Source: Psilocybe cubensis (taxonomy: Eukaryota). Taken from it: a stretch of 64,000 nucleotides of DNA. The DNA is taken from assembly GCA_017499595.2 (NCBI GenBank), contig CM038999.1, positions 4,154,001 through 4,218,000 of the forward strand, in the 5' to 3' direction. Of this stretch, positions 1-64,000 are shown in pieces. How positions within the stretch are numbered: the stretch's first letter is position 1; every line of letters begins with the position of its first letter. The notes beneath the pieces were generated by a model. The model worked only from the letters and a program-made list of their open reading frames with translations. It searched no databases and was not told the DNA's origin. Both the position numbers and the translations under genes were made by a program.

Positions 1-895
1 CCTACCGAGGCCAGTGTCAATACCATGTTTTTCTGACTGACTATTATGACATATTTAATGAACTTCTGAAGAATAAGTGTGTGGTGTACGCACGTCTCCA
101 AATTTTATAAATATACAGTCTAAAAACCTCAGGTCAATGCAAGATTCTTCTTTCATTAGAAATTGAATTGTACCCCCTAATTATGGAGTCGTTTGCTGTC
201 TGAATGATTCCAGAGTACATAAGACTACAGTGATAAATTTTGACAAAACAAGCGTACCCATGAAAAGTATAAAAGCTGTAGCAGAGAGTTTTCATCACTG
301 ATGGAGTCGTACAAAATAGAATATTATACGCACCATGTACACTCTATTCCAGTTAAATGTCAATCTCTCAGGGAAAGAATACTCATGTCAATCTTGATAA
401 AATCGCAAGCTTACCGAGGGAACCCTTCAATGAATAGACTGATAGGACTTGCCAGGCACTTTTCCAGCGTGTTAACAAAGCCAATCCCCGACAAAATGGC
501 GGAAATGCTATTCAGAACCCTGTTGAATTCGTATTTAAGTAATACGACAGAGCATAAATGAAGCAATTGGCCATGTACCAGATAGTTAGAATCTGAGGAA
601 TGCATGTCACATATATTTAACTGATTTGTCCACATTCTTGGATTGGGATACGGTGAACCTACAGAGATGCGAGTAAAAGCATGATCCTTAGCATAATGCC
701 CGAAGTAGGATATGGTTTGGTGGGTTGTTATCCCATACAACCTAGTAAATTCGGTGCAACAGGAATCTTGGATTGAACAATGGTAGAGACTGAATTGATA
801 AATGCTTACAAAACCGATAGGTAGCATCCAACAAAGAGCCCTACGTAGGATTCATGAATCTTCTGAATAACTTCCGATGTTGTATTCTCTGCCAT
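1..895 (-). CDS. DUF6534-like multi-pass membrane protein, copy 1 (multi-exon; 3' part runs off the window)
   Basis: ATG at 895 gives MAENTTSEVIQKIHESYVGLFVGCYLSV; next exon LYGITTHQTISYF...D; exon pattern shared with the other copies. Confidence 0.75.
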
Positions 896-1769
896 TGTTT
901 ACGTCAGAAGATCATATAATTGACGGTCAGATAGAAAGGATTGTATCCTTCAATTATGAGTTCTAGATGTTTAAGAGGAGAAACCTGGAAGGTCTATCGT
1001 CTACCGTTCACTTGGAGACGCAGGTCAGAAATGATGTTTAAAGTTCATCAAAGAACCTTAATACGCTAGAAGCACACCTGCATTTCCGCCGCGACACATA
1101 AAGAACTGATGTATACATCGGTAGCAACTAGGCCCAGTTTTCTGATCAACAAGTGACATGGCTAGAAACATATATTCAAAAGACGTGAGACTGCAGCATG
1201 TATATTTCAGCGGAGATCAAATGATGCACCACATCGCACCACTTTGTCTGATCAACAGATAGCAATGAAAGCTAACTTAGGTCGAAGCATAGAAAAAGCA
1301 ACCGCGCCCTAGCGAGATAGAATAGTTCCAACAGGTGCATGAAGTCAAAAGGGATAGAGCAGTGGTTGATATCTTCGAATTTGGAATAGTACGTAGCCGA
1401 GGCGTTACTAGAATAGGTCACAGATCAACCCCTACATATCGAAGGACTTGGGAGAGCCACGATATATCACAAGAACCGCATATATACACGGTTCTCGCGT
1501 GATTGAGCGGTGATTGAGACTTCCGAAATATGGAGAGGGTGAAATCAGATCATTGGCGGGGTGCAATATACGATTGGACGGTCATGAATCAGGATAAAGT
1601 GAGGATTTGTCGATGGGGGATGCTCATGGTCAGAATAGTACAGTACCATGACAGTGATGTCTAAACTTATGGGTTGATTTGCCAGGTTTCACAGGAAGCT
1701 GTACACAACAAAATCGAGTGACGCACTAATAAACTCCCACAAAGGCCCATGGCTCCAACATTCTGCCTC

Positions 1770-2620
1770 TCACTTCCTCCTCTTCCACCATCATCGAGCT
1801 CTCCAAGCCTTTTGAATGAGGCTCACATCAGCACTTAATCTTAGCATCGCCATTATTACTCTTCCCAGCCGTGTATCCATATGATGTCAAATGCGAAAAG
1901 GTGGTGCGAGGAGGGTCTTGAGTGCAAATTGTTGTTGTATGTGCTGCAATTTATCGAAGAGGGACAGTGGTTGGCGTTTCCAGTCCTTTATCACAGCAAT
2001 AAAGACGGTGTGGGGAGTGAACGCGAACAAACCCGTGCTTTCACAGCTTCGCCCGTCCCTATGCGCCTTGCAATATCATCACCCTAGTTACTCCATTTGA
2101 CACCTATTTCCCAGCACTATATGTAAGCCCACAGTCTACTGGCTCTAGTGCGTTGGCGGTTGCTGTGCCCAAAAAAGGGGGTCGTGTACGTATTGGTATC
2201 TTCAGGCGTGGGTGTCAGCAAAGAATCGCAAAGCGAGGAGTGAACTTGGGCGCGTAGTGGACGACAGAGCGGGAATAAGTGGAAAGGGTGAGCCTATTGG
2301 ATTGCAAGACATTTACCTTGTCTTATTCTCTCATGCATCTCATACCCGTTTACCCAACCATCTGTTGTACCATATTCAACCGGGCCTCTTAGAGGCCATT
2401 CTGTACACATCCCAACACATCCCTTCCCTACAGCCTCAGTCCTGCGCGCTCCACCCCCGTATTCTGGAAAAACTCCTGTCAGTATGAGAGGCCCAAGATG
2501 TATACAGTCACTTTGAACATTGTCCACCGTAGCCTTGTCAAGCTAGGCGAGAAATTCTGAGCGCGTGGTAGCCACAGCACGAACTGTCAGCCAATCATTC
2601 TCATGCCGTGCGGAGCTCTA
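1770..2620 (-). pseudogene. Highly decayed importin-beta relic (weak)
   Basis: 1905-1970 gcgaggagggtc...tgttgttgtatgtgctg...gacagtgg resembles 53761-53821 gcgaggaaggtc...tgttgatgcaggtgatg...gacagtgg. Confidence 0.35.
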
Positions 2621-2829
2621 AAATAAGACCCGATGCCGGCCGACATCGGTCAAAATCAAATGTGGCTACTATTTTCTGTATCTTATTTTTTCTCATCTTT
2701 TCACAAATATTTATACCATATGAGCTCGTCTTAGATGCCTTATGCGCCTTGAAAGATTTAACTCTAGCTACTCTGGATGTTTTGAATGATTATGGATGAT
2801 GGAATGCATGGGATTTAAATTCTGGAAAA

Positions 2830-4832
2830 TCAACAGCTTGAGCGGTTGTCATTTATATCTTCTGTGACCAACGTAGTATCCAGTTGACGCTGCACGAAAA
2901 AAATTAACTTATTACTACTCCAATAGCTACTCAAAGAGCGGGAAAAAACAACCTACCATATAGGTATAATGTTCATGTGTAACTTCATCTTTGTTTGAAT
3001 GGCTCTCAACATCTGGACTGCAGCGCCTTTGAGATTGTCCAGTTGAAACCCCTAGAGCATGCTCTTTATATGTGTGCATCACAGAAGAGGTTCCAGACGA
3101 GGCGGCTTCGAAGTTGGAAATTTGTGAAGGGGAGCTGACCACGTCTTGAGAAATATTATCTCGCTTTCTGTCTCGACGAAGAAGTGAAGCTAGGAGTCCA
3201 ACGGTATATGCTGCGGGAATAAATCCATTGTAGACACATTCCCACAACTGAGTAAGAATTTCATTTCTCAGAGAAAAGTAATAGACTGACTGTAACTAAG
3301 GATGAAATATGAACCCGTAAAGGCGGCTGTATCAGTCATGACTATCTTCTACTCAAAGAAAAATGGTTTTTCATCAGAACTCGTTGAAGAACATGTGGGA
3401 CGCTTACGAGAATCAAAGCCACAGTGGCTACCATGCTTGTAAATAGGCCTGTGGTCAAAGTATTATAGATCAATGTTCTGACAAGAAATGCTGTCCTACA
3501 AGGGCGTTAATAACAATGCACGCAATCAAGATAGGCACAAACTTTGCGATTGGGGTCCGCCTTCTCCAAAGAAGAATGCATAGAGCAGCCGCAATTACCG
3601 AGTCTGCTAGAATTACGGAAATCAGGATGCCGTCAAGTAGTCCCTGAGACCAGTGTAGTGAATAAGCAATATGTATGTGTAATTTGTGTAATTTACATGA
3701 CCTACATTCTTCTCAATGTCTTCAATCCCAGTAGATTTCAATCTTCAAGTAAAATAGACAATCGTGAGTGGGTATCATGTTAACAGAATATTTTCACTTT
3801 CAGGAACTTACAACAGTGAATCTGCGTCTGAATAAATTTACAAAGAGATTTAGAAGTCTTAGGAGCCGTTAATTAGATTTCACATACAGAGAATTGTGAC
3901 CATGGAGGCAATATTAGGTAGGCTCTTATAAATGTACGACCATTACGATCAATCTGGGATAATATTATAGGTATTTAACATACCACGACACAAAACAAGA
4001 GACGGTTTTTGTTGCTGACTACAAAAATTTCCAAGGTGAGTGTCATCACTTTGACGGTAAGTAAATGCATAATTTACGTACGTCTCCAGACCCGATAAGT
4101 GTAGAGTCTTGAGAACGTTTATTAACAAAATTCATTGTAGTTAAACATAATAAACTTACCCTCGGACAATGGGATCAATCAGTGTCTGAAGAATCTCAAC
4201 AAGCAGAATGTATCCATAATTGGATTATTACGCACCCATGTATACAAGGATACCTTTGAATATAATGGCGGTCACAATTATCAATTTAAGATAGTTGATT
4301 ATTGAGTAAATTATGAACGCACAGTGAATTCCCTTCAAAGTGGATGTCACCAACAAGTTTTCCGAAGTCAATTAACACTAACCATGTGAATCTCCTGAGT
4401 AATATAATCAGAGGTCCTTCTAAGGTCGCCTGCTTGACTGTTGTAAAAAAGGCAAGTCCCCCAAATATGGCGCTAAATGTGCTTAAAAACCTGTGATTAA
4501 ATGCTTAATTGGATCGATATATCTCATAAGCAATTAGTACACACCATATAACAAAAATCTAACAGTAAACAATTGGATGAGGTTCCTAAATCATGAAAAA
4601 TGGAAGGACGCATACTAAAATCCGTATAGGCTTGGGATCGTTGGAATAATGCTGATAATAAACCATTGTTTGGTGGGTCATTATCCCATACATCCTGCAC
4701 AAGGTTGATTTTGGCTGGCCATAGAGAACGATGCAAAATCACCCACAAGAGTGCAAGGTAGAAGCCAGCAAATAGTCCATTGTATGATTCCTCGACCTTC
4801 AGTTCAATGTCGGGAAATGAAAGCTCTGCCAT
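2830..4832 (-). CDS. DUF6534-like multi-pass membrane protein, copy 2 (multi-exon)
   Basis: MAELSFPDIELKVEESYNGLFAGFYLAL; YGIMTHQTMVYYQ..DPKPIRILV; LWRRRTPI; TLTTGLFTSMVA; YTVGLLASLLRRD; last exon ...DNRSSC* ends at 2830. Confidence 0.8.
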
Positions 4833-6179
4833 TCGTTAGGAATAAGATGTTATTGCCAGATAGAGCACCTGCATTTATACTCGATGACAAGGTTAACTAT
4901 AGAACATCAGTGATTCTACAACTCTGAATGGAGGCGTGGTAGTCATCACATTTGGATGGCAATGTATAGTATGTTTCACAGCAATGGAGTGTCTGATAGC
5001 GGTGCTGCTCAATTTGACCATAGTCCGCAAGAAGAATATACACAAGTCAAGACACCATATAGAGATATTCAAAAAATTACTTCTAAGTAAACTAAGATGG
5101 TTTACCTAAGGGGTGGTGTCCGTTCTCGAGGTAGTATTGATTAGAACAAAGGTCGAGGGAAGAATAAATATAACCGCGAGAATCATTTGTTCGACAAAAT
5201 GGAGCTCCGAAGACAAAAATATATCGAGTCAATGAAAACGCTCGAGTATCTCTAGATAGCATAAATACACTCCGAGTCAATGAAGCATCTTCAGCCTGAA
5301 AACCAACTGTCAAAAGCTTCAACCACACCCAGAGTTTTGATAGTTTTCCATTTATCGCTTGCAAAACGTATATAGTCCACATGTTCTACGTCCAGTTCCA
5401 TAGCGGTCAGAGTGATCATCATGGGTTTCCTACACCACTTTGATTTCAACCATATTCTGAGAAAAGCATCCATGATCAATTATCAAACATACCATAAACG
5501 GGGATACAGGCGTGGTTGTTCTGTGACATCTCAGAACGCAGAGTGGTGCTTTTGCGTTTGTCAAACTGAAATATTCAGATTGCCGCCATTGGCTCAAAAG
5601 AAGCATCCTCTGGGACGGTGATGAACTCCCCTGTAGCTACTCATTACAAAAATTTATTGATGGAAAGATGCCCTTGTATACACTGCAGGTAGGTCTGGAT
5701 GTTCAAATAAGTGAAGCGTTAAATCAGATTTTTCCGTTATATATATACAACTTCTCACCGGCACCGGTAATAAGAACTAGGAATGAGCCAGAATCATTCA
5801 GAAAATGCTATGAAGAGCAATTCAAAAGCATCAGGTTAGCAGGTATTAGAAGATTTCGACTGGAATTTCGATCAGACTCAACCACAGAGTGGTAAAACGT
5901 ACTTTGCGTTCCACGTTCCCGACGACTATGGGAAAGTCAGTTCTAATGATACATCACGGGAGTGAGATTGTTTTCATGATCAGAAAGTGCTCATGCCCTG
6001 GAATGGTGTGATTACCTAGTATTACATTCACCAACGCGCAAACACAAGGGGATACAACACAGCCTTCGAAATGACGCCTGGGACATAAACAGCTCACATA
6101 TCAACGCCACTCCACCGCTACTCATTTGATAGCAAAGTTAATTACATGCCGATTCATTGAGCAAATATCCATCAAATGA

Positions 6180-6700
6180 ATCAAAGAACATCTCTCTCTC
6201 TTGCCTTCCTCGTCACTTTCGTATGCATCACTGGTGGGAAGAACTGCTGGGTGGATATCGTATTGTATGTTAATAAACCTGTGTCCGGTCTCCGCGTGGG
6301 ATCACCTTGGCAAGGGAAAATGGGATAGCGTGCTACGCTCAACGCCCTTGCAGAAATTTATAATTGCTAACGGGGAATGTGGGTGCGCGCACTACTTACT
6401 ACAAGTAGCTAAAAAATGTCAAGGTAGATCACTGGAATAATGAATTAGTCGAAGAAGGTACATTCACACCCCGTCATAGTTCCTGACCCATCGATCCCGA
6501 TTACCTATATCTCACACATCATCACTCGCACCCTCAGATCCTATCTTCATTATTGTCTTCAAGCCAGTTCCAAAGACACGTACAACTTCAACCCATTTGA
6601 TCAAATTGCAGATTGAGTTAAGACGGAGAGGTGGAGTGCGGATTGCTGTCGTGCAAGGTATTATTGTCGTCTCTAAGTCCCGGTTTTGCAATAGTACTTT
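6180..6700 (-). pseudogene. Decayed importin-beta relic
   Basis: ~6200-6230 encodes DAYESDEEG (cf. NTYDSDEDG, importin C-terminus). 6512-6640 encodes LRLNSI...KWVEVVRV...DD then gtgtgag (cf. LRLSAL...GWTEVIVRA...ED then gtgag at the equivalent intron position). Confidence 0.55.
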
Positions 6701-6823
6701 CACGCAATAAGTATTCGCAAGGATGTCAGGCTACCCCATGATATTGCAGATGTGCAAGAAGAATGTCGACCGTCGGAGAGAGGGATGTAAGTTACATGGG
6801 TGTGTGAGCTATCGCTGCTAGCT

Positions 6824-6859
6824 GTTCACACGGTGTTCGTGTCTGAACACCGTGTGAAC
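6824..6859. repeat. Perfect hairpin, 15-bp stem and 6-nt loop
   Basis: gttcacacggtgttc-gtgtct-gaacaccgtgtgaac. Confidence 0.9.
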
Positions 6860-6999
6860 GTGGAACACTTCGTCATGTGACCATTACAAATGTCAAACTC
6901 CCACAGTGACCCGTTCCAACTTTCGCCATTGCCACTGCACATCCCGTCATCCCCTACCGTTCTACTCTCCACTGCACCTATAATCTTTTCCTTTCCATA

Positions 7000-7390
7000 A
7001 TCAAACCATGTTGATGGGGCAGTACCGAGCTAATAACATGACAAGGTGGTGGTGGGCCACTTGGAAAATTACGCGTTCTGTATTCTAATGCCCACAAAGT
7101 TTTCCAGCAGAACATGCTACACAGTTCACAGCGGCATGCGGGAACGCAATAAGTGGGATTGTCAAGGATACCACCTTGACATAGTACAGATACATGTACT
7201 GACTGACGCAATGGGTTGGCAGGTTGAGGATGTCGGCCACGGGGAGCGCGCCGCTGAAAACGACAATAAAGAGGGCGAGATTTGCAAGAAGGATAGCGAG
7301 TTTGAGAGTGAGTGCTATTCCATGATAACAGGGTATGTCTCTTTTCAAACCACCTTTCTCTGTACACGACAAAGGGCAGCTATGTAGCTG
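7000..7390 (+). pseudogene. Possible relic of a tyrosine-recombinase (Crypton-like) element
   Basis: Broken frames EHATQFTAACGNAISGIVKDTTLT* and ...KKDSEFES...RAAM recall the N-terminus of Agaricomycete DNA breaking-rejoining proteins; from memory only, no catalytic residues seen. Confidence 0.25.
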
Positions 7391-8279
7391 CTTGTTTTGC
7401 ACTCTGTCCCCGCCATCCAACCAGCTACGGGCGCACGCTGCTCGTCACTCCCTTTCCCCCGTACTTCCTCGTACATATGAACGGACAACCTATGTCGTTA
7501 TACGTTTTACTCCAGGTTCTCCCTGCACAACAATAAGCAGTTGAATCCGATTGGTCATTTCAATTGACAAACCCTTGCCTCTTTGTTCACAACACCCAAC
7601 CTACATTGTTGCTCGTTTGCCTGATCGCACACTCTCATCTTTCACAACAACAAACAGTCATTTTTTCCCCTGTAAATCCCTTTCCACTCCCCACACGACA
7701 AAGAATAGTTATCTACCTTCTGATCTCACCCACCACTACACTCTTCCATCACCTCAAGCAGCATAACAGCGTATGACTGCTCATTCTACTTTCCGTCCCC
7801 ACCATTGAGTCCCAATACGGATGCCCATATTGTTCGTTGGTCCCGCTCTCCACAATTGATAAGTTAGGGATGCTTCCTTGGTCTGCTGAAACCATGAGGT
7901 ACGACATTGCGATTGTTTGTAGAAGGTGGGGAAATTAATGTTAGATACAATGTCGACGCCTCGATCTCTTTTTTGGAGGCGTATACTTACACTACGGACC
8001 TGTACCCATCTTAAGCGCAGACATGATGACTGATTTGATTATATGGTAAACGCTGAAGCGCTACGCACTTAGTCCTTGACGTATGTCCTTCATTTAGAAG
8101 TCGCATTCGCAGATATGTACGGGCTATCTCTCTGAAGGTGCCTATGGCTCGAGTTCAGTGTTGTTTGTGAATCTCATTGCATTTATCCACTTTTCAATTC
8201 AACGCAAAGACTGGTTTTAACAACACGGAACCACATAGGAGACCATTACAGTTCTCAAGGGATACGGACTGCGGTATGA

Positions 8280-10281
8280 TTAACACATTTCAAGATTGTC
8301 TTGGATGTCTCCTGGGACTATCGCAATATCGTTTTTCCCTGTAACGAGAAATAGGTCTGATCACACCATCTTGGTCTAGATACCACGAGAACAACAGCTT
8401 ACCTCTTCGGAATAATGTTTCTGTAGCGCTTCATCCTCTACTGAATAATTCTCAATATCTGGAATGCAGCACCTTTTGGTTTGTCCATCCGATGACGCAA
8501 GGGTCCTCCTGTTATTTACGTCCGCCAATGAGCAGTTTCCTGACGATATTTCCTCTTTGGAGATTTGTAGAGGGAAGCTAATTGCACCTCCGTTTCCGTC
8601 AACCTTGGACCGTATTATATCTCGATGAGTAAGCGAGGCAAGAAGGCTAATAGGGTACGCTGTAGGAATCGACATAAAATACAGGTGTAACACCAATTAA
8701 TAACCCTTTTGGTCACGGCAATACTAAGGACTGACTGTAAGTAATCACACTGTATGAGGCTAAAAACCGTAATGAATCGGTCATAATCATTTTCTAGCAA
8801 AATTAAACGATGGATGTTTCAGAGATTACTGAAGAATGTCTATACACTTACAAGTATTAGAGTAACAGTGGCTATCATGGTTGTGAAGAGGCCTGTTGCT
8901 AATATATTATAGATTAATGTTCTGATGAGATTGGTAGTCCTATCAATGTGTCAGTTAGGGTGTAGGTTTTCCGGATATGCTACACACCGTGGGATTGAGG
9001 TTCGCCTTCTCCAAAGCAGGGTACACAAAGTGACCGCAATCGCTGAGTCGGATAGAAGTACTAAAGCAAAGGTGGTGTAAATTGCTCTCTTTAAACGGGG
9101 AAAGGACGGGGAATTAAGCGAGTTATAAACTTATGTATACCGTCTTACACTCACCTCCATATCTTGAAAGACCTTCAATTTGCAGCTTAAATAGATTGGA
9201 ACATGGCATGTTTTACATCACATCATATGAATATGTTCGAATAAAGTCACTTACAATCCAACATTCATGTCTGAATAGATTACGCGACACGTTGAGAAAT
9301 TTTTTGAATGAAAAATGTATAATACTTGACTTACAGAACCCTGAAATGATGGCCGCAACATGAGGCAGGCTCTGATGTGAAAATTAGCATTATTGTGATT
9401 GTAGAACAGCTGCATGTTTACACACCACAAAGAAAAGCAAAAACCGGTTTCTGTCGCTGACTATTAATTTCGAAATGTTAATATAATCACTGTGACAGTG
9501 GATAAATGCTTAATGCGACATACGCCTCCAGACCCTATAAATGTACAGTCTGAAGAGTACTTATCAATGGAAATTATGGTAAAAAATTCTGTGAACGGAC
9601 CCTCGGACAGTGATATCAATAAGCGCCTGCAACATTTCAGCACGGGGAGTATATCAACTCTGATTCTTAAGTTGAACCACATACCCATGTAAACACCGCG
9701 GCCTGTTTTAACATTGGTAAACATGGTCAACTTGAAGACTATGTAGAAATCAGTGAAGTCTTAAGCATACCGCAAATTGCCTTTAATAGAATTTCTGTTC
9801 ACCACTCCGTCGAGTGAGTCAAATAAAACTCACACGGGACTTTTAAGAGCAAAATATTCAAAGGACTATCTAAAATAGCCTGCTGGACCGTGACGTAAAA
9901 CGCAACTCCTCCAACTACGACGCCAAATGTGCTTAAAATCCTGTGAATGGACATTCAATTTTATGACAGCATTGCAAACAAAAAATTTATACCAAATGAC
10001 TACAACCTAACATGGACGAGTTGGAATATTTCTCTGAGTTATTAAAGATACTGGAACACTTCCCAGAATATGGATAGCCTTAGGGTCCCTGTGGTCACGC
10101 TGAAAGTAGATTAATGTTTGGTGGGACAATATTCCATACAGCCTAAATGAGGTAACTTTTGATTGGCAAATAAAGGCAGAAACAAAACCACCTACAAAAT
10201 TGCAATGTAGAATCCTGCAAAAATTCCATTGAACGATTCCAGAAGCTTCAATTTGCTGTTGGGGGATGCGAGCTCTGTCAT
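8280..10281 (-). CDS. DUF6534-like multi-pass membrane protein, copy 3 (multi-exon)
   Basis: MTELASPNSKLKLLESFNGIFAGFYIAI; LYGILSHQTLIYFQ..DPKAIHIL; YPISLLASLTHRD; GGAISFPLQ; 3' end approximate. Confidence 0.75.
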
Positions 10282-10758
10282 TATTGGTGAGGATCAAAAA
10301 TCAATAGACACATCTTCCTTTATACTCAACAATGGAGTTGACAACAGAGAATCAGTTTATATCATCTTCTGGTATATGGCACGGTAATCATCACGTTTGG
10401 ATGGTGTTTTCTGATCATGGTGCGCTTCACAGTAATGAAGCACTGCAACAGATGTCTAGTGAAGAATAAATATAACTGTGAGAAGCTATTGATTTGGGAA
10501 ATGTTGTTAATGCCTCAGATCAGCTTTCATAAGCTTCAACCTGCTCCCACAGATGATATTGAGATCTGCGTCCCAGTTCGTTATGTACAACTGATGGCTA
10601 CGCAGTAGGTAGACAATATAGACACCAGGTGAACTTACAAATTCCCAGATGGTAATTGGACGGGTGGGAAAAGAAACTCAAAACTCAGAGAGGCCGTGGT
10701 GACAGCTCCATGGTGAATATAGATGGATATCATATTACGAACATGTGAAGGAGGGAGC

Positions 10759-12643
10759 TTACGAAGCTCTCGGTGCAAAATTTATTGAAGACACCTCAGT
10801 ATGTTGCGTTTGCGATTGTCTGACTATAATCTGCAAATCATCAGGTTTAGTTGTTGGCGCAGGTAGGGAAGTATCCGATTCATCGCCTTGTGTTCGGTAA
10901 AACTCTAGAGGAAAGCTGAGAGCGCCTGCGGAATTGGCAGATTGACTTCGTAGCTTCTCACGGCGCTCGAGTGATGCAAGGAGGCCACCAGTGTAGGCTA
11001 CAAATAGAAGCGCATGAGCAGACAGGGACAGGTGGACAGGCACATTAAATACGATTACTTGAATAGTTCAAAGTACTTACTATTGCTGAGAGCTAGAAAT
11101 GGAGCCATAAAGGCTGCAGTATCTTTCATGAATATCTTCTAGAGAAATGGAATGCCGTGTGCCCTCTGTGGTTGTCAAAAATGTGTAAAGTCACTCACCA
11201 GCATCACGGTCCCAGCAGCAATCACGGTTGTAAAGAGCCCTGTCGTTATAGTGTAGAATATTAATGTTTTAATTAGAGAGGACGATCTGGGGGCATGTCA
11301 AGCAGAGCTTAATCTGATCATGTTGGCACACACCGTGGGATTTGGGACCTCTCTCTCCATAAGAGGAAACACAGGGACCCCGCAATAACCAAGTCAGCTA
11401 GAAAAACTGAAAGAAGGATGGCGTAAACCGGAGTCTATGATAAGAGTGAATGATTAACCAAATAATCTTATTTATGGATAATATTTTCTCACATTCATCG
11501 CGGCATCTTGCAGAATGGTGTGTAGACTACTGCAGGAAATGATTAACGGCGAAAATATGTGCAGTTAATGTTATTGATTGCACTTATACTTACAATTCGG
11601 TGATGACATCTGAAAGTATTGAATTTAAACATCAGTAAGACGAACAATTTTTTCAGAAATGTCACAAACAGAGGGTTGCAGCAGGGGCAGCGAGACTTGG
11701 CACAACCTGATACACAAATGTCAGTATGACGGTGTAACGTTGTCCGAGCCCCAAATGCTAGCCTACAGTTATACAAGTCAATAAATAGTTTTTATCACTG
11801 ACTATTAACATGTTAATAATCCGTCAAGCAATGGAAGTATCAAACGACATCATACGCCTCCATATTCGATAAATGTATAGTCTGCAGCGTATAGCAATCC
11901 ACAGGTGTTTAAATAATGATCGAGATTGTACGTACCCCCTGACAATGGTGTCATTTATCGGCTGAACCATTTAAGACAAATGATTTGACATTTCAAGGTT
12001 GAAGCATACCAATGTATAGACTGCGGCCTGCGTTTAGAACGCAAAATTTTTACATGAGCTGAGGTTAAAATCAGTTTCTGGAACCACGCACAGTAAATTC
12101 CCTGTTCAGACACCATTATCAACTACCAAGAAAGAACGAGAGTGCACAATAAAACTTTCCAGAAATACTTATCCAAAAACAGACTCAGAGGACCTTCCAT
12201 TATAGATCTCTGCATAATTTTATAAAACCCGATTCCTCCAAAAACGACGGTAGCTGTACTCAAGATCCTGTTGACGAAAAGGCTTAGTACATCTGTATCT
12301 CATTCGTAAACCATAAAGAGGCTATGCCATGCATACCACATCACGATGATCTAACGTGTAAATGCGAGTTGAGGTATTCGTAAGCTGGACTTCAACAAGT
12401 GGCGGAACACGAACCAGATTACGAATAGTTCTTGGATCTTTGGCACCCTGTTGAAAGTATGTCAATGTCTGATACGATGTTATTCCGTATAGCCTGGAAT
12501 TTTTGTTGTCAGAATATGGCTGTCGATAAAATCTGAGATGAGAATCATATAACTGACAATAATGTGAGGTAGCATCCAGCGTATATTCCATTATACGATT
12601 GGAGAACCTTCAAAAGAAGATTAGTGTCGAGAATGTCTGCCAT
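10759..12643 (-). CDS. DUF6534-like multi-pass membrane protein, copy 4 (multi-exon)
   Basis: MADILDTNLLLKVLQSYNGIYAGCYLTL; LYGITSYQTLTYFQQGAKDPRTIRNLV; YTGGLLASLERREKLR; 3' end approximate. Confidence 0.8.
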
Positions 12644-13212
12644 AGCTATCAATGACAATAAGGGGGATATACAGGTACTCACATAGACCACCATGTTTTA
12701 TATTACAGATTTTATATGAAACTAGAAATAATCGATGCTTGCATGAGAAGAGTTGAGCTGGAATGTTGACCATACTCGACCGAAGAATGACACAAACACA
12801 TGATGAATGTCTGAACTATCTACGTTTTCCAGTATTTCAAATTTGCATGACCTTGACCGCCTCAGAATCAGGGAAACCTAGTAACACAGAGTAATTTATA
12901 TCACAGGATTGCCGTGAAGACCAGTCAAATGAAAATAGAATAGGGAAAGTCAATAAATATAATACATCCCATGTAAACCAACTCTGATATGAAAAGTTGC
13001 GAACGTACGAGTATAAACGGCTAATTAACGATAATCAACAATCAGTAGATATAGAACACAACATAGTAGAGGAAAAAGAACGCCTGTTCACGTCTCTACC
13101 GCAACCACACCACATCACATCTGTCTGCACAAATCCCAGCCCCCTCAACGCCGCAGATACACAGATGTTCATCAACCAAATGATGATCGCAGAGAACCAA
13201 AAACAAAGACTC

Positions 13213-14180
13213 TCATTCCTCCTCCTCACCGTCCTCATCACTATCATACGTGTTGAACCCTAAATCCCTCATACCCGCAACAGCCACAAGCAGCGGATGG
13301 TTCGGGTCAAAGCACATCAACATCTTGCCCACATCCTCCAGCGCGAAATCTTCAATTTCCTCCACGAGGGCCATCTCATCGCGGTCGTATTCTCCCATGC
13401 CCATGCTCATGCTCATGGGTCCGCCAGTGCCGTTAACACGCGCGGCGCGTACTTTGCGTCTGTCGGCAATGGCGTGTAGCTGTCGTTTCGTCGCCTCCAT
13501 CACCGCGCCGTGGAACTGCTGCGAGAGCGCCTCGGGTCCCCCGATCACGCGTAGGGATTCGGTAAAGTATTTGTAGAGCGAGGCGAGGAAGGTCGCGTCA
13601 TGTTCGGTGTTGATGCAGGTGATAAGCTGATGGAAGGCTACCATCTGATTCGTGAGGGTACCGCTCTGCTTGCCACACGCAAGAAGCATCGGGACAAGCC
13701 TGTATGAGGTGAAGGAGGAGAGTGAGAAAGGTAAAATAACTATAGGTGAAGCGAAACTCACATCACACACGCCTCACGAACCCCTTCATGGAAGTAAAAC
13801 CTCAAACACGGAAGCATCACCTCGAGTGTGGGACCCAAAAACGGGGCGAAACGAGGACCCAATGTCGAGCAATATATCACAAGCGTCTCGAATGCCTGAC
13901 CCTTTTCATCCATCCCGGACGTACGGACGCCGTACGTGTGCCCGTCCATCACGATGGTCTCCCACCCGTCACGTTCGTCACTGCATTCAACCTCTTCGTC
14001 TACATTGAGATGTCAGGTTAACAGAATATACATGGGAAAGGGAAAGGACGACGCACTGTACTGCGATAAATCTGCTTTTGCGCCAGCCGTCGCAAGCAGG
14101 GAGGGCATCACGAGAGGTAGGTACGGCTCAAACTCTGGACCTAGAGCCTGTCACATTGCTTAGCCCACGTCGTGATCAAG
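13213..14180 (-). pseudogene. Recent partial duplicate of the last exons of the importin-beta gene
   Basis: Near-identical to 53394-54360 including introns; QMVAFHQ vs QMVATVFHQ (6-bp deletion); high similarity stops abruptly near 14180; no matching 5' exons. Confidence 0.9.
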
Positions 14181-14899
14181 CAGTCATTCACATAAACGGA
14201 ATACGGTCAAAAGAATTATCACGGCCTCCTACAGCCCAGGGCAATGGGTCATTCCCCTGCCACTCTCCACAGCTTCCCCATCCCTTCCACACCCGCATAT
14301 AATATCGCCTCCGTCGACCACTCGATTACGCTTAGCCTAGATGAGCCACGCTACGTTTGAAAATGGACATTCATGGCGTTGAGCGGTCCGTTCGAGGCAC
14401 TTTTGTCTTCTTAGCACGGAATATGGGTTACGAATTTCGATATTAGTAGAGCTCATGAGGTAGCTGTGCTTCACGTACCACGACACGAAGCAGGGGATAC
14501 CATGAATATACTCTCCCTCGCACTCCCTCACCTTCCCATCTTATCCAACTCATACTCATCCCAGTGAACAGATTTTTCGCGGCAGAAAAGCGCTCGGAGC
14601 AGCATATAAGAAGGAACACAATGTGAACGATATGCAGCGCGTCTGTCGTGAGTAGTGTGTGTGAAAGGATAGCAAAAGCTGGTCATGTCGTGGAGGAAAG
14701 AGGCGAGGCGAGGCGTGCGGGAGTCAATGGATCATACAGAGATGGCATTCTTGACAGGCGGACGATGAAATCAGAGACGAGCAAGTGAGTTTGTGACACA
14801 GCGTTAACGCAACGCTCACCTTAAAGCTTGAAGGGCCATGTTTCTTGCGGCACGCCATTTTCAGTACTTCCTGTTCAAATTGTCGACATCAAAACACGA

Positions 14900-15600
14900 T
14901 ACTACGAATCTATGGAACAAAAGGATAAAATGACGTGACATGTAGGAACGCGGGTACCTAAACGAGCAAAATGGACGTTGGGGAGGGATAGCGAATATGG
15001 AAAGAGGGAGGAAGATATTGGGGTAAGATACGCAGTGAGAGGACGTACCATTCTGTCTAATGAGCGAGCATTGTAATGAAGGTGGTTGGTTTGAGGGCGG
15101 GATGGAGTCTGGGTGATAACGAAACCGATATGAATGGTTGATGCGAGTGACAGTGTTGGGGCGTCGTCAGGTGTTGGTGAGAGTGGGTGACGAAAGGGTG
15201 CGAGTAAAGAGGGGATGTACGTCAGTAAGAAATCGGAAACGAGTTTGAGTGCAAAGAGGGAAGCTGGAAGGAGTGACATACAGACCTAGTCCAATGGCAT
15301 CCAGCCATCTGGCACCTGAGTTGTCGAATTGCGGTGTGGATGCTTGGGAGAGGTGAGGGCACCTTTTGAGAGAAAGGGGGGAAGGATTGGCATACAGACC
15401 TAGTTCAGCAACATCTAGCTAACCGATTGATTTCATAGAGATTCTAGAATTGCGGTGTAGATGCTGGGGATAGGTGAGGGGATCTTAATGGCATGGTCTT
15501 CGTCTTCATCGTCGTTCAAGGCGGTACGGCCAAGTCCAGTCGATCAACTCGCGGAGTTTGAATTTACGTCCCGAGTCTCACCGATGCCTACCCGGTCTAA
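14900..15600 (-). pseudogene. Old importin-beta relic (5' portion)
   Basis: ORF 14902-15279 contains PSRPQTNHLHY...LTPISS, cf. PSRPKTSNYHY...LTPLAS in the importin exon at 57170-57240. Confidence 0.6.
15276..15480 (+). repeat. Degenerate two-copy direct repeat, period ~115 bp
   Basis: catacagacctagt...gaattgcggtgt(g/a)gatgct(t/g)ggga(g/t)aggtgaggg occurs twice. Confidence 0.75.
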
Positions 15601-16686
15601 TCCCCACCTCCTTCGTCTCTCTTCGTCTGTCCCTCCCATAGTGTGATCTATCACTTGACGGTGTCAATCTCAGAAAAACCGCGAGAGAAGTACCTCGCAT
15701 TTATCATCACGAGGGGTGGGAGTTGATATGCGTCGAGAACACCTTCTGCTGATGGTTAATAGCTGCCGATTTCCCCCCATTACTCTCTGGAGTCTCCTCT
15801 CGACTTCTGCCAGTCGCTCCTCCCCTGAACCTTGTACGATGACATTCTAACCCATCATTATGCAGTTTACGTTCTACATCAATTCCGAGGATTCCATTAT
15901 TCAAGGCTCGTATAGAAAATGCGTGCGATCGTCTAAGAATGGCCCATATGTGAAATAAATGCCCGACGCTTCAGCAAGTGTACTACACACTCTACGTAAT
16001 CGCTGACGAATTATAAGCGTGCTGTAAACGTTGACAGAAACTTTCATAGTGGCGTCGAGGGCACGGTATGCATTTGCGATGAGTAAATCGTAAAACTTCA
16101 GTCTCCTGTGCGTGGGATCGCCATTGCGATTTGCTTTCATCTTAAGGCTCGCCCGAGTCCCCTCCTTTGGCCGTTTCGGGTGTTAGGGAAATGAGGTACA
16201 TGTATCACTATGCGCAATAACCACGATATTGGGATCAGATATTTGAGTTCTGATTCTGATTTTTTCGAGTTCATTCAGTTGATCTTGAACCGTAGTTACT
16301 GATGTCATTGATTACTAGTTGTGATGAGAAAGGAAATCGGTTCAGTCTGTCTGCTTTAATAGGTATCGTGTGTGGGATTGTCAGCCACCTTTGGAAGATA
16401 TTTCACGTTCAGGTTCAAAGATCAATGTGGCAAGCTGATCATCGGCATATGTAGGGCATCAAAATGGCCAAAGTCAAACTTTTCATTCTCAAACGGCGCC
16501 AGAGACTGACCTCGCTGGGATGCAGATTAATCACAATCACCACGAATTGTTATTCAGCTCTTGATCTCTTCTCATGAGTTGGTATCTTGTACTTGTTTCT
16601 TTTGATGTTGGAATTCTGATCCTTTTAACCATCTACAATATAAGAAGAAGCTTTTCATACCGCTTGACAACGCTCACGCCTCGCCA

Positions 16687-18557
16687 ATGGAAAATATCCA
16701 AGACCCCTCCATTGTTTCCAAGCTAAACGAGTCCTACAATGGTCTGTTTGCGGGAGGATACCTATCAGTTCTGTCAGTACTAAATATCTCCTTTCCAACG
16801 GAACTCTAACGCGTGCCTTGTATACTCACATTCTACAGACTCTACGGAATAACGTCTCACCAAACATTAATCTATTTTCAACGAAATGCAAAGGATCCCA
16901 TTGCCGTACGCATCTCAGTGCGTATTCCATCATATCGTTTTCCAAAAGCTGCCAAAATTTACACATTGTCGCTAGATTTTTTTAATCTGGTATGTCTAAC
17001 TGCATGATATAACCATGTAGATACGCATTTACCCGTTTTCAACAGGATTTTCAACACAATTACCGCCCTATTTGGCGGTATTGGAATTTTTAAAATAATT
17101 CAGCGGGGTATGTCACAGGGTCCTATTAGTTTTTTTCTTGAAATATATCCGTGGTGAGTGTCCGTTTCTCTCCTGATACACAGAGAGGATATAGATTCTG
17201 GTCGTTCAGGGAGATGTCTGTGAGTTCCTGAATATAATCACATCTGCAAAATCTCAAAAGCGTCATAGGTCTCTTTATATACATGGGTATGACTGAACTG
17301 GTTGGCGTCGAGTTCACTAATTTACGAGCTTTTAGGCATTAAGCGATAGCATTGTCAGAGGGTGATATTAGCTGGTTAATCTGTGATGAATGTCACTCAC
17401 ATGTACGCCCCTCAGGTTATATATATATCGAATCTGGAGACGTATGTTCTTCCCGCTCCAATACGTGCACCTTGACCATTCCTATACTTATAGTGAGCCA
17501 TGGAAGCTATCTATTGACCTGTACAGCGGTACGTCCAACTTTCGTATGTCATAACGATTGTATTGCTCATCCACGGACAAGATCATACCCAATGTCGGTG
17601 CTTTGGCTTCTGATCTTTGTGTGTGCTGTCTCCCTCTCTAAATATCTGAAATGCGGTTAAGCTAATAGCACTACTCTAGACCTTGTCACCGTGTTGTAAG
17701 TAGCCGTGAAGCGGGGAGGCTTTTATAAATCGCTTAAAAACGCTGCTTGTTTCCCTTTAGTGGACAATCGAGCGCTCTTCACGATTTTGAGGCCAACGTA
17801 AGAGTACAGTGGTTATGACAATCGATGCTAACACTGCTTCGCGATCACAGGCTCCAATATATACTACGTTTGGTACGGTGCTGGTAGCTGACTTTGTAAT
17901 CGCAGGATCTCTATGCCTCCTGCTCTGGAGATTACCATCTCCGATTCAAAGGTGCGAGGTACACAGATGTATTCCTTACTACCGTACTCACCCTCTCATA
18001 GGACTACCTCGCTTATCCGAAGATTGATAATCAACACCTTGACAACGGGTCTCTTTACAAGCATACTGGCAGCAGCGGCGTTGGTTCTGGTATGTTTCAT
18101 AACCATTTCGTTCGTGATACTTCCATAAAAATCCAATTTCCGCCTTGCCAGAAAATAAAACTGAACAACACAGGAGCATTCATAGGCGCATATCTAATAC
18201 TAAACAACAGTGCGCAACCCATCCCAAATCCACGTATACTCAAAATCTAATTCCAAGCCATCCTCATCCCTCCATCTCACATGACACTCCTTCTCCGTCC
18301 TCGCAGCCTACTCCTGCGGCCTCCTCGCCTCATTCGATCAGCGTGACAAAATGAGTTCTCAGCGAATTGGCTCCTCAGGGGTCGTCAGTATCCCCCTCGA
18401 TTCTCGTCGTAAAGAGCTTTCCTCGGTGACGGAACCTTCCTCGACGGACACCATTTCGTATAGTCATGCAGATAAAGCAAATGATTTGTTATCTGCATCT
18501 GCACCTGGAAAAAGGCATCATGTTAAGGGTCCCATACCGCATTCAATAGACGTTTAG
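16687..18557 (+). CDS. DUF6534-like multi-pass membrane protein, copy 5 (inverted; multi-exon)
   Basis: MENIQDPSIVSKLNESYNGLFAGGYLSV; LYGITSHQTLIYFQRNAKDPIAVRISV; VADFVIAGSLCLLLWRLPSPIQR; LIINTLTTGLFTSILAAAALVL; YSCGLLASFDQRDKM. Confidence 0.8.
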
Positions 18558-18712
18558 ACGGCATGAAGCCCACGTTTATAGATTTTTACATATATAACCT
18601 CCTGCTTAGAAACCGAAAATCATACTAATACTACGAAATGGGCAACAATATGTAATAGTTGATTGGGAATAGCAATAAATATGCAAGAGGACATCGGAAT
18701 ATAACATCTATA

Positions 18713-20545
18713 TTAGCTGTATTCAGGAGGTTGAGTTGACATGGTGAGCCCTGTCAAACTTCGATGAAGTGCATTGGTGGCAGGTCGCGTCATGTGTGTA
18801 GCTGCTGATGTCGGAATTGCCGAGGATCCCGTCGTTTCTGGACATGTCCGTTCATGGATATTAGGCACCAACCCTATAGGGAACGGGGCTGGGGTTAAGA
18901 CGTGTTCTGCACCATTCTCGTTGTTTGTAGAGATGGCGCCTCCGGGTGTACCTCGAACGTGCTTCGGAGGCCAAGATCGCCGTTTGATAAGTTCATATTG
19001 ATCATCAGATTTCTCATTCAATCCAAGTTGCTTAATCTTGCGGCGATAGTGTCGGGCTACGAATATAGAGAAAAAAATTGCAAGAACTGCAACCAGGGAG
19101 GATATTGCCAAACCCGCGATCACGCCCGAAGATAATGGATGCCTGAGAATAGATACCGGTGTGTATAAGAGAGGGCCAGAGGTGGTGGTAGGGTGTATTA
19201 GATTTAATATGTACCCATACCTTGTCTGCGTTACCGCATGGGTCGATTGGTTCACTGCTGAAAACATATTTTCAGGTCTGATAAACCATGATACACTCTG
19301 GCAACATACTCATACCTGGCTCCGTGCCCAGAAATCTGTAACAAACGCTAGTTAGTTCGCACCTATGTTTTTAGAAAAGGACAATTCCTCACGTTCCCCC
19401 TAAAGAAGGTGTTGTGTAAACATTGATATAATCTATAGCAAGCTCTCCAACTGATTGTGCCTCCAACTCCATAATCAAAGTATGCTCCAAGCTAGACCCC
19501 AAATTCGCAGCAAAGAATAAAACTTGTTGTGGACGGTAAACCTGCTTCTGCGCCGACAAAGATTGCTGGGTATTATTGTCAACGTTTGCTGTGTAGGAGT
19601 TTGACGATGTCTTGCTGACAGGCCCAAGACTGCAATTGCATCTCCTGTGTCGTGTGGGTGAGCTACATCACAATGGGAGCACACATATGTGTGACTAGAA
19701 CTGTTTCATACCCTTTGAGGTTGTACAAGGTTTAATCCAAATGTTAATCATTTGGAAACATATGTTGCAAGTATAAATGATTCACAGACCTTAAACTGGA
19801 ATTCTAGCCTGGAACCTGGTAGCGTTGATGCGCTACAGTTATGGTTAATCAGCGCAAGCTAATAGATAAGGATAATCAACATCGCTGACGTACTGGCCTG
19901 AACCACCGCTAAATTTCCCAATATTATGTGGCGCTCCCCAAGAAGAGGGTGGTGTATATTTGAGAGCTGGGTGCGTGTCCTGGTAGGTGTTGACAATGAG
20001 CTGCTCATTATCAGTGCCTACAGACGATTGAAAATAAACCTATATCAAAATATGGTTTATAAAGGGATAAATCAAATAAACAAAAAGTAGGACTAACATA
20101 ATCGATGTCAAAATAAGTGTTATTATCGTTGGTAATGGTGACTGTATGATGTCCCAGCTTTGCACCTGGAGCTGTACTGCTAAACAGAGACACGTTGAAT
20201 TGCTCGGGGTTTGCTTGCCCATGCAATGGGCCTGAGTTTACTCCATCGCTCGCACCATGGTAGGGACCATGATTTGAGCGTTTAGCGCCAACCACGCTCA
20301 TGGAGGTGCCGTAGAAAGAAAAAAACACTGTTGCCCCCGTTCGGTTGGTGAGGGTAAACGTGTTATCTGAGTATCTGTATGTGCAAATAAGCGGGTTTTT
20401 TCTACGCATTTGACTTGACAATACTGTCTATTTAACAAACTCACCGGTCCTCAGATGCATCCGCAGATACTCCAGGTATCCAGTCTCCATTAGAGTAACG
20501 AATCATCGGAGAGGTGTCCTCTAACAGCATGGTAAACGACGGCAT
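18713..20545 (-). CDS. Single-pass membrane protein with two extracellular beta-rich repeats and a C-terminal PPxY motif; apparent frameshift
   Basis: MPSFTMLLEDTSPMIRYSNGDW; FSFYGTSMSVVG...HTVTITN...YFDIDYV; second repeat ending LAIDYINV; TM segment GVIAGLAISSLVAVLAIFFSIFV followed by ARHYRRK; ends PPEYS. Confidence 0.7.
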
Positions 20546-20949
20546 TATTTATGAAGGGAAATAGTGAAAAACTAGACGGGATTTAGAAAAAATTTACGGG
20601 AGAAATTTGAAGAGGGCGATGGCTTTAATAGCCAAACGATATAAATTTACTTGTTGCCGAGGCAGCCGGGAAGCCGGATTCCAAGTAATGAGTCGGCCAG
20701 TACAATTTTATGAGATGTTTATCAACTTCCAACTACCTTCATAAATGTTACACCTCAATACTACTTAATTTATTGCGAAATAAGAGAGGATGGAAACTTG
20801 TGCAAGGACCTTTCAAACGTTCTTTGGCTACTAGCTTCCAAGGTTCTACCTTTTGACTCGAATAGCTGACCATTTAGACAGATCATGGTAGCTGTGAATG
20901 CACCGTGAGAACAGCCACAGGCCGGAGTTGATAGTATCCAATTGACCCA

Positions 20950-22990
20950 TCACTCGTTGCGTATGAGCGCTCTGGAATCTGATTTGATGCTCCACTTGAA
21001 ATTGATAACTGTGCTCACCATAAAATGTCTTAACGGGTTCTGCTTAAAATATTGGGAGGCTGTTAATTCACATCTGGAGTCAAAATATGAAGAAGTTTCT
21101 AGATACTATACCTCAGTCCGCATCCATGCATACGTGTTCGCTAACAATGAGGTCTCGAATGTCATTACAGTATCTATAGTACACAATTTAGTACACAGAA
21201 GATTTGAGGAAGTTTAAAATGGCCCCATAATGCGCAATCCAGCTTTCAAGGAAACAGGGTGTAAGAAAAGAATACCGCAAAATAGGCATAGCTGTGTCAC
21301 GCGGTTAGCCGCCCCCTCCACCTTACCCAACACAGTCAATGAGGAAATAACTTGAGCAAGGGTGGACATGTTTACCATGACTGTGAGAATACCGGTCGTC
21401 CTTTCATAGAACATGAACGACTTACTACAGACGCTGTTCTATGTAGGCATCACTGCATCTGTAAATCATTTTGGTCCAACTAGGTTGATATTTGACCTAC
21501 CTGTGAGCGCTTTATCCACAAATACGCTACTCAGTATCCAGAAACAACTAAATTTGGGTATCCCGATGAAGATTTCGTATATTTACAATCCCAAACATCC
21601 AGCAAAGCATCAATTTACCCATCACAAGTTATACATTCCAACCTTCCTACCGCAGGAGTTCATGGTGACAAAATTGCCAATGTTCAGCCCCCGTCGTCAC
21701 CGCACATAATAACAGCGACTTCCGAAGGAATGTTGTTCATTGATATGTGGGAATCAAATACCGACAGAAATACACCATTGTTCACTCGCATACAAGTAAC
21801 TTGAGTGCGCTCCATTGGTAAAAATGCGCATATACCCATGTTGGGACTTTCATTTACACTGTCATATCATTTTCCCTTCCTCAGCACCAACCGAGACTGT
21901 CACCAAAGACATCGACGTCGTCCCAGAATCTTAAAATTGTTGGGAACGACATGTGTGAGAATGCGACCCGAGAAACGTAGAAATTGATAGAATGAGTTCT
22001 TGCGAGTGGCGCGAGCGGGAGTGCAGATAGAGATGCATGTGACTGGTGAACTAATAATCAGTGAAGGGAAGAGAATGGACTGATTAAGACTTAGTGACAG
22101 GAGGGACCATGGACTATACGAGATGTATGCCATTCGCTCAGCAAAGGAGCTGACCTTTGCAATGAAGGAACTTAACTTCATCCTTTACCGAGCGCATCCC
22201 AGAACTTCATTCCGCAATTTGAACATGGTGAAGCTGCGTGAATCAGACCTGAGACGATAGAGCTCAACCGGAGTAGGTGTCCGTGTGCCTACTGGGGAGA
22301 TGTCGGCGAGATCCTGGAATGCTCCAAAGTAGGGAGAGCATGAATGGAAGGTTACATGGATTGTAGGTAGTAGGCAAGAAATAGAGCACGCTTTATAATT
22401 TTTGAGGCCCCGGGAAGCTCCCCTAGGGGCGTATCGACTTTTCGCGGATTTGAGACCTAAAAAAATAGCATTTTACTGTCCGTTTCTCGCGGATTTGAGA
22501 GGTCCGGAGGCCTACCTTTGACCGGGGCACTGCGGATTTGAGGAGAAGAATCTGCATGGGCGGCTGGTCTGGCCGGCAAATAGGGCGCGCTGCCAAATAT
22601 GGACAAAAATTAGTTTCCTTGTGAGGACATAAACGTTTCTGACTGCCAAAAACAAAAGAACTGTGAAAAAGACTGCTTGAAAAAAGCTGTAGAATTTTTT
22701 GCGCCTTTTTTTTGCTCCTTTGACTCCGTCCGAGGGTGAGAAAAATACCTAAATAGGAAGGTCTTGGCAAAATGACCGTCCGGTTTCGCGGATTGGAGAC
22801 CCAAAATCTCGCGGATTTCAGACAAATATTTTGGGTCCGGCGGGGATACGCCTGTAGGGGAGCTTCCCGGGGCCTAATTTTTGATAGACATCTTATATAT
22901 CATCAGTTTTCCGTGTGGCCGATTTTGCGAAGTTCATGATGTCGTTCTTTTTGCGTTCGTCACCAAGTTCCATCATGCGGAGTTTGAATA
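20950..22990 (-). pseudogene. Decayed importin-beta relic, interrupted by a MITE
   Basis: catcgacgtcgtcccagaatc (~21910) cf. agtcggcgtcggcccacaatc (~57078); gcgcgagcggg (~22010) cf. ctcgcgagcggg (~57175); shared GCGGAGTTTGAA block at 22977. Confidence 0.45.
22405..22875. mobile_element. MITE copy A (~470 bp)
   Basis: TIR aggccccgggaagctccccta...taggggagcttcccggggcct; flanked by direct repeat AATTTTTG; second copy at 44960-45431. Confidence 0.95.
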
Positions 22991-23212
22991 TGACGCCATT
23001 CGGACCGTTACTCGTGGGGACGAATGGAATGAGAATACACTTCTTTCTGGTCCTCCGTCACAAGAGGGAGTAATACAGGCATGATACAGAGTGTTCCTAC
23101 TAGTATTTCGGTCATTGTGTGAAAAAAATGGGTTATGGTGAAGGGATTCCCCTTCCATGAGCCTCTTGAACATGTAATGTGTTTAATTTACACCTTTATG
23201 TCCAGCTCCGCA

Positions 23213-25205
23213 TCAACAGTCGGATTGATCATCCTGGGTCTCCTTCACAACTTTGATCTCAACCGTCCCCTCAACGAAATGATTTGTAATTAATTCTAAA
23301 TCAGGATTCAAACTGGAAACGGAAACTTACATACGGCAGTGCATCATGGTCTTTTGACATCTCAGTGTGGGTTGTCTGTGTCTGCTCAACTTTAACCTGA
23401 AGGTTCTCGACTTTATCCGGTGGCGTAGAAGAAGAGGTTTCTGTCGAGGTTGCATCTTTTCGATAATGTTCTAAAGGGAAAGCGATACCTCCCCTGTATC
23501 CTGCCGATTGAAATCGTATTTTTTCACGTCGATCAAGAGATGCAAGTAGGCCGAATGTATATGCTGAAGATAGGTGTGCACAAGGGGATAGGTGCAACGT
23601 CGAGTTAGAATTTGGTTGCTTAGAGCAATAAAAAGTACTTGCTATTGTTAAGGACAAAAAATGCACCCATGTATGCTGCACTATCTTTCATGACTATTTT
23701 CTAGAGATACCAATCAGTATGTAAATATCAAGGTATGCCAAAAGTTTGTAAAACAACTCACCAGTATCAAAGTAACAGCGGCTATCAGGTTTGAAAACAT
23801 CCCCGTTGTCAGAGTATAAAAAATCAACGTTTTGATGATTGAAGATGATCTATTGGGATGTTGAAGAGAGATTCAGCAATTTCTTGATGTATTACACACC
23901 GTGGAATGTGAGATCGTTCCCTCCAAAGGAGGATACATAGGGAACCCGCATTAACCGAGTCTGCTATCAATATTGAAATAAGGATGGCAAAAACCGGGGC
24001 CTGTAATTACGGTAAATAGATGACAAGTACAAGGTTTTTTGAGGGACAATAAGCACCTACGTTTGTTTTTAGGTTGTAGAAGGCAGTATGCTGAGAGCTA
24101 TAGAAAATATGTACCGGATCAAGAGGCGCACGATATTTGATCACTTGGTTAGTATACTTACAATACAGTTATGACATCTAGAGGATTTCATTTTCACATA
24201 AGCAAGCGAAGAAAAATAATTACACTTGGATCACCTACAGAGTGTTGAAGAGAAAGCAACAAGACTAGGCATAACCTTATTATGACTTGGTCAGTATAGT
24301 GCAGCTTCCTCATAGTGCAGAGCTTCATCATACCGCCACACACGTCAGTACCATGTTTCTGTGGCTGACTATCAACATTATTCAATAGTTAGTCAAGAAA
24401 CTGGTATATCATATAGTGACATACGCCTCCAGACTCGATATATGTATAATCTAGAATCATGTATAAAAATATTTGAGTCATTTGATTCAGCAATGAAGCT
24501 GTACATACCCTCTGACAATGGCTGCGTTGAATGCCTAAATAATCTTTAACGCGACACAAATATCGAGTACTATAATTTAAATAATACCCATGCATAGAGA
24601 GCAGCCTGTCACAATATTGAAAGATAGAATTTAGCCTTGTGTAAACACGAGAGACGAGAGGAATGCACCGTCAACTCCCTATGAAGATGAAATTAAGTAT
24701 CAACCACTCAGCAAAATTCAGGTTGGCAAGGCGACTTTCCAGAAATATTTGTCATAAAACAGGCTGAGTGCACCATCCGCCATAGACCGCTCAATGATCT
24801 TGTAAAACGCGATTCCTCCAAAAACGGCTGTGCCTGTGTTCAAGAGCCTGTTAACAGAAAGGCTTAGTCAACCTAGAGAACAAGATTGGGACACTAGATA
24901 TACCACATCGACAGGATCTAATATCAAAGTTCAAGCTCTAGTCTTTGCACGGTGTCATATGGTTATAAACAGTGGGACACGTACCAGGAAACGAATAAGC
25001 TGGGGATCTCTAGCTTCTTGCTGAAAGTAAATCAGCGTCTGGTGGGACGTTAAGCCATACAGCCTATAGAATGCATTAGGATCAGCCACACGACGGAGAT
25101 ATCAGCGATTGAAACTGACATGACTGCGATGTAGGACCCCGCAAACAGACCATTATACGATTGGTTAAGTTCTATAAGGATGTTAGGGTCTGCGAGTCCA
25201 GTCAT
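23213..25205 (-). CDS. DUF6534-like multi-pass membrane protein, copy 6 (multi-exon)
   Basis: MTGLADPNILIELNQSYNGLFAGSYIAV; LYGLTSHQTLIYFQQEARDPQLIRFLV; YTFGLLASLDRREKIR; last exon GTVEIKVVKETQDDQSDC*. Confidence 0.8.
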
Positions 25206-25662
25206 TGGTGAGTAATGACAAAAGTGTAGAGTCCTATTAACCAGGGAACCAACGCATCTTATGTATTAGAAGCTATACTAACTTTAGAGTATCAGCGCAT
25301 ATATAAGAAGTAAACTGGAATTCTGATCAGACCTGACGGTGGAATGGGGAAAAATTCTACATCACGTTTTCCATGATCCCCGACATCAGTAAAACTACAC
25401 CCCCACTTTCGGGCACTTTCATTGCTTTCTAAAGTGATGAAAGTGCCGAAAGTGCGAAAGTGTTTGGGCTTGCTGCAAGCCAGACCCCATTTCCATGCAC
25501 AAGTGGTTTGATCTTTCGAAAGACCGAAAAGTGGCAAAAGTGTGCCCAAAAGATACCACACTATGAGTAAGCTATACATCTTAAGGAAAGCTTTTAAGAT
25601 CTTTCATGACGACAATTTTTTTTCAAAAGTATGAATTTGAGTCGCTTAAACTAGTTAGTAAT

Positions 25663-27985
25663 CTAATCACTATCGTTATCGTTATCAACAATAGAAAAAT
25701 CGGAGAGAGGTTCCTCGACTGCATCAGGAGCTGCTGGTGCAATCGTCTGAATTGTAATGCTCTTGTGCCTACGTGTAGCCTGCATAGCACCCTGAATGAT
25801 TTTTTCCCATCGCTTATCTGTAAGCTTATTGACTACACGCAGTAGATTAGACGTAGCTTTGCTTTCTTGAACCAAACCGGGTGATAGCGTGGGGTAGTAC
25901 TTTGGATCCCGAGTAAGATTATCCCCCCAGTTGTCTTTTGAGAAGTCACCCAATGGCCGTTGGATCTTCTGATATTCGCCCGTAAGCCAATGAGATATAG
26001 CACGATGGGACTAACAGAAACAGTTGATATCAGTGATGGTATGCAATAGTGCTATATATCACGTACCGCCTGAATGGCCATTATCAGTGCGCCTACTGGT
26101 TTGTCATCACGTCGGGCACTAGAGTGGATCGCGGATATGCTGGAGTAATGGTATGCGAGTGTTGATAAAATGAGCGGGTGCTGAAATATCCCCTGGTTGA
26201 TTAGAAAAAAGATTCTGGTTAAAATGCAAACAATTATCAATTCTAGAACTCGGAAAACACCTACTGTCGCATTAATCTGATCATCCCCCTCCTCATAGCT
26301 TAGGTAGTAGAATGGACGACACTTGTAGTCACCCGAGAGTGCCCATTTGCACCATTCTGCAATTCCAGATTTTGACCGATCTTCCATTGCTGGAATGATT
26401 GACCTCTCAAAGCATGTTGATGCTGTTTGAGCAAGTTTTGTACGCCAGTTATATATATTATTTTCTACCTATGCGGTAGTCAGTAAGGTCCATGCAAAAT
26501 AATAAATGACGCACCAATTTGGTTACCACTGTCTTCAGCCAACCCTCTAGAGGTACGTCAGGAAAAACTTTATGCCAAACATCCAGTACCTGCTGCTCTG
26601 ATGGACGCTCCCAAGGATTAATGATGCCAATTAGTTCACGGAGCATGGGAGAAAACTGCTCATCGTATGATAACCTCAGCTCAGACGGAAGGTCAACTTT
26701 AGCGCGGATTTCTTGCTTCCGTTTGAGCCTTCCATCCAATGAAGCTGGAGGAATATATGTTGGCACCGATGTTGTAGCTTCAACTTTGGCCAAGGAGCGA
26801 CCGGTAGATGCAGGGTTGGATGTAGGTATAGAAGACTGAAAAAAGATAAATGTAGTCAACGAAAGTCAATCTAGAAAACTGCATTAAGTAATACGCTACC
26901 TTTCCGCGGGAATTTGATGTGTTGGAAACCAGAATTCCACGCCTTTCGACTACCTCTCTTTCATCATCACTAATCCCATTGATGTTTTCTACGTCGTCTT
27001 CGTCCTCATCGTTGACCTCCATGTCACTAGTGCCACTGGTGCCGCTAGCATTGGAACTAGGAGGAAGACTTTGTCCCATATCGGGCATGAGATCAAAGTG
27101 CTCTTCGTATGTTTCTTCATTCCAATCTTCACGTATACCACACACATTAGCCTTCTTTATTTTTGCAGGTTTGCTAGCAAACATGTCTGTAATTGTCATG
27201 CATGCAATAACAAGTGCAAGTACGTACCTGGGCTGCGTTGTTTGCCCCTTTCGTTTGTTTCCTACTGATGGTTCTTGATTTTTATCAGATAATCGATGGG
27301 CGTTAACCTGTTTTCTAAGCCTTCCCCGTTTTTCCTTTCGACTTCCCTTAGACGTTGCTTGAGCAAGCTCAGCATCGTCATCCAAGCCTTCACCGTCATC
27401 AAGATCATCTGAATCTTCCGACTCAATATAACCCTTGTCAATATATTCATCATCACTACCACCACCCGATGATATGTCTCCTGATGTCAAAGGTACTTCA
27501 TCATTGTCACCGTGACCTTGTTAATTTTTTAATCAGTCTCGGGCATATTTTGTGTGTTGTATCATACCTGGTAGATCCAAAGTGGTACCTTGATCAGGTA
27601 AAGAGTCGAAGGAGGCTTTAGACAAATGAGTTCTTGAGTCGCTAAAGCTGTCATCTTTCAGACTATTTTCCTCTTGAAGAAGCTGGTCCTCGATTGCTGC
27701 CGCCTTTTGAATTGAAGCATTTCGAAGTAAAGCCAACCTTCTTTGTTCGGTTTGTTGATTTTTCTTTTCTTTGGCTACTTCTTCTGATGTCCGCTTGGGT
27801 CGTGGAGCATCCGCAATTCCTGGGTTTGGATTGCGTACTACCCGAAGGGTTGATCGACGGTCAGTATCTTGATTTGCAGTAGAATTCGATGGCTCAGCTA
27901 ATTTTATGACTGGTGCATCATCAACCTTTCTAGACGAGCGACGAGGAGGCCCCGAAAGAACCACAGCATTCTTTTTTGGTGGCAT
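25663..27985 (-). CDS. Transposon passenger gene: disordered basic/acidic N-terminus plus DUF6532-like C-terminal domain (multi-exon)
   Basis: MPPKKNAVVLSGPPRRSSRK; RPKRTSEEVAKEKK; acidic tracts; RPFYYLSYEEG...GIFQHPLILSTLAYHY...PVGALIMAIQAV...GDFSKDNWGD; ORFs joined by GT-AG introns. Confidence 0.7.
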
Positions 27986-28205
27986 CAAAGAGGTATGTGA
28001 GGTATCAGGATGTCGTCTAATGTGATGTGAGTGATTCAAATTTTGCAGAGTAGGTTGTTGCATTGTCATTGTTTTTTTTTTACGTCTTTGCCAATCATTC
28101 AAACACACTGCAAGTCACAACAATTCTAAGTTCACGGACACGGCAAGCAATCTAGACATTTTTCCATTGTAAACTAACAACTTTAGTTGGACCACAATAT
28201 AGTTT

Positions 28206-28970
28206 TTAAAAAATATTTAAACGAAGACCATTGACTCTTCGTATCGTTGGGTCATTTGCCTCTCCACCACCCAGAGAAATGCTCAACAGACCCAGTAGGT
28301 AAGCCTTTCTTCGCAATATCATCATTTCAAAAATGCGAATTTCCTGAGCTAGATGCGCTTTCCGAACTCCCGCCCGAATAGGTGACAATGCAATCCTAAT
28401 TTTTGAGCCATTACCTGCTTTGTGATTGAGCATGACATATTCAAAAAGTCGAGGGCTCTTCGTATATTTGATAAGGCATTTGCGTTTTTGCTTTAGGATG
28501 GCACGGTACAGACGAATGGTGAGCTCAACTTGGGTAGCTTGCATGCCGGCGCGGAGCTGTGCGTAGCTTGCTAGCTTATTGGGGTGCTGCTTTTTGAATA
28601 AAGGTGGATTTGCTTTGTTATACTAAAGCCGCATGGTGAGTTTTTTGACGGATTTGATATCACTTCACAAACTTACCTTTAGATTTGCTGACAGCTGTGT
28701 AACCCGCTCAAATTCTCCTTTGAATGCCCTTTCCGCCATTGTTGCAATTCCATCCTTATAGTCCGAGACTTCTATGGTGTCCATTTGGGCTTTTATTTCG
28801 GGATGAGGCGACAGAGGAGAAATTGTCGGTCTGAAAGGCATATAGTAATCGTCCTCCTCATGTTCTTCTTGGTAGTTGTAGTGCCAGTCCAAACTTCCAG
28901 TTTGTGACTCTTCTTCCTCAGAATTGGATACATATTTGTCAAGGGTATTCCAGTCATCAAATGGAGGCAT
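28206..28970 (-). CDS. Second transposon passenger gene, hypothetical protein (at least two exons)
   Basis: ORF 28665-28970 ends at a gtaagt donor (~28677) and is followed by ORF 28206-28544; divergent from the transposase ATG. Confidence 0.45.
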
Positions 28971-29103
28971 AGCGTGTAGTATTGTAAAGACAGTATTTTA
29001 ACCAGCGAGGAATTGAATGTAATGTGACATGTTGCTGTAACGCTGCCTTTCAACGTTCCAAACTCGACGCTGATGTTTTGCACTGCAGCACACTCAAATT
29101 TTT

Positions 29104-32100
29104 ATGTCTTCACGAACACGCAAGAAATTCCGGGCAGCAACATTTCATTGCTCGTACAATGGATGTATCAAAACCTCAACAACTTCATGGGGCATACAAC
29201 AACATTATAATCGAAAACACGTTATTCCCGCTGCTCTAAACACCCAGCCCGCTATTCCACGATCACCAACAGATATTCCACCATCCTCACGTTCTCCCTC
29301 TCCAAGTTTGCAACCCTGGTCCAATACCTTTTCGCCTCGTCGCTCTCCTCGGCGAACACCATCCGGATCTCCAAAATCCTATCCAAACAGTGCAAATCCA
29401 GTACCTAAATCCAATACACGTATAGATACACATCCAACAATCGATGGTTCTTAACAGTTTTTTTTTCCTTCAAAAAATATAGCTAATTGTTTGTGGATTA
29501 TCTAGGAAGACCATGCGATTTGGCGGGCAACTACCTTCCCCCAAATACAAAGCCACCGCCCGTTGAACCTCACAATAAGAATGACTTTACTCCCTTTGCA
29601 ACTCGGACAGAATTTGAAATGGCTGAATTTTTATTCGTCGAAGAAGAGATGTCAGCAGGTAGGATAGACCGTCTTTCCCAACTTTTAGGTGCCAATTATC
29701 CCGACCAAGACCCACCATTTGCAAATCACTCTGATCTTTACGCCTGTATTGATAGCATTAAGCAGGGTGATATTCCGTGGACCTCATTTTCAGTAACCTA
29801 TAATGGCAAAATACCAGAAGATGGTCCCGTTCCCGAGTGGATGATGCAAAAATACGAAGTTTGGTTTCGCAATCCACTGCATGTTCTAGAGCAGCAAATC
29901 GGCAACCCCACATACGTAGGAAACATTGACTATGCTCCAAAAAGGTATTATAGGAATGGTAAATGCAGATACCGGAATCTTATGTCGGGACAATGGGTAT
30001 GGCAGCAGGCTGTACGTTTCATTTGTTATACACTTTGATATACTTTAACTTTTTATTGTCTATAATATAGAACAAAATTGCTCAAGACATCAAATGTCAT
30101 GGCTCAATGTTCTGCCCGGTAATAATTGGAAGCGACAAAACCACAGTGTCTGTAGCTACAGGGCAAAATGATTTTTATCCACTTTACATGTCGTTAGGCA
30201 ACATCCATAACAAAATGCGACGAGCTCACAAGAATGCCGTCTCACTGGTTGGATTTCTTGCTATTCCTAGAAGTAAGTTCTTTTTTACAACTGATTCTGC
30301 TTATGGCTTACATGGTTTTTTCTGAAGCATCACAGGAATATAGCGATAGAGCTGATTTCCGCAAGTTTCGCCGGCAATTGTTTCACACATCTCTAGAACA
30401 CATTCTATCTTCGCTTCGGCCTTACATGTCTACACCACGGGTAACCTTGTGCGGAGATGGCCATTACCGCCGTGTCATATATGGAATTGGACCTTACATT
30501 GCAGATTATCCGGAGCAGGCATTGCTTGCATGCATTGTTCAAGGATGGTGCCCAAGGAAAGTCTGTTGCTCTATCCTCAACTTGTAATCTAATACTCTTT
30601 AATTATAGATGCACATCTCACCCCGACGACCTAGATGCACCTAGCCCTCGGCGATCACAGATGCATACAAAAGCCCTTGTAGACGGATGTACACTTATAG
30701 AACTGTGGGATGATTATGGCATAGTTGGCGACTTATTTGTGAGTGATTTTCTATGCATATTGTGGCACAATGCTAATGTTTTTGCTGACCATTAGCCGTT
30801 TACTACATCATTCCCCCGAGCTGATATACACGAACTTCTTGCACCCGATTTACTTCATCAAATTATTAAAGGAACATTTAAAGACCATTTGGTAGACTGG
30901 GTCACACAGTATATCAATCAACATCATGAACCACCGACTGCAAAGAAGATTTTGGCTGATATTGATCAACGGTATACATTCTTGGCTGGTCTAAAGAAAA
31001 CATTTGATGGCTAATATTGATCTTATTGTAGCATTGCAGTTGCGCCTTCTTTTCCTGGTCTTCGTCATTTCTATCAAGGACGTGGATTCAAACAGTGGAC
31101 GGGTGATGATTCAAAGGGATTAATGAAGGTTTGAGATTGAAATCAGAATTCAAGTCATGATGACTCAACCAATATATTAGGTGTATTTGCCCGCTATCAA
31201 AGGCCATGTCCCAGACCAGATGGTTCAAGCTGTAGCCGCATTTCTTGACTTTTGTTACCTGGTACGACGCAATGTTATCGACGATGATACTCTGGATCAA
31301 ATAGAGGCTGCTCTATCACGCTTCCATCACCACCGTGAAATTTTTCGAGACCTAAATATACGCCCTGAAGGATTCTCACTCCCACGCCAGCATTCACTCA
31401 CTCATTACCCTACATTAATTCGACTTTTTGGAGCGCCAAACGGTCTTTGCTCTTCAATTACCGAGAATAAGCATATTAAGGCTGTCAAAAAACCTTATCG
31501 GCGGTCCAGTCGCTACAAAGCACTTGGTCAAATGCTTGTAACAAACCAACGTATCGACAAACTTCTGGCAGCAAGAGTTTTTTTTACGTCACACAGCATG
31601 CTGAATAGTGTCCCGGAGCCCTTCAATTCTGTGAACATATTGAAGAATGTTGAGTCAAATACACCTCCTTCCACAGGCGCGCTCGGGGATTTGGGGGATG
31701 GAAGAAAAGAGTCAAATGAAGAATGCGGCGAAATTTTTGATCCAGAATCACAATCTGAGATTTCACTTGCAAAATCTCATGGTGCGTTTTTGCAAGCTCC
31801 TACAACGCATATATTCAACTCACTTTTGTTTAGTACGTGGTGTTCCACTAGAAATTACAGCATTTGCATTCCATGTTAAGCAACCACGCCTTGCGGAGCT
31901 CACTCAGCAATTTCTTTACGATCAACTTGTTTTTCAAAACGCCGACCTTCAGTTACATATCCCACCAAACGAGTCCCTTCCCAGTCTATCCGGTTGCACT
32001 TTTCGACTGTTTACTTCAGCTCGCGCTGTCTACTTCGCACCAAGTGATCTTTCTGGATCAAATGGTCTTTATTATGAGATGATTCGCTCGACATCATCAT

Positions 32101-32525
32101 GGCGCAAAGGTCCTGCAAGACGTGATTGTGTTTTTATTGGGAATTCGGACTCTGATGCAGATGGATTTGCTGGTTTACACGTGGCACGTGTATTCCTTTT
32201 TTTCTCGTTCAAATATGCCGGTACTATATATCCATGTGCGTTGGTTCAATGGTTTTCGCACATTGGGGACAAACCATGTCCGGTCACTGGAATGTGGAAA
32301 GTCAAACCAGACCTAGAAAGACGTGACCAACGACATGGCCAACGGCGGCGGATGAGCGTTGTTCATCTGGATTCTATTTATCGAGGTGCTCACCTGATCG
32401 GGGATGCCGGGAAGGATTTCATTCCTCTCAACACCAAGTTTGATTTTTCAAAATCTCTTGATTCTTTTCGTTCTTTCTATGTCAACAAATATGTAGATCA
32501 TCATGCACATGAGATAGCGTTTTAG
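29104..32525 (+). CDS. Plavaka-family transposase with N-terminal C2H2-type zinc finger (about 9 exons; one donor site reads GA)
   Basis: CSYNGC...HYNRKH; YEVWFRNPLHV; NLMSGQWVWQQA; PVIIGSDKTTVSVATGQNDFYPLYMSLGNIHN; GPYIADYPEQALLACIVQGWCP; DLLHQIIKGTFKDHLV; FKQWTGDDSK; FSLPRQHSL; GAPNGLCSSITENKHIKAVK; FYVNKYVDHHAHEIAF. Confidence 0.92.
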
Positions 32526-32989
32526 ACACCCCAAATATACTCTTTTTGGATGCTTTATCATTGAGAGAATAAGTAAAGTGAAAGAACTCGTGAAAGTGTA
32601 TAAATAGTTGCAACAGAAGTGGCGGGCTTCCAAAAGCAAAAGTGGAAGTTACGAAAGTAAAAGCAAAAGTTGAAAAAGCCCTTGAAAGTCCTAGCGTAAG
32701 TGATTTCTTAGCAAGCGCTAGAGGGTGTAGTTTTACTGATGGACTCTCAGAACAACAGCAGACCATTCCTTAAATGCGCATAACACAGGTCCACAGACCT
32801 TGTAACTCAAGGTGATCATCAGACATCGGAAGAGTAGATAGTTTAGTGGCATCTGAAGGAGAACGCACGGCGGAGAGATGGGCATTCGAGTTCAAATAGA
32901 ACAGAAAATGAACAATGCCAAAACTAAAGAGAACACTATTCCCGTATCCCTCCTATACCTGTTCATACCCAAGGGCAACAACATCACAC

Positions 32990-34660
32990 ATAGGTCCATC
33001 AAACAAATCAGCAACCTCAATTCCGCCAGACATCATTGAACCACAGATACCAACAGATGCCTGATATCGTCACAGTACAGCAAGAGAGAGATCTTGTGAA
33101 ATTATAGTTGCCTATGCTCATGGTCTGACGCTGCCGTTGACGCGTGTAGTCATAGCTTTGGGTTGTCGTCATCGCATGAAGCTGGAAAATAGATTAACTC
33201 ACGTCACAATGCGGAAATGGCCTGCTTGGTTATCATTCGGGTTATAAGGTATCATATCGAAATGAAAGAAATGTTGGACATCGGACAGCGCATCCGAACC
33301 AACAGTGATGAATCACTACCACCGACAACTTCTCATTCAGTCCACTGAATGTATGATATTAGCACGCACCAGTCACCACTCGCATTCCATTGCCGTCATA
33401 CGCAACTTTGTATAATCTGGGAAGTCCGCATATGGAAGCGCAACCAACAAAATCTGCGTAGTCGACGGCTAATGTTACCACAATCAGGGATAATCCTATC
33501 GATGCATGCTACAATGAGGAAACAGCTCACCATTACAAATGTAATCTCTCTCACGGCCGCAAGCACCGCAAGCGTTGCTATTCCTGCTCCCACGCATACA
33601 TCCACACCTGCATCTAGGGTGAGCTCGGATTAAGAACCCTACATCAATGAATTGGCGGCTCAGAAACACTCACACCCTCTCTCAACGTCTCCTCTCTCCA
33701 ACCTGCATTCACCTCAAGCTCCCCTCCCCTTCAAACAACGTATCACATTAGTGTGTCATCCACTGCACCGCCTTCCATAACGTATTTGACCCCTCCTCTG
33801 AGGCAGCGATCATGCCGTCCAGTAGTGACGAGACGGCATTCAAGTTTTTCGTAGGGTGAACCCCGCTGTCGTGGAGTTGGTGGCTCTGCTAAGAGGAGAG
33901 TAGGGGGCGGGATGGTCGTGCAGAGGAGATTGAGGAAGAAGCATGAAATGAGTAAGCGTACACATCAAAATTGAGAGGCAGTGACAAGCGTGAAATACGA
34001 CGGGAATGCAGATCACGGTGAAGGATGGAGTGCATGAGAACCATGGAAGGGGTTGCAGATGTTGGAGACGAATGTAATGGAGGGCGAGTGAGCGCGAGAA
34101 GAATGTTTTCTTGACAAGTCAGATTACGGAGGTTCTGCAGGTGAAGGGGCGTTACAAGGACGGGCGGCGAGAGGATGGAGGTGCTGGGAATTGGTAAGAG
34201 GATGGATGTGGATCTTTGTGAACTGTAAGCACGCACTGAGAGGAAGAAACTTGATGGATATATGCAGCTCGACCGCACCATCCAGAGAAGTGTTACAAAT
34301 CTCAGAGGGAGACTCACATGTTGATGCAACTCGTCGTTTCACCCCTTCACCCTTCTGCTTCACCGCTTATCTCATTACCACCATACATAAAGCATCCATT
34401 GGGACATTGCACGCTGTGAAACAATTAGACGCCTGGAATAGATCTGAGACGATAGAGGTCACTTACAGGGTTTGCCATAGGGAGGCAATGATGTCATATT
34501 TTCGGGATGGTCTAAAACGAAAGGGTTGATCGATGATCGATGAAGTCGGAAGGGTTGGTACGAACGGAAGGTTAAGAGCACGATTTCGCCAAAGGTTCAT
34601 GATGTCCAACTTAGATGTCGTTCGACAAGTCCCGACAGGCGGAGTTTGAACGATGACGTG
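32990..34660 (-). pseudogene. Decayed importin-beta relic
   Basis: 33541-33611 aligns with 54776-54847 (IATLAVLAAVREITF vs ITTLAMVADASEVTF); ~33110-33170 resembles 53575-53645; PPLHS...PSRP at 33.9-34.1 kb. Confidence 0.7.
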
Positions 34661-34689
34661 TCCGTGGGAACTTTACACAGGCACAAATC

Positions 34690-35994
34690 TATGGAAAGCC
34701 GGAAGAGCGAGGTGCCCAGACACAAACCAAACATCGTCCGGCAGGTATGCCGAGTGATCGATAGGCAACACACCACATGCAAAACAATCCCGCTATGCCT
34801 GAATGACTTCCGACACCCTGCACCGAGTCCACTTTACAAAATAAGTATACTCCGTCACGTACTTTAGGTATTACCTGCCATGGGTAGGTAATTTGGATAC
34901 ACACATAATTATTACATTAGTACACAATATGACGCAAAATTCTCTAGTTATTGGCATGGCAGGTAATTGCGTCGAAGCCGACGTTTTGAGTTATTTTTTG
35001 CCCTCTATTATTTAGTTATGGCCTGTAAGAAAGGGTTTGTGACGTTAGTGCCAAATGTGGCTCCGAAAGTAACAGCGGTTCCGTAGCGGCACACGGAAAA
35101 TATTCAAAAATGAAGCTTAGAGGTAGAATAGACAAATTAAATTACTCTGTATTTCTGTTTTCGACACCGGTTCTCTAGCTACTACATAGCTGCATTTATA
35201 CTGTAAAAATAAGGTGTTCAAAGGAAGTAGACAAAGAAAGAGATACAAGAGGGTTAAATGGGAAATACATGAAGGTGGAGTACAACTGTACAAGTCAGTT
35301 TTAAGGGGAATAAAATGAAGAAATAGGAATAAAAAATAAAGAAAATGAGCTAAAGGACTGCGTGTATTGGGTGGACGGAGCGAAGGTGGAGTCCACAGAA
35401 AAGAAAATTATAGATAAGATAAAAGGAAGATAGTTGGGGGTGTGGGAAACAGTCCGGATCGTCACACCCACCATTGGTTTTCGCTCACATCAAGGCTTTC
35501 ATCCTCATCTCAAGGTTTCAACGAGGTCGAGCTTTCACCACTCACCGTGCTCTCTCACCTGCCCTAGCCACCTCCTTTTTATCTTCTCTCATATCCATCA
35601 CATCCATTGCCCGTGACCAACCGCCCGCTGCGCTGAGCGCATACCAAAGTCTGGTTTGTGTATGTAAGCACTCTGGCTCTTTTTAAAAGCAGGTTGACTT
35701 CCTTTCGTATCATCAATGCGCTAGCCATGAAGGCCCAAATACCGCGGTCATCTTAATCATGCAACAATATTCAATTTATTGCCTTTCTTACAGGGCAGAA
35801 CTAAATGATAGACGGCAAAAAATAACATACCTAAGTATGTAACGGAATATACCTATTTGTATAGTGGACACGGTGCAGGGTGCCAGAAGTCATTCAGGCG
35901 TAGCGGGATTGTGTGTTGCCTATCGATCACTCGGCATACCTGCCGGACGATGTTTGGTTTGTGTCTGGGCACCTCGCTCTTCCGGCTTTCCATA
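34690..35994. mobile_element. Non-autonomous long-TIR (foldback-type) element, 1305 bp, 6-bp TSD
   Basis: Termini TATGGAAAGCCGG...CCGGCTTTCCATA; inverted arms ~34690-35034 and ~35782-35994 with indels; CAAATC at 34684-34689 and 35995-36000. Confidence 0.9.
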
Positions 35995-36460
35995 CAAATC
36001 CTTGGAAAATCAAAAATATATCTACGTGTCGATAAGAGAAAGATTACATTTCAGTGATTTAAGATTGAGCATGGAGCATTTATAAAGTTTGGGTTCCTCG
36101 TCATTCATCAGATTAACAAGTCCAAGAGGTGCGAAAGCGGCTGTTCGCACAAAGTGATCAAAATATGTGACTGTTGGATCACGGACGCTAGCTTGACCCA
36201 CAAACAATCCAAAGTCGACTTCAAGACTACACTGAGTGAGTGAAAAAGACTTTGGGTTCTTCAAACGCATCTTCTTAAAGTTAACTGAGCTAAGAATCTA
36301 CGTCGTTGGCAGAGAGTAGATGTGTCGGAAACAGCAATTTCCCAATATACATACTGCATCTGTAAATACGTCCAGCATCTAAAGAACATGCACAGGTGTT
36401 AATTACTCGAGTAGTAATGATGCTGGGATACAACGTGTGTTTAATGCAAATGGCGTGACA

Positions 36461-38452
36461 TCAATTTCCTGGATGATTGTCGCTGTCCACTTCTGTGACC
36501 ACTTTAATGTTAAGCGCCCCCTGCGAAAGAAGATATGTGCTCAGTAACACATATTCGCGCTGACCACAAAAGACAGAAGCTTACAAAGTGATTAGATTCT
36601 TCCTTTGTAGCTTCGACGTCCGTTGAATAATCCACGGCATCTTGATTGCGGTACATTTGTCCATTCGGAGACCGAAGTGTAGTGTCTTTATCCATGGGGA
36701 CAAAGGAGGAGGTACCTGTGGAGACTGTGTGCTTCGAAATTTGCAGAGGAAAGCTTATCATTCCACAGGTTTCTTCAGATCTAGCTCGTAGCTTATCACG
36801 ACGAGTAAGTGACGCTAGGAGGCCAATGGAGTATGCTAAGACAACAAGACGGACAATCAAACTCTGAGTCAGATTTCCGTCTCTGATGGAAGTGAGATGG
36901 ACTTACTGTTGCTAATTATGAAATATGACCCTGTAAACGCCGTCGTATCTGTCATGACTATTTTCTAAAGGAATGAAATACGGGTTGCATCAGACCTTTT
37001 CAACAATAGGTAGAAAACATACAAGTATCAAGGATATCGTGGCAACAATGCTTGTGAAGAGACCCGTCGTCAAAGTATTGTAAATCAATGTTCTGACGAG
37101 TGATACTGTTCTACAAGGGTGTAAATTAAGACGTACAAAGTCAGAGGCTGCCACCTACCGTGGGATTGGGGTCCGCCTTCTCCATAGTAGGGTACAGAGT
37201 GATGCCGCAATGACCGAGTCGGCAAGAAGTACTGAAATAAGGACGGCGTAGAGTAGACCCTACGACCAGGATGGAGAATCAGTATCATTTCTGTCCATCC
37301 AATATTTTCTTACATTCATCTCGATGTCATGAAGGACATTGAATTTAAAGCTGGGAAGGAACGGTAATGTTGTTAGTTTTATATCACGCTGATGCGGTAC
37401 CGCCGTATTCTGACTTACAACACAACATCCAAGTCTAAGTGCATATCCAATAAGTTTAAGCAAACTTACAGAGCCAGTTCATTAGTTTTCACATACAGAT
37501 AGTTATGATCAGAGCCGCGATATTAGGGAGGCTCTAGTAGGTATATGCAGGACCGTTGCGGTGAGTCTGGAATATTATTAGAGAAGTTACACACACCACA
37601 ATGGAGACCAACAGACGGTTCCCATTGCTGACTATCAACGAAATTGATTCAATCAGAAACCGCTGCGACAACGGGAGGGCACTATAGTTAACGTACGCCT
37701 CCAAACCCGATAAATGTAGAGGCTGGTAATCGTATGTCAGTGAGTATAACGCTAGATATATGGATGAAACTTACGCTCGGACAATGGGGTCACTCAAGGT
37801 CTGAGAAACGTTATCACCAAGAATAGAATCAACCAAAAATTAAATCATACCCATGTGTACAAGGCAATCTATGATAACATTGGCGAATTCATCAATTAAA
37901 ATAATGCAGAAAAGAAGTAATTGAGGAACGTACAGAGAATTCCCTTTGAGAACGTCGTACTAAACCACACTGTTCATTATCAAGCTGAGAACTGCTCACC
38001 AAGAGAATTTGTCATCGAACAGACTCCGAGCACCCTCTGATATGGCATGTTGAACTGTGGTGTAAAACCCGATGCCTTCAAAGATGATAGTAAATGTGTT
38101 CAAAAGCCTTTGATTAAACGGTTGGTCAGATTTCTGCGCCAGAGAGAAGTAATATCTACCAAATAACCATGATCTAAAAGAGTGAAGTCTCAGCAATTAA
38201 AATACAGCGTAAAATTGGTACAAGTATTTACCAGAATCCGAATAGGTCTCGGATCTTTGGCACCTTGCTGAAAGTACACTAATGTCTGATGGGCCATCAC
38301 GCCGTATAGCCTGCATCATCGACAGGCGCTCAGTGGGCAGCAAAGAGCGCAATACCAATTACTGACAAAATTGCAAGAAAACAGCCAGCGAAAAGGCCAT
38401 TATATGATTGATTAAGTTTCGTAGTGGTGATGGGGTCTGCTGAATCCGACAT
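36461..38452 (-). CDS. DUF6534-like multi-pass membrane protein, copy 7 (multi-exon)
   Basis: MSDSADPITTTKLNQSYNGLFAGCFLAI; LYGVMAHQTLVYFQQGAKDPRPIRILV; YSIGLLASLTRRDKLR; last exon GALNIKVVTEVDSDNHPGN*. Confidence 0.8.
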
Positions 38453-39629
38453 TGGGTACAGTGAGAGGGAAACAACAGACGAAGAGCCCACTTTATATCA
38501 CATAGTGGCGTTGAGGTTAACAATAGATTACGAGTGATTCTATCATTCCCGGGGAGCATCAAGTTTTGATGTGGATTATGGGCGCAAAAGACACCAAAAA
38601 TAACCCATTCATTGAGCTCGCACGTTCGTAGAGGGATTTCTTACATCTTATACAGATTTGAAGATGCTCGTCAACATTTTTTTCCTTGTGTTCAAAAACG
38701 ACGTCTACCCTAACTATCTGTGTCATAATATGAGAGTAGGTTGCTACTAATAGAGCGTCACAATGATGATGGATTTTATCTGTAATCATTAAAGGATACC
38801 CCAATAGCGTACAATTGGAGAAGTTAAAGGTGATGTTGTGAGAAAAAATAATATACTTTACTCCCCGCAGTACTTAATTGCGACAAAGAGAACCAAGAAG
38901 ATTAGACATAGCCGTGAGAATCCTTCGAACAAGAAATGGTCCTCGAACCGTGAAGACCGAGGAGCCGGAGTAGTCAGTGCTAGATAACATAAATACACAC
39001 GCACTCCACATTACACACATATTCAAACAGACAAAAGATCGCATCACGCATTAGCGAACTATCATATAGGATACTTATCTCTACTAACAGATACCGACTG
39101 CTTACGCTCCTAGAGCCGCCTGTTCATACCTGCGCTGATAAGTAGCATGGAGATACTGTGACGTTTTTCCCAGGTGCAACTTAATGGCGACGGAATAGGA
39201 AAAAAATGATATGTTTTCAACAATCCAAACAACCATTGGATATTGTATACTCACTTCAGGTTATATTACACAGCCAACGTGCTTATGGATCTGCTAACAG
39301 ATTCCGTAGGAGTGTTATAAAATTGGTTCTCGAGCTTGATTTAGTGGTTGTCTTTTTCCTGAAAAGGCGTGGGAATCTATCCCCTATCCAATGTCTAGCA
39401 CTACAGCAAACCATTCCTCAAATTGCGCCACTCAGTAGCGTACATACCTCGGAACCCAACTTGATTTGATTATCATGATTGTAGATAATTTAGTGATACG
39501 ACAAGAGCCAAATGAGGCTGAGAGACGGTCAATTGAATAGGGGGCGCAATACACACTCACACCATACCTCTGGCTAATTCAATTGCATACAGGATTATCA
39601 AAAAGTCAATGTCAACAAAATTAAGAACC

Positions 39630-41060
39630 TCACTCTTCCTCGCAATCCTCATCATTGAACTTTGTATGCAGTATCAAGCCCATCACATCCGCAACAACAT
39701 GTGGCTCGGTAAAAGCACATAGCTATCTTGCAATTCTCCATCTACTGTACGAGTGCAATCTCGTCGCAGTTGTGGTCGCTCATGCCTAGAGTCATGTACA
39801 TACCCATAGCCTCAGTGATGCTGTTAATCCGTGCGCTGCGCGCTTTGCGCCTGTCAGCCGGTGTGCACCATTGCCGCTTCGCCCCTCTATCACGCCATCA
39901 TGCAACTGTCGAGAACGCGCCTCTTAACGCATCGATCACGCGCAGCGCATCATTGTTGTAACGCAATGCAACAAAGCGCGCTCGCCATCAATGTTGACGC
40001 GGGTAATAAGCTGACTAGGGCAGTAGCAAGCGTCTGCTTCGGAAGCGTCAAATCCTACCTACCGCACACAAGGAGCATTGGGATAAGTTTGGATAGGGTG
40101 GATGTGGGGTGTCATATCAGAAGCGAGTACATAGCACACGCCTCACAAATATCTTCATTGAAATAAAATGTGAAATGCAGATTCATCACTTTAAGCATCG
40201 GACCCAGAGACAGTGCGAACAATCTGTCCAAAGTCGAGCAATAAGTCAGAGGCGCCTCAAATGCCTGACACTTACAATCAACATCATCCAATGCACCACC
40301 TTGTTTAACGTATTCGGCCGCTCCCGGGGAACGACATAACTGGGTCAGTAGCGACGACACGGTATGTAAGTTGTTTGTTGTGTGAGGCCTGTTATCGTGA
40401 TGTTGGACGTTCTGGAATGAGGAGGGGTTTGTGTTTGCAGAGGAGGCTGAAGAATCATGTCCATTTAATTCTGTGTAGATGCCCGAAGGGTATCAGGAGA
40501 GCTGTAGCGAACTCCACCATCGTGAACCACCACCATTATCCAAATGCACCCCATTCTCCCACCCGTTCTTCCCCTGCTCATTCTGGTATTCAAAATGGTT
40601 GGGAGAGAAAACACACCTGAGAACCCTACCACTAACAGAAAGCAGCGCCCAACTACCGGTTTCATGCACCCCCACCCCCACTTGCGGGGAACTCGCAAGA
40701 ACACAGGCACAGTCACTTTAAACAGCGGCGAGAGGAATGAGGAATATATGCGCTGAAAGTGAGGCGAGCAGCCTGCGCAGTGTGGCATTTGTAGAGGAGA
40801 GAAGGCGAGGGACGTCAGCAGCTGAGATTGAGACACCCATTAAACACTATGAACATGGCATGCACAGGGGACACACCTTTTGTGAGATATACAATAGCTA
40901 CACCCCCTCACTGGTATTTACGTATATGCTTTGTGGAAGCCGTACGATGGACATGTTGCTGGTTGCTGCACTGACCAGTTTTTGTTCGTCAACAAGTACG
41001 AGCTTTGTCCGAGTTGGTCCGACTCTCCGAGTCCATACATCAAAGCGGAGTTTGAACTTA
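39630..41060 (-). pseudogene. Decayed importin-beta relic
   Basis: ORF 40112-40360 KCQAFEAPLTYCSTLDRLFALSLGPMLKVMNLHFTFYFNEDICEACAM vs KCQAFETLVIYCSTLGPRFAPFLGPTLEVTLPCLRFYFHEGVREACVM; stops and frameshifts. Confidence 0.85.
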
Positions 41061-41199
41061 GCGTCCCACTCGGCCAGCGGCAACGGCAACGATAAGCAGG
41101 TATTACATTTAAAAATTCACCAATTCCAAAAGATACGGTTACAAATAATTTTACTTATACTTTCTACCAGATTTTCCGTTCCTCGACATATAAGTGAGT

Positions 41200-43023
41200 T
41201 TATGCTTGCTCAATACACGGGTCACTACCATCAGCTGTTGCATTGTCTTTGGTATAGTGGAGAGGCCCTCGGGGTGTAATCAGTATCCCCGGGATACTGA
41301 TTACACCCCGAGACGGGTGAATCTCCGCCCTCATCTTGTCACGGCGATCAAGTGAAGCGAGGAAACTACTTGCATATACTACTCGTATCCACATGTGTCA
41401 GTTTATTCCACCCAGATAAATGTAGGTGCACTGACAATTGCTAAGTATAAACAATGGCCCCGCGAATGCCGGTGTTTGATTCATTGTTATTTTCTAGAGA
41501 TAATCATGTAATATAATTTGACCAAACTTCCAAAGGTATAATGAACTCACAAGAGACAGAGTACCAATGTTCACTATAATCCCCAAGACACCTGTCGTCA
41601 CCGTATAGAATATTAAGGACTTCACAACCGACGTTGTTCTACTTGATAATCAGTGCAGAAAAAAGCCAAATTTGCTAAATTTCGTACCTCCTGATCCCTG
41701 AACGTTTTCTCCAAAGCAGAAAGGACAAAGTTCCAGCAATGACTGAATCAGATATCATGATCGAAATAATGAGGGAATACACGAGGGCCTATTACATCAG
41801 GTATAAGATGCGCAATGACAGATAAGTGGGGTGGGCCATATGATTACATTGATTTCCAAGAATTTAAGCTCAGTTACATGGCGCCTACAAAAATCAGCGC
41901 CCCTCGAGCATGAAATAAGTATAACAATACATACGATACGAAAGCAAAGTCTGGATTTGTTTGATTCATGGAGTATAAGGTAATATCTGACACGGAGAAA
42001 ACAATACATACAATAGCTGCTGACCAACGGACCGATACTGACAAGTGACTGGGAGATGTAACAGGTAAATCGTAAGGACATTTCTCTCAATAGATTTATT
42101 GAATGTCTCTTACAGATATGAAGGTCAGTGTCCAGTTAGATTGGCTTACTGTATTTTTAAGATTTTCCAATTGGGTAATTAGTATATACCCACATATATG
42201 AATAAACATACATCTCCATATTCTGTAGCAGTACAGTCTATTCATTTGTTAGTCTTCTCGCATTATGGGCTATATAGATCCACACCTACCCTCTCACAGT
42301 GATGCCGCTGGTTGCCTATGAATTTCCATTAATAATTTGCGGAACCACGGTAGCCTAATAATATCCAATCTACGTACCCATGAAGTGAGCGTTATCTTTT
42401 CACAGTAGTACTTTCAAGCCACACATGTGAGAATGCACGATTTGACTCACGGTGAGAGTCCTAGAAATACTTCTTGAGACATTCCTTCGAAAATCTGCGT
42501 AATCATTAATCAAAAATACTTACCACGAAAATTTATCGATGATCACGCTTAGAGGATCCGTTATAGACCTCTCCATCGTCTGGAAGAAACCGATCCCGCC
42601 AAACACTGTGTTTGATGTTGCAAAAATCCTACAACATATCTGGTTGGTGTATAGATATCCCAGTGCTTGGTTGATCGTACCATATGAGTAGCACCTACAG
42701 AAAAAATACATTAGACATTGATATAAAAGAATTCAAGCATCGGCTAACACACGGAGGCTCGGATAATAAGGGAGTCTTTGACAGATTTGTTGTTGAAATA
42801 TACAAAGGTCTGGTATGATATGACGCCATATAATCTACAGAAGATGGCCACAAAATGGAAAACGTCAACATCGGAATGCTCAAAAGATGGAACAAACAGT
42901 CACTGACATTGCAGAGATGTAACATCCTGCGTAAAACGCCCTGAATGATTGCTGGACTCTTTGTAGAATTTCTGGGACAATGGGAGCTGGTGAACATAGT
43001 TGGAATGGCTGAGCCGCAGACAT
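41200..43023 (-). CDS. DUF6534-like multi-pass membrane protein, copy 8 (most divergent; multi-exon)
   Basis: MSAAQPFQLCSPAPIVPEILQRVQQSFRAFYAGCYISA; LYGVISYQTFVYF; IFATSNTVFGGIGFF; YASSFLASLDRRDKMR; 3' end approximate. Confidence 0.7.
41268..41312. repeat. Perfect palindrome (22-bp arms, 1-nt spacer) inside a coding exon
   Basis: ctcggggtgtaatcagtatccc-c-gggatactgattacaccccgag. Confidence 0.95.
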
Positions 43024-43679
43024 CGTCAAATCGATAAACGAAGCAGGGATACTGTAAAAAGACTAATTTGTTCATGAACATGCTCCTTATATCATATATT
43101 CTCAGTATACATCTTCAAATCAAATGATGAATCAAGGTTACCTTTCTTATTAGAGGCACAGCGAATACAAATATTGCCAACAAACCTCACGACATGACAA
43201 GGCGCATCTGACCTTCAAGGATGCATAAATATCCCAGACTATATATCCTCAGAGAATCTTGCAAGTCTAGGCTGTTAAAGATGGGATAGGAACTCCCATC
43301 ATAAACTATTGGAAGTCTGGCTTGTTGCATTCGGTAGAATGCGAACTTTTAGAACATGTTGGTCAGGCACGATGCCAGAATGACAATGCATCAACCCTGG
43401 TACAGGAATATTTGAACTGCACTGTTGATCAGACTCGACCAAAGGATGGCCAAAACATATGATGTATACCACAATCATGATATCATGAAGCATTCTGCTC
43501 TAGTGATGATGGTCCGTGATGACCGCAGCTGACAATGCAATAATGACCTGGATTATGGGTTCCTGACGGTAGTGGGGTACTGGGATCCAGTGTACCATCA
43601 TTTTTGCCTTGAAGAGATAGGAATATTCAATGTATAACACAATGGCAGCCGTTCTCAATTTCCCTGTTGCAGAATCATG

Positions 43680-44900
43680 GGGCCTGGGGCTGGCGGTCCG
43701 TGACGCGTGTCGTGCGCGTGTTGCGTCTGACGTGCATTGCGTGTAGTTGCCCCTTTGTCGCCTCCATCCCGCCCACATGAAACGCCTCCATGAGAATGCC
43801 TCGAGCACACTGAACATTCTCATGGCTCCGGCAAAGTATTTTCACTGAGGTGAGGAAGTTTGCATCGTGTTTGGTGTTGAGGCAGGTAATAAGTTGATGG
43901 AAGACAGCGGATACCATGTGATTTGCAAGGAACCTGCTCTTTTATTACACTCAAAGAGCATCGGAACAAGGATACACACACACTGTAAAGGAAAGAGTGA
44001 GATCCAGTTGAAACGAACAGACGCAAAGGACAAAAAGTCACATTACACACGCGTCCCAACACCAAGTAAATAATCCTCAAACATAAAAGTGTTCCTTCAA
44101 CGAGCGTCCATTGCAGTGTGCGCACTGTTTTTCATATAAGTGTCATCGCTTCTTACCCTGTCTTCCATTTCCCTGCTATCAACAACCCGCATTATAATTA
44201 TCCACGACGACAATAACACTCCGCTACCATCCGTCTGCTCCATCTCTCCCTTCAACTCCAGACACGCACGCACAGCACCCTCTGACCATAGAACTACTTG
44301 CCTTACACTGTGCGAGGGCGATTCGGGAAGCGAGGCTCATGAATTGAAAAGCAGTTAGACGGGGAGTTGAGAGCTTGTCATCTAAGGTGTTATCGACCGT
44401 CCTTTCCTTCGTTTTTGTGGGAGTAGTAGAATAATGATGTGGGTTAAAAGATGATAAAGAAAGGAATTTGGTATGTAAGTGACAAGCCATGCAATCCTGC
44501 TCCATGCCAATCATCCTTGTCGAGATGTATGCCCCCACCTGCCCCCACGTTGCAGAAGCGGGAGTACGAACTCACCCTACCTCCCATTCCGTTTCGTCTT
44601 CTCCATGACCCCCGCCACCATCGCCATCAGTAATTGACTTCCTAAGCGTCGTAATCGGCCACAAGAAACTGGGGGACAGATCAAACTTTGTAGGAACGCC
44701 AACAGCGTCTGAAAATGCAGGATTATAGGGTGTATGTTTGCAAGCGGGACGCACAACATTTATAGGAATTTGGAAAGATAGAGAATGGCCGTAGGAGGCT
44801 TTGGGTACAGAGGGTGTGTATACGGGCGGATGCAGAGCAGGTGAGCGGGAGGACGGTGGAACGTGTAGGGATATTTGATTGGGACACCCCAACGTCGTGA
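43680..44900 (-). pseudogene. Decayed importin-beta relic
   Basis: MVSAVFHQLITCLNTKHDANFLTS vs MVATVFHQLITCINTEHDATFLAS; MEATKGQLHAM vs MEATKRQLHSM; DDKLSTPRLTAFQFM vs HDERSTLRLSALEFM. Confidence 0.85.
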
Positions 44901-44959
44901 AGTTCCCACGAATAACAGGTGCGGCATATCTATTTTGAATTCCCATCAATGCTCGATAC

Positions 44960-45431
44960 AGGCCCCGGGAAGCTCCCCTACAGGCGTATCCCTGCCGGAC
45001 CCAAAAAATTTGTCTGAAATCCGCGAGATTTTGGGTCTCCAATCCGCGAAACCGGACAGTCATATTGCCAAGACCTTCCCATTTAGGTAATTTTTCTCAC
45101 CCTCGGACGGAGTCAAAGGAGCAAAAAAAGGCGCAAAAAATTCGAAAGCTTTTTTGCAAGCAGTCTTTTTCACAGTTCTTCTGTTTTTGGCAGTCAGAAT
45201 GCGTTTATGTCCTCACAAGGAAACTAATTTTGTCCATATTTGGCAGCGCGCCCTATTTGCCGGCCAGACCGGCCGCCCATGCAGATTCTTCTCCTCAAAT
45301 CCGCAGTGCCCCGGTCAAAGGTAGGCCTCCAGACCTCTCAAATCCGCGAAAAACGAACAGTAAAATGCTATTTTTTCGGGTCTCAAATCCGCGAAAAGTC
45401 GATACGCCCCTAGGGGAGCTTCCCGGGGCCT
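44960..45431. mobile_element. MITE copy B (inverted relative to copy A)
   Basis: Same TIRs and near-identical interior; flanks CTCGATAC / CTCAATAC (8-bp TSD with one mismatch). Confidence 0.95.
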
Positions 45432-45995
45432 CTCAATACACTCTTAATCTTATACCTCTCTAACGTATTCAACCATCCATCATTATATAGCTCACCCCGT
45501 GCATGCATCCCAGACATTAAGATGTCATCTAGAGAATTGAGTATTGGACCCTAAAACGACGCAAATGGCGTGCCCAGTGTTACGTCAACGTATCACAAAT
45601 CGTCGGCTTCGAGTGGGTGGTGAACTTTGGCAGCCGCTATAAGTTTAGATTCAGACGGGCTGGGAGTGCATCGCTTCAAATCCCCCGTAGAAGTTGCACA
45701 GATTTGTACTCGGGTCTCGGGGCAGGCACATTTTCCTTCATAGCACAATCTCGTTCAGCATCATAACCACGACTTCCACCAACCCATCGATCCCCAACAC
45801 AAGCTACAGCAGAAAGCTTTTAAAGCTGAAACCATACAGTTATTTATAATTTATATGCCAGGTAAAACAAAAAAAACCGGTTTTTTGAATAAAAATATGG
45901 ATCATAAATCGTTGTTTTACAAATGCACCCAGATCCTGTAGCAAGTCTATGGTTCTACCCATCGTTTTTATTCATCTGTTCTGATCGGCAGGCTT

Positions 45996-47955
45996 TCATA
46001 TATAATCGTCATTGTCAACTTCAGTGACCACCTAGGCGCTTAATTCCCGCTGAAAGGCGAATTAGATTCTCAGTACAACGTCGTAGTGTTGGCTTACATA
46101 TTGACAATGTTGCGACCCGCTGCCTTCAACATCCAGTGATATATCCACGACTCCAGGAATGTAGTGTGTTTGTCCGACAGAAGACCGTGCACCATTGTCT
46201 TTATCCATAAGAACAAAGGAAGGTGTGCCTTGAGAGACATTTTGCCTGGAGACTTGTAAAGCAAAGCTGATCCCCCCGCCAGACTCGTCTAATTTAGCTC
46301 GTATGCTATCGCGACGAATCAGTGAGGCGAGAAGGCCGATGGAGTATGCTTTCGGCGGTAGGTAAGGATATGTGCACAATACTGGATGAGATTTTTGTCG
46401 CTCAGTGAGATGGAAGGTACAAACTGTTACTAATTATGAAGTATGGACCCGCAAAGGCTGTTGTATCTGTAATGAATATCTTCTGAGGATGAAAATGGGA
46501 TCCGTTAGATCTTGTCGAGCATTATGTAGAACGCTTACGAGTATAAGAGTAGCGGTGGCTACCATACTTGTGAAAAGACCTGTTGTCACAGTATTATAGA
46601 TGACTGTTCTGAGGGGAGAGAATTTTCTACAAAGGGGTCAATTAAAATATAAATAATCAGGGTAGTGGACACACCGTGGAAATGGACTCCGCATTCTCCA
46701 AAGCAGTATACACAGAGTGGCCGCAATTACTGAGTCTGCTAAGAGAACTAAAATCATTAGGGCAGAAATTAGGCCCTGGAACCACAGTGAGAAACCAGAC
46801 GCATTACAGTGTGCCATAAACCACCTTACATTCATATTCAGGTCTCTGATAACACTTGATTTGAAGCTGCAAAAGACATATGACATCATAATTCCACTAA
46901 TATATTATCGAAGTAGAAAAACGCCTACAGTGCCGTAACCAGGTCTAAACGTATTATATGGTGAGCTTCTATCAACATGAAGAAGCGGTCACTATATTTT
47001 ACATACAGAGATTCATAATGAAGGCGGCCATATTCGGGAGGCTCTTACAGATGGATTGCCATTACACTGTGAATCCACAGTAGTATCAAAAGCCTGTTCA
47101 CATACCACAATACAGACCAATAGACGATTTTTGTCACTGACTATAAACATTTAAATAGTCAATACTGCCACTCCTATAACGGGGAAGTGCATATGTGACG
47201 TACGCCTCCAGACCCAATAAATATAGAGCCTGGAGATTCGTTAGGGGAAATATTACTAGAAAAAGTCATAAAACTGACCCTCTGACAATGGGGTCACTAA
47301 ACGACTGGACAGTTTTATCAGTAATAATTCACAAATCCAGACAGCTAACTCATACCGATGTATACAAGGCGACCTACGTTAGAGTTGGTAAAATAGAGAA
47401 ATTTAAGGTAGTACAAAAAAGGACAATGTGAGGAGCGTACACCATATTTCCTTTGAGAAAATTGTTGACAATAACTGTGCAATAGCTGAGAAATACTCAC
47501 CATGAAACATTAGTCTCCAATAGACTCTGGGAACCCTCCACTATAGCTTGCTGAATTGTAGTATAATAACCAACGCCTTCAAATATGACGGTGAATGTGT
47601 TCAGAAGCCTGTTATTCAACGGTTAAATGTATAGCTGTGTAAACAGTCAATATATACCAAATAATCAAAATCTAAACGAGATAAGTTGCAGTGGAATCAC
47701 TGAAGATATGAAATAAACGAAGGGATATATACCAGAATCCGAATGGGTCTAGGATCCTTGGCGCCTTGCTGAAAGTACACTAATGTTTGGTGAGCCATTA
47801 CACCATATAGTCTGCATCATTGACTGTCCTTTAGTTCTCCGTATAAAGACCTAATTAATAGTTACTGACAATACTGATAGATAAAATCCTGCAAACAGGC
47901 CATTAGATGATTGATTGAGCCTTGTGGCAATGTTGGGGTCTGCGAATTCTGCCAT
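45996..47955 (-). CDS. DUF6534-like multi-pass membrane protein, copy 9 (multi-exon)
   Basis: MAEFADPNIATRLNQSSNGLFAGFYLSV; LYGVMAHQTLVYFQQGAKDPRPIRILV; LADSVIAATLCILLWRMRSPFPR; YSIGLLASLIRRDSIR. Confidence 0.8.
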
Positions 47956-48421
47956 TGGTAATAGTGGGAGCGAAAGGACATATCACGCACCTCTTTATAA
48001 CATAAGGAGGTAGACTTAACAACAGATGACTAGTGGTTCTATCATTTACTAGATGCACATTCGACACGATTACCTGTGCTGTATTTCAGTGAATGGTCGA
48101 ATCACCACAACCTCCATTGAAAAGAGAAGCCAGCAGCATTAAAATCAATCAAGCGCAGCCCATAACCTTCACGCCCAACATTCTATAAAGTAACTTTGGA
48201 AACAATCACAATAATTGATCTGGAAAGATCTGGAATGTGAATCAGACTTAGCAGAACGACCAGAATATCATGTATCTCGCGAGCCTGGACAGATTCCATC
48301 GTGGAATTTTTATGGATTCTAGAGGTGTTATAGACTGTAACTCTGAACATGTTCTTTATTTCTACGCCCTTCACACAGTCTACTAGAGAGCCCTTCCTAG
48401 CGGAGTGTCATGTGTCGTCTC

Positions 48422-50631
48422 GGGCATACAGAAATCAGCGTGGCTGCTCGCGTGCGTGCGTTTTTGCGTGTGCCTGCGTGACACGCATTTTTGCGCAACA
48501 ACTGTGTTCTGCACGCATATTGATGTGTTCTGCACGCAATGTCACAGATGTGTCACACGTAGGATTGCAATGCAACAGTGGTTGTTAGCGTTCATTTACA
48601 ACTGTTTGGTGTGTAATAACGTATTGATAGTATGCCCTTGTATTACATTAATTCCATGTTCAGCCTGGTACCACTGTGACAGGTATCAACCAGGTAGGAT
48701 GTAGAGATTATTACATGGTTATACTGTATTTGAATTAATCAACATATATTCCTTTAAAAGTCTACAATACATGGTATGTGTAGATCTTTGAGGCTTGGAA
48801 CCAGTAGAACTTCAATGAAATATTTTGTTGTTACAGGGACCATACAAACAATGAACTCGAGGGATGGTTTGGTATGCCGTGTCCTTCGGCATGTGCCTCG
48901 CAACAATCTCCGACTCCGCAACCAAGAGTCGGCAATAAAATCGGCAATGGTTTATGATCGGTAATATCCGATCAAATTGTGAACTTTAAGAAAAATGTCA
49001 ATTTTGTCTTTTTGACATGCAACTTGTGTTGTTGAACGACCACCAGCGTGACACCACAGCACGCTAGGTGCACTCAATCGCACGCATTTGCCACGCAAGC
49101 AGCACGCGACCCACTTTCCCACGTTAACGCGATGGCACGCGACGGCACGCAATAGCACGCAACCCAATTAAGTGCGTGCAATTGACACGCATACAGTTGT
49201 AATCTGCACGCGATGGCCCCGCAAGCAAATTATTCTTGCACGCTAGTATGAAATAATGCGTTTTGGAGTATTTTACTGCAAAAATATGTCTGGATGTACC
49301 ATTAGATATATTGAACTTTGACCTTGGCATTGAAGTTGAGTGTTTTAAAGATCTCAAATAAATTAAAAATTTGAAACTCAATGTCAATGAACTCGTTAAA
49401 GAGTATATTGTGATATGTAGTTATTTTTCTGTTTTGGATTCATGTTCCTTCTTTGTGGGGTGATAGATACGGACGTCGTTAGATCAAGATTAGTTCAATT
49501 ATGTGGCTGAAACAGTCCTACACATACTCACATAGTTGTAGCTCGGAAAATGGGAACAAGCATAGCAGATCCCCACAGAAAATGATATACTATCAGATGC
49601 ATCAACAACTCCTAATTCATGTGAAGTAGACAAGGCTCTCACATAAGAAGATACTGTACAACCTTCTATGTGACCCAGAAAAAGTTGATTCAAAGCTTTT
49701 TCCTGCAAAAGGTTGGCTGGAAACTTGAAAGCAAGAATAAGGATATCTTCAAAACTATCACACCATACACCGGTCCACTCACAGTCATTGAAAGAGCAAA
49801 AATATCCAATTGGTTTGAACCTAAGATCACGAGGACCAAAAGGTTAGACGATACTGGGTTTCTCTTCTGTCTTTAGCCCATACACACACGGTCTACATAA
49901 CATCTCTCATTTGGAAAAGTCAGCAGAAGGTCGACAACTCGCTTCTTGATTGTGCTTGGGACGTACAATGCAGTCCAAATCCACTTAAAATGTTTGAACG
50001 GACCGACATTGATCTGGAATGTCTCTCTTTCCTGGAAGAGGAGATGTTTGAAAATTCTTTGCGTGCCGGAATTTCTGGAAACTATCAATGGGGATTAGAT
50101 GTTGGAAACCACAAAGATGACTGGAAGCCTTATTTATGCAGAGATTGGTTCATTGGATACCGAGAGGTCAATGAAGATGAGATACTGGTATGTGTTCCTT
50201 ACAATCTTTTGATAGTATGATCATGTTTTTATATCTTTGTATGAAGCCGGGTTCAAAGTACATTGATCAACCCAAAATGAAGGTAGAAGCACAGCCCAAG
50301 AGACCTCATTCTACGCCTCAGCTTATTCCAAAGAAAAGGAAATGGGATGATCATTAATTATTTAGTACAACTGGATCCGTAGCATACTACATTTCTTGCA
50401 GAAAATAGCCTAATATACACTGCTCTTCATGTGAATTTTATACAGAATTTTGCACGCAAATAGCACGCTACCTCAACAAAGCTGCACGCATTTACATATC
50501 ATGCACACGCAACATGTAGCATTTTGCACGCAAAGTTGTGTGAAAGACACGCAAATTTGCTGATTCGCATTTATGCGTGGCACGCAGAAATAGGTCGCAC
50601 GCGGGCTAACCACGCTGATTTCCTGGTGCCC
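48422..50631. mobile_element. Non-autonomous Mutator(MULE)-like element, 2210 bp, 9-bp TSD
   Basis: Imperfect 22-bp TIRs gggcatacagaaatcagcgtgg / ccacgctgatttcctggtgccc; exact TGTCGTCTC at 48413-48421 and 50632-50640; dense CACGC subterminal repeats. Confidence 0.88.
49500..50357 (+). pseudogene. Frameshifted gene fragment carried inside the MULE-like element
   Basis: Broken ORFs 49670-49876 and 49990-50220 (DIDLECLSFLEEEMFE...YQWGLDVGNHKDDWKPY) with intron-like gaps; no DDE transposase motif seen. Confidence 0.5.
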
Positions 50632-51045
50632 TGTCGTCTCCCGCTATGGCGCTAGTACATTCGTGGGAACCTAAATAACGATGGCAAGCAATGAAAGCAG
50701 AGCAAGGACAAAGGCATTCAAAGGGCTTGACTTCGGCTTCAATTAGAACCCGCTCGAGGAATACGCTGGATCACAGTGATTGTATGAACTTAACGTAACT
50801 TACGATAATGGCTAAACTTCATATTTTCATAGGTATTATCACAGAGGATGATGTATTCATGTGCTCCAGTTGACCAGTCTGGCCTCAACAGCCAGTAAAG
50901 TAAGTAAATGACATGGAGCTCCTTCTTGTTGGTCTCTACTAACTCCCTATATAGGGCTTATCCTCCCCGAGTACTGCACAAGTAAGTGAAAGCGGCGTTG
51001 CAAAGTTTCAGTGTTATATCTTTGCCATGACAGGTTCCGCTATCA

Positions 51046-53014
51046 TCAACAGTAGGAATGATCGTCGTGCGTTTCTTTCACCACCGTGATCTCCACGGTG
51101 CCCTCAACAGAACCATCAATAACAATTAAAAGACAGGATTTAAACATGAAACGGGAGCTCACATATATTGCATCATTCTTCTCTGACATTTCAGTTTGGC
51201 ACCTTCGTGCTTTTCCGACCGCAACCTGAACACTACTGGCTCTATCCTCTGGCGCAAAAGAAGAAGGTTCCATCAAGGTTGTCTCTTTCCGGTATATTTC
51301 CAGAGGAAAACTGACAACTCCACTGGAGCCGATGGATTGGAGTCGTATTCTATCACGACGTTCAAACGATGCAAGCAGGCCGCTGGTGTATGCTGCCAGT
51401 AGGGGTTTAGGTACATCATCAAATTAGACCCCATTATTGACATAAACCCAGGTTCTTACTGTTGTTAAGAATCAAAAATGGAGCCATGAAGGCTGCAGTA
51501 TCGCTCATGGCTATTGTCTGGACAAATATATGTTGTATAATAGCATGTATAGGGGCATTTAAACAAACTCACGAATATCAGAGTAGCGGCGTCTAAAATG
51601 GTTGAAAACAGCCCCGTTGTCAAAGTGTAGAATATCAATGTTCTGATTAGGGAAGACGATCTACAGAAAGGTCAAGGAAAGCTTAGTAACATTTTGTCAA
51701 ATTAGCACGCACCGTGGTATTTGAGACCTTTCTCTCCAAAGTAGGATACATAGCGATCCCGCGATTATCGAATCAGCGACCAATATTGAAATAAAGATAG
51801 TGAAAAGCGGGGCCTAAAAGGTCATCGGTCACGATTGGTGCTTAAAGACAGGGTATGCTTCTAGTAAATTCAAAGTCCATACCTTTGTTTCGACGTCGCG
51901 TAAGACATTATTCCAACTGCTATTGATAATAACTGGCGTAAATATGATACCGTAATTCAAGGATATGTGATTTAAACCTACAATATAGTGATGACATCTA
52001 GAAGAATTCAATTGTATGAGTTGAGCAAAGAGTAACTCCCGTTAAAAAGGTTTCACAAACACAGCGATGAAGCGAGAGCCACGAGACTAGGCAGCACCTG
52101 ATATATATAAAGGTAAGTGTATCGTAACTTCGTAGTAGCGTTGGGCGTTATCTTACCGCAATGAAAGTCCATATATAATTTTTGCGGCTCACTACCAAGA
52201 TATCAACGATCAGTTAAAAGGCAATGATGTCAAATAGTCGCATACGCCTCCAGACTCGATAAATGTATAACCTTATGCCTATATTAACGGTGTTGTCTCA
52301 AATCATACCAAAGAGTTTTACATACCCCCTGACAATGGTATCATTAATCGACTGTATTATATTAACGTGGAGAATGTGGAACTGTAAAGGTTAGAGCATA
52401 CCAATGCACTGAAACTAACCTGCAATAGTTGTAAGTGGTCTAGTCTACGCATCGTGGACTTGAGAAACGCACAGTAAACTCCCTGTTCAAATGAAATTAG
52501 TAAATTGGCAGAGAGAACGGAGGCTAAACCGAGGACTTTCCAGCTGTACTTGTTCACGAATATACTCAGCGGACCTTCCTCCATTGAATGCTCAATAACT
52601 TTGTAAAACGCAATTCCTCCAAAGAGAGCGATGCTAGTGTTCAAAACCCTGTCGGTGGAAAGGTTTAGTGCACCTAAATCGGAATAGGCACCAAACATTA
52701 TATATACCACATCATCAGGACCTATTGAGCAATTTTTGAGTTTCATTATTTGCACGAAGTCGTACCGACAAATGGTAGAACACATACAAGAACCCGGATA
52801 GGTCTGGGATCTCTGGCACCTTGCTGAAAGTATATCAAAGTTTGATAGGACGTGACGCCGTAAAGCCTGGAGTGAGAGTGAGAGTGAGGCCAGCCGTGAA
52901 AGCAGAGATAACCAGCAGTGTAACTGACATGACAGATACGTAGCACCCCGCATAGAGGCCATTATACGACTGGCGAAGCTTGACAAGTACGTTAGAGCCC
53001 TCAATTACTGACAT
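51046..53014 (-). CDS. DUF6534-like multi-pass membrane protein, copy 10 (multi-exon)
   Basis: MSVIEGSNVLVKLRQSYNGLYAGCYVSV; LYGVTSYQTLIYFQQGARDPRPIRVLV; VADSIIAGSLCILLWRERSQIPR; last exon GTVEITVVKETHDDHSYC*. Confidence 0.82.
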
Positions 53015-53393
53015 TGCTTGTGAAGGTCGAAACAGAGACGTCCGTGAGACTTAGACAACTATTGCGTTTTATACTCTGGATTTTATGAACAGTATCAAAA
53101 AAAAGAATATAAGATGGTAAATAAGATATGTCCCGTAAATGAACCAACTTTGATCAAGAGGTCACTAGTATCGCGTAAGAAAAGAAACCGATTTCGGTCA
53201 GAAAGTCTCCAACGCACATGAAAAGAATAGTAAATAGGGATAACCAAGAATCAGTAGAAAATTGAGAAAGAACGGCAACCTGTGTCTCCACGGATACATC
53301 ATCTCATCTCACTTCGTCCTCCTCCCCACAGCACCACAAATACACAAGTTTTCATCAATCAGATGACCATCACATTAACCAAACCAAAAATTC

Positions 53394-56300
53394 TCACTCC
53401 TCCTCACCATCCTCATCACTATCATATGTATTGAACCCTAAGTCCCTCACACCCGCAACAGCCACAAGCAGCGGATGGTTCGGGTCAAAGCACATCAACA
53501 TCTTGCCCATATCCTCCAGCGCGAAATCTTCAATCTCCTCCACGAGCGCCATCTCATCGCGGTCGTAGTCTCCCATGCCCATGCTCATACTCATGGGTCC
53601 GCCAGTGCCATTGACGCGTGCGGCGCGCGCTTTGCGTCTGTCGGCCATCGAGTGTAGTTGTCGTTTCGTCGCCTCCATCACCGCTTCGTGGAACTGCTGC
53701 GAGAGCGCCTCGGGTCCTCCGATCACCCGTAGGGATTCGGAAAAGTATTTGTAGAGCGATGCGAGGAAGGTCGCATCGTGTTCGGTGTTGATGCAGGTGA
53801 TGAGCTGATGGAAGACAGTGGCTACCATCTGATTTGTGAGGGTCCCGCTCTGCTTGCCACACGCAAGAAGCATTGGGACCAGCCTGTATGACGTGAAGAC
53901 GGAGAGTGAGCAAGGCAAAACAACTATGGGTGAAGCAAAACTCACATCACACACGCCTCACGAACCCCTTCATGGAAGTAAAACCTCAAACACGGAAGCG
54001 TCACCTCAAGGGTGGGGCCCAAAAACGGGGCGAAACGTGGACCCAGTGTCGAGCAATATATCACAAGCGTCTCGAATGCTTGACACTTTTCGTCCATCGC
54101 GGACGTGCGGACGCCGTACGTCTGCCCGTCCATCACGATGGTCTCCCACCCGTCACGTTCGTCACTGTATTCATCTTCGTCGTCTATATTGAGATGTCAG
54201 GTTAATAAAATATAAAAGGGGAAAGGAAAGGACGACGTACTGTATAGAGATAAATCTGCTTTTGCACCAGCTGTTGCAAGCAGGGAGGGCATCACGAGAG
54301 GTAGGTACGGCTCGAACTCTGGACCTAGGGCCTGGCACACCTTGGCCCACGTCGCGATCAGATAATGTCCTACTTGGTTATCATTGGGGTCGTGGGGTCC
54401 CTCTGAAAAAATACATATCAAAATAAAAACAAGAAATGCTGGAAATGGACGGCAACTCACGTTGAATATGCATCAACAACTCAACGAGCGTCTTCGAGTC
54501 GGGCCTAAAGACATCAGGGCCAACAGCGATGGCTTAATTTTGACGGTCAGAGTCACATCCAACGCACCACAGTCAGGATCTAGAACGCACCGATTAAGCC
54601 AGCACACTCCATAGCCTTCACACGCAACTTTCTATAATCCGGGCCCTCCGCATTCCGAAGCACATTCAACAAAAGCGGCATAATCGTCGGATAATGCTAA
54701 CACACATCCAGGGTGTAAGTAAATCATACACAAGTCACAATGCCTCTCAAAAAACAGAACATACCTTTCCAAACGTAACCTCACTCGCATCCGCAACCAT
54801 CGCAAGCGTCGTGATCGCCTGCTCCTGTACATACCGCCTCACCTGCGTCTGGTCACCGCCCGGATTCAACAACTTCAGCAGCCGCTCGACAATCGGGTCG
54901 AGATAGGGAAGGAGGGTATCACGCTCGACGCCCTCGCAGAAGTTGATAAGCGCCGAGGCGGCGTGCGCATGAACTCGTGGTTCAGGGTCTTCGAGGGCGG
55001 GGATGAGGACAGCGAAGAGTTGGCGGTGGAAGCGGTGTTGGATGATTTCCTGGATGTGTGGCGATATCAGAATCTCCTACGGTTAATTCTTATAAACGGA
55101 GTCGAGCGTACCTCGAGATCTGTACACAGCTGCCCTCTACATGGTAAAATCAGTCAGTCAACGTCAACGTCGGCAGTCTGGAAATATATCAAAAGAAAAA
55201 ACCGACGCGGTATGCACCAAGACACTGCTAAAGAGTCAACACAAGCGAAATCAAAAACTTACATACACTGACACGCCGCATACCGGACGCGAGGATGTGA
55301 ATCGTTAAACATGGGCGTCACAAGGCTACACCACACATCATCAGCTCTGACCAGCTAACCAAAACATAAGATTTCAACACACTCGACGATCTTCTCCAGT
55401 TCCTTTTGCATAACCTACAAGAACGTTATTAAGACAATTCAGTACAGTGAGATAACATAAAAAATGTAGCTGCACAAACGTACCTTGCCTGTCCCTTCTC
55501 CAATAGCAGCGATCACCATCAACCCAGCATGCCTCACACGCCAATCATAGCTCGCCATCATCGATGGAATGTACTGTACAACCCAAAGAACGAATATAAA
55601 AGCAGTTAAAACACGCAAAAAAGCGAAAAATCAAGAAGTACGGCGCACCTGGAACGCAGGTGGCAAAATCGCGCGTCCACCCATCGCACACGCGAGCCGA
55701 TCCAAACTCTGCTCATACAACGCAGGCGGCGCATCTGTTTCTGCTGAACTCGAAGCAGTCGAGGGCTGTCAAATATCGCATAAGTCAAAATGTTCCCAGA
55801 GAGGTAAAAAGGGGAATTTCCGAGAAAAGAAACAAAAAAACAAGTAGCTTAGACGAATAGAAAAAAAAAATCAAAACACCAGTTCCGATTCGCAAGTACA
55901 TTATCCAATACCGCAATTATTCCGTCAAACCACCTACCCAACCCCTAATCCATCTTTCACATCTATACATCTTTCTGTCCATCTGTTCACACCTCCAATC
56001 TTTTTTCCAAATCCAGACCCCACCCTCGACCACACCAAACACCAAACACATTAAACCTACTTTGAGCACAAAACCCATCCACAACACCCGTCCACATCCA
56101 CATCAAAACAAAAACAGCCAACATAAGAAAAAAATAGAAAAATAAAATCAAAAAAAATCGCAAGAAGTCAGACCAGGGTAAAAACTCTGCCCCTTCTCTA
56201 CGGCTCAGCGGCTCTACGGCTCAGGCCCTGTCCTTCCGTCCATCCAATGCCCATATAACCCGCACGTCAGCCGCTAAGCCAAACGTCAATACCCCACCCC

Positions 56301-58436
56301 ACCCCCACTATTTGCATCCCATCGCATCTTGACTTTCATCACCCACCATCATCTTAACACGACTATTATCATATATCACCTTCCAATCATCATCACCCCT
56401 TTCCCCGTTACCCCTCGTGCATCGCACGAACAATCACCATCGCGATCATCACAATCACTACCCCACCACCATAAAAAACATCACTCGCAAAAACACACAA
56501 AACTTCGCCTACTACCCACCCGTCCTCTCAAGAAAGAACCAACCCAAAAAACAAAACCCCCCAAAAAAGGCAAGAAAAAGAAAGAAAAGAGAACAAAGAA
56601 ACACTCACATCCTCCCTTAACCACTCCCCCACATCCCCATCCTCTTCAAGCTCGCCCATGCCCTCCAAACACGCACGCACAATCACCTCTGTCCATCCAA
56701 CCACCTTCCTCACCATATTCGGTCTCGCCTCCGATAACGAAATCATGAATTCCAAAGCTGAAAGCCTGAGAGTAGACCGCTCGTCATGCGACGCGTCGTC
56801 GTCGTCTTCTCCGTCATGGTCGTGATCATGATCATTTTCGTCGGAGTGGTTGTAGGAGGGGGAAGAGGAAGAATTGGATAATGAAGACGAGGAGGAGGAA
56901 AGATGTCCGTTTTGTGTAGAACCATGCGACCCACCTCCACCATCACCATCATCATCGTCCAAATGCATCCCCCCTCCTCCCGGCACAGGCGGAAACACAA
57001 ACGCACCCTGTCTCCCATTCCCATTCCCATTCCCGTTTATCTTCCCTCCACCACCAACGGGAAACGGCCTCCCAACAGTCGGCGTCGGCCCACAATCCAC
57101 CGGGGGCAAAATCAAACTTGGCAGGAACGTCAGAAGCGTCTGCAAATGCGGTGCGAAGAGTATAGGATGTGTGCTCGCGAGCGGGGTGAGCGTCGAGAGG
57201 AAGGTGGATAGGTAATGGTAGTTGGACGTTTTCGGTCGTGAGGGTGCGTATGTGTATGTAGAGGAAGATGTGGATGGGGGAGGGAGGGGAGCGTGTAATG
57301 GTGGATGGGAGAGCGCGTTGGAGAGGGCTGGGAGAGTGTCGAGCATTGGTGAGAGCAGGGAAATGGACTGGGCGAGTTGTGTGGCGTCTGCTGAGGAGAG
57401 GAACGCGACGGACGCCAGGAGCGCTGCATGGCGGACCTAATCAATACCATATGTTGTGTAAATCACCACCACCACAAGAACTCAGCCGTCAGGGCCGTCC
57501 TTCAAAATTTATAAAGTAAAGCAGACGCACCTCGATATCCTCAGGATCCTGTAACCCGCGCTGGAACACACCAAGCACGGCATCGATCTGGAGATCCATC
57601 ACAAGGTTCGGACACCCCGCAAAAACTCTGTACGCGCTCTCCCTCAACATCCACCCGGGCACCGCACCACCACCCACACCGCCAGAACCCTCTTCACCTC
57701 CAAGCCCCTGCGCATGCGTCATACTAAACGCCTGTGCCTGCAACGCATGCCACGGTCTACCCCTCGCCATCCCCTGATTCGCAACATCACACACCGTATC
57801 CACCGTCTTCCGCCTCACACTCGCCGCGCGCTCGTGCGCCAATGAGAATAAAAGCAGCCGTTCGAGGGTGTTGAGGGTCTGGTGCGAGAGGTGGTCGTAC
57901 AGCGAGGAACGGTTCGCGTGTGTGGCATGCGAAGGTATGTGCTGCTGTTGCTGCTGCTGTAGATGGTGCTGTTGTTGTTGCAGTTGTTGGTGGATGTCGG
58001 AGCCGGGGGCGGGCGGCCCGCCGTTGTTCGCTGTGAGTACGGGGGCCGGGCGGAAGAGGAGGCGGCGGAGGAGAACAAGCGAAAACGAGCGCATCTGGAT
58101 AGATAGTTGGGTATATGGAAAGATAGATGGCCGTTATCCCTTAGATCAGACAGTGTAGGGTATGAGAGCAAGGCGGGGTACTGACCACCTCTGTGTCCGC
58201 CGTGATCGCGAACTGGGCGAGGGCGAGCAGGTACAGCTCGGGTGTATGCGTCAGGCGCTCGTTGACGGCTTTCTCTGCGCTATATTCCACACCAGTCAAC
58301 CACATTGAGAAGAAGAGATATAAGGAAGGGGGGAGTGTAAGGCGCACCTGGCACGGATGTCATTATCACCCAGGACGAGATTGGACAGGATCTGCGTCAG
58401 CTCGGCGGTTATCTGAGGCGGGACGACAGATTCCAT
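53394..58436 (-). CDS. PSE1: Importin subunit beta-3 / importin-5 (Pse1/Kap121-like) HEAT-repeat karyopherin, about 15 exons
   Basis: MESVVPPQITAELTQILSNLVLGDNDIRA; MRSFSLVLLRRLLF; ALEFMISLSEARPNMVRK; EQSLDRLACAMGG; WRVRHAGLMVIAAIGEG; HPRVRYAACQC; GQLCTD; VQEQAITTLAMVADAS; WAKVCQALGPEFEPYLPLVMPSLL; GVRTSAMDEK; FYFHEGVREA. Confidence 0.9.
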
Positions 58437-61400
58437 CGTCGGTCGTCGGTTTGCTGGTCAATGGTATTGTCTACTGGTCCTAGTCGTTGTAGATGTGAAG
58501 CGTCGGTGTCGGTGTAAGTATCGGTGTAAGTGGTGTAGGTGTTACGTTGTATCTCGGGACGGGTCCTGTCGAGCGTCCTGTCGTATACTGTACTGTCAAC
58601 GTCTTCCCTTTCTTTCCCCTTCTTTTCCTTTCTTTCCGGTTCCCAAAATTTTTCGTCTGCTTTCAAATCCCAGTCCTTATCCAATCCAAATCCACCACAC
58701 ACTCCGAAAAATCGAGTACCAAAACACTCGACAACAGCAATCTAGACTCGACAGCAGTCCGATCTCGCGGGTGATACGAAAGCTGATAGTCGATAGTCGG
58801 CAGTCGGTATTCGCACTAATCGTGTGTACGTTCAACAGCGGTTCGCTGGTGTACTAGAGAGCTAGTTCAGCTGGTGGATGTAACGAAGATAGAGAGTCAG
58901 AATGGTACAGCTAGAAGCGTTACACGACAACACAACACAACAAAACGCAAAATAAGCAACCATAAGGGTCCAGGGGAAAAGGAGGACCCGTCTGATCAAT
59001 TTCCCCGGTGCCCAAATCAGGTCTAACCTCTACCAACCGGGTTCTCAAGCATTTGTATTCAATGATAAAAACCCATGTAACCACACTAAAGTCCAAATAA
59101 AGTGAACACACACCTCAGAAGCCCACACACACTCTTTAAATGAAAGCAAGTGACGTGTATCCTTCACCTCAATCCGAGCCAAATCCACAAAAGCGAGAAA
59201 AGCGGGGAACGCAAGAAGCGAGCTCGAGGGGTCAAGCGAAAAGCAAAAAGCGACAGGGACGACATGGGACAGGACGGACAGCATGGCTATATCCATGCGG
59301 GATGATCGGCACGGTTATCAAATCATCCATCATCATCCCCATCGGCTATCTCCGTCTCTTCCCCTAACCCTCGTCCTCCGCTTTCCTCGACGCTCGTAGT
59401 AAAACCTGAATCAAATATTGTACGTAGGGTTCAATTGAATTTTCATGGTTTGACGATGGGCGTCATCGTCGAGTCATCGCTCCATGTGTTGCCTCATCAC
59501 ACATGCATGCGTTAAGCGCGAAACTGAATGTAGCGAACGTTGCTAAAACGACAACCGAGAATCTAATATGCGAATACACAAATACACCAACCCCACAGCA
59601 ACGTAGCGCCACCGCGTAATTGACGCATCTTCGCCCACGCGCATATACACACACAACCATAACGTAGCAAACAAAGACAAAACCACGTATGCCAGAACTA
59701 CAGAGCACCATTGCCTTGGTGTTCCTAATTGTTACACCCACACTTGCATTAAGGGTACAAGCTGCATAGAGCGAGCCTCGCATCCTCTCTCCTTGCATGT
59801 AAAAAAACCTTCAATTTACTAAACCCTCAACCCAAAACAAAACACCATCTTATCGCAAAACAAAAATCCATATCACCGCTCGACCAGCGATACCCATCTG
59901 ACTTTGACTGTTGACACCGCTCCTCTTCAGTTTCACCCCAATCATCTCCCAGATCCACATACCCATACATAACCTAGATCTCTCACCCCAAACCTCCGTG
60001 TGTCGGGATGCACTATCACTATTTCCACCACTATCACTCGACTCTCGAGTCATCGTGCCTTGTTTGTTTTTTGTTTTAAAAAAGAACAGAAAATGGATTA
60101 AATTGATACACGATATTCGGCGCCTCGCTCGACGCATCATCATCATCTGCAATCCACACCAATACGGTGTAAAGATGCATGTCACAATTCAAAATCAAAA
60201 TTTGAATTATCGAAATCCACAATTTACATTCACTGTTCTTCCCAAACACTCCGATTCTGGAGGATATCCTCGGAACGCCCGCCTTGTCACCGACTCTGAA
60301 ATCTGATACCCTGAAACAGTTATACACCTAGAGTGGTCAGCACATTCGAGTCAAATTGATATCCTGGGAGTATGCAATACCAAAATTTCTGTTATCACAC
60401 TGACCCACACACCAACACCACACTATCCCTCTCGCTGTTGCAAATGTACCACAAACCACATAACCTATCCCTCTCTTCAAACTCCCTCCCTCCTTCTTAG
60501 AGTGCACAGACCTAATCACATTTCCCTGAACCTCAAATTTGCCAGCCGACTGCAAATCAGAATTGACGTCGCAAGCACATTGAGTCTGCAGAGCCAAGCA
60601 CAACCAAACCCAGCAATAGAATACGAAAGATAGTATAAAAGACGAAAAGCCTGGTGCGTCAGGGACAGAGACCATGGATAAAAGCCAACGGAAAGTGAAT
60701 ATGAAAATGCAATTAGGTTTAAATAGTTTAACCTCTTGAGCGTGTACCTTCAAGCCTTGCGCATTAAAATTCACCAAGACACAGCGCAAACGACTTGACT
60801 ACTCAAATCTAGATACAAATTCACATACCTTCTAATCCAAACCTCCCAATAGGAAAGCAAGACCCACAGAACCCTCGACGTCTGCACCGCCCCTCCAGCT
60901 CGTCGCTCTCGCCTATACGTGAACATCACTCATACAAATCAATAAAATACTCAGTCTCGCGATATTCGCGAGAGCTAGGGGCCATTCTAGTCCAGAATGA
61001 CGGCGATGTGAAGACATCCTTCCAACCTCAAAAGACCAAAGTGGAAGCAAAAGCAGCTGTCAATTCCCCATTCCCCATTCCCAATTCCATAACCCGGAAA
61101 CCACAAACGAAACGAAACGAAACGAAGCAGACCCGAGGCAATTTTGAGGGCACAGGATGACAGGTACCATCGAGTCGCACCGTGCCCTCATCGTGCCCCC
61201 TTCTGCAGCCGTATTGCTCCAGATACAGCCGCTTCAAGTGGTACCACACCACATGCACAGATATGACCGCACCCGCCAGGGTCACATACACTCATCTACA
61301 CCTCACCACCTCACCACAACCACAACCACATCACCATCAAAAATCGGAATTACGAGCACCTCCAACCCCCAAAGTGAACAAATCTACCACTCAGTGAGTC

Positions 61401-63177
61401 AATAACAATAATAAGAGACCTTCCCTTTCAATCTCAAAAACACCACAAATTTTGTACAACCCTGAACTAAAAACCATCCCCATCACAAAATCACAAATCA
61501 CGAAAATCACAATAATCGTCATACCACGAATGTTAAACGAACAAAAGGATCATACTCGGAATGAACTCAAGAAAATCAAAACGTGTTACTATCATTTCAA
61601 ACGTTGCTCAATATAGGTGAACCTAAATACACACACTCGCGCGCACGGCAAACTCACCAATTAAAGTTAAAAATAAATTTAACCTCCAACCGAACCGGGG
61701 TCTAGAACCCAATCCATCACCCCACCCCCCACCCACCCCCCACCCACCCACACCCACACCGTTACCCATCCCACCGAACCAACCCACCGAACCACCAAGC
61801 CCAAACCAAACCAAACCAATCCCACCAACGCTCACCATCACAATGCCCATCAAATAACCCCCAAAGGAGGAAAACACACCGCGAAAAACAAGGAACGTCG
61901 CCAAATGCGCAATTAAACCCTGACACAACCACGGACACTTGTCAGCTCCCTCACTGACGGTGACAGAAGATGGGCCCGAAGCACGCGCTCCGCGCTGTGT
62001 CGGCGGCATGTTCAACTTTCAAGCGCAACACACATCAGACGTGATCAGACAAGAAGTAAGTTAGTTTAGTTTAGTTTAGTGTGCAGCACAACACAACACA
62101 CACGACGTCACGTCGAAACAGGAACCTGGAACACACGCACACAAAAACGAAGCCGAAAATCTGACATGAACACGATCAAAAATATCAAATTTAAAAGATC
62201 GACCTGAACCATCACATTGCAAGTTGCACAGAAAATAGTGCTCTACTTCGGTCTTTGGACTCGCGAGGGTTCGAGAGTCGAGAGTCGGGATCGACGAGTA
62301 GCGAGTGACGACGCGTTCAAGTTGCACGTTAAATCATGAATCATGAAGCATAAAGTCCGAGATCCCCGTGGGCACAAACTCCTCAAAGCGTCCTAGTGAC
62401 GCCAGAGCACTCTGCCCAGTGCTCGCACCATTGCACACAATCTCCCAAACACAATCCATCACACAATCACTATCACTATCGCTATCACTGCACTGCACTG
62501 CACAATAGACATCCCAACTCCAACTCCAACTCCAAACTCTGACAGCACGCACACGCAAACGACAACGCAAACGCCTCCCCCAAAATTCCAATTAAATTAG
62601 TAAATTAATTCCCAACCCACGACGCGACTCGACTCAATCCAGCCCAATTCATCGTGTCACCCCTCCCCCCATCCTGCCGCTGTCGCTGTCGCATCCCACG
62701 ACGCCTTGCAACGCTCGGCACACCCGACGCCGCCGCGCCACTGTCCCCACCCACGACACGGAGGATATAACTTGTAAGTACTTGCAAGGTATAAATGTAA
62801 CATGATCTGTATTCGTATTCGTGTTCGTGTTCGTAGTCTAAATGACATGTGCGATATGACACTTGACACTTACATACCTACTTATCTATCCACCCGTCCA
62901 CCGACGCACGGACAACGACAACACTTGAGACATGCACATAACACATACACCAAATCATTTAAATCTTGCCTCGAACGTGTTGGTGATGGGTAGACGTAAA
63001 CATATATGTATCGTAGTTGAAATTGTAGTCGTAGTTGTAGTTGTAGACACACCATCAACGAAGCGAAAACGAAGCGAAAATTGAGATGAAACTAGATGAG
63101 ATGAAATAGAACTAAACGTGAAAAGAAGATGAGAGGAGAGGAGAGAAAATGAGAAAATGAAGTACAAGACGAGAGGA

Positions 63178-63218
63178 GTAGAGAGTAGAGAGTAGAGAGT
63201 AGAGAGAGTAGAGAGTAG
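63178..63218 (+). repeat. (GAGAGTA)n microsatellite within a low-complexity region
   Basis: gtagagagtagagagtagagagt...; neighbouring (CACTAT)n, (CCAACT)n, (AAACG)n and (TTAGT)n tracts. Confidence 0.85.
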
Positions 63219-64000
63219 AAACGTCGCACCATACCATGACCATACCATGACCAACAAAAAAAAAAAGAAATAAGGTTTACAGTACACTCAACGAAGATAA
63301 AAAACGAAAATGAAAAAGATAAGAAAATGGAAAAAGAAAAAGAGGAAAAAAAGAATAACATAGAGTAAGCATCGAACAAACATTCCCCACCTCCATCCCG
63401 CTCCTCATCCTCACCCTCACCCTTATCCTCATCTCATCCTCATCCTCGTACCAACTTCCATTACACCATCGTCCGCTACCTCCTTTCTACCACACCCCAT
63501 CCTCATCATCCCCCCTTCCAACCTCCTCCACGATGCCCTCTCAACCCCGGCCCCAACCCCAACCCCAAACCCAACCTAAACCTCAAACGCCATCTCAACC
63601 TCCTCCACAACCACCCCACCCGACTCCGGTGCCACAACGCAATGTACATGCACATTGGCCTCCATATGCTCTATTGCTCCGTGTGATACGCAATACGCAA
63701 TATGCTATATCGAGCTTGAGCGCGAGATGTAGGTGGGCCGTACGTCGTATGTCGTACATCGCATGCCGTATGTCTTCCATACAGATCGACCAACCGAACG
63801 GGTCTGCGGGTGCACAGCAGAGTCGAAAGGCTATACAGTTGATCGGTGATCGCTGAACGAATCCTTGACGTCCAATCCTCGACTCCCGACTCCGGACTCT
63901 CGTCTCTCGACTCCCGACTCTCGATTCTCGATCCCATACACCACACCGCACCGCACCCTTCATCTCTATCACTACCACGCCCACCATTCCCACCACCAAT

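Follow-up and report, generated by a model that had tools for sequence, protein, structure and literature searches.

The window, a 64,000-nucleotide stretch of the Psilocybe cubensis genome (assembly GCA_017499595.2, contig CM038999.1, positions 4,154,001 to 4,218,000 of the forward strand), contains at 25384..32741 an element of 7,358 bp that is bounded by terminal inverted repeats (TIRs) and flanked by a target-site duplication (TSD). It carries the three genes that a first-pass annotation had read there, a transposase on the plus strand and two oppositely oriented genes (A and B) on the minus strand. Its features are as follows:

25382..25383, left TSD copy, GA, read directly; a single 2-bp unit in the empty allele
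25384..25402, plus strand, left TIR, 19 bp, starting CATCAG, 100% complementary to the right arm and conserved at the ends of other copies
25384..26500, left 1.1 kb shared with the C3-type subfamily, 98.6-100% identical to the C3 copy
25403..25545, AAAGT(G) words clustered in the left subterminal region, in part as a short inverted pair
25663..27985, minus strand, gene A, 7 exons (27985-27568, 27516-27228, 27173-26900, 26835-26515, 26468-26250, 26192-26067 and 26010-25663, mapped from database protein P0001), 664 aa
28206..28970, minus strand, gene B, 2 exons (28970-28677 and 28622-28206), 236 aa, stop-free in C2 and C3
29104..32525, plus strand, Plavaka DDE transposase (PF18759; gene model), 9 exons, 991 aa
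30557..30608, plus strand, transposase intron 4, GA..AG, 52 nt, splitting an Arg codon within C-P-R-C
32570..32722, AAAGT words clustered in the right subterminal region, 9 in 220 bp
32723..32741, minus strand, right TIR, 19 bp, terminating CTGATG
32742..32743, right TSD copy, GA, read directly; a single 2-bp unit in the empty allele

The perfect 19-bp TIRs with CATCAG termini stand as first described: the two arms are the best among 113 inverted pairs between 24500 and 33500, and a pattern derived from them occurs at 13 places in the 46.6-Mb genome (reversed control, 0). The genome holds three full copies (the window copy, C2, and two others, C3 and C11) and a 1.2-kb non-autonomous, two-ended copy, C6. 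Tabulated genome-wide, as a TSD read from one copy called for, the duplication is 2 bp in all four two-ended copies (GA in the window, CC at C3, CA at C11 and AA at C6) and extends to 3 bp in none of them; a PlavakaB element nested in the C3 copy likewise has a 2-bp TSD, CA, where the window has a single CA (31861-31862). The TSD is 2 bp long and has no target preference. The subterminal repeats noted earlier are also borne out, with 7 (left) and 9 (right) AAAG(T/C) words per terminal 220 bp compared to 0.45 per 220 bp inside, and similar enrichment at the ends of the C3, C11, C6 and C10 copies.

The site was found empty in all three of the DNA sequencing runs examined, which come from three studies, none of them the possible source study. 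In this allele 25355 is joined to 32743 through 26 letters ending ...CCCC-AA-CTCTC, so the predicted single 2-bp unit is present in each run, but it reads AA where GA had been predicted (a G/A change). The insertion is polymorphic within the species, with other isolates lacking it at this site; the window element is a complete, recently inserted cut-and-paste transposon. A lone 2-bp match would arise by chance about 1 time in 16, but three further copies and the nested element each show a 2-bp duplication different from the GA of the window and the empty site is present in three studies, which together rule out, for practical purposes entirely, coincidence or misassembly as the source of the ends and TSD.

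The other two full copies are not working autonomous elements today, since an 18.5-kb insertion breaks C3, and a deletion of the 3' part has removed most of gene B from C11. The window and C3 copies are 82.4% identical over 26601-32741, compared to the near identity of their left ends; on these figures the window element is a mosaic, whose left 1.1 kb was recently exchanged with the C3-type subfamily.

The Plavaka identity of the transposase was upheld by a profile check: PF18759 matches above cut-off in four exon open reading frames (E 1e-16 to 1e-32), covering profile positions 1-242 and 290-325. The protein has an N-terminal C2H2 finger followed by D305, D410, C425-x-x-C428, H632-xxx-H636 and E656, and these catalytic and zinc residues are conserved in 62-66 of 66 homologues. 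The transposases of the three full copies are stop-free (991, 979 and 982 aa) and form one clade (SH-aLRT 99) in a quick tree of database and metagenome homologues. The transposase dN/dS is 0.07-0.10, that of gene A is 0.11 (versus C11, with the C3 comparisons left out because C3 has an additional short intron or a displaced exon border) and that of gene B is 0.12, giving a range of 0.07-0.12 across the element at dS 0.6-1.0. The reading frames and these ratios show three genes that are intact and under purifying selection. The transposase, previously called "nearly intact", is more intact than that, having neither stop nor frameshift, provided that splicing of intron 4 uses a GA donor.

For complete PlavakaB families, which are DNA transposons of the Agaricomycotina within the CMCT clade, Kojima 2025 (PMC12730594, section 3.2.2 and Fig. 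S2) gives 5'-CATCA..TGATG-3' as the termini and TSDs of 2 or 3 bp. The window element has the PF18759 domain, these termini, a 2-bp TSD and the D/C-C/H-H/E residues of PlavakaB, and not the 5'-TGT..ACA-3' termini of PlavakaA. Its assignment to Plavaka and the CACTA/CMC-related elements holds. The accompanying premise that Plavaka transposases are known mostly as protein domains does not, as PlavakaB anatomy is already in print (PMC12730594); because the ends and TSD are of a published type, the window element is a new family of an already described kind. In Kojima 2025, PlavakaB-2_SLL begins CATCAGTAAAA, like the window family; in the portion of the supplement searched (~400 letters of each sequence), the window family's terminal sequence had no match and the one family labelled PsiCub is 13.6 kb long with other ends.

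Intron 4 of the transposase has a GA donor in the window copy, GC in C3 and GG in C11. Its position is evidently ancestral; 75 of 77 relatives possessing the intron have a GT donor, and all 21 of the other transposase donors in the three full copies are GT. Among the genome's other Plavaka-type transposases with a readable second-D motif (19 stretches inspected), none has an intron at this position. C428 is joined to the C425 motif only with the GA donor. Every AG was tried with every GT or GC donor lying between 90 nt upstream and the acceptor: no combination in the window copy or C11 kept W-C-x-x-C, and C3 alone had a GT/GC solution that does; C11 has one in-frame canonical form, with two additional residues between the cysteines. 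With a GT four bases past the intron 4 donor the protein would stop at 439 aa, and with the intron retained at 436 aa, in both cases short of the complete zinc motif and the catalytic E. The bases neighbouring the window GA fit the donor consensus fully, and the three odd donors score 7, 6 and 6 of 7 in flanking consensus, where 12 of 64 distinct GT donors reach at least 6; since the three copies are related, this strong context counts as one observation. The exonic AAG at the donor is also constrained by the Pro-Arg codons. Automatic annotation breaks these transposase genes because of the non-GT donor: database models P0005, P0006 and P0007 are truncated or have an exon skipped, and P0005, the model of the C3 transposase, appears to take the GT four bases downstream.

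The weak donor is probably used, since apart from this site the reading frames contain no stop and are under purifying selection, and on balance we favour a donor that is functional but inefficient, which would hold transposase output low. Such introns are annotated in one agaricomycete, Ganoderma lingzhi, with 35 GA-AG and 20 GG-AG among ~92,000 (PMC11590231). In Trema orientalis SYMRK, an intron 12 donor changed from GC to GA is described as fully functional (PMC10668435); that case concerns a single variant in the host gene of a plant, whereas here A, C and G occur across transposon copies. Title searches of the literature found no published account of weak or non-canonical splicing in a Plavaka transposase, and neither DUF6532 (the probable domain of gene A, below) nor a non-GT donor is mentioned in the portions of Kojima 2025 examined. 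A works-like parallel is the Drosophila P element, from an unrelated superfamily, in which inefficient removal of one intron, IVS3, restricts the amount of full-length transposase, with an early stop in the unspliced form (PMC6917496); control there is reported to be by tissue-specific factors and piRNAs, and here it would be by the non-GT donor.

It is possible, though we think it doubtful, that the second donor base simply drifts given consensus elsewhere, with efficient splicing and no throttle. In its favour, A, C and G are all represented, as expected of a neutral position when dS is 0.6-1.0, and the Trema GA donor is reported as fully functional; against this, T is found in none of the three copies despite an ancestral GT (75 of 77 relatives), the competing GT four bases on, which P0005 appears to use, leads to a truncated protein, and copy number is low at three full copies.

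Somewhat less likely still is that the window element is a real PlavakaB copy in which GA, like GG in C11, is a recent inactivating mutation of an ancestral GC donor, both copies having ceased to produce transposase and having been moved in trans by a C3-type master with the GC donor. The rarity of GA-AG (~0.04%) and GG-AG (~0.02%) among G. lingzhi introns favours this, as do the W-C-x-x-C-keeping GT/GC solution in C3 only, the separate large deletion in C11, the C3-type origin of the window copy's left end, and the variants listed from other isolates, in which C3-type letters dominate and which match the C3 (GC-donor) type rather than the window copy. It would nonetheless require the same base to have been hit twice independently, as the sole candidate lesion in both C2 and C11, out of ~480 possible gene-breaking single-base changes (386 nonsense and 96 splice); neither 3-kb reading frame has any other stop, frameshift or splice defect, and long branches under purifying selection precede the lesions.

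Gene A encodes a protein with a disordered acidic/basic N-half and a helical C-half that is probably a DUF6532 domain. The window protein (P0001) matches PF20149 at E=1.7e-4 and 22 bits, just below the cut-off of 24, and its sister copies reach 28 and 24.5 bits; against DUF6532 clusters in the Atlas it scores 0.97, sharing 188 of 256 features over the part of the protein measured. The predicted structure is confident in the helical domain (pLDDT mostly 80-95 over ~375-560; whole model, 60.3). Foldseek returned no match at E<=0.001; a homeo-prospero fold, the best VIA-align match (Z 4.9, rmsd 3.9, 114 aligned), was not significant and was rejected. A gene A homologue lies upstream of and divergent from the transposase in 16 of 19 testable metagenomic relatives (reversed control, 0), by a profile iterated on the same 19 loci that were scored and whose first pass recovered 11. 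On this recurrence, gene A looks like the standard second gene of the PlavakaB group. In the literature searched, DUF6532 was found only within a list of domains.

Gene B is an orphan. Its product has an acidic N-half and a predicted helical hairpin; among 1.84 billion representatives the only homologue is its own C3 copy (a second match is a low-complexity chance one), Pfam gave no family, the Atlas match was below 0.8, and an exon-2 profile found no metagenome match and no relative beside other PlavakaB transposases. Its two-sequence model, of exon 2 (pLDDT 60), resembled generic coiled coils only, and the gene A and B models are both all-helical. The loss of gene B in C11, its isolation and the want of a recognisable catalytic or DNA-binding fold in either protein would suit captured host cargo without a role in transposition. 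We judge this improbable, as 16 of 19 loci keep a gene A homologue in the same place and direction, gene A and the transposase find their closest database relatives under the same two species labels (Lyophyllum atratum and Tricholomella constricta), and four of the six PF20149 matches in the genome (three of five places) lie within ~11 kb of a Plavaka match, with a fifth ~20 kb off.

TET+ PlavakaB elements (Plavaka-11_AB of Agaricus bisporus and PlavakaB-1_GyCo) have the same ends and transposase type and internal accessory genes, but theirs is a TET/JBP dioxygenase of the PE type; genes A and B, which take up the region to the left of the transposase, show no such domain, and Pfam finds no TET/JBP gene in the window element. 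In the red alga Bostrychia, giant Plavaka elements also combine a transposase with several accessory genes, but they are 17-19 kb long (bioRxiv 10.1101/2025.02.11.637652) and carry SET/methylase and ParB/2OG-oxygenase genes, of which the window element shows none. En/Spm (CACTA) shares CA..TG ends, subterminal repeats and a second protein with the window element, and its catalytic motifs are related; fungal EnSpm elements differ in having CAC..GTG ends and 3-bp TSDs, compared to CATCAG ends and 2 bp here. En/Spm has a two-protein design, TnpD and TnpA, in which the TnpA-type protein binds the subterminal repeats. No homology or fold match was detected between DUF6532 and TnpA.

By analogy with its family, the DDE transposase would bind the TIRs and subterminal AAAGT words, excise the element, reinsert it through a 2-nt staggered cut, and mobilise the C6 copy as well. 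Gene A may act as a helper, binding the element ends or managing chromatin, in a role that we infer to be comparable to that of TnpA. Without splicing of intron 4 at the GA donor there would be no transposase, and this rare non-standard donor may keep the element's activity low. Taken as a whole, we consider it likely that the locus is a complete, polymorphic 7,358-bp PlavakaB element with a putative gene A helper and a GA-dependent transposase. A bolder version, which we put forward only tentatively, is that the family abandoned GT, persisting with every base except T at that position, and the weak donor is a built-in throttle yielding mostly 436-439-aa protein (possibly a repressor, as in the P element) and a minority of active transposase, with the DUF6532 protein as the obligatory second protein of PlavakaB, so that a domain of unknown function found across mushrooms would acquire a role.

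The ends and TSD by themselves matter little, adding one more family to a described group. Since the element is complete and other isolates lack it at this site, it would lend itself well to a first functional test of Plavaka, none having been found in the portions of the literature examined. The link between DUF6532 and PlavakaB would turn many "hypothetical" mushroom genes into transposon genes, and the GA, GC and GG series at one donor is a natural experiment in fungal spliceosome tolerance and transposase self-limitation.

The element's terminal arms rank first of the 113 inverted pairs found by an inverted-repeat search of 24500-33500, are complementary throughout and have the dinucleotide GA directly adjoining the outer side of either arm, just as the first-pass annotation had stated in describing perfect 19-bp terminal inverted repeats (TIRs) with GA on both outer sides. 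It had also described two genes oriented oppositely to a Plavaka transposase; genes A and B are indeed both on the minus strand, and the Pfam profile PF18759 matches in four transposase exon ORFs. The features are as follows:

25384-32741, whole element, 7,358 bp
25384-25402 and 32723-32741, terminal arms, 19 nt each, fully complementary
28970-28206, minus strand, gene B, 236 aa, 2 exons
27985-25663, minus strand, gene A, next after gene B, 664 aa, 7 exons
29104-32525, plus strand, transposase (PF18759), 991 aa, eight introns of 52-60 nt
30557-30608, plus strand, transposase intron 4, within the Arg codon of C-P-R-C

A search of the genome assembly (46.6 Mb, 21 contigs) with the whole element's DNA gave 11 matches, and a TIR pattern search found 13 places (0 with the reversed control). 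Four copies in this genome have both ends, and are listed here with their target-site duplications (TSDs):

Window, 25384-32741, GA/GA
C3:4045276-4071188, CC/CC
C11:170492-177318, CA/CA
C6, 1,178 bp, AA/AA, resembling the element at its ends only

The duplication is 2 bp, without extension to 3, in all four, which answers the question of TSD length that had been left to other copies. At five other places (two on contig C3 and one each on C9, C10 and C12) the partner end was absent from the flanking DNA examined. Most of gene B is gone from the C11 copy. Compared with C3, the window copy is a mosaic: identity is 98.6-100% over 25384-26500 and falls to 82.4% after 26601. The break lies near gene A intron 4, and the left 1.1 kb, ~99% like C3, appears to result from recent recombination or conversion between subfamilies. 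A 1,259 bp left-end fragment at C10:1238929-1240187 (L029) has 99.8% identity to the C11 copy; its right end was not found within the 19 kb examined, and it would be the product of a failed insertion or of a duplication, in either case very recent. A sister family is represented on C12 by a pair of related termini, C12:2265437 and 2265747 (L023; 310 bp apart), with the same 20-bp flank, apparently because one end underwent a small tandem duplication. The C3 copy is interrupted by an 18,537-bp element from a different PlavakaB family, with CA flanks on either side, at the site equivalent to window 31861-31862, where CA occurs once:

C3:4046158-4064694 (approximate; L025-L027), nested PlavakaB element, CA duplication, multi-copy family

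Some 14 PF18759 matches that closely resemble one another (272-278 bits) are part of this nested element or similar to it.

Among 13 sequencing runs, five contained 0.11-0.20 of the words, roughly the flanks' share. Four of the 13 were aligned: X12, presumed to be RNA, yielded nothing, and the reading of an empty site comes from three isolate runs, X5, X6 and X10, each from a different study and none from the study that may be the source. All three join 25355 to 32743 with 26 letters in between (depth 14.4, depth 23.6 and 9 reads, respectively); these letters repeat the left flank as far as ...CCCC-AA-CTCTC, so the empty allele carries one 2-bp unit. Such a site had been predicted, with GA as its unit rather than the AA found. 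We take AA versus GA as a haplotype difference, because further small differences lie close by in the empty allele. In these three runs the left end of the element is also found next to other flanks, and the family is therefore present at other sites in those isolates. The element is real, complete and polymorphic.

The transposon lies in front of a many-exon gene for a hydrophobic protein (~23200-25205, minus strand), ~180 bp upstream of where that gene is inferred to start. The gene belongs to a tandem family, with paralogous stretches 65-70% alike near 3200-4800, 8800-12600, 36700-38500, 46200-48000 and 51000-53000; six exon ORFs of this family that were scanned gave no Pfam match. An importin-5-like gene (PF18808, PF25780) lies at ~53-58 kb (53324-58300), and part of it recurs at 13141-14178 as a 1-kb copy with 90% identity. 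Two inverted short repeats (22404-22875/44960-45432 and 34690-35050/35780-36000; 96% and 87-91% alike) are probably small non-autonomous elements. Over the last 9 kb (55000-64000) the strands differ strongly in composition, GC skew reaching -0.44 and AT skew +0.39.

The premise that Plavaka transposases are known mostly as protein domains is out of date, since the sections of Kojima 2025 (PMC12730594) used here set out PlavakaB as a group with CATCA..TGATG termini and TSDs of 2 or 3 bp, and show many complete families. The window element is a new family of this known type. Its terminal sequence had 0 matches in the supplement text of that paper, a comparison covering ~400 letters per sequence, so the family could still be in Repbase. 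Placement in the CACTA/CMC group held. The element would work like other CMCT cut-and-paste elements; it is not EnSpm proper, nor is it PlavakaA or a TET-bearing Plavaka. Apparently complete PlavakaB elements also occur on metagenome contigs (L093:399-7717 and 682-6998, two nested end pairs; L046:247-7217), with 2-bp duplications CA, TT and AG.

With the predicted introns removed, the transposases of the window, C3 and C11 copies are stop-free (991, 979 and 982 aa), and their dN/dS is 0.07-0.10 (three copy pairs, dS 0.6-1.0). Residues D305, D410, C425, C428, H632, H636 and E656, each retained by 62-66 of the 66 homologues that are 800 aa or longer, follow the D..D..C(2)C..H(3-4)H..E order that the same sections of Kojima 2025 (PMC12730594) give for Plavaka. 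The public models of the three transposases (P0005, P0006, P0007) are all truncated or without exon 5, the outcome to be expected where gene-prediction programs fail at intron 4. Two close relatives, L048 and P0008 (labelled Lyophyllum atratum), have C-x-x-H in place of C-x-x-C; P0008 is sister to the family in the transposase tree, and L048 has no introns across the part examined (a cDNA or intronless copy).

Gene B and the transposase are divergent, their starts 133 bp apart; the database searches run found no relatives of gene B outside this family. The database protein P0001 aligns exon for exon with gene A and carries the source label Psilocybe cubensis, which makes the host an agaric. 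dN/dS is 0.12 for gene B (C2, the window copy, against C3) and 0.11 for gene A (C2/C11, C3 being excluded for an exon-mapping error). The DUF6532 profile scores P0001 at 22 bits (cut-off 24) and the sister copies at 28 and 24.5, and in the Atlas residues 365-640 group with DUF6532 clusters at 0.97. Among the best 80 of 375 confirmed metagenome loci, found by transposase exon 4, 19 had at least 3.3 kb upstream usable for this comparison, and 16 of these carry a gene A homologue upstream on the opposite strand (reversed control 0) after three iterations, the first pass having given 11/19. DUF6532 would thus be the standard second gene of the group, a worthwhile lead. In the predicted structure the N-terminal half is disordered apart from a single long helix, and the C-domain is helical and confidently modelled, although structural searches of the model gave no clear match; in the literature searched DUF6532 appears only within a list of domains. 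From the fixed linkage of gene A, the subterminal AAAGT clusters and the biology of TnpA in En/Spm, we suggest that gene A may be a TnpA-like helper.

Intron 4 opens with GA in the window copy, with GC in that of C3 and with GG in that of C11; the remaining 21 donors across the three transposases are GT. The position of this intron is ancestral: the same 80 metagenome loci have GT at 75 sites, GC at one and TT at one (probably a one-base loss) and are intronless at three, many loci being near-duplicates that give 64 distinct GT junctions. The three transposases form one clade (SH-aLRT 99, quick tree, 86 rows). No GT or GC alternative retaining W-C-x-x-C was found in the window copy or C11; the window protein ends at 439 aa if the GT four bases on is used and at 436 aa if the intron is retained. 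Of seven flanking consensus positions the odd donors match 7, 6 and 6, and at least 6 are matched in 12 of the 64 distinct GT donors. Since ~480 single-base changes could disable the transposase gene, two independent lethal changes at one base, and nowhere else, are unlikely. The parts of the literature drawn on here report GA-AG at 35 and GG-AG at 20 of ~92,000 introns in an agaricomycete (PMC11590231), a GC-to-GA donor change that remained functional in Trema (PMC10668435), and GA-AG and GG-AG junctions in human genes (PMC4176328, PMC7072748). Counted against a functional donor are the relatedness of the three copies, the damage elsewhere in C11 and C3, and the resemblance of the listed variants of other isolates to the C3 (GC) type. 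On balance the odd donor is probably spliced functionally. That it is a selected throttle is a good deal more doubtful, the possible likeness being to the P element, whose output, in the portion of PMC6917496 consulted, is limited by one intron. The GA/GC/GG donor series is a second worthwhile lead.
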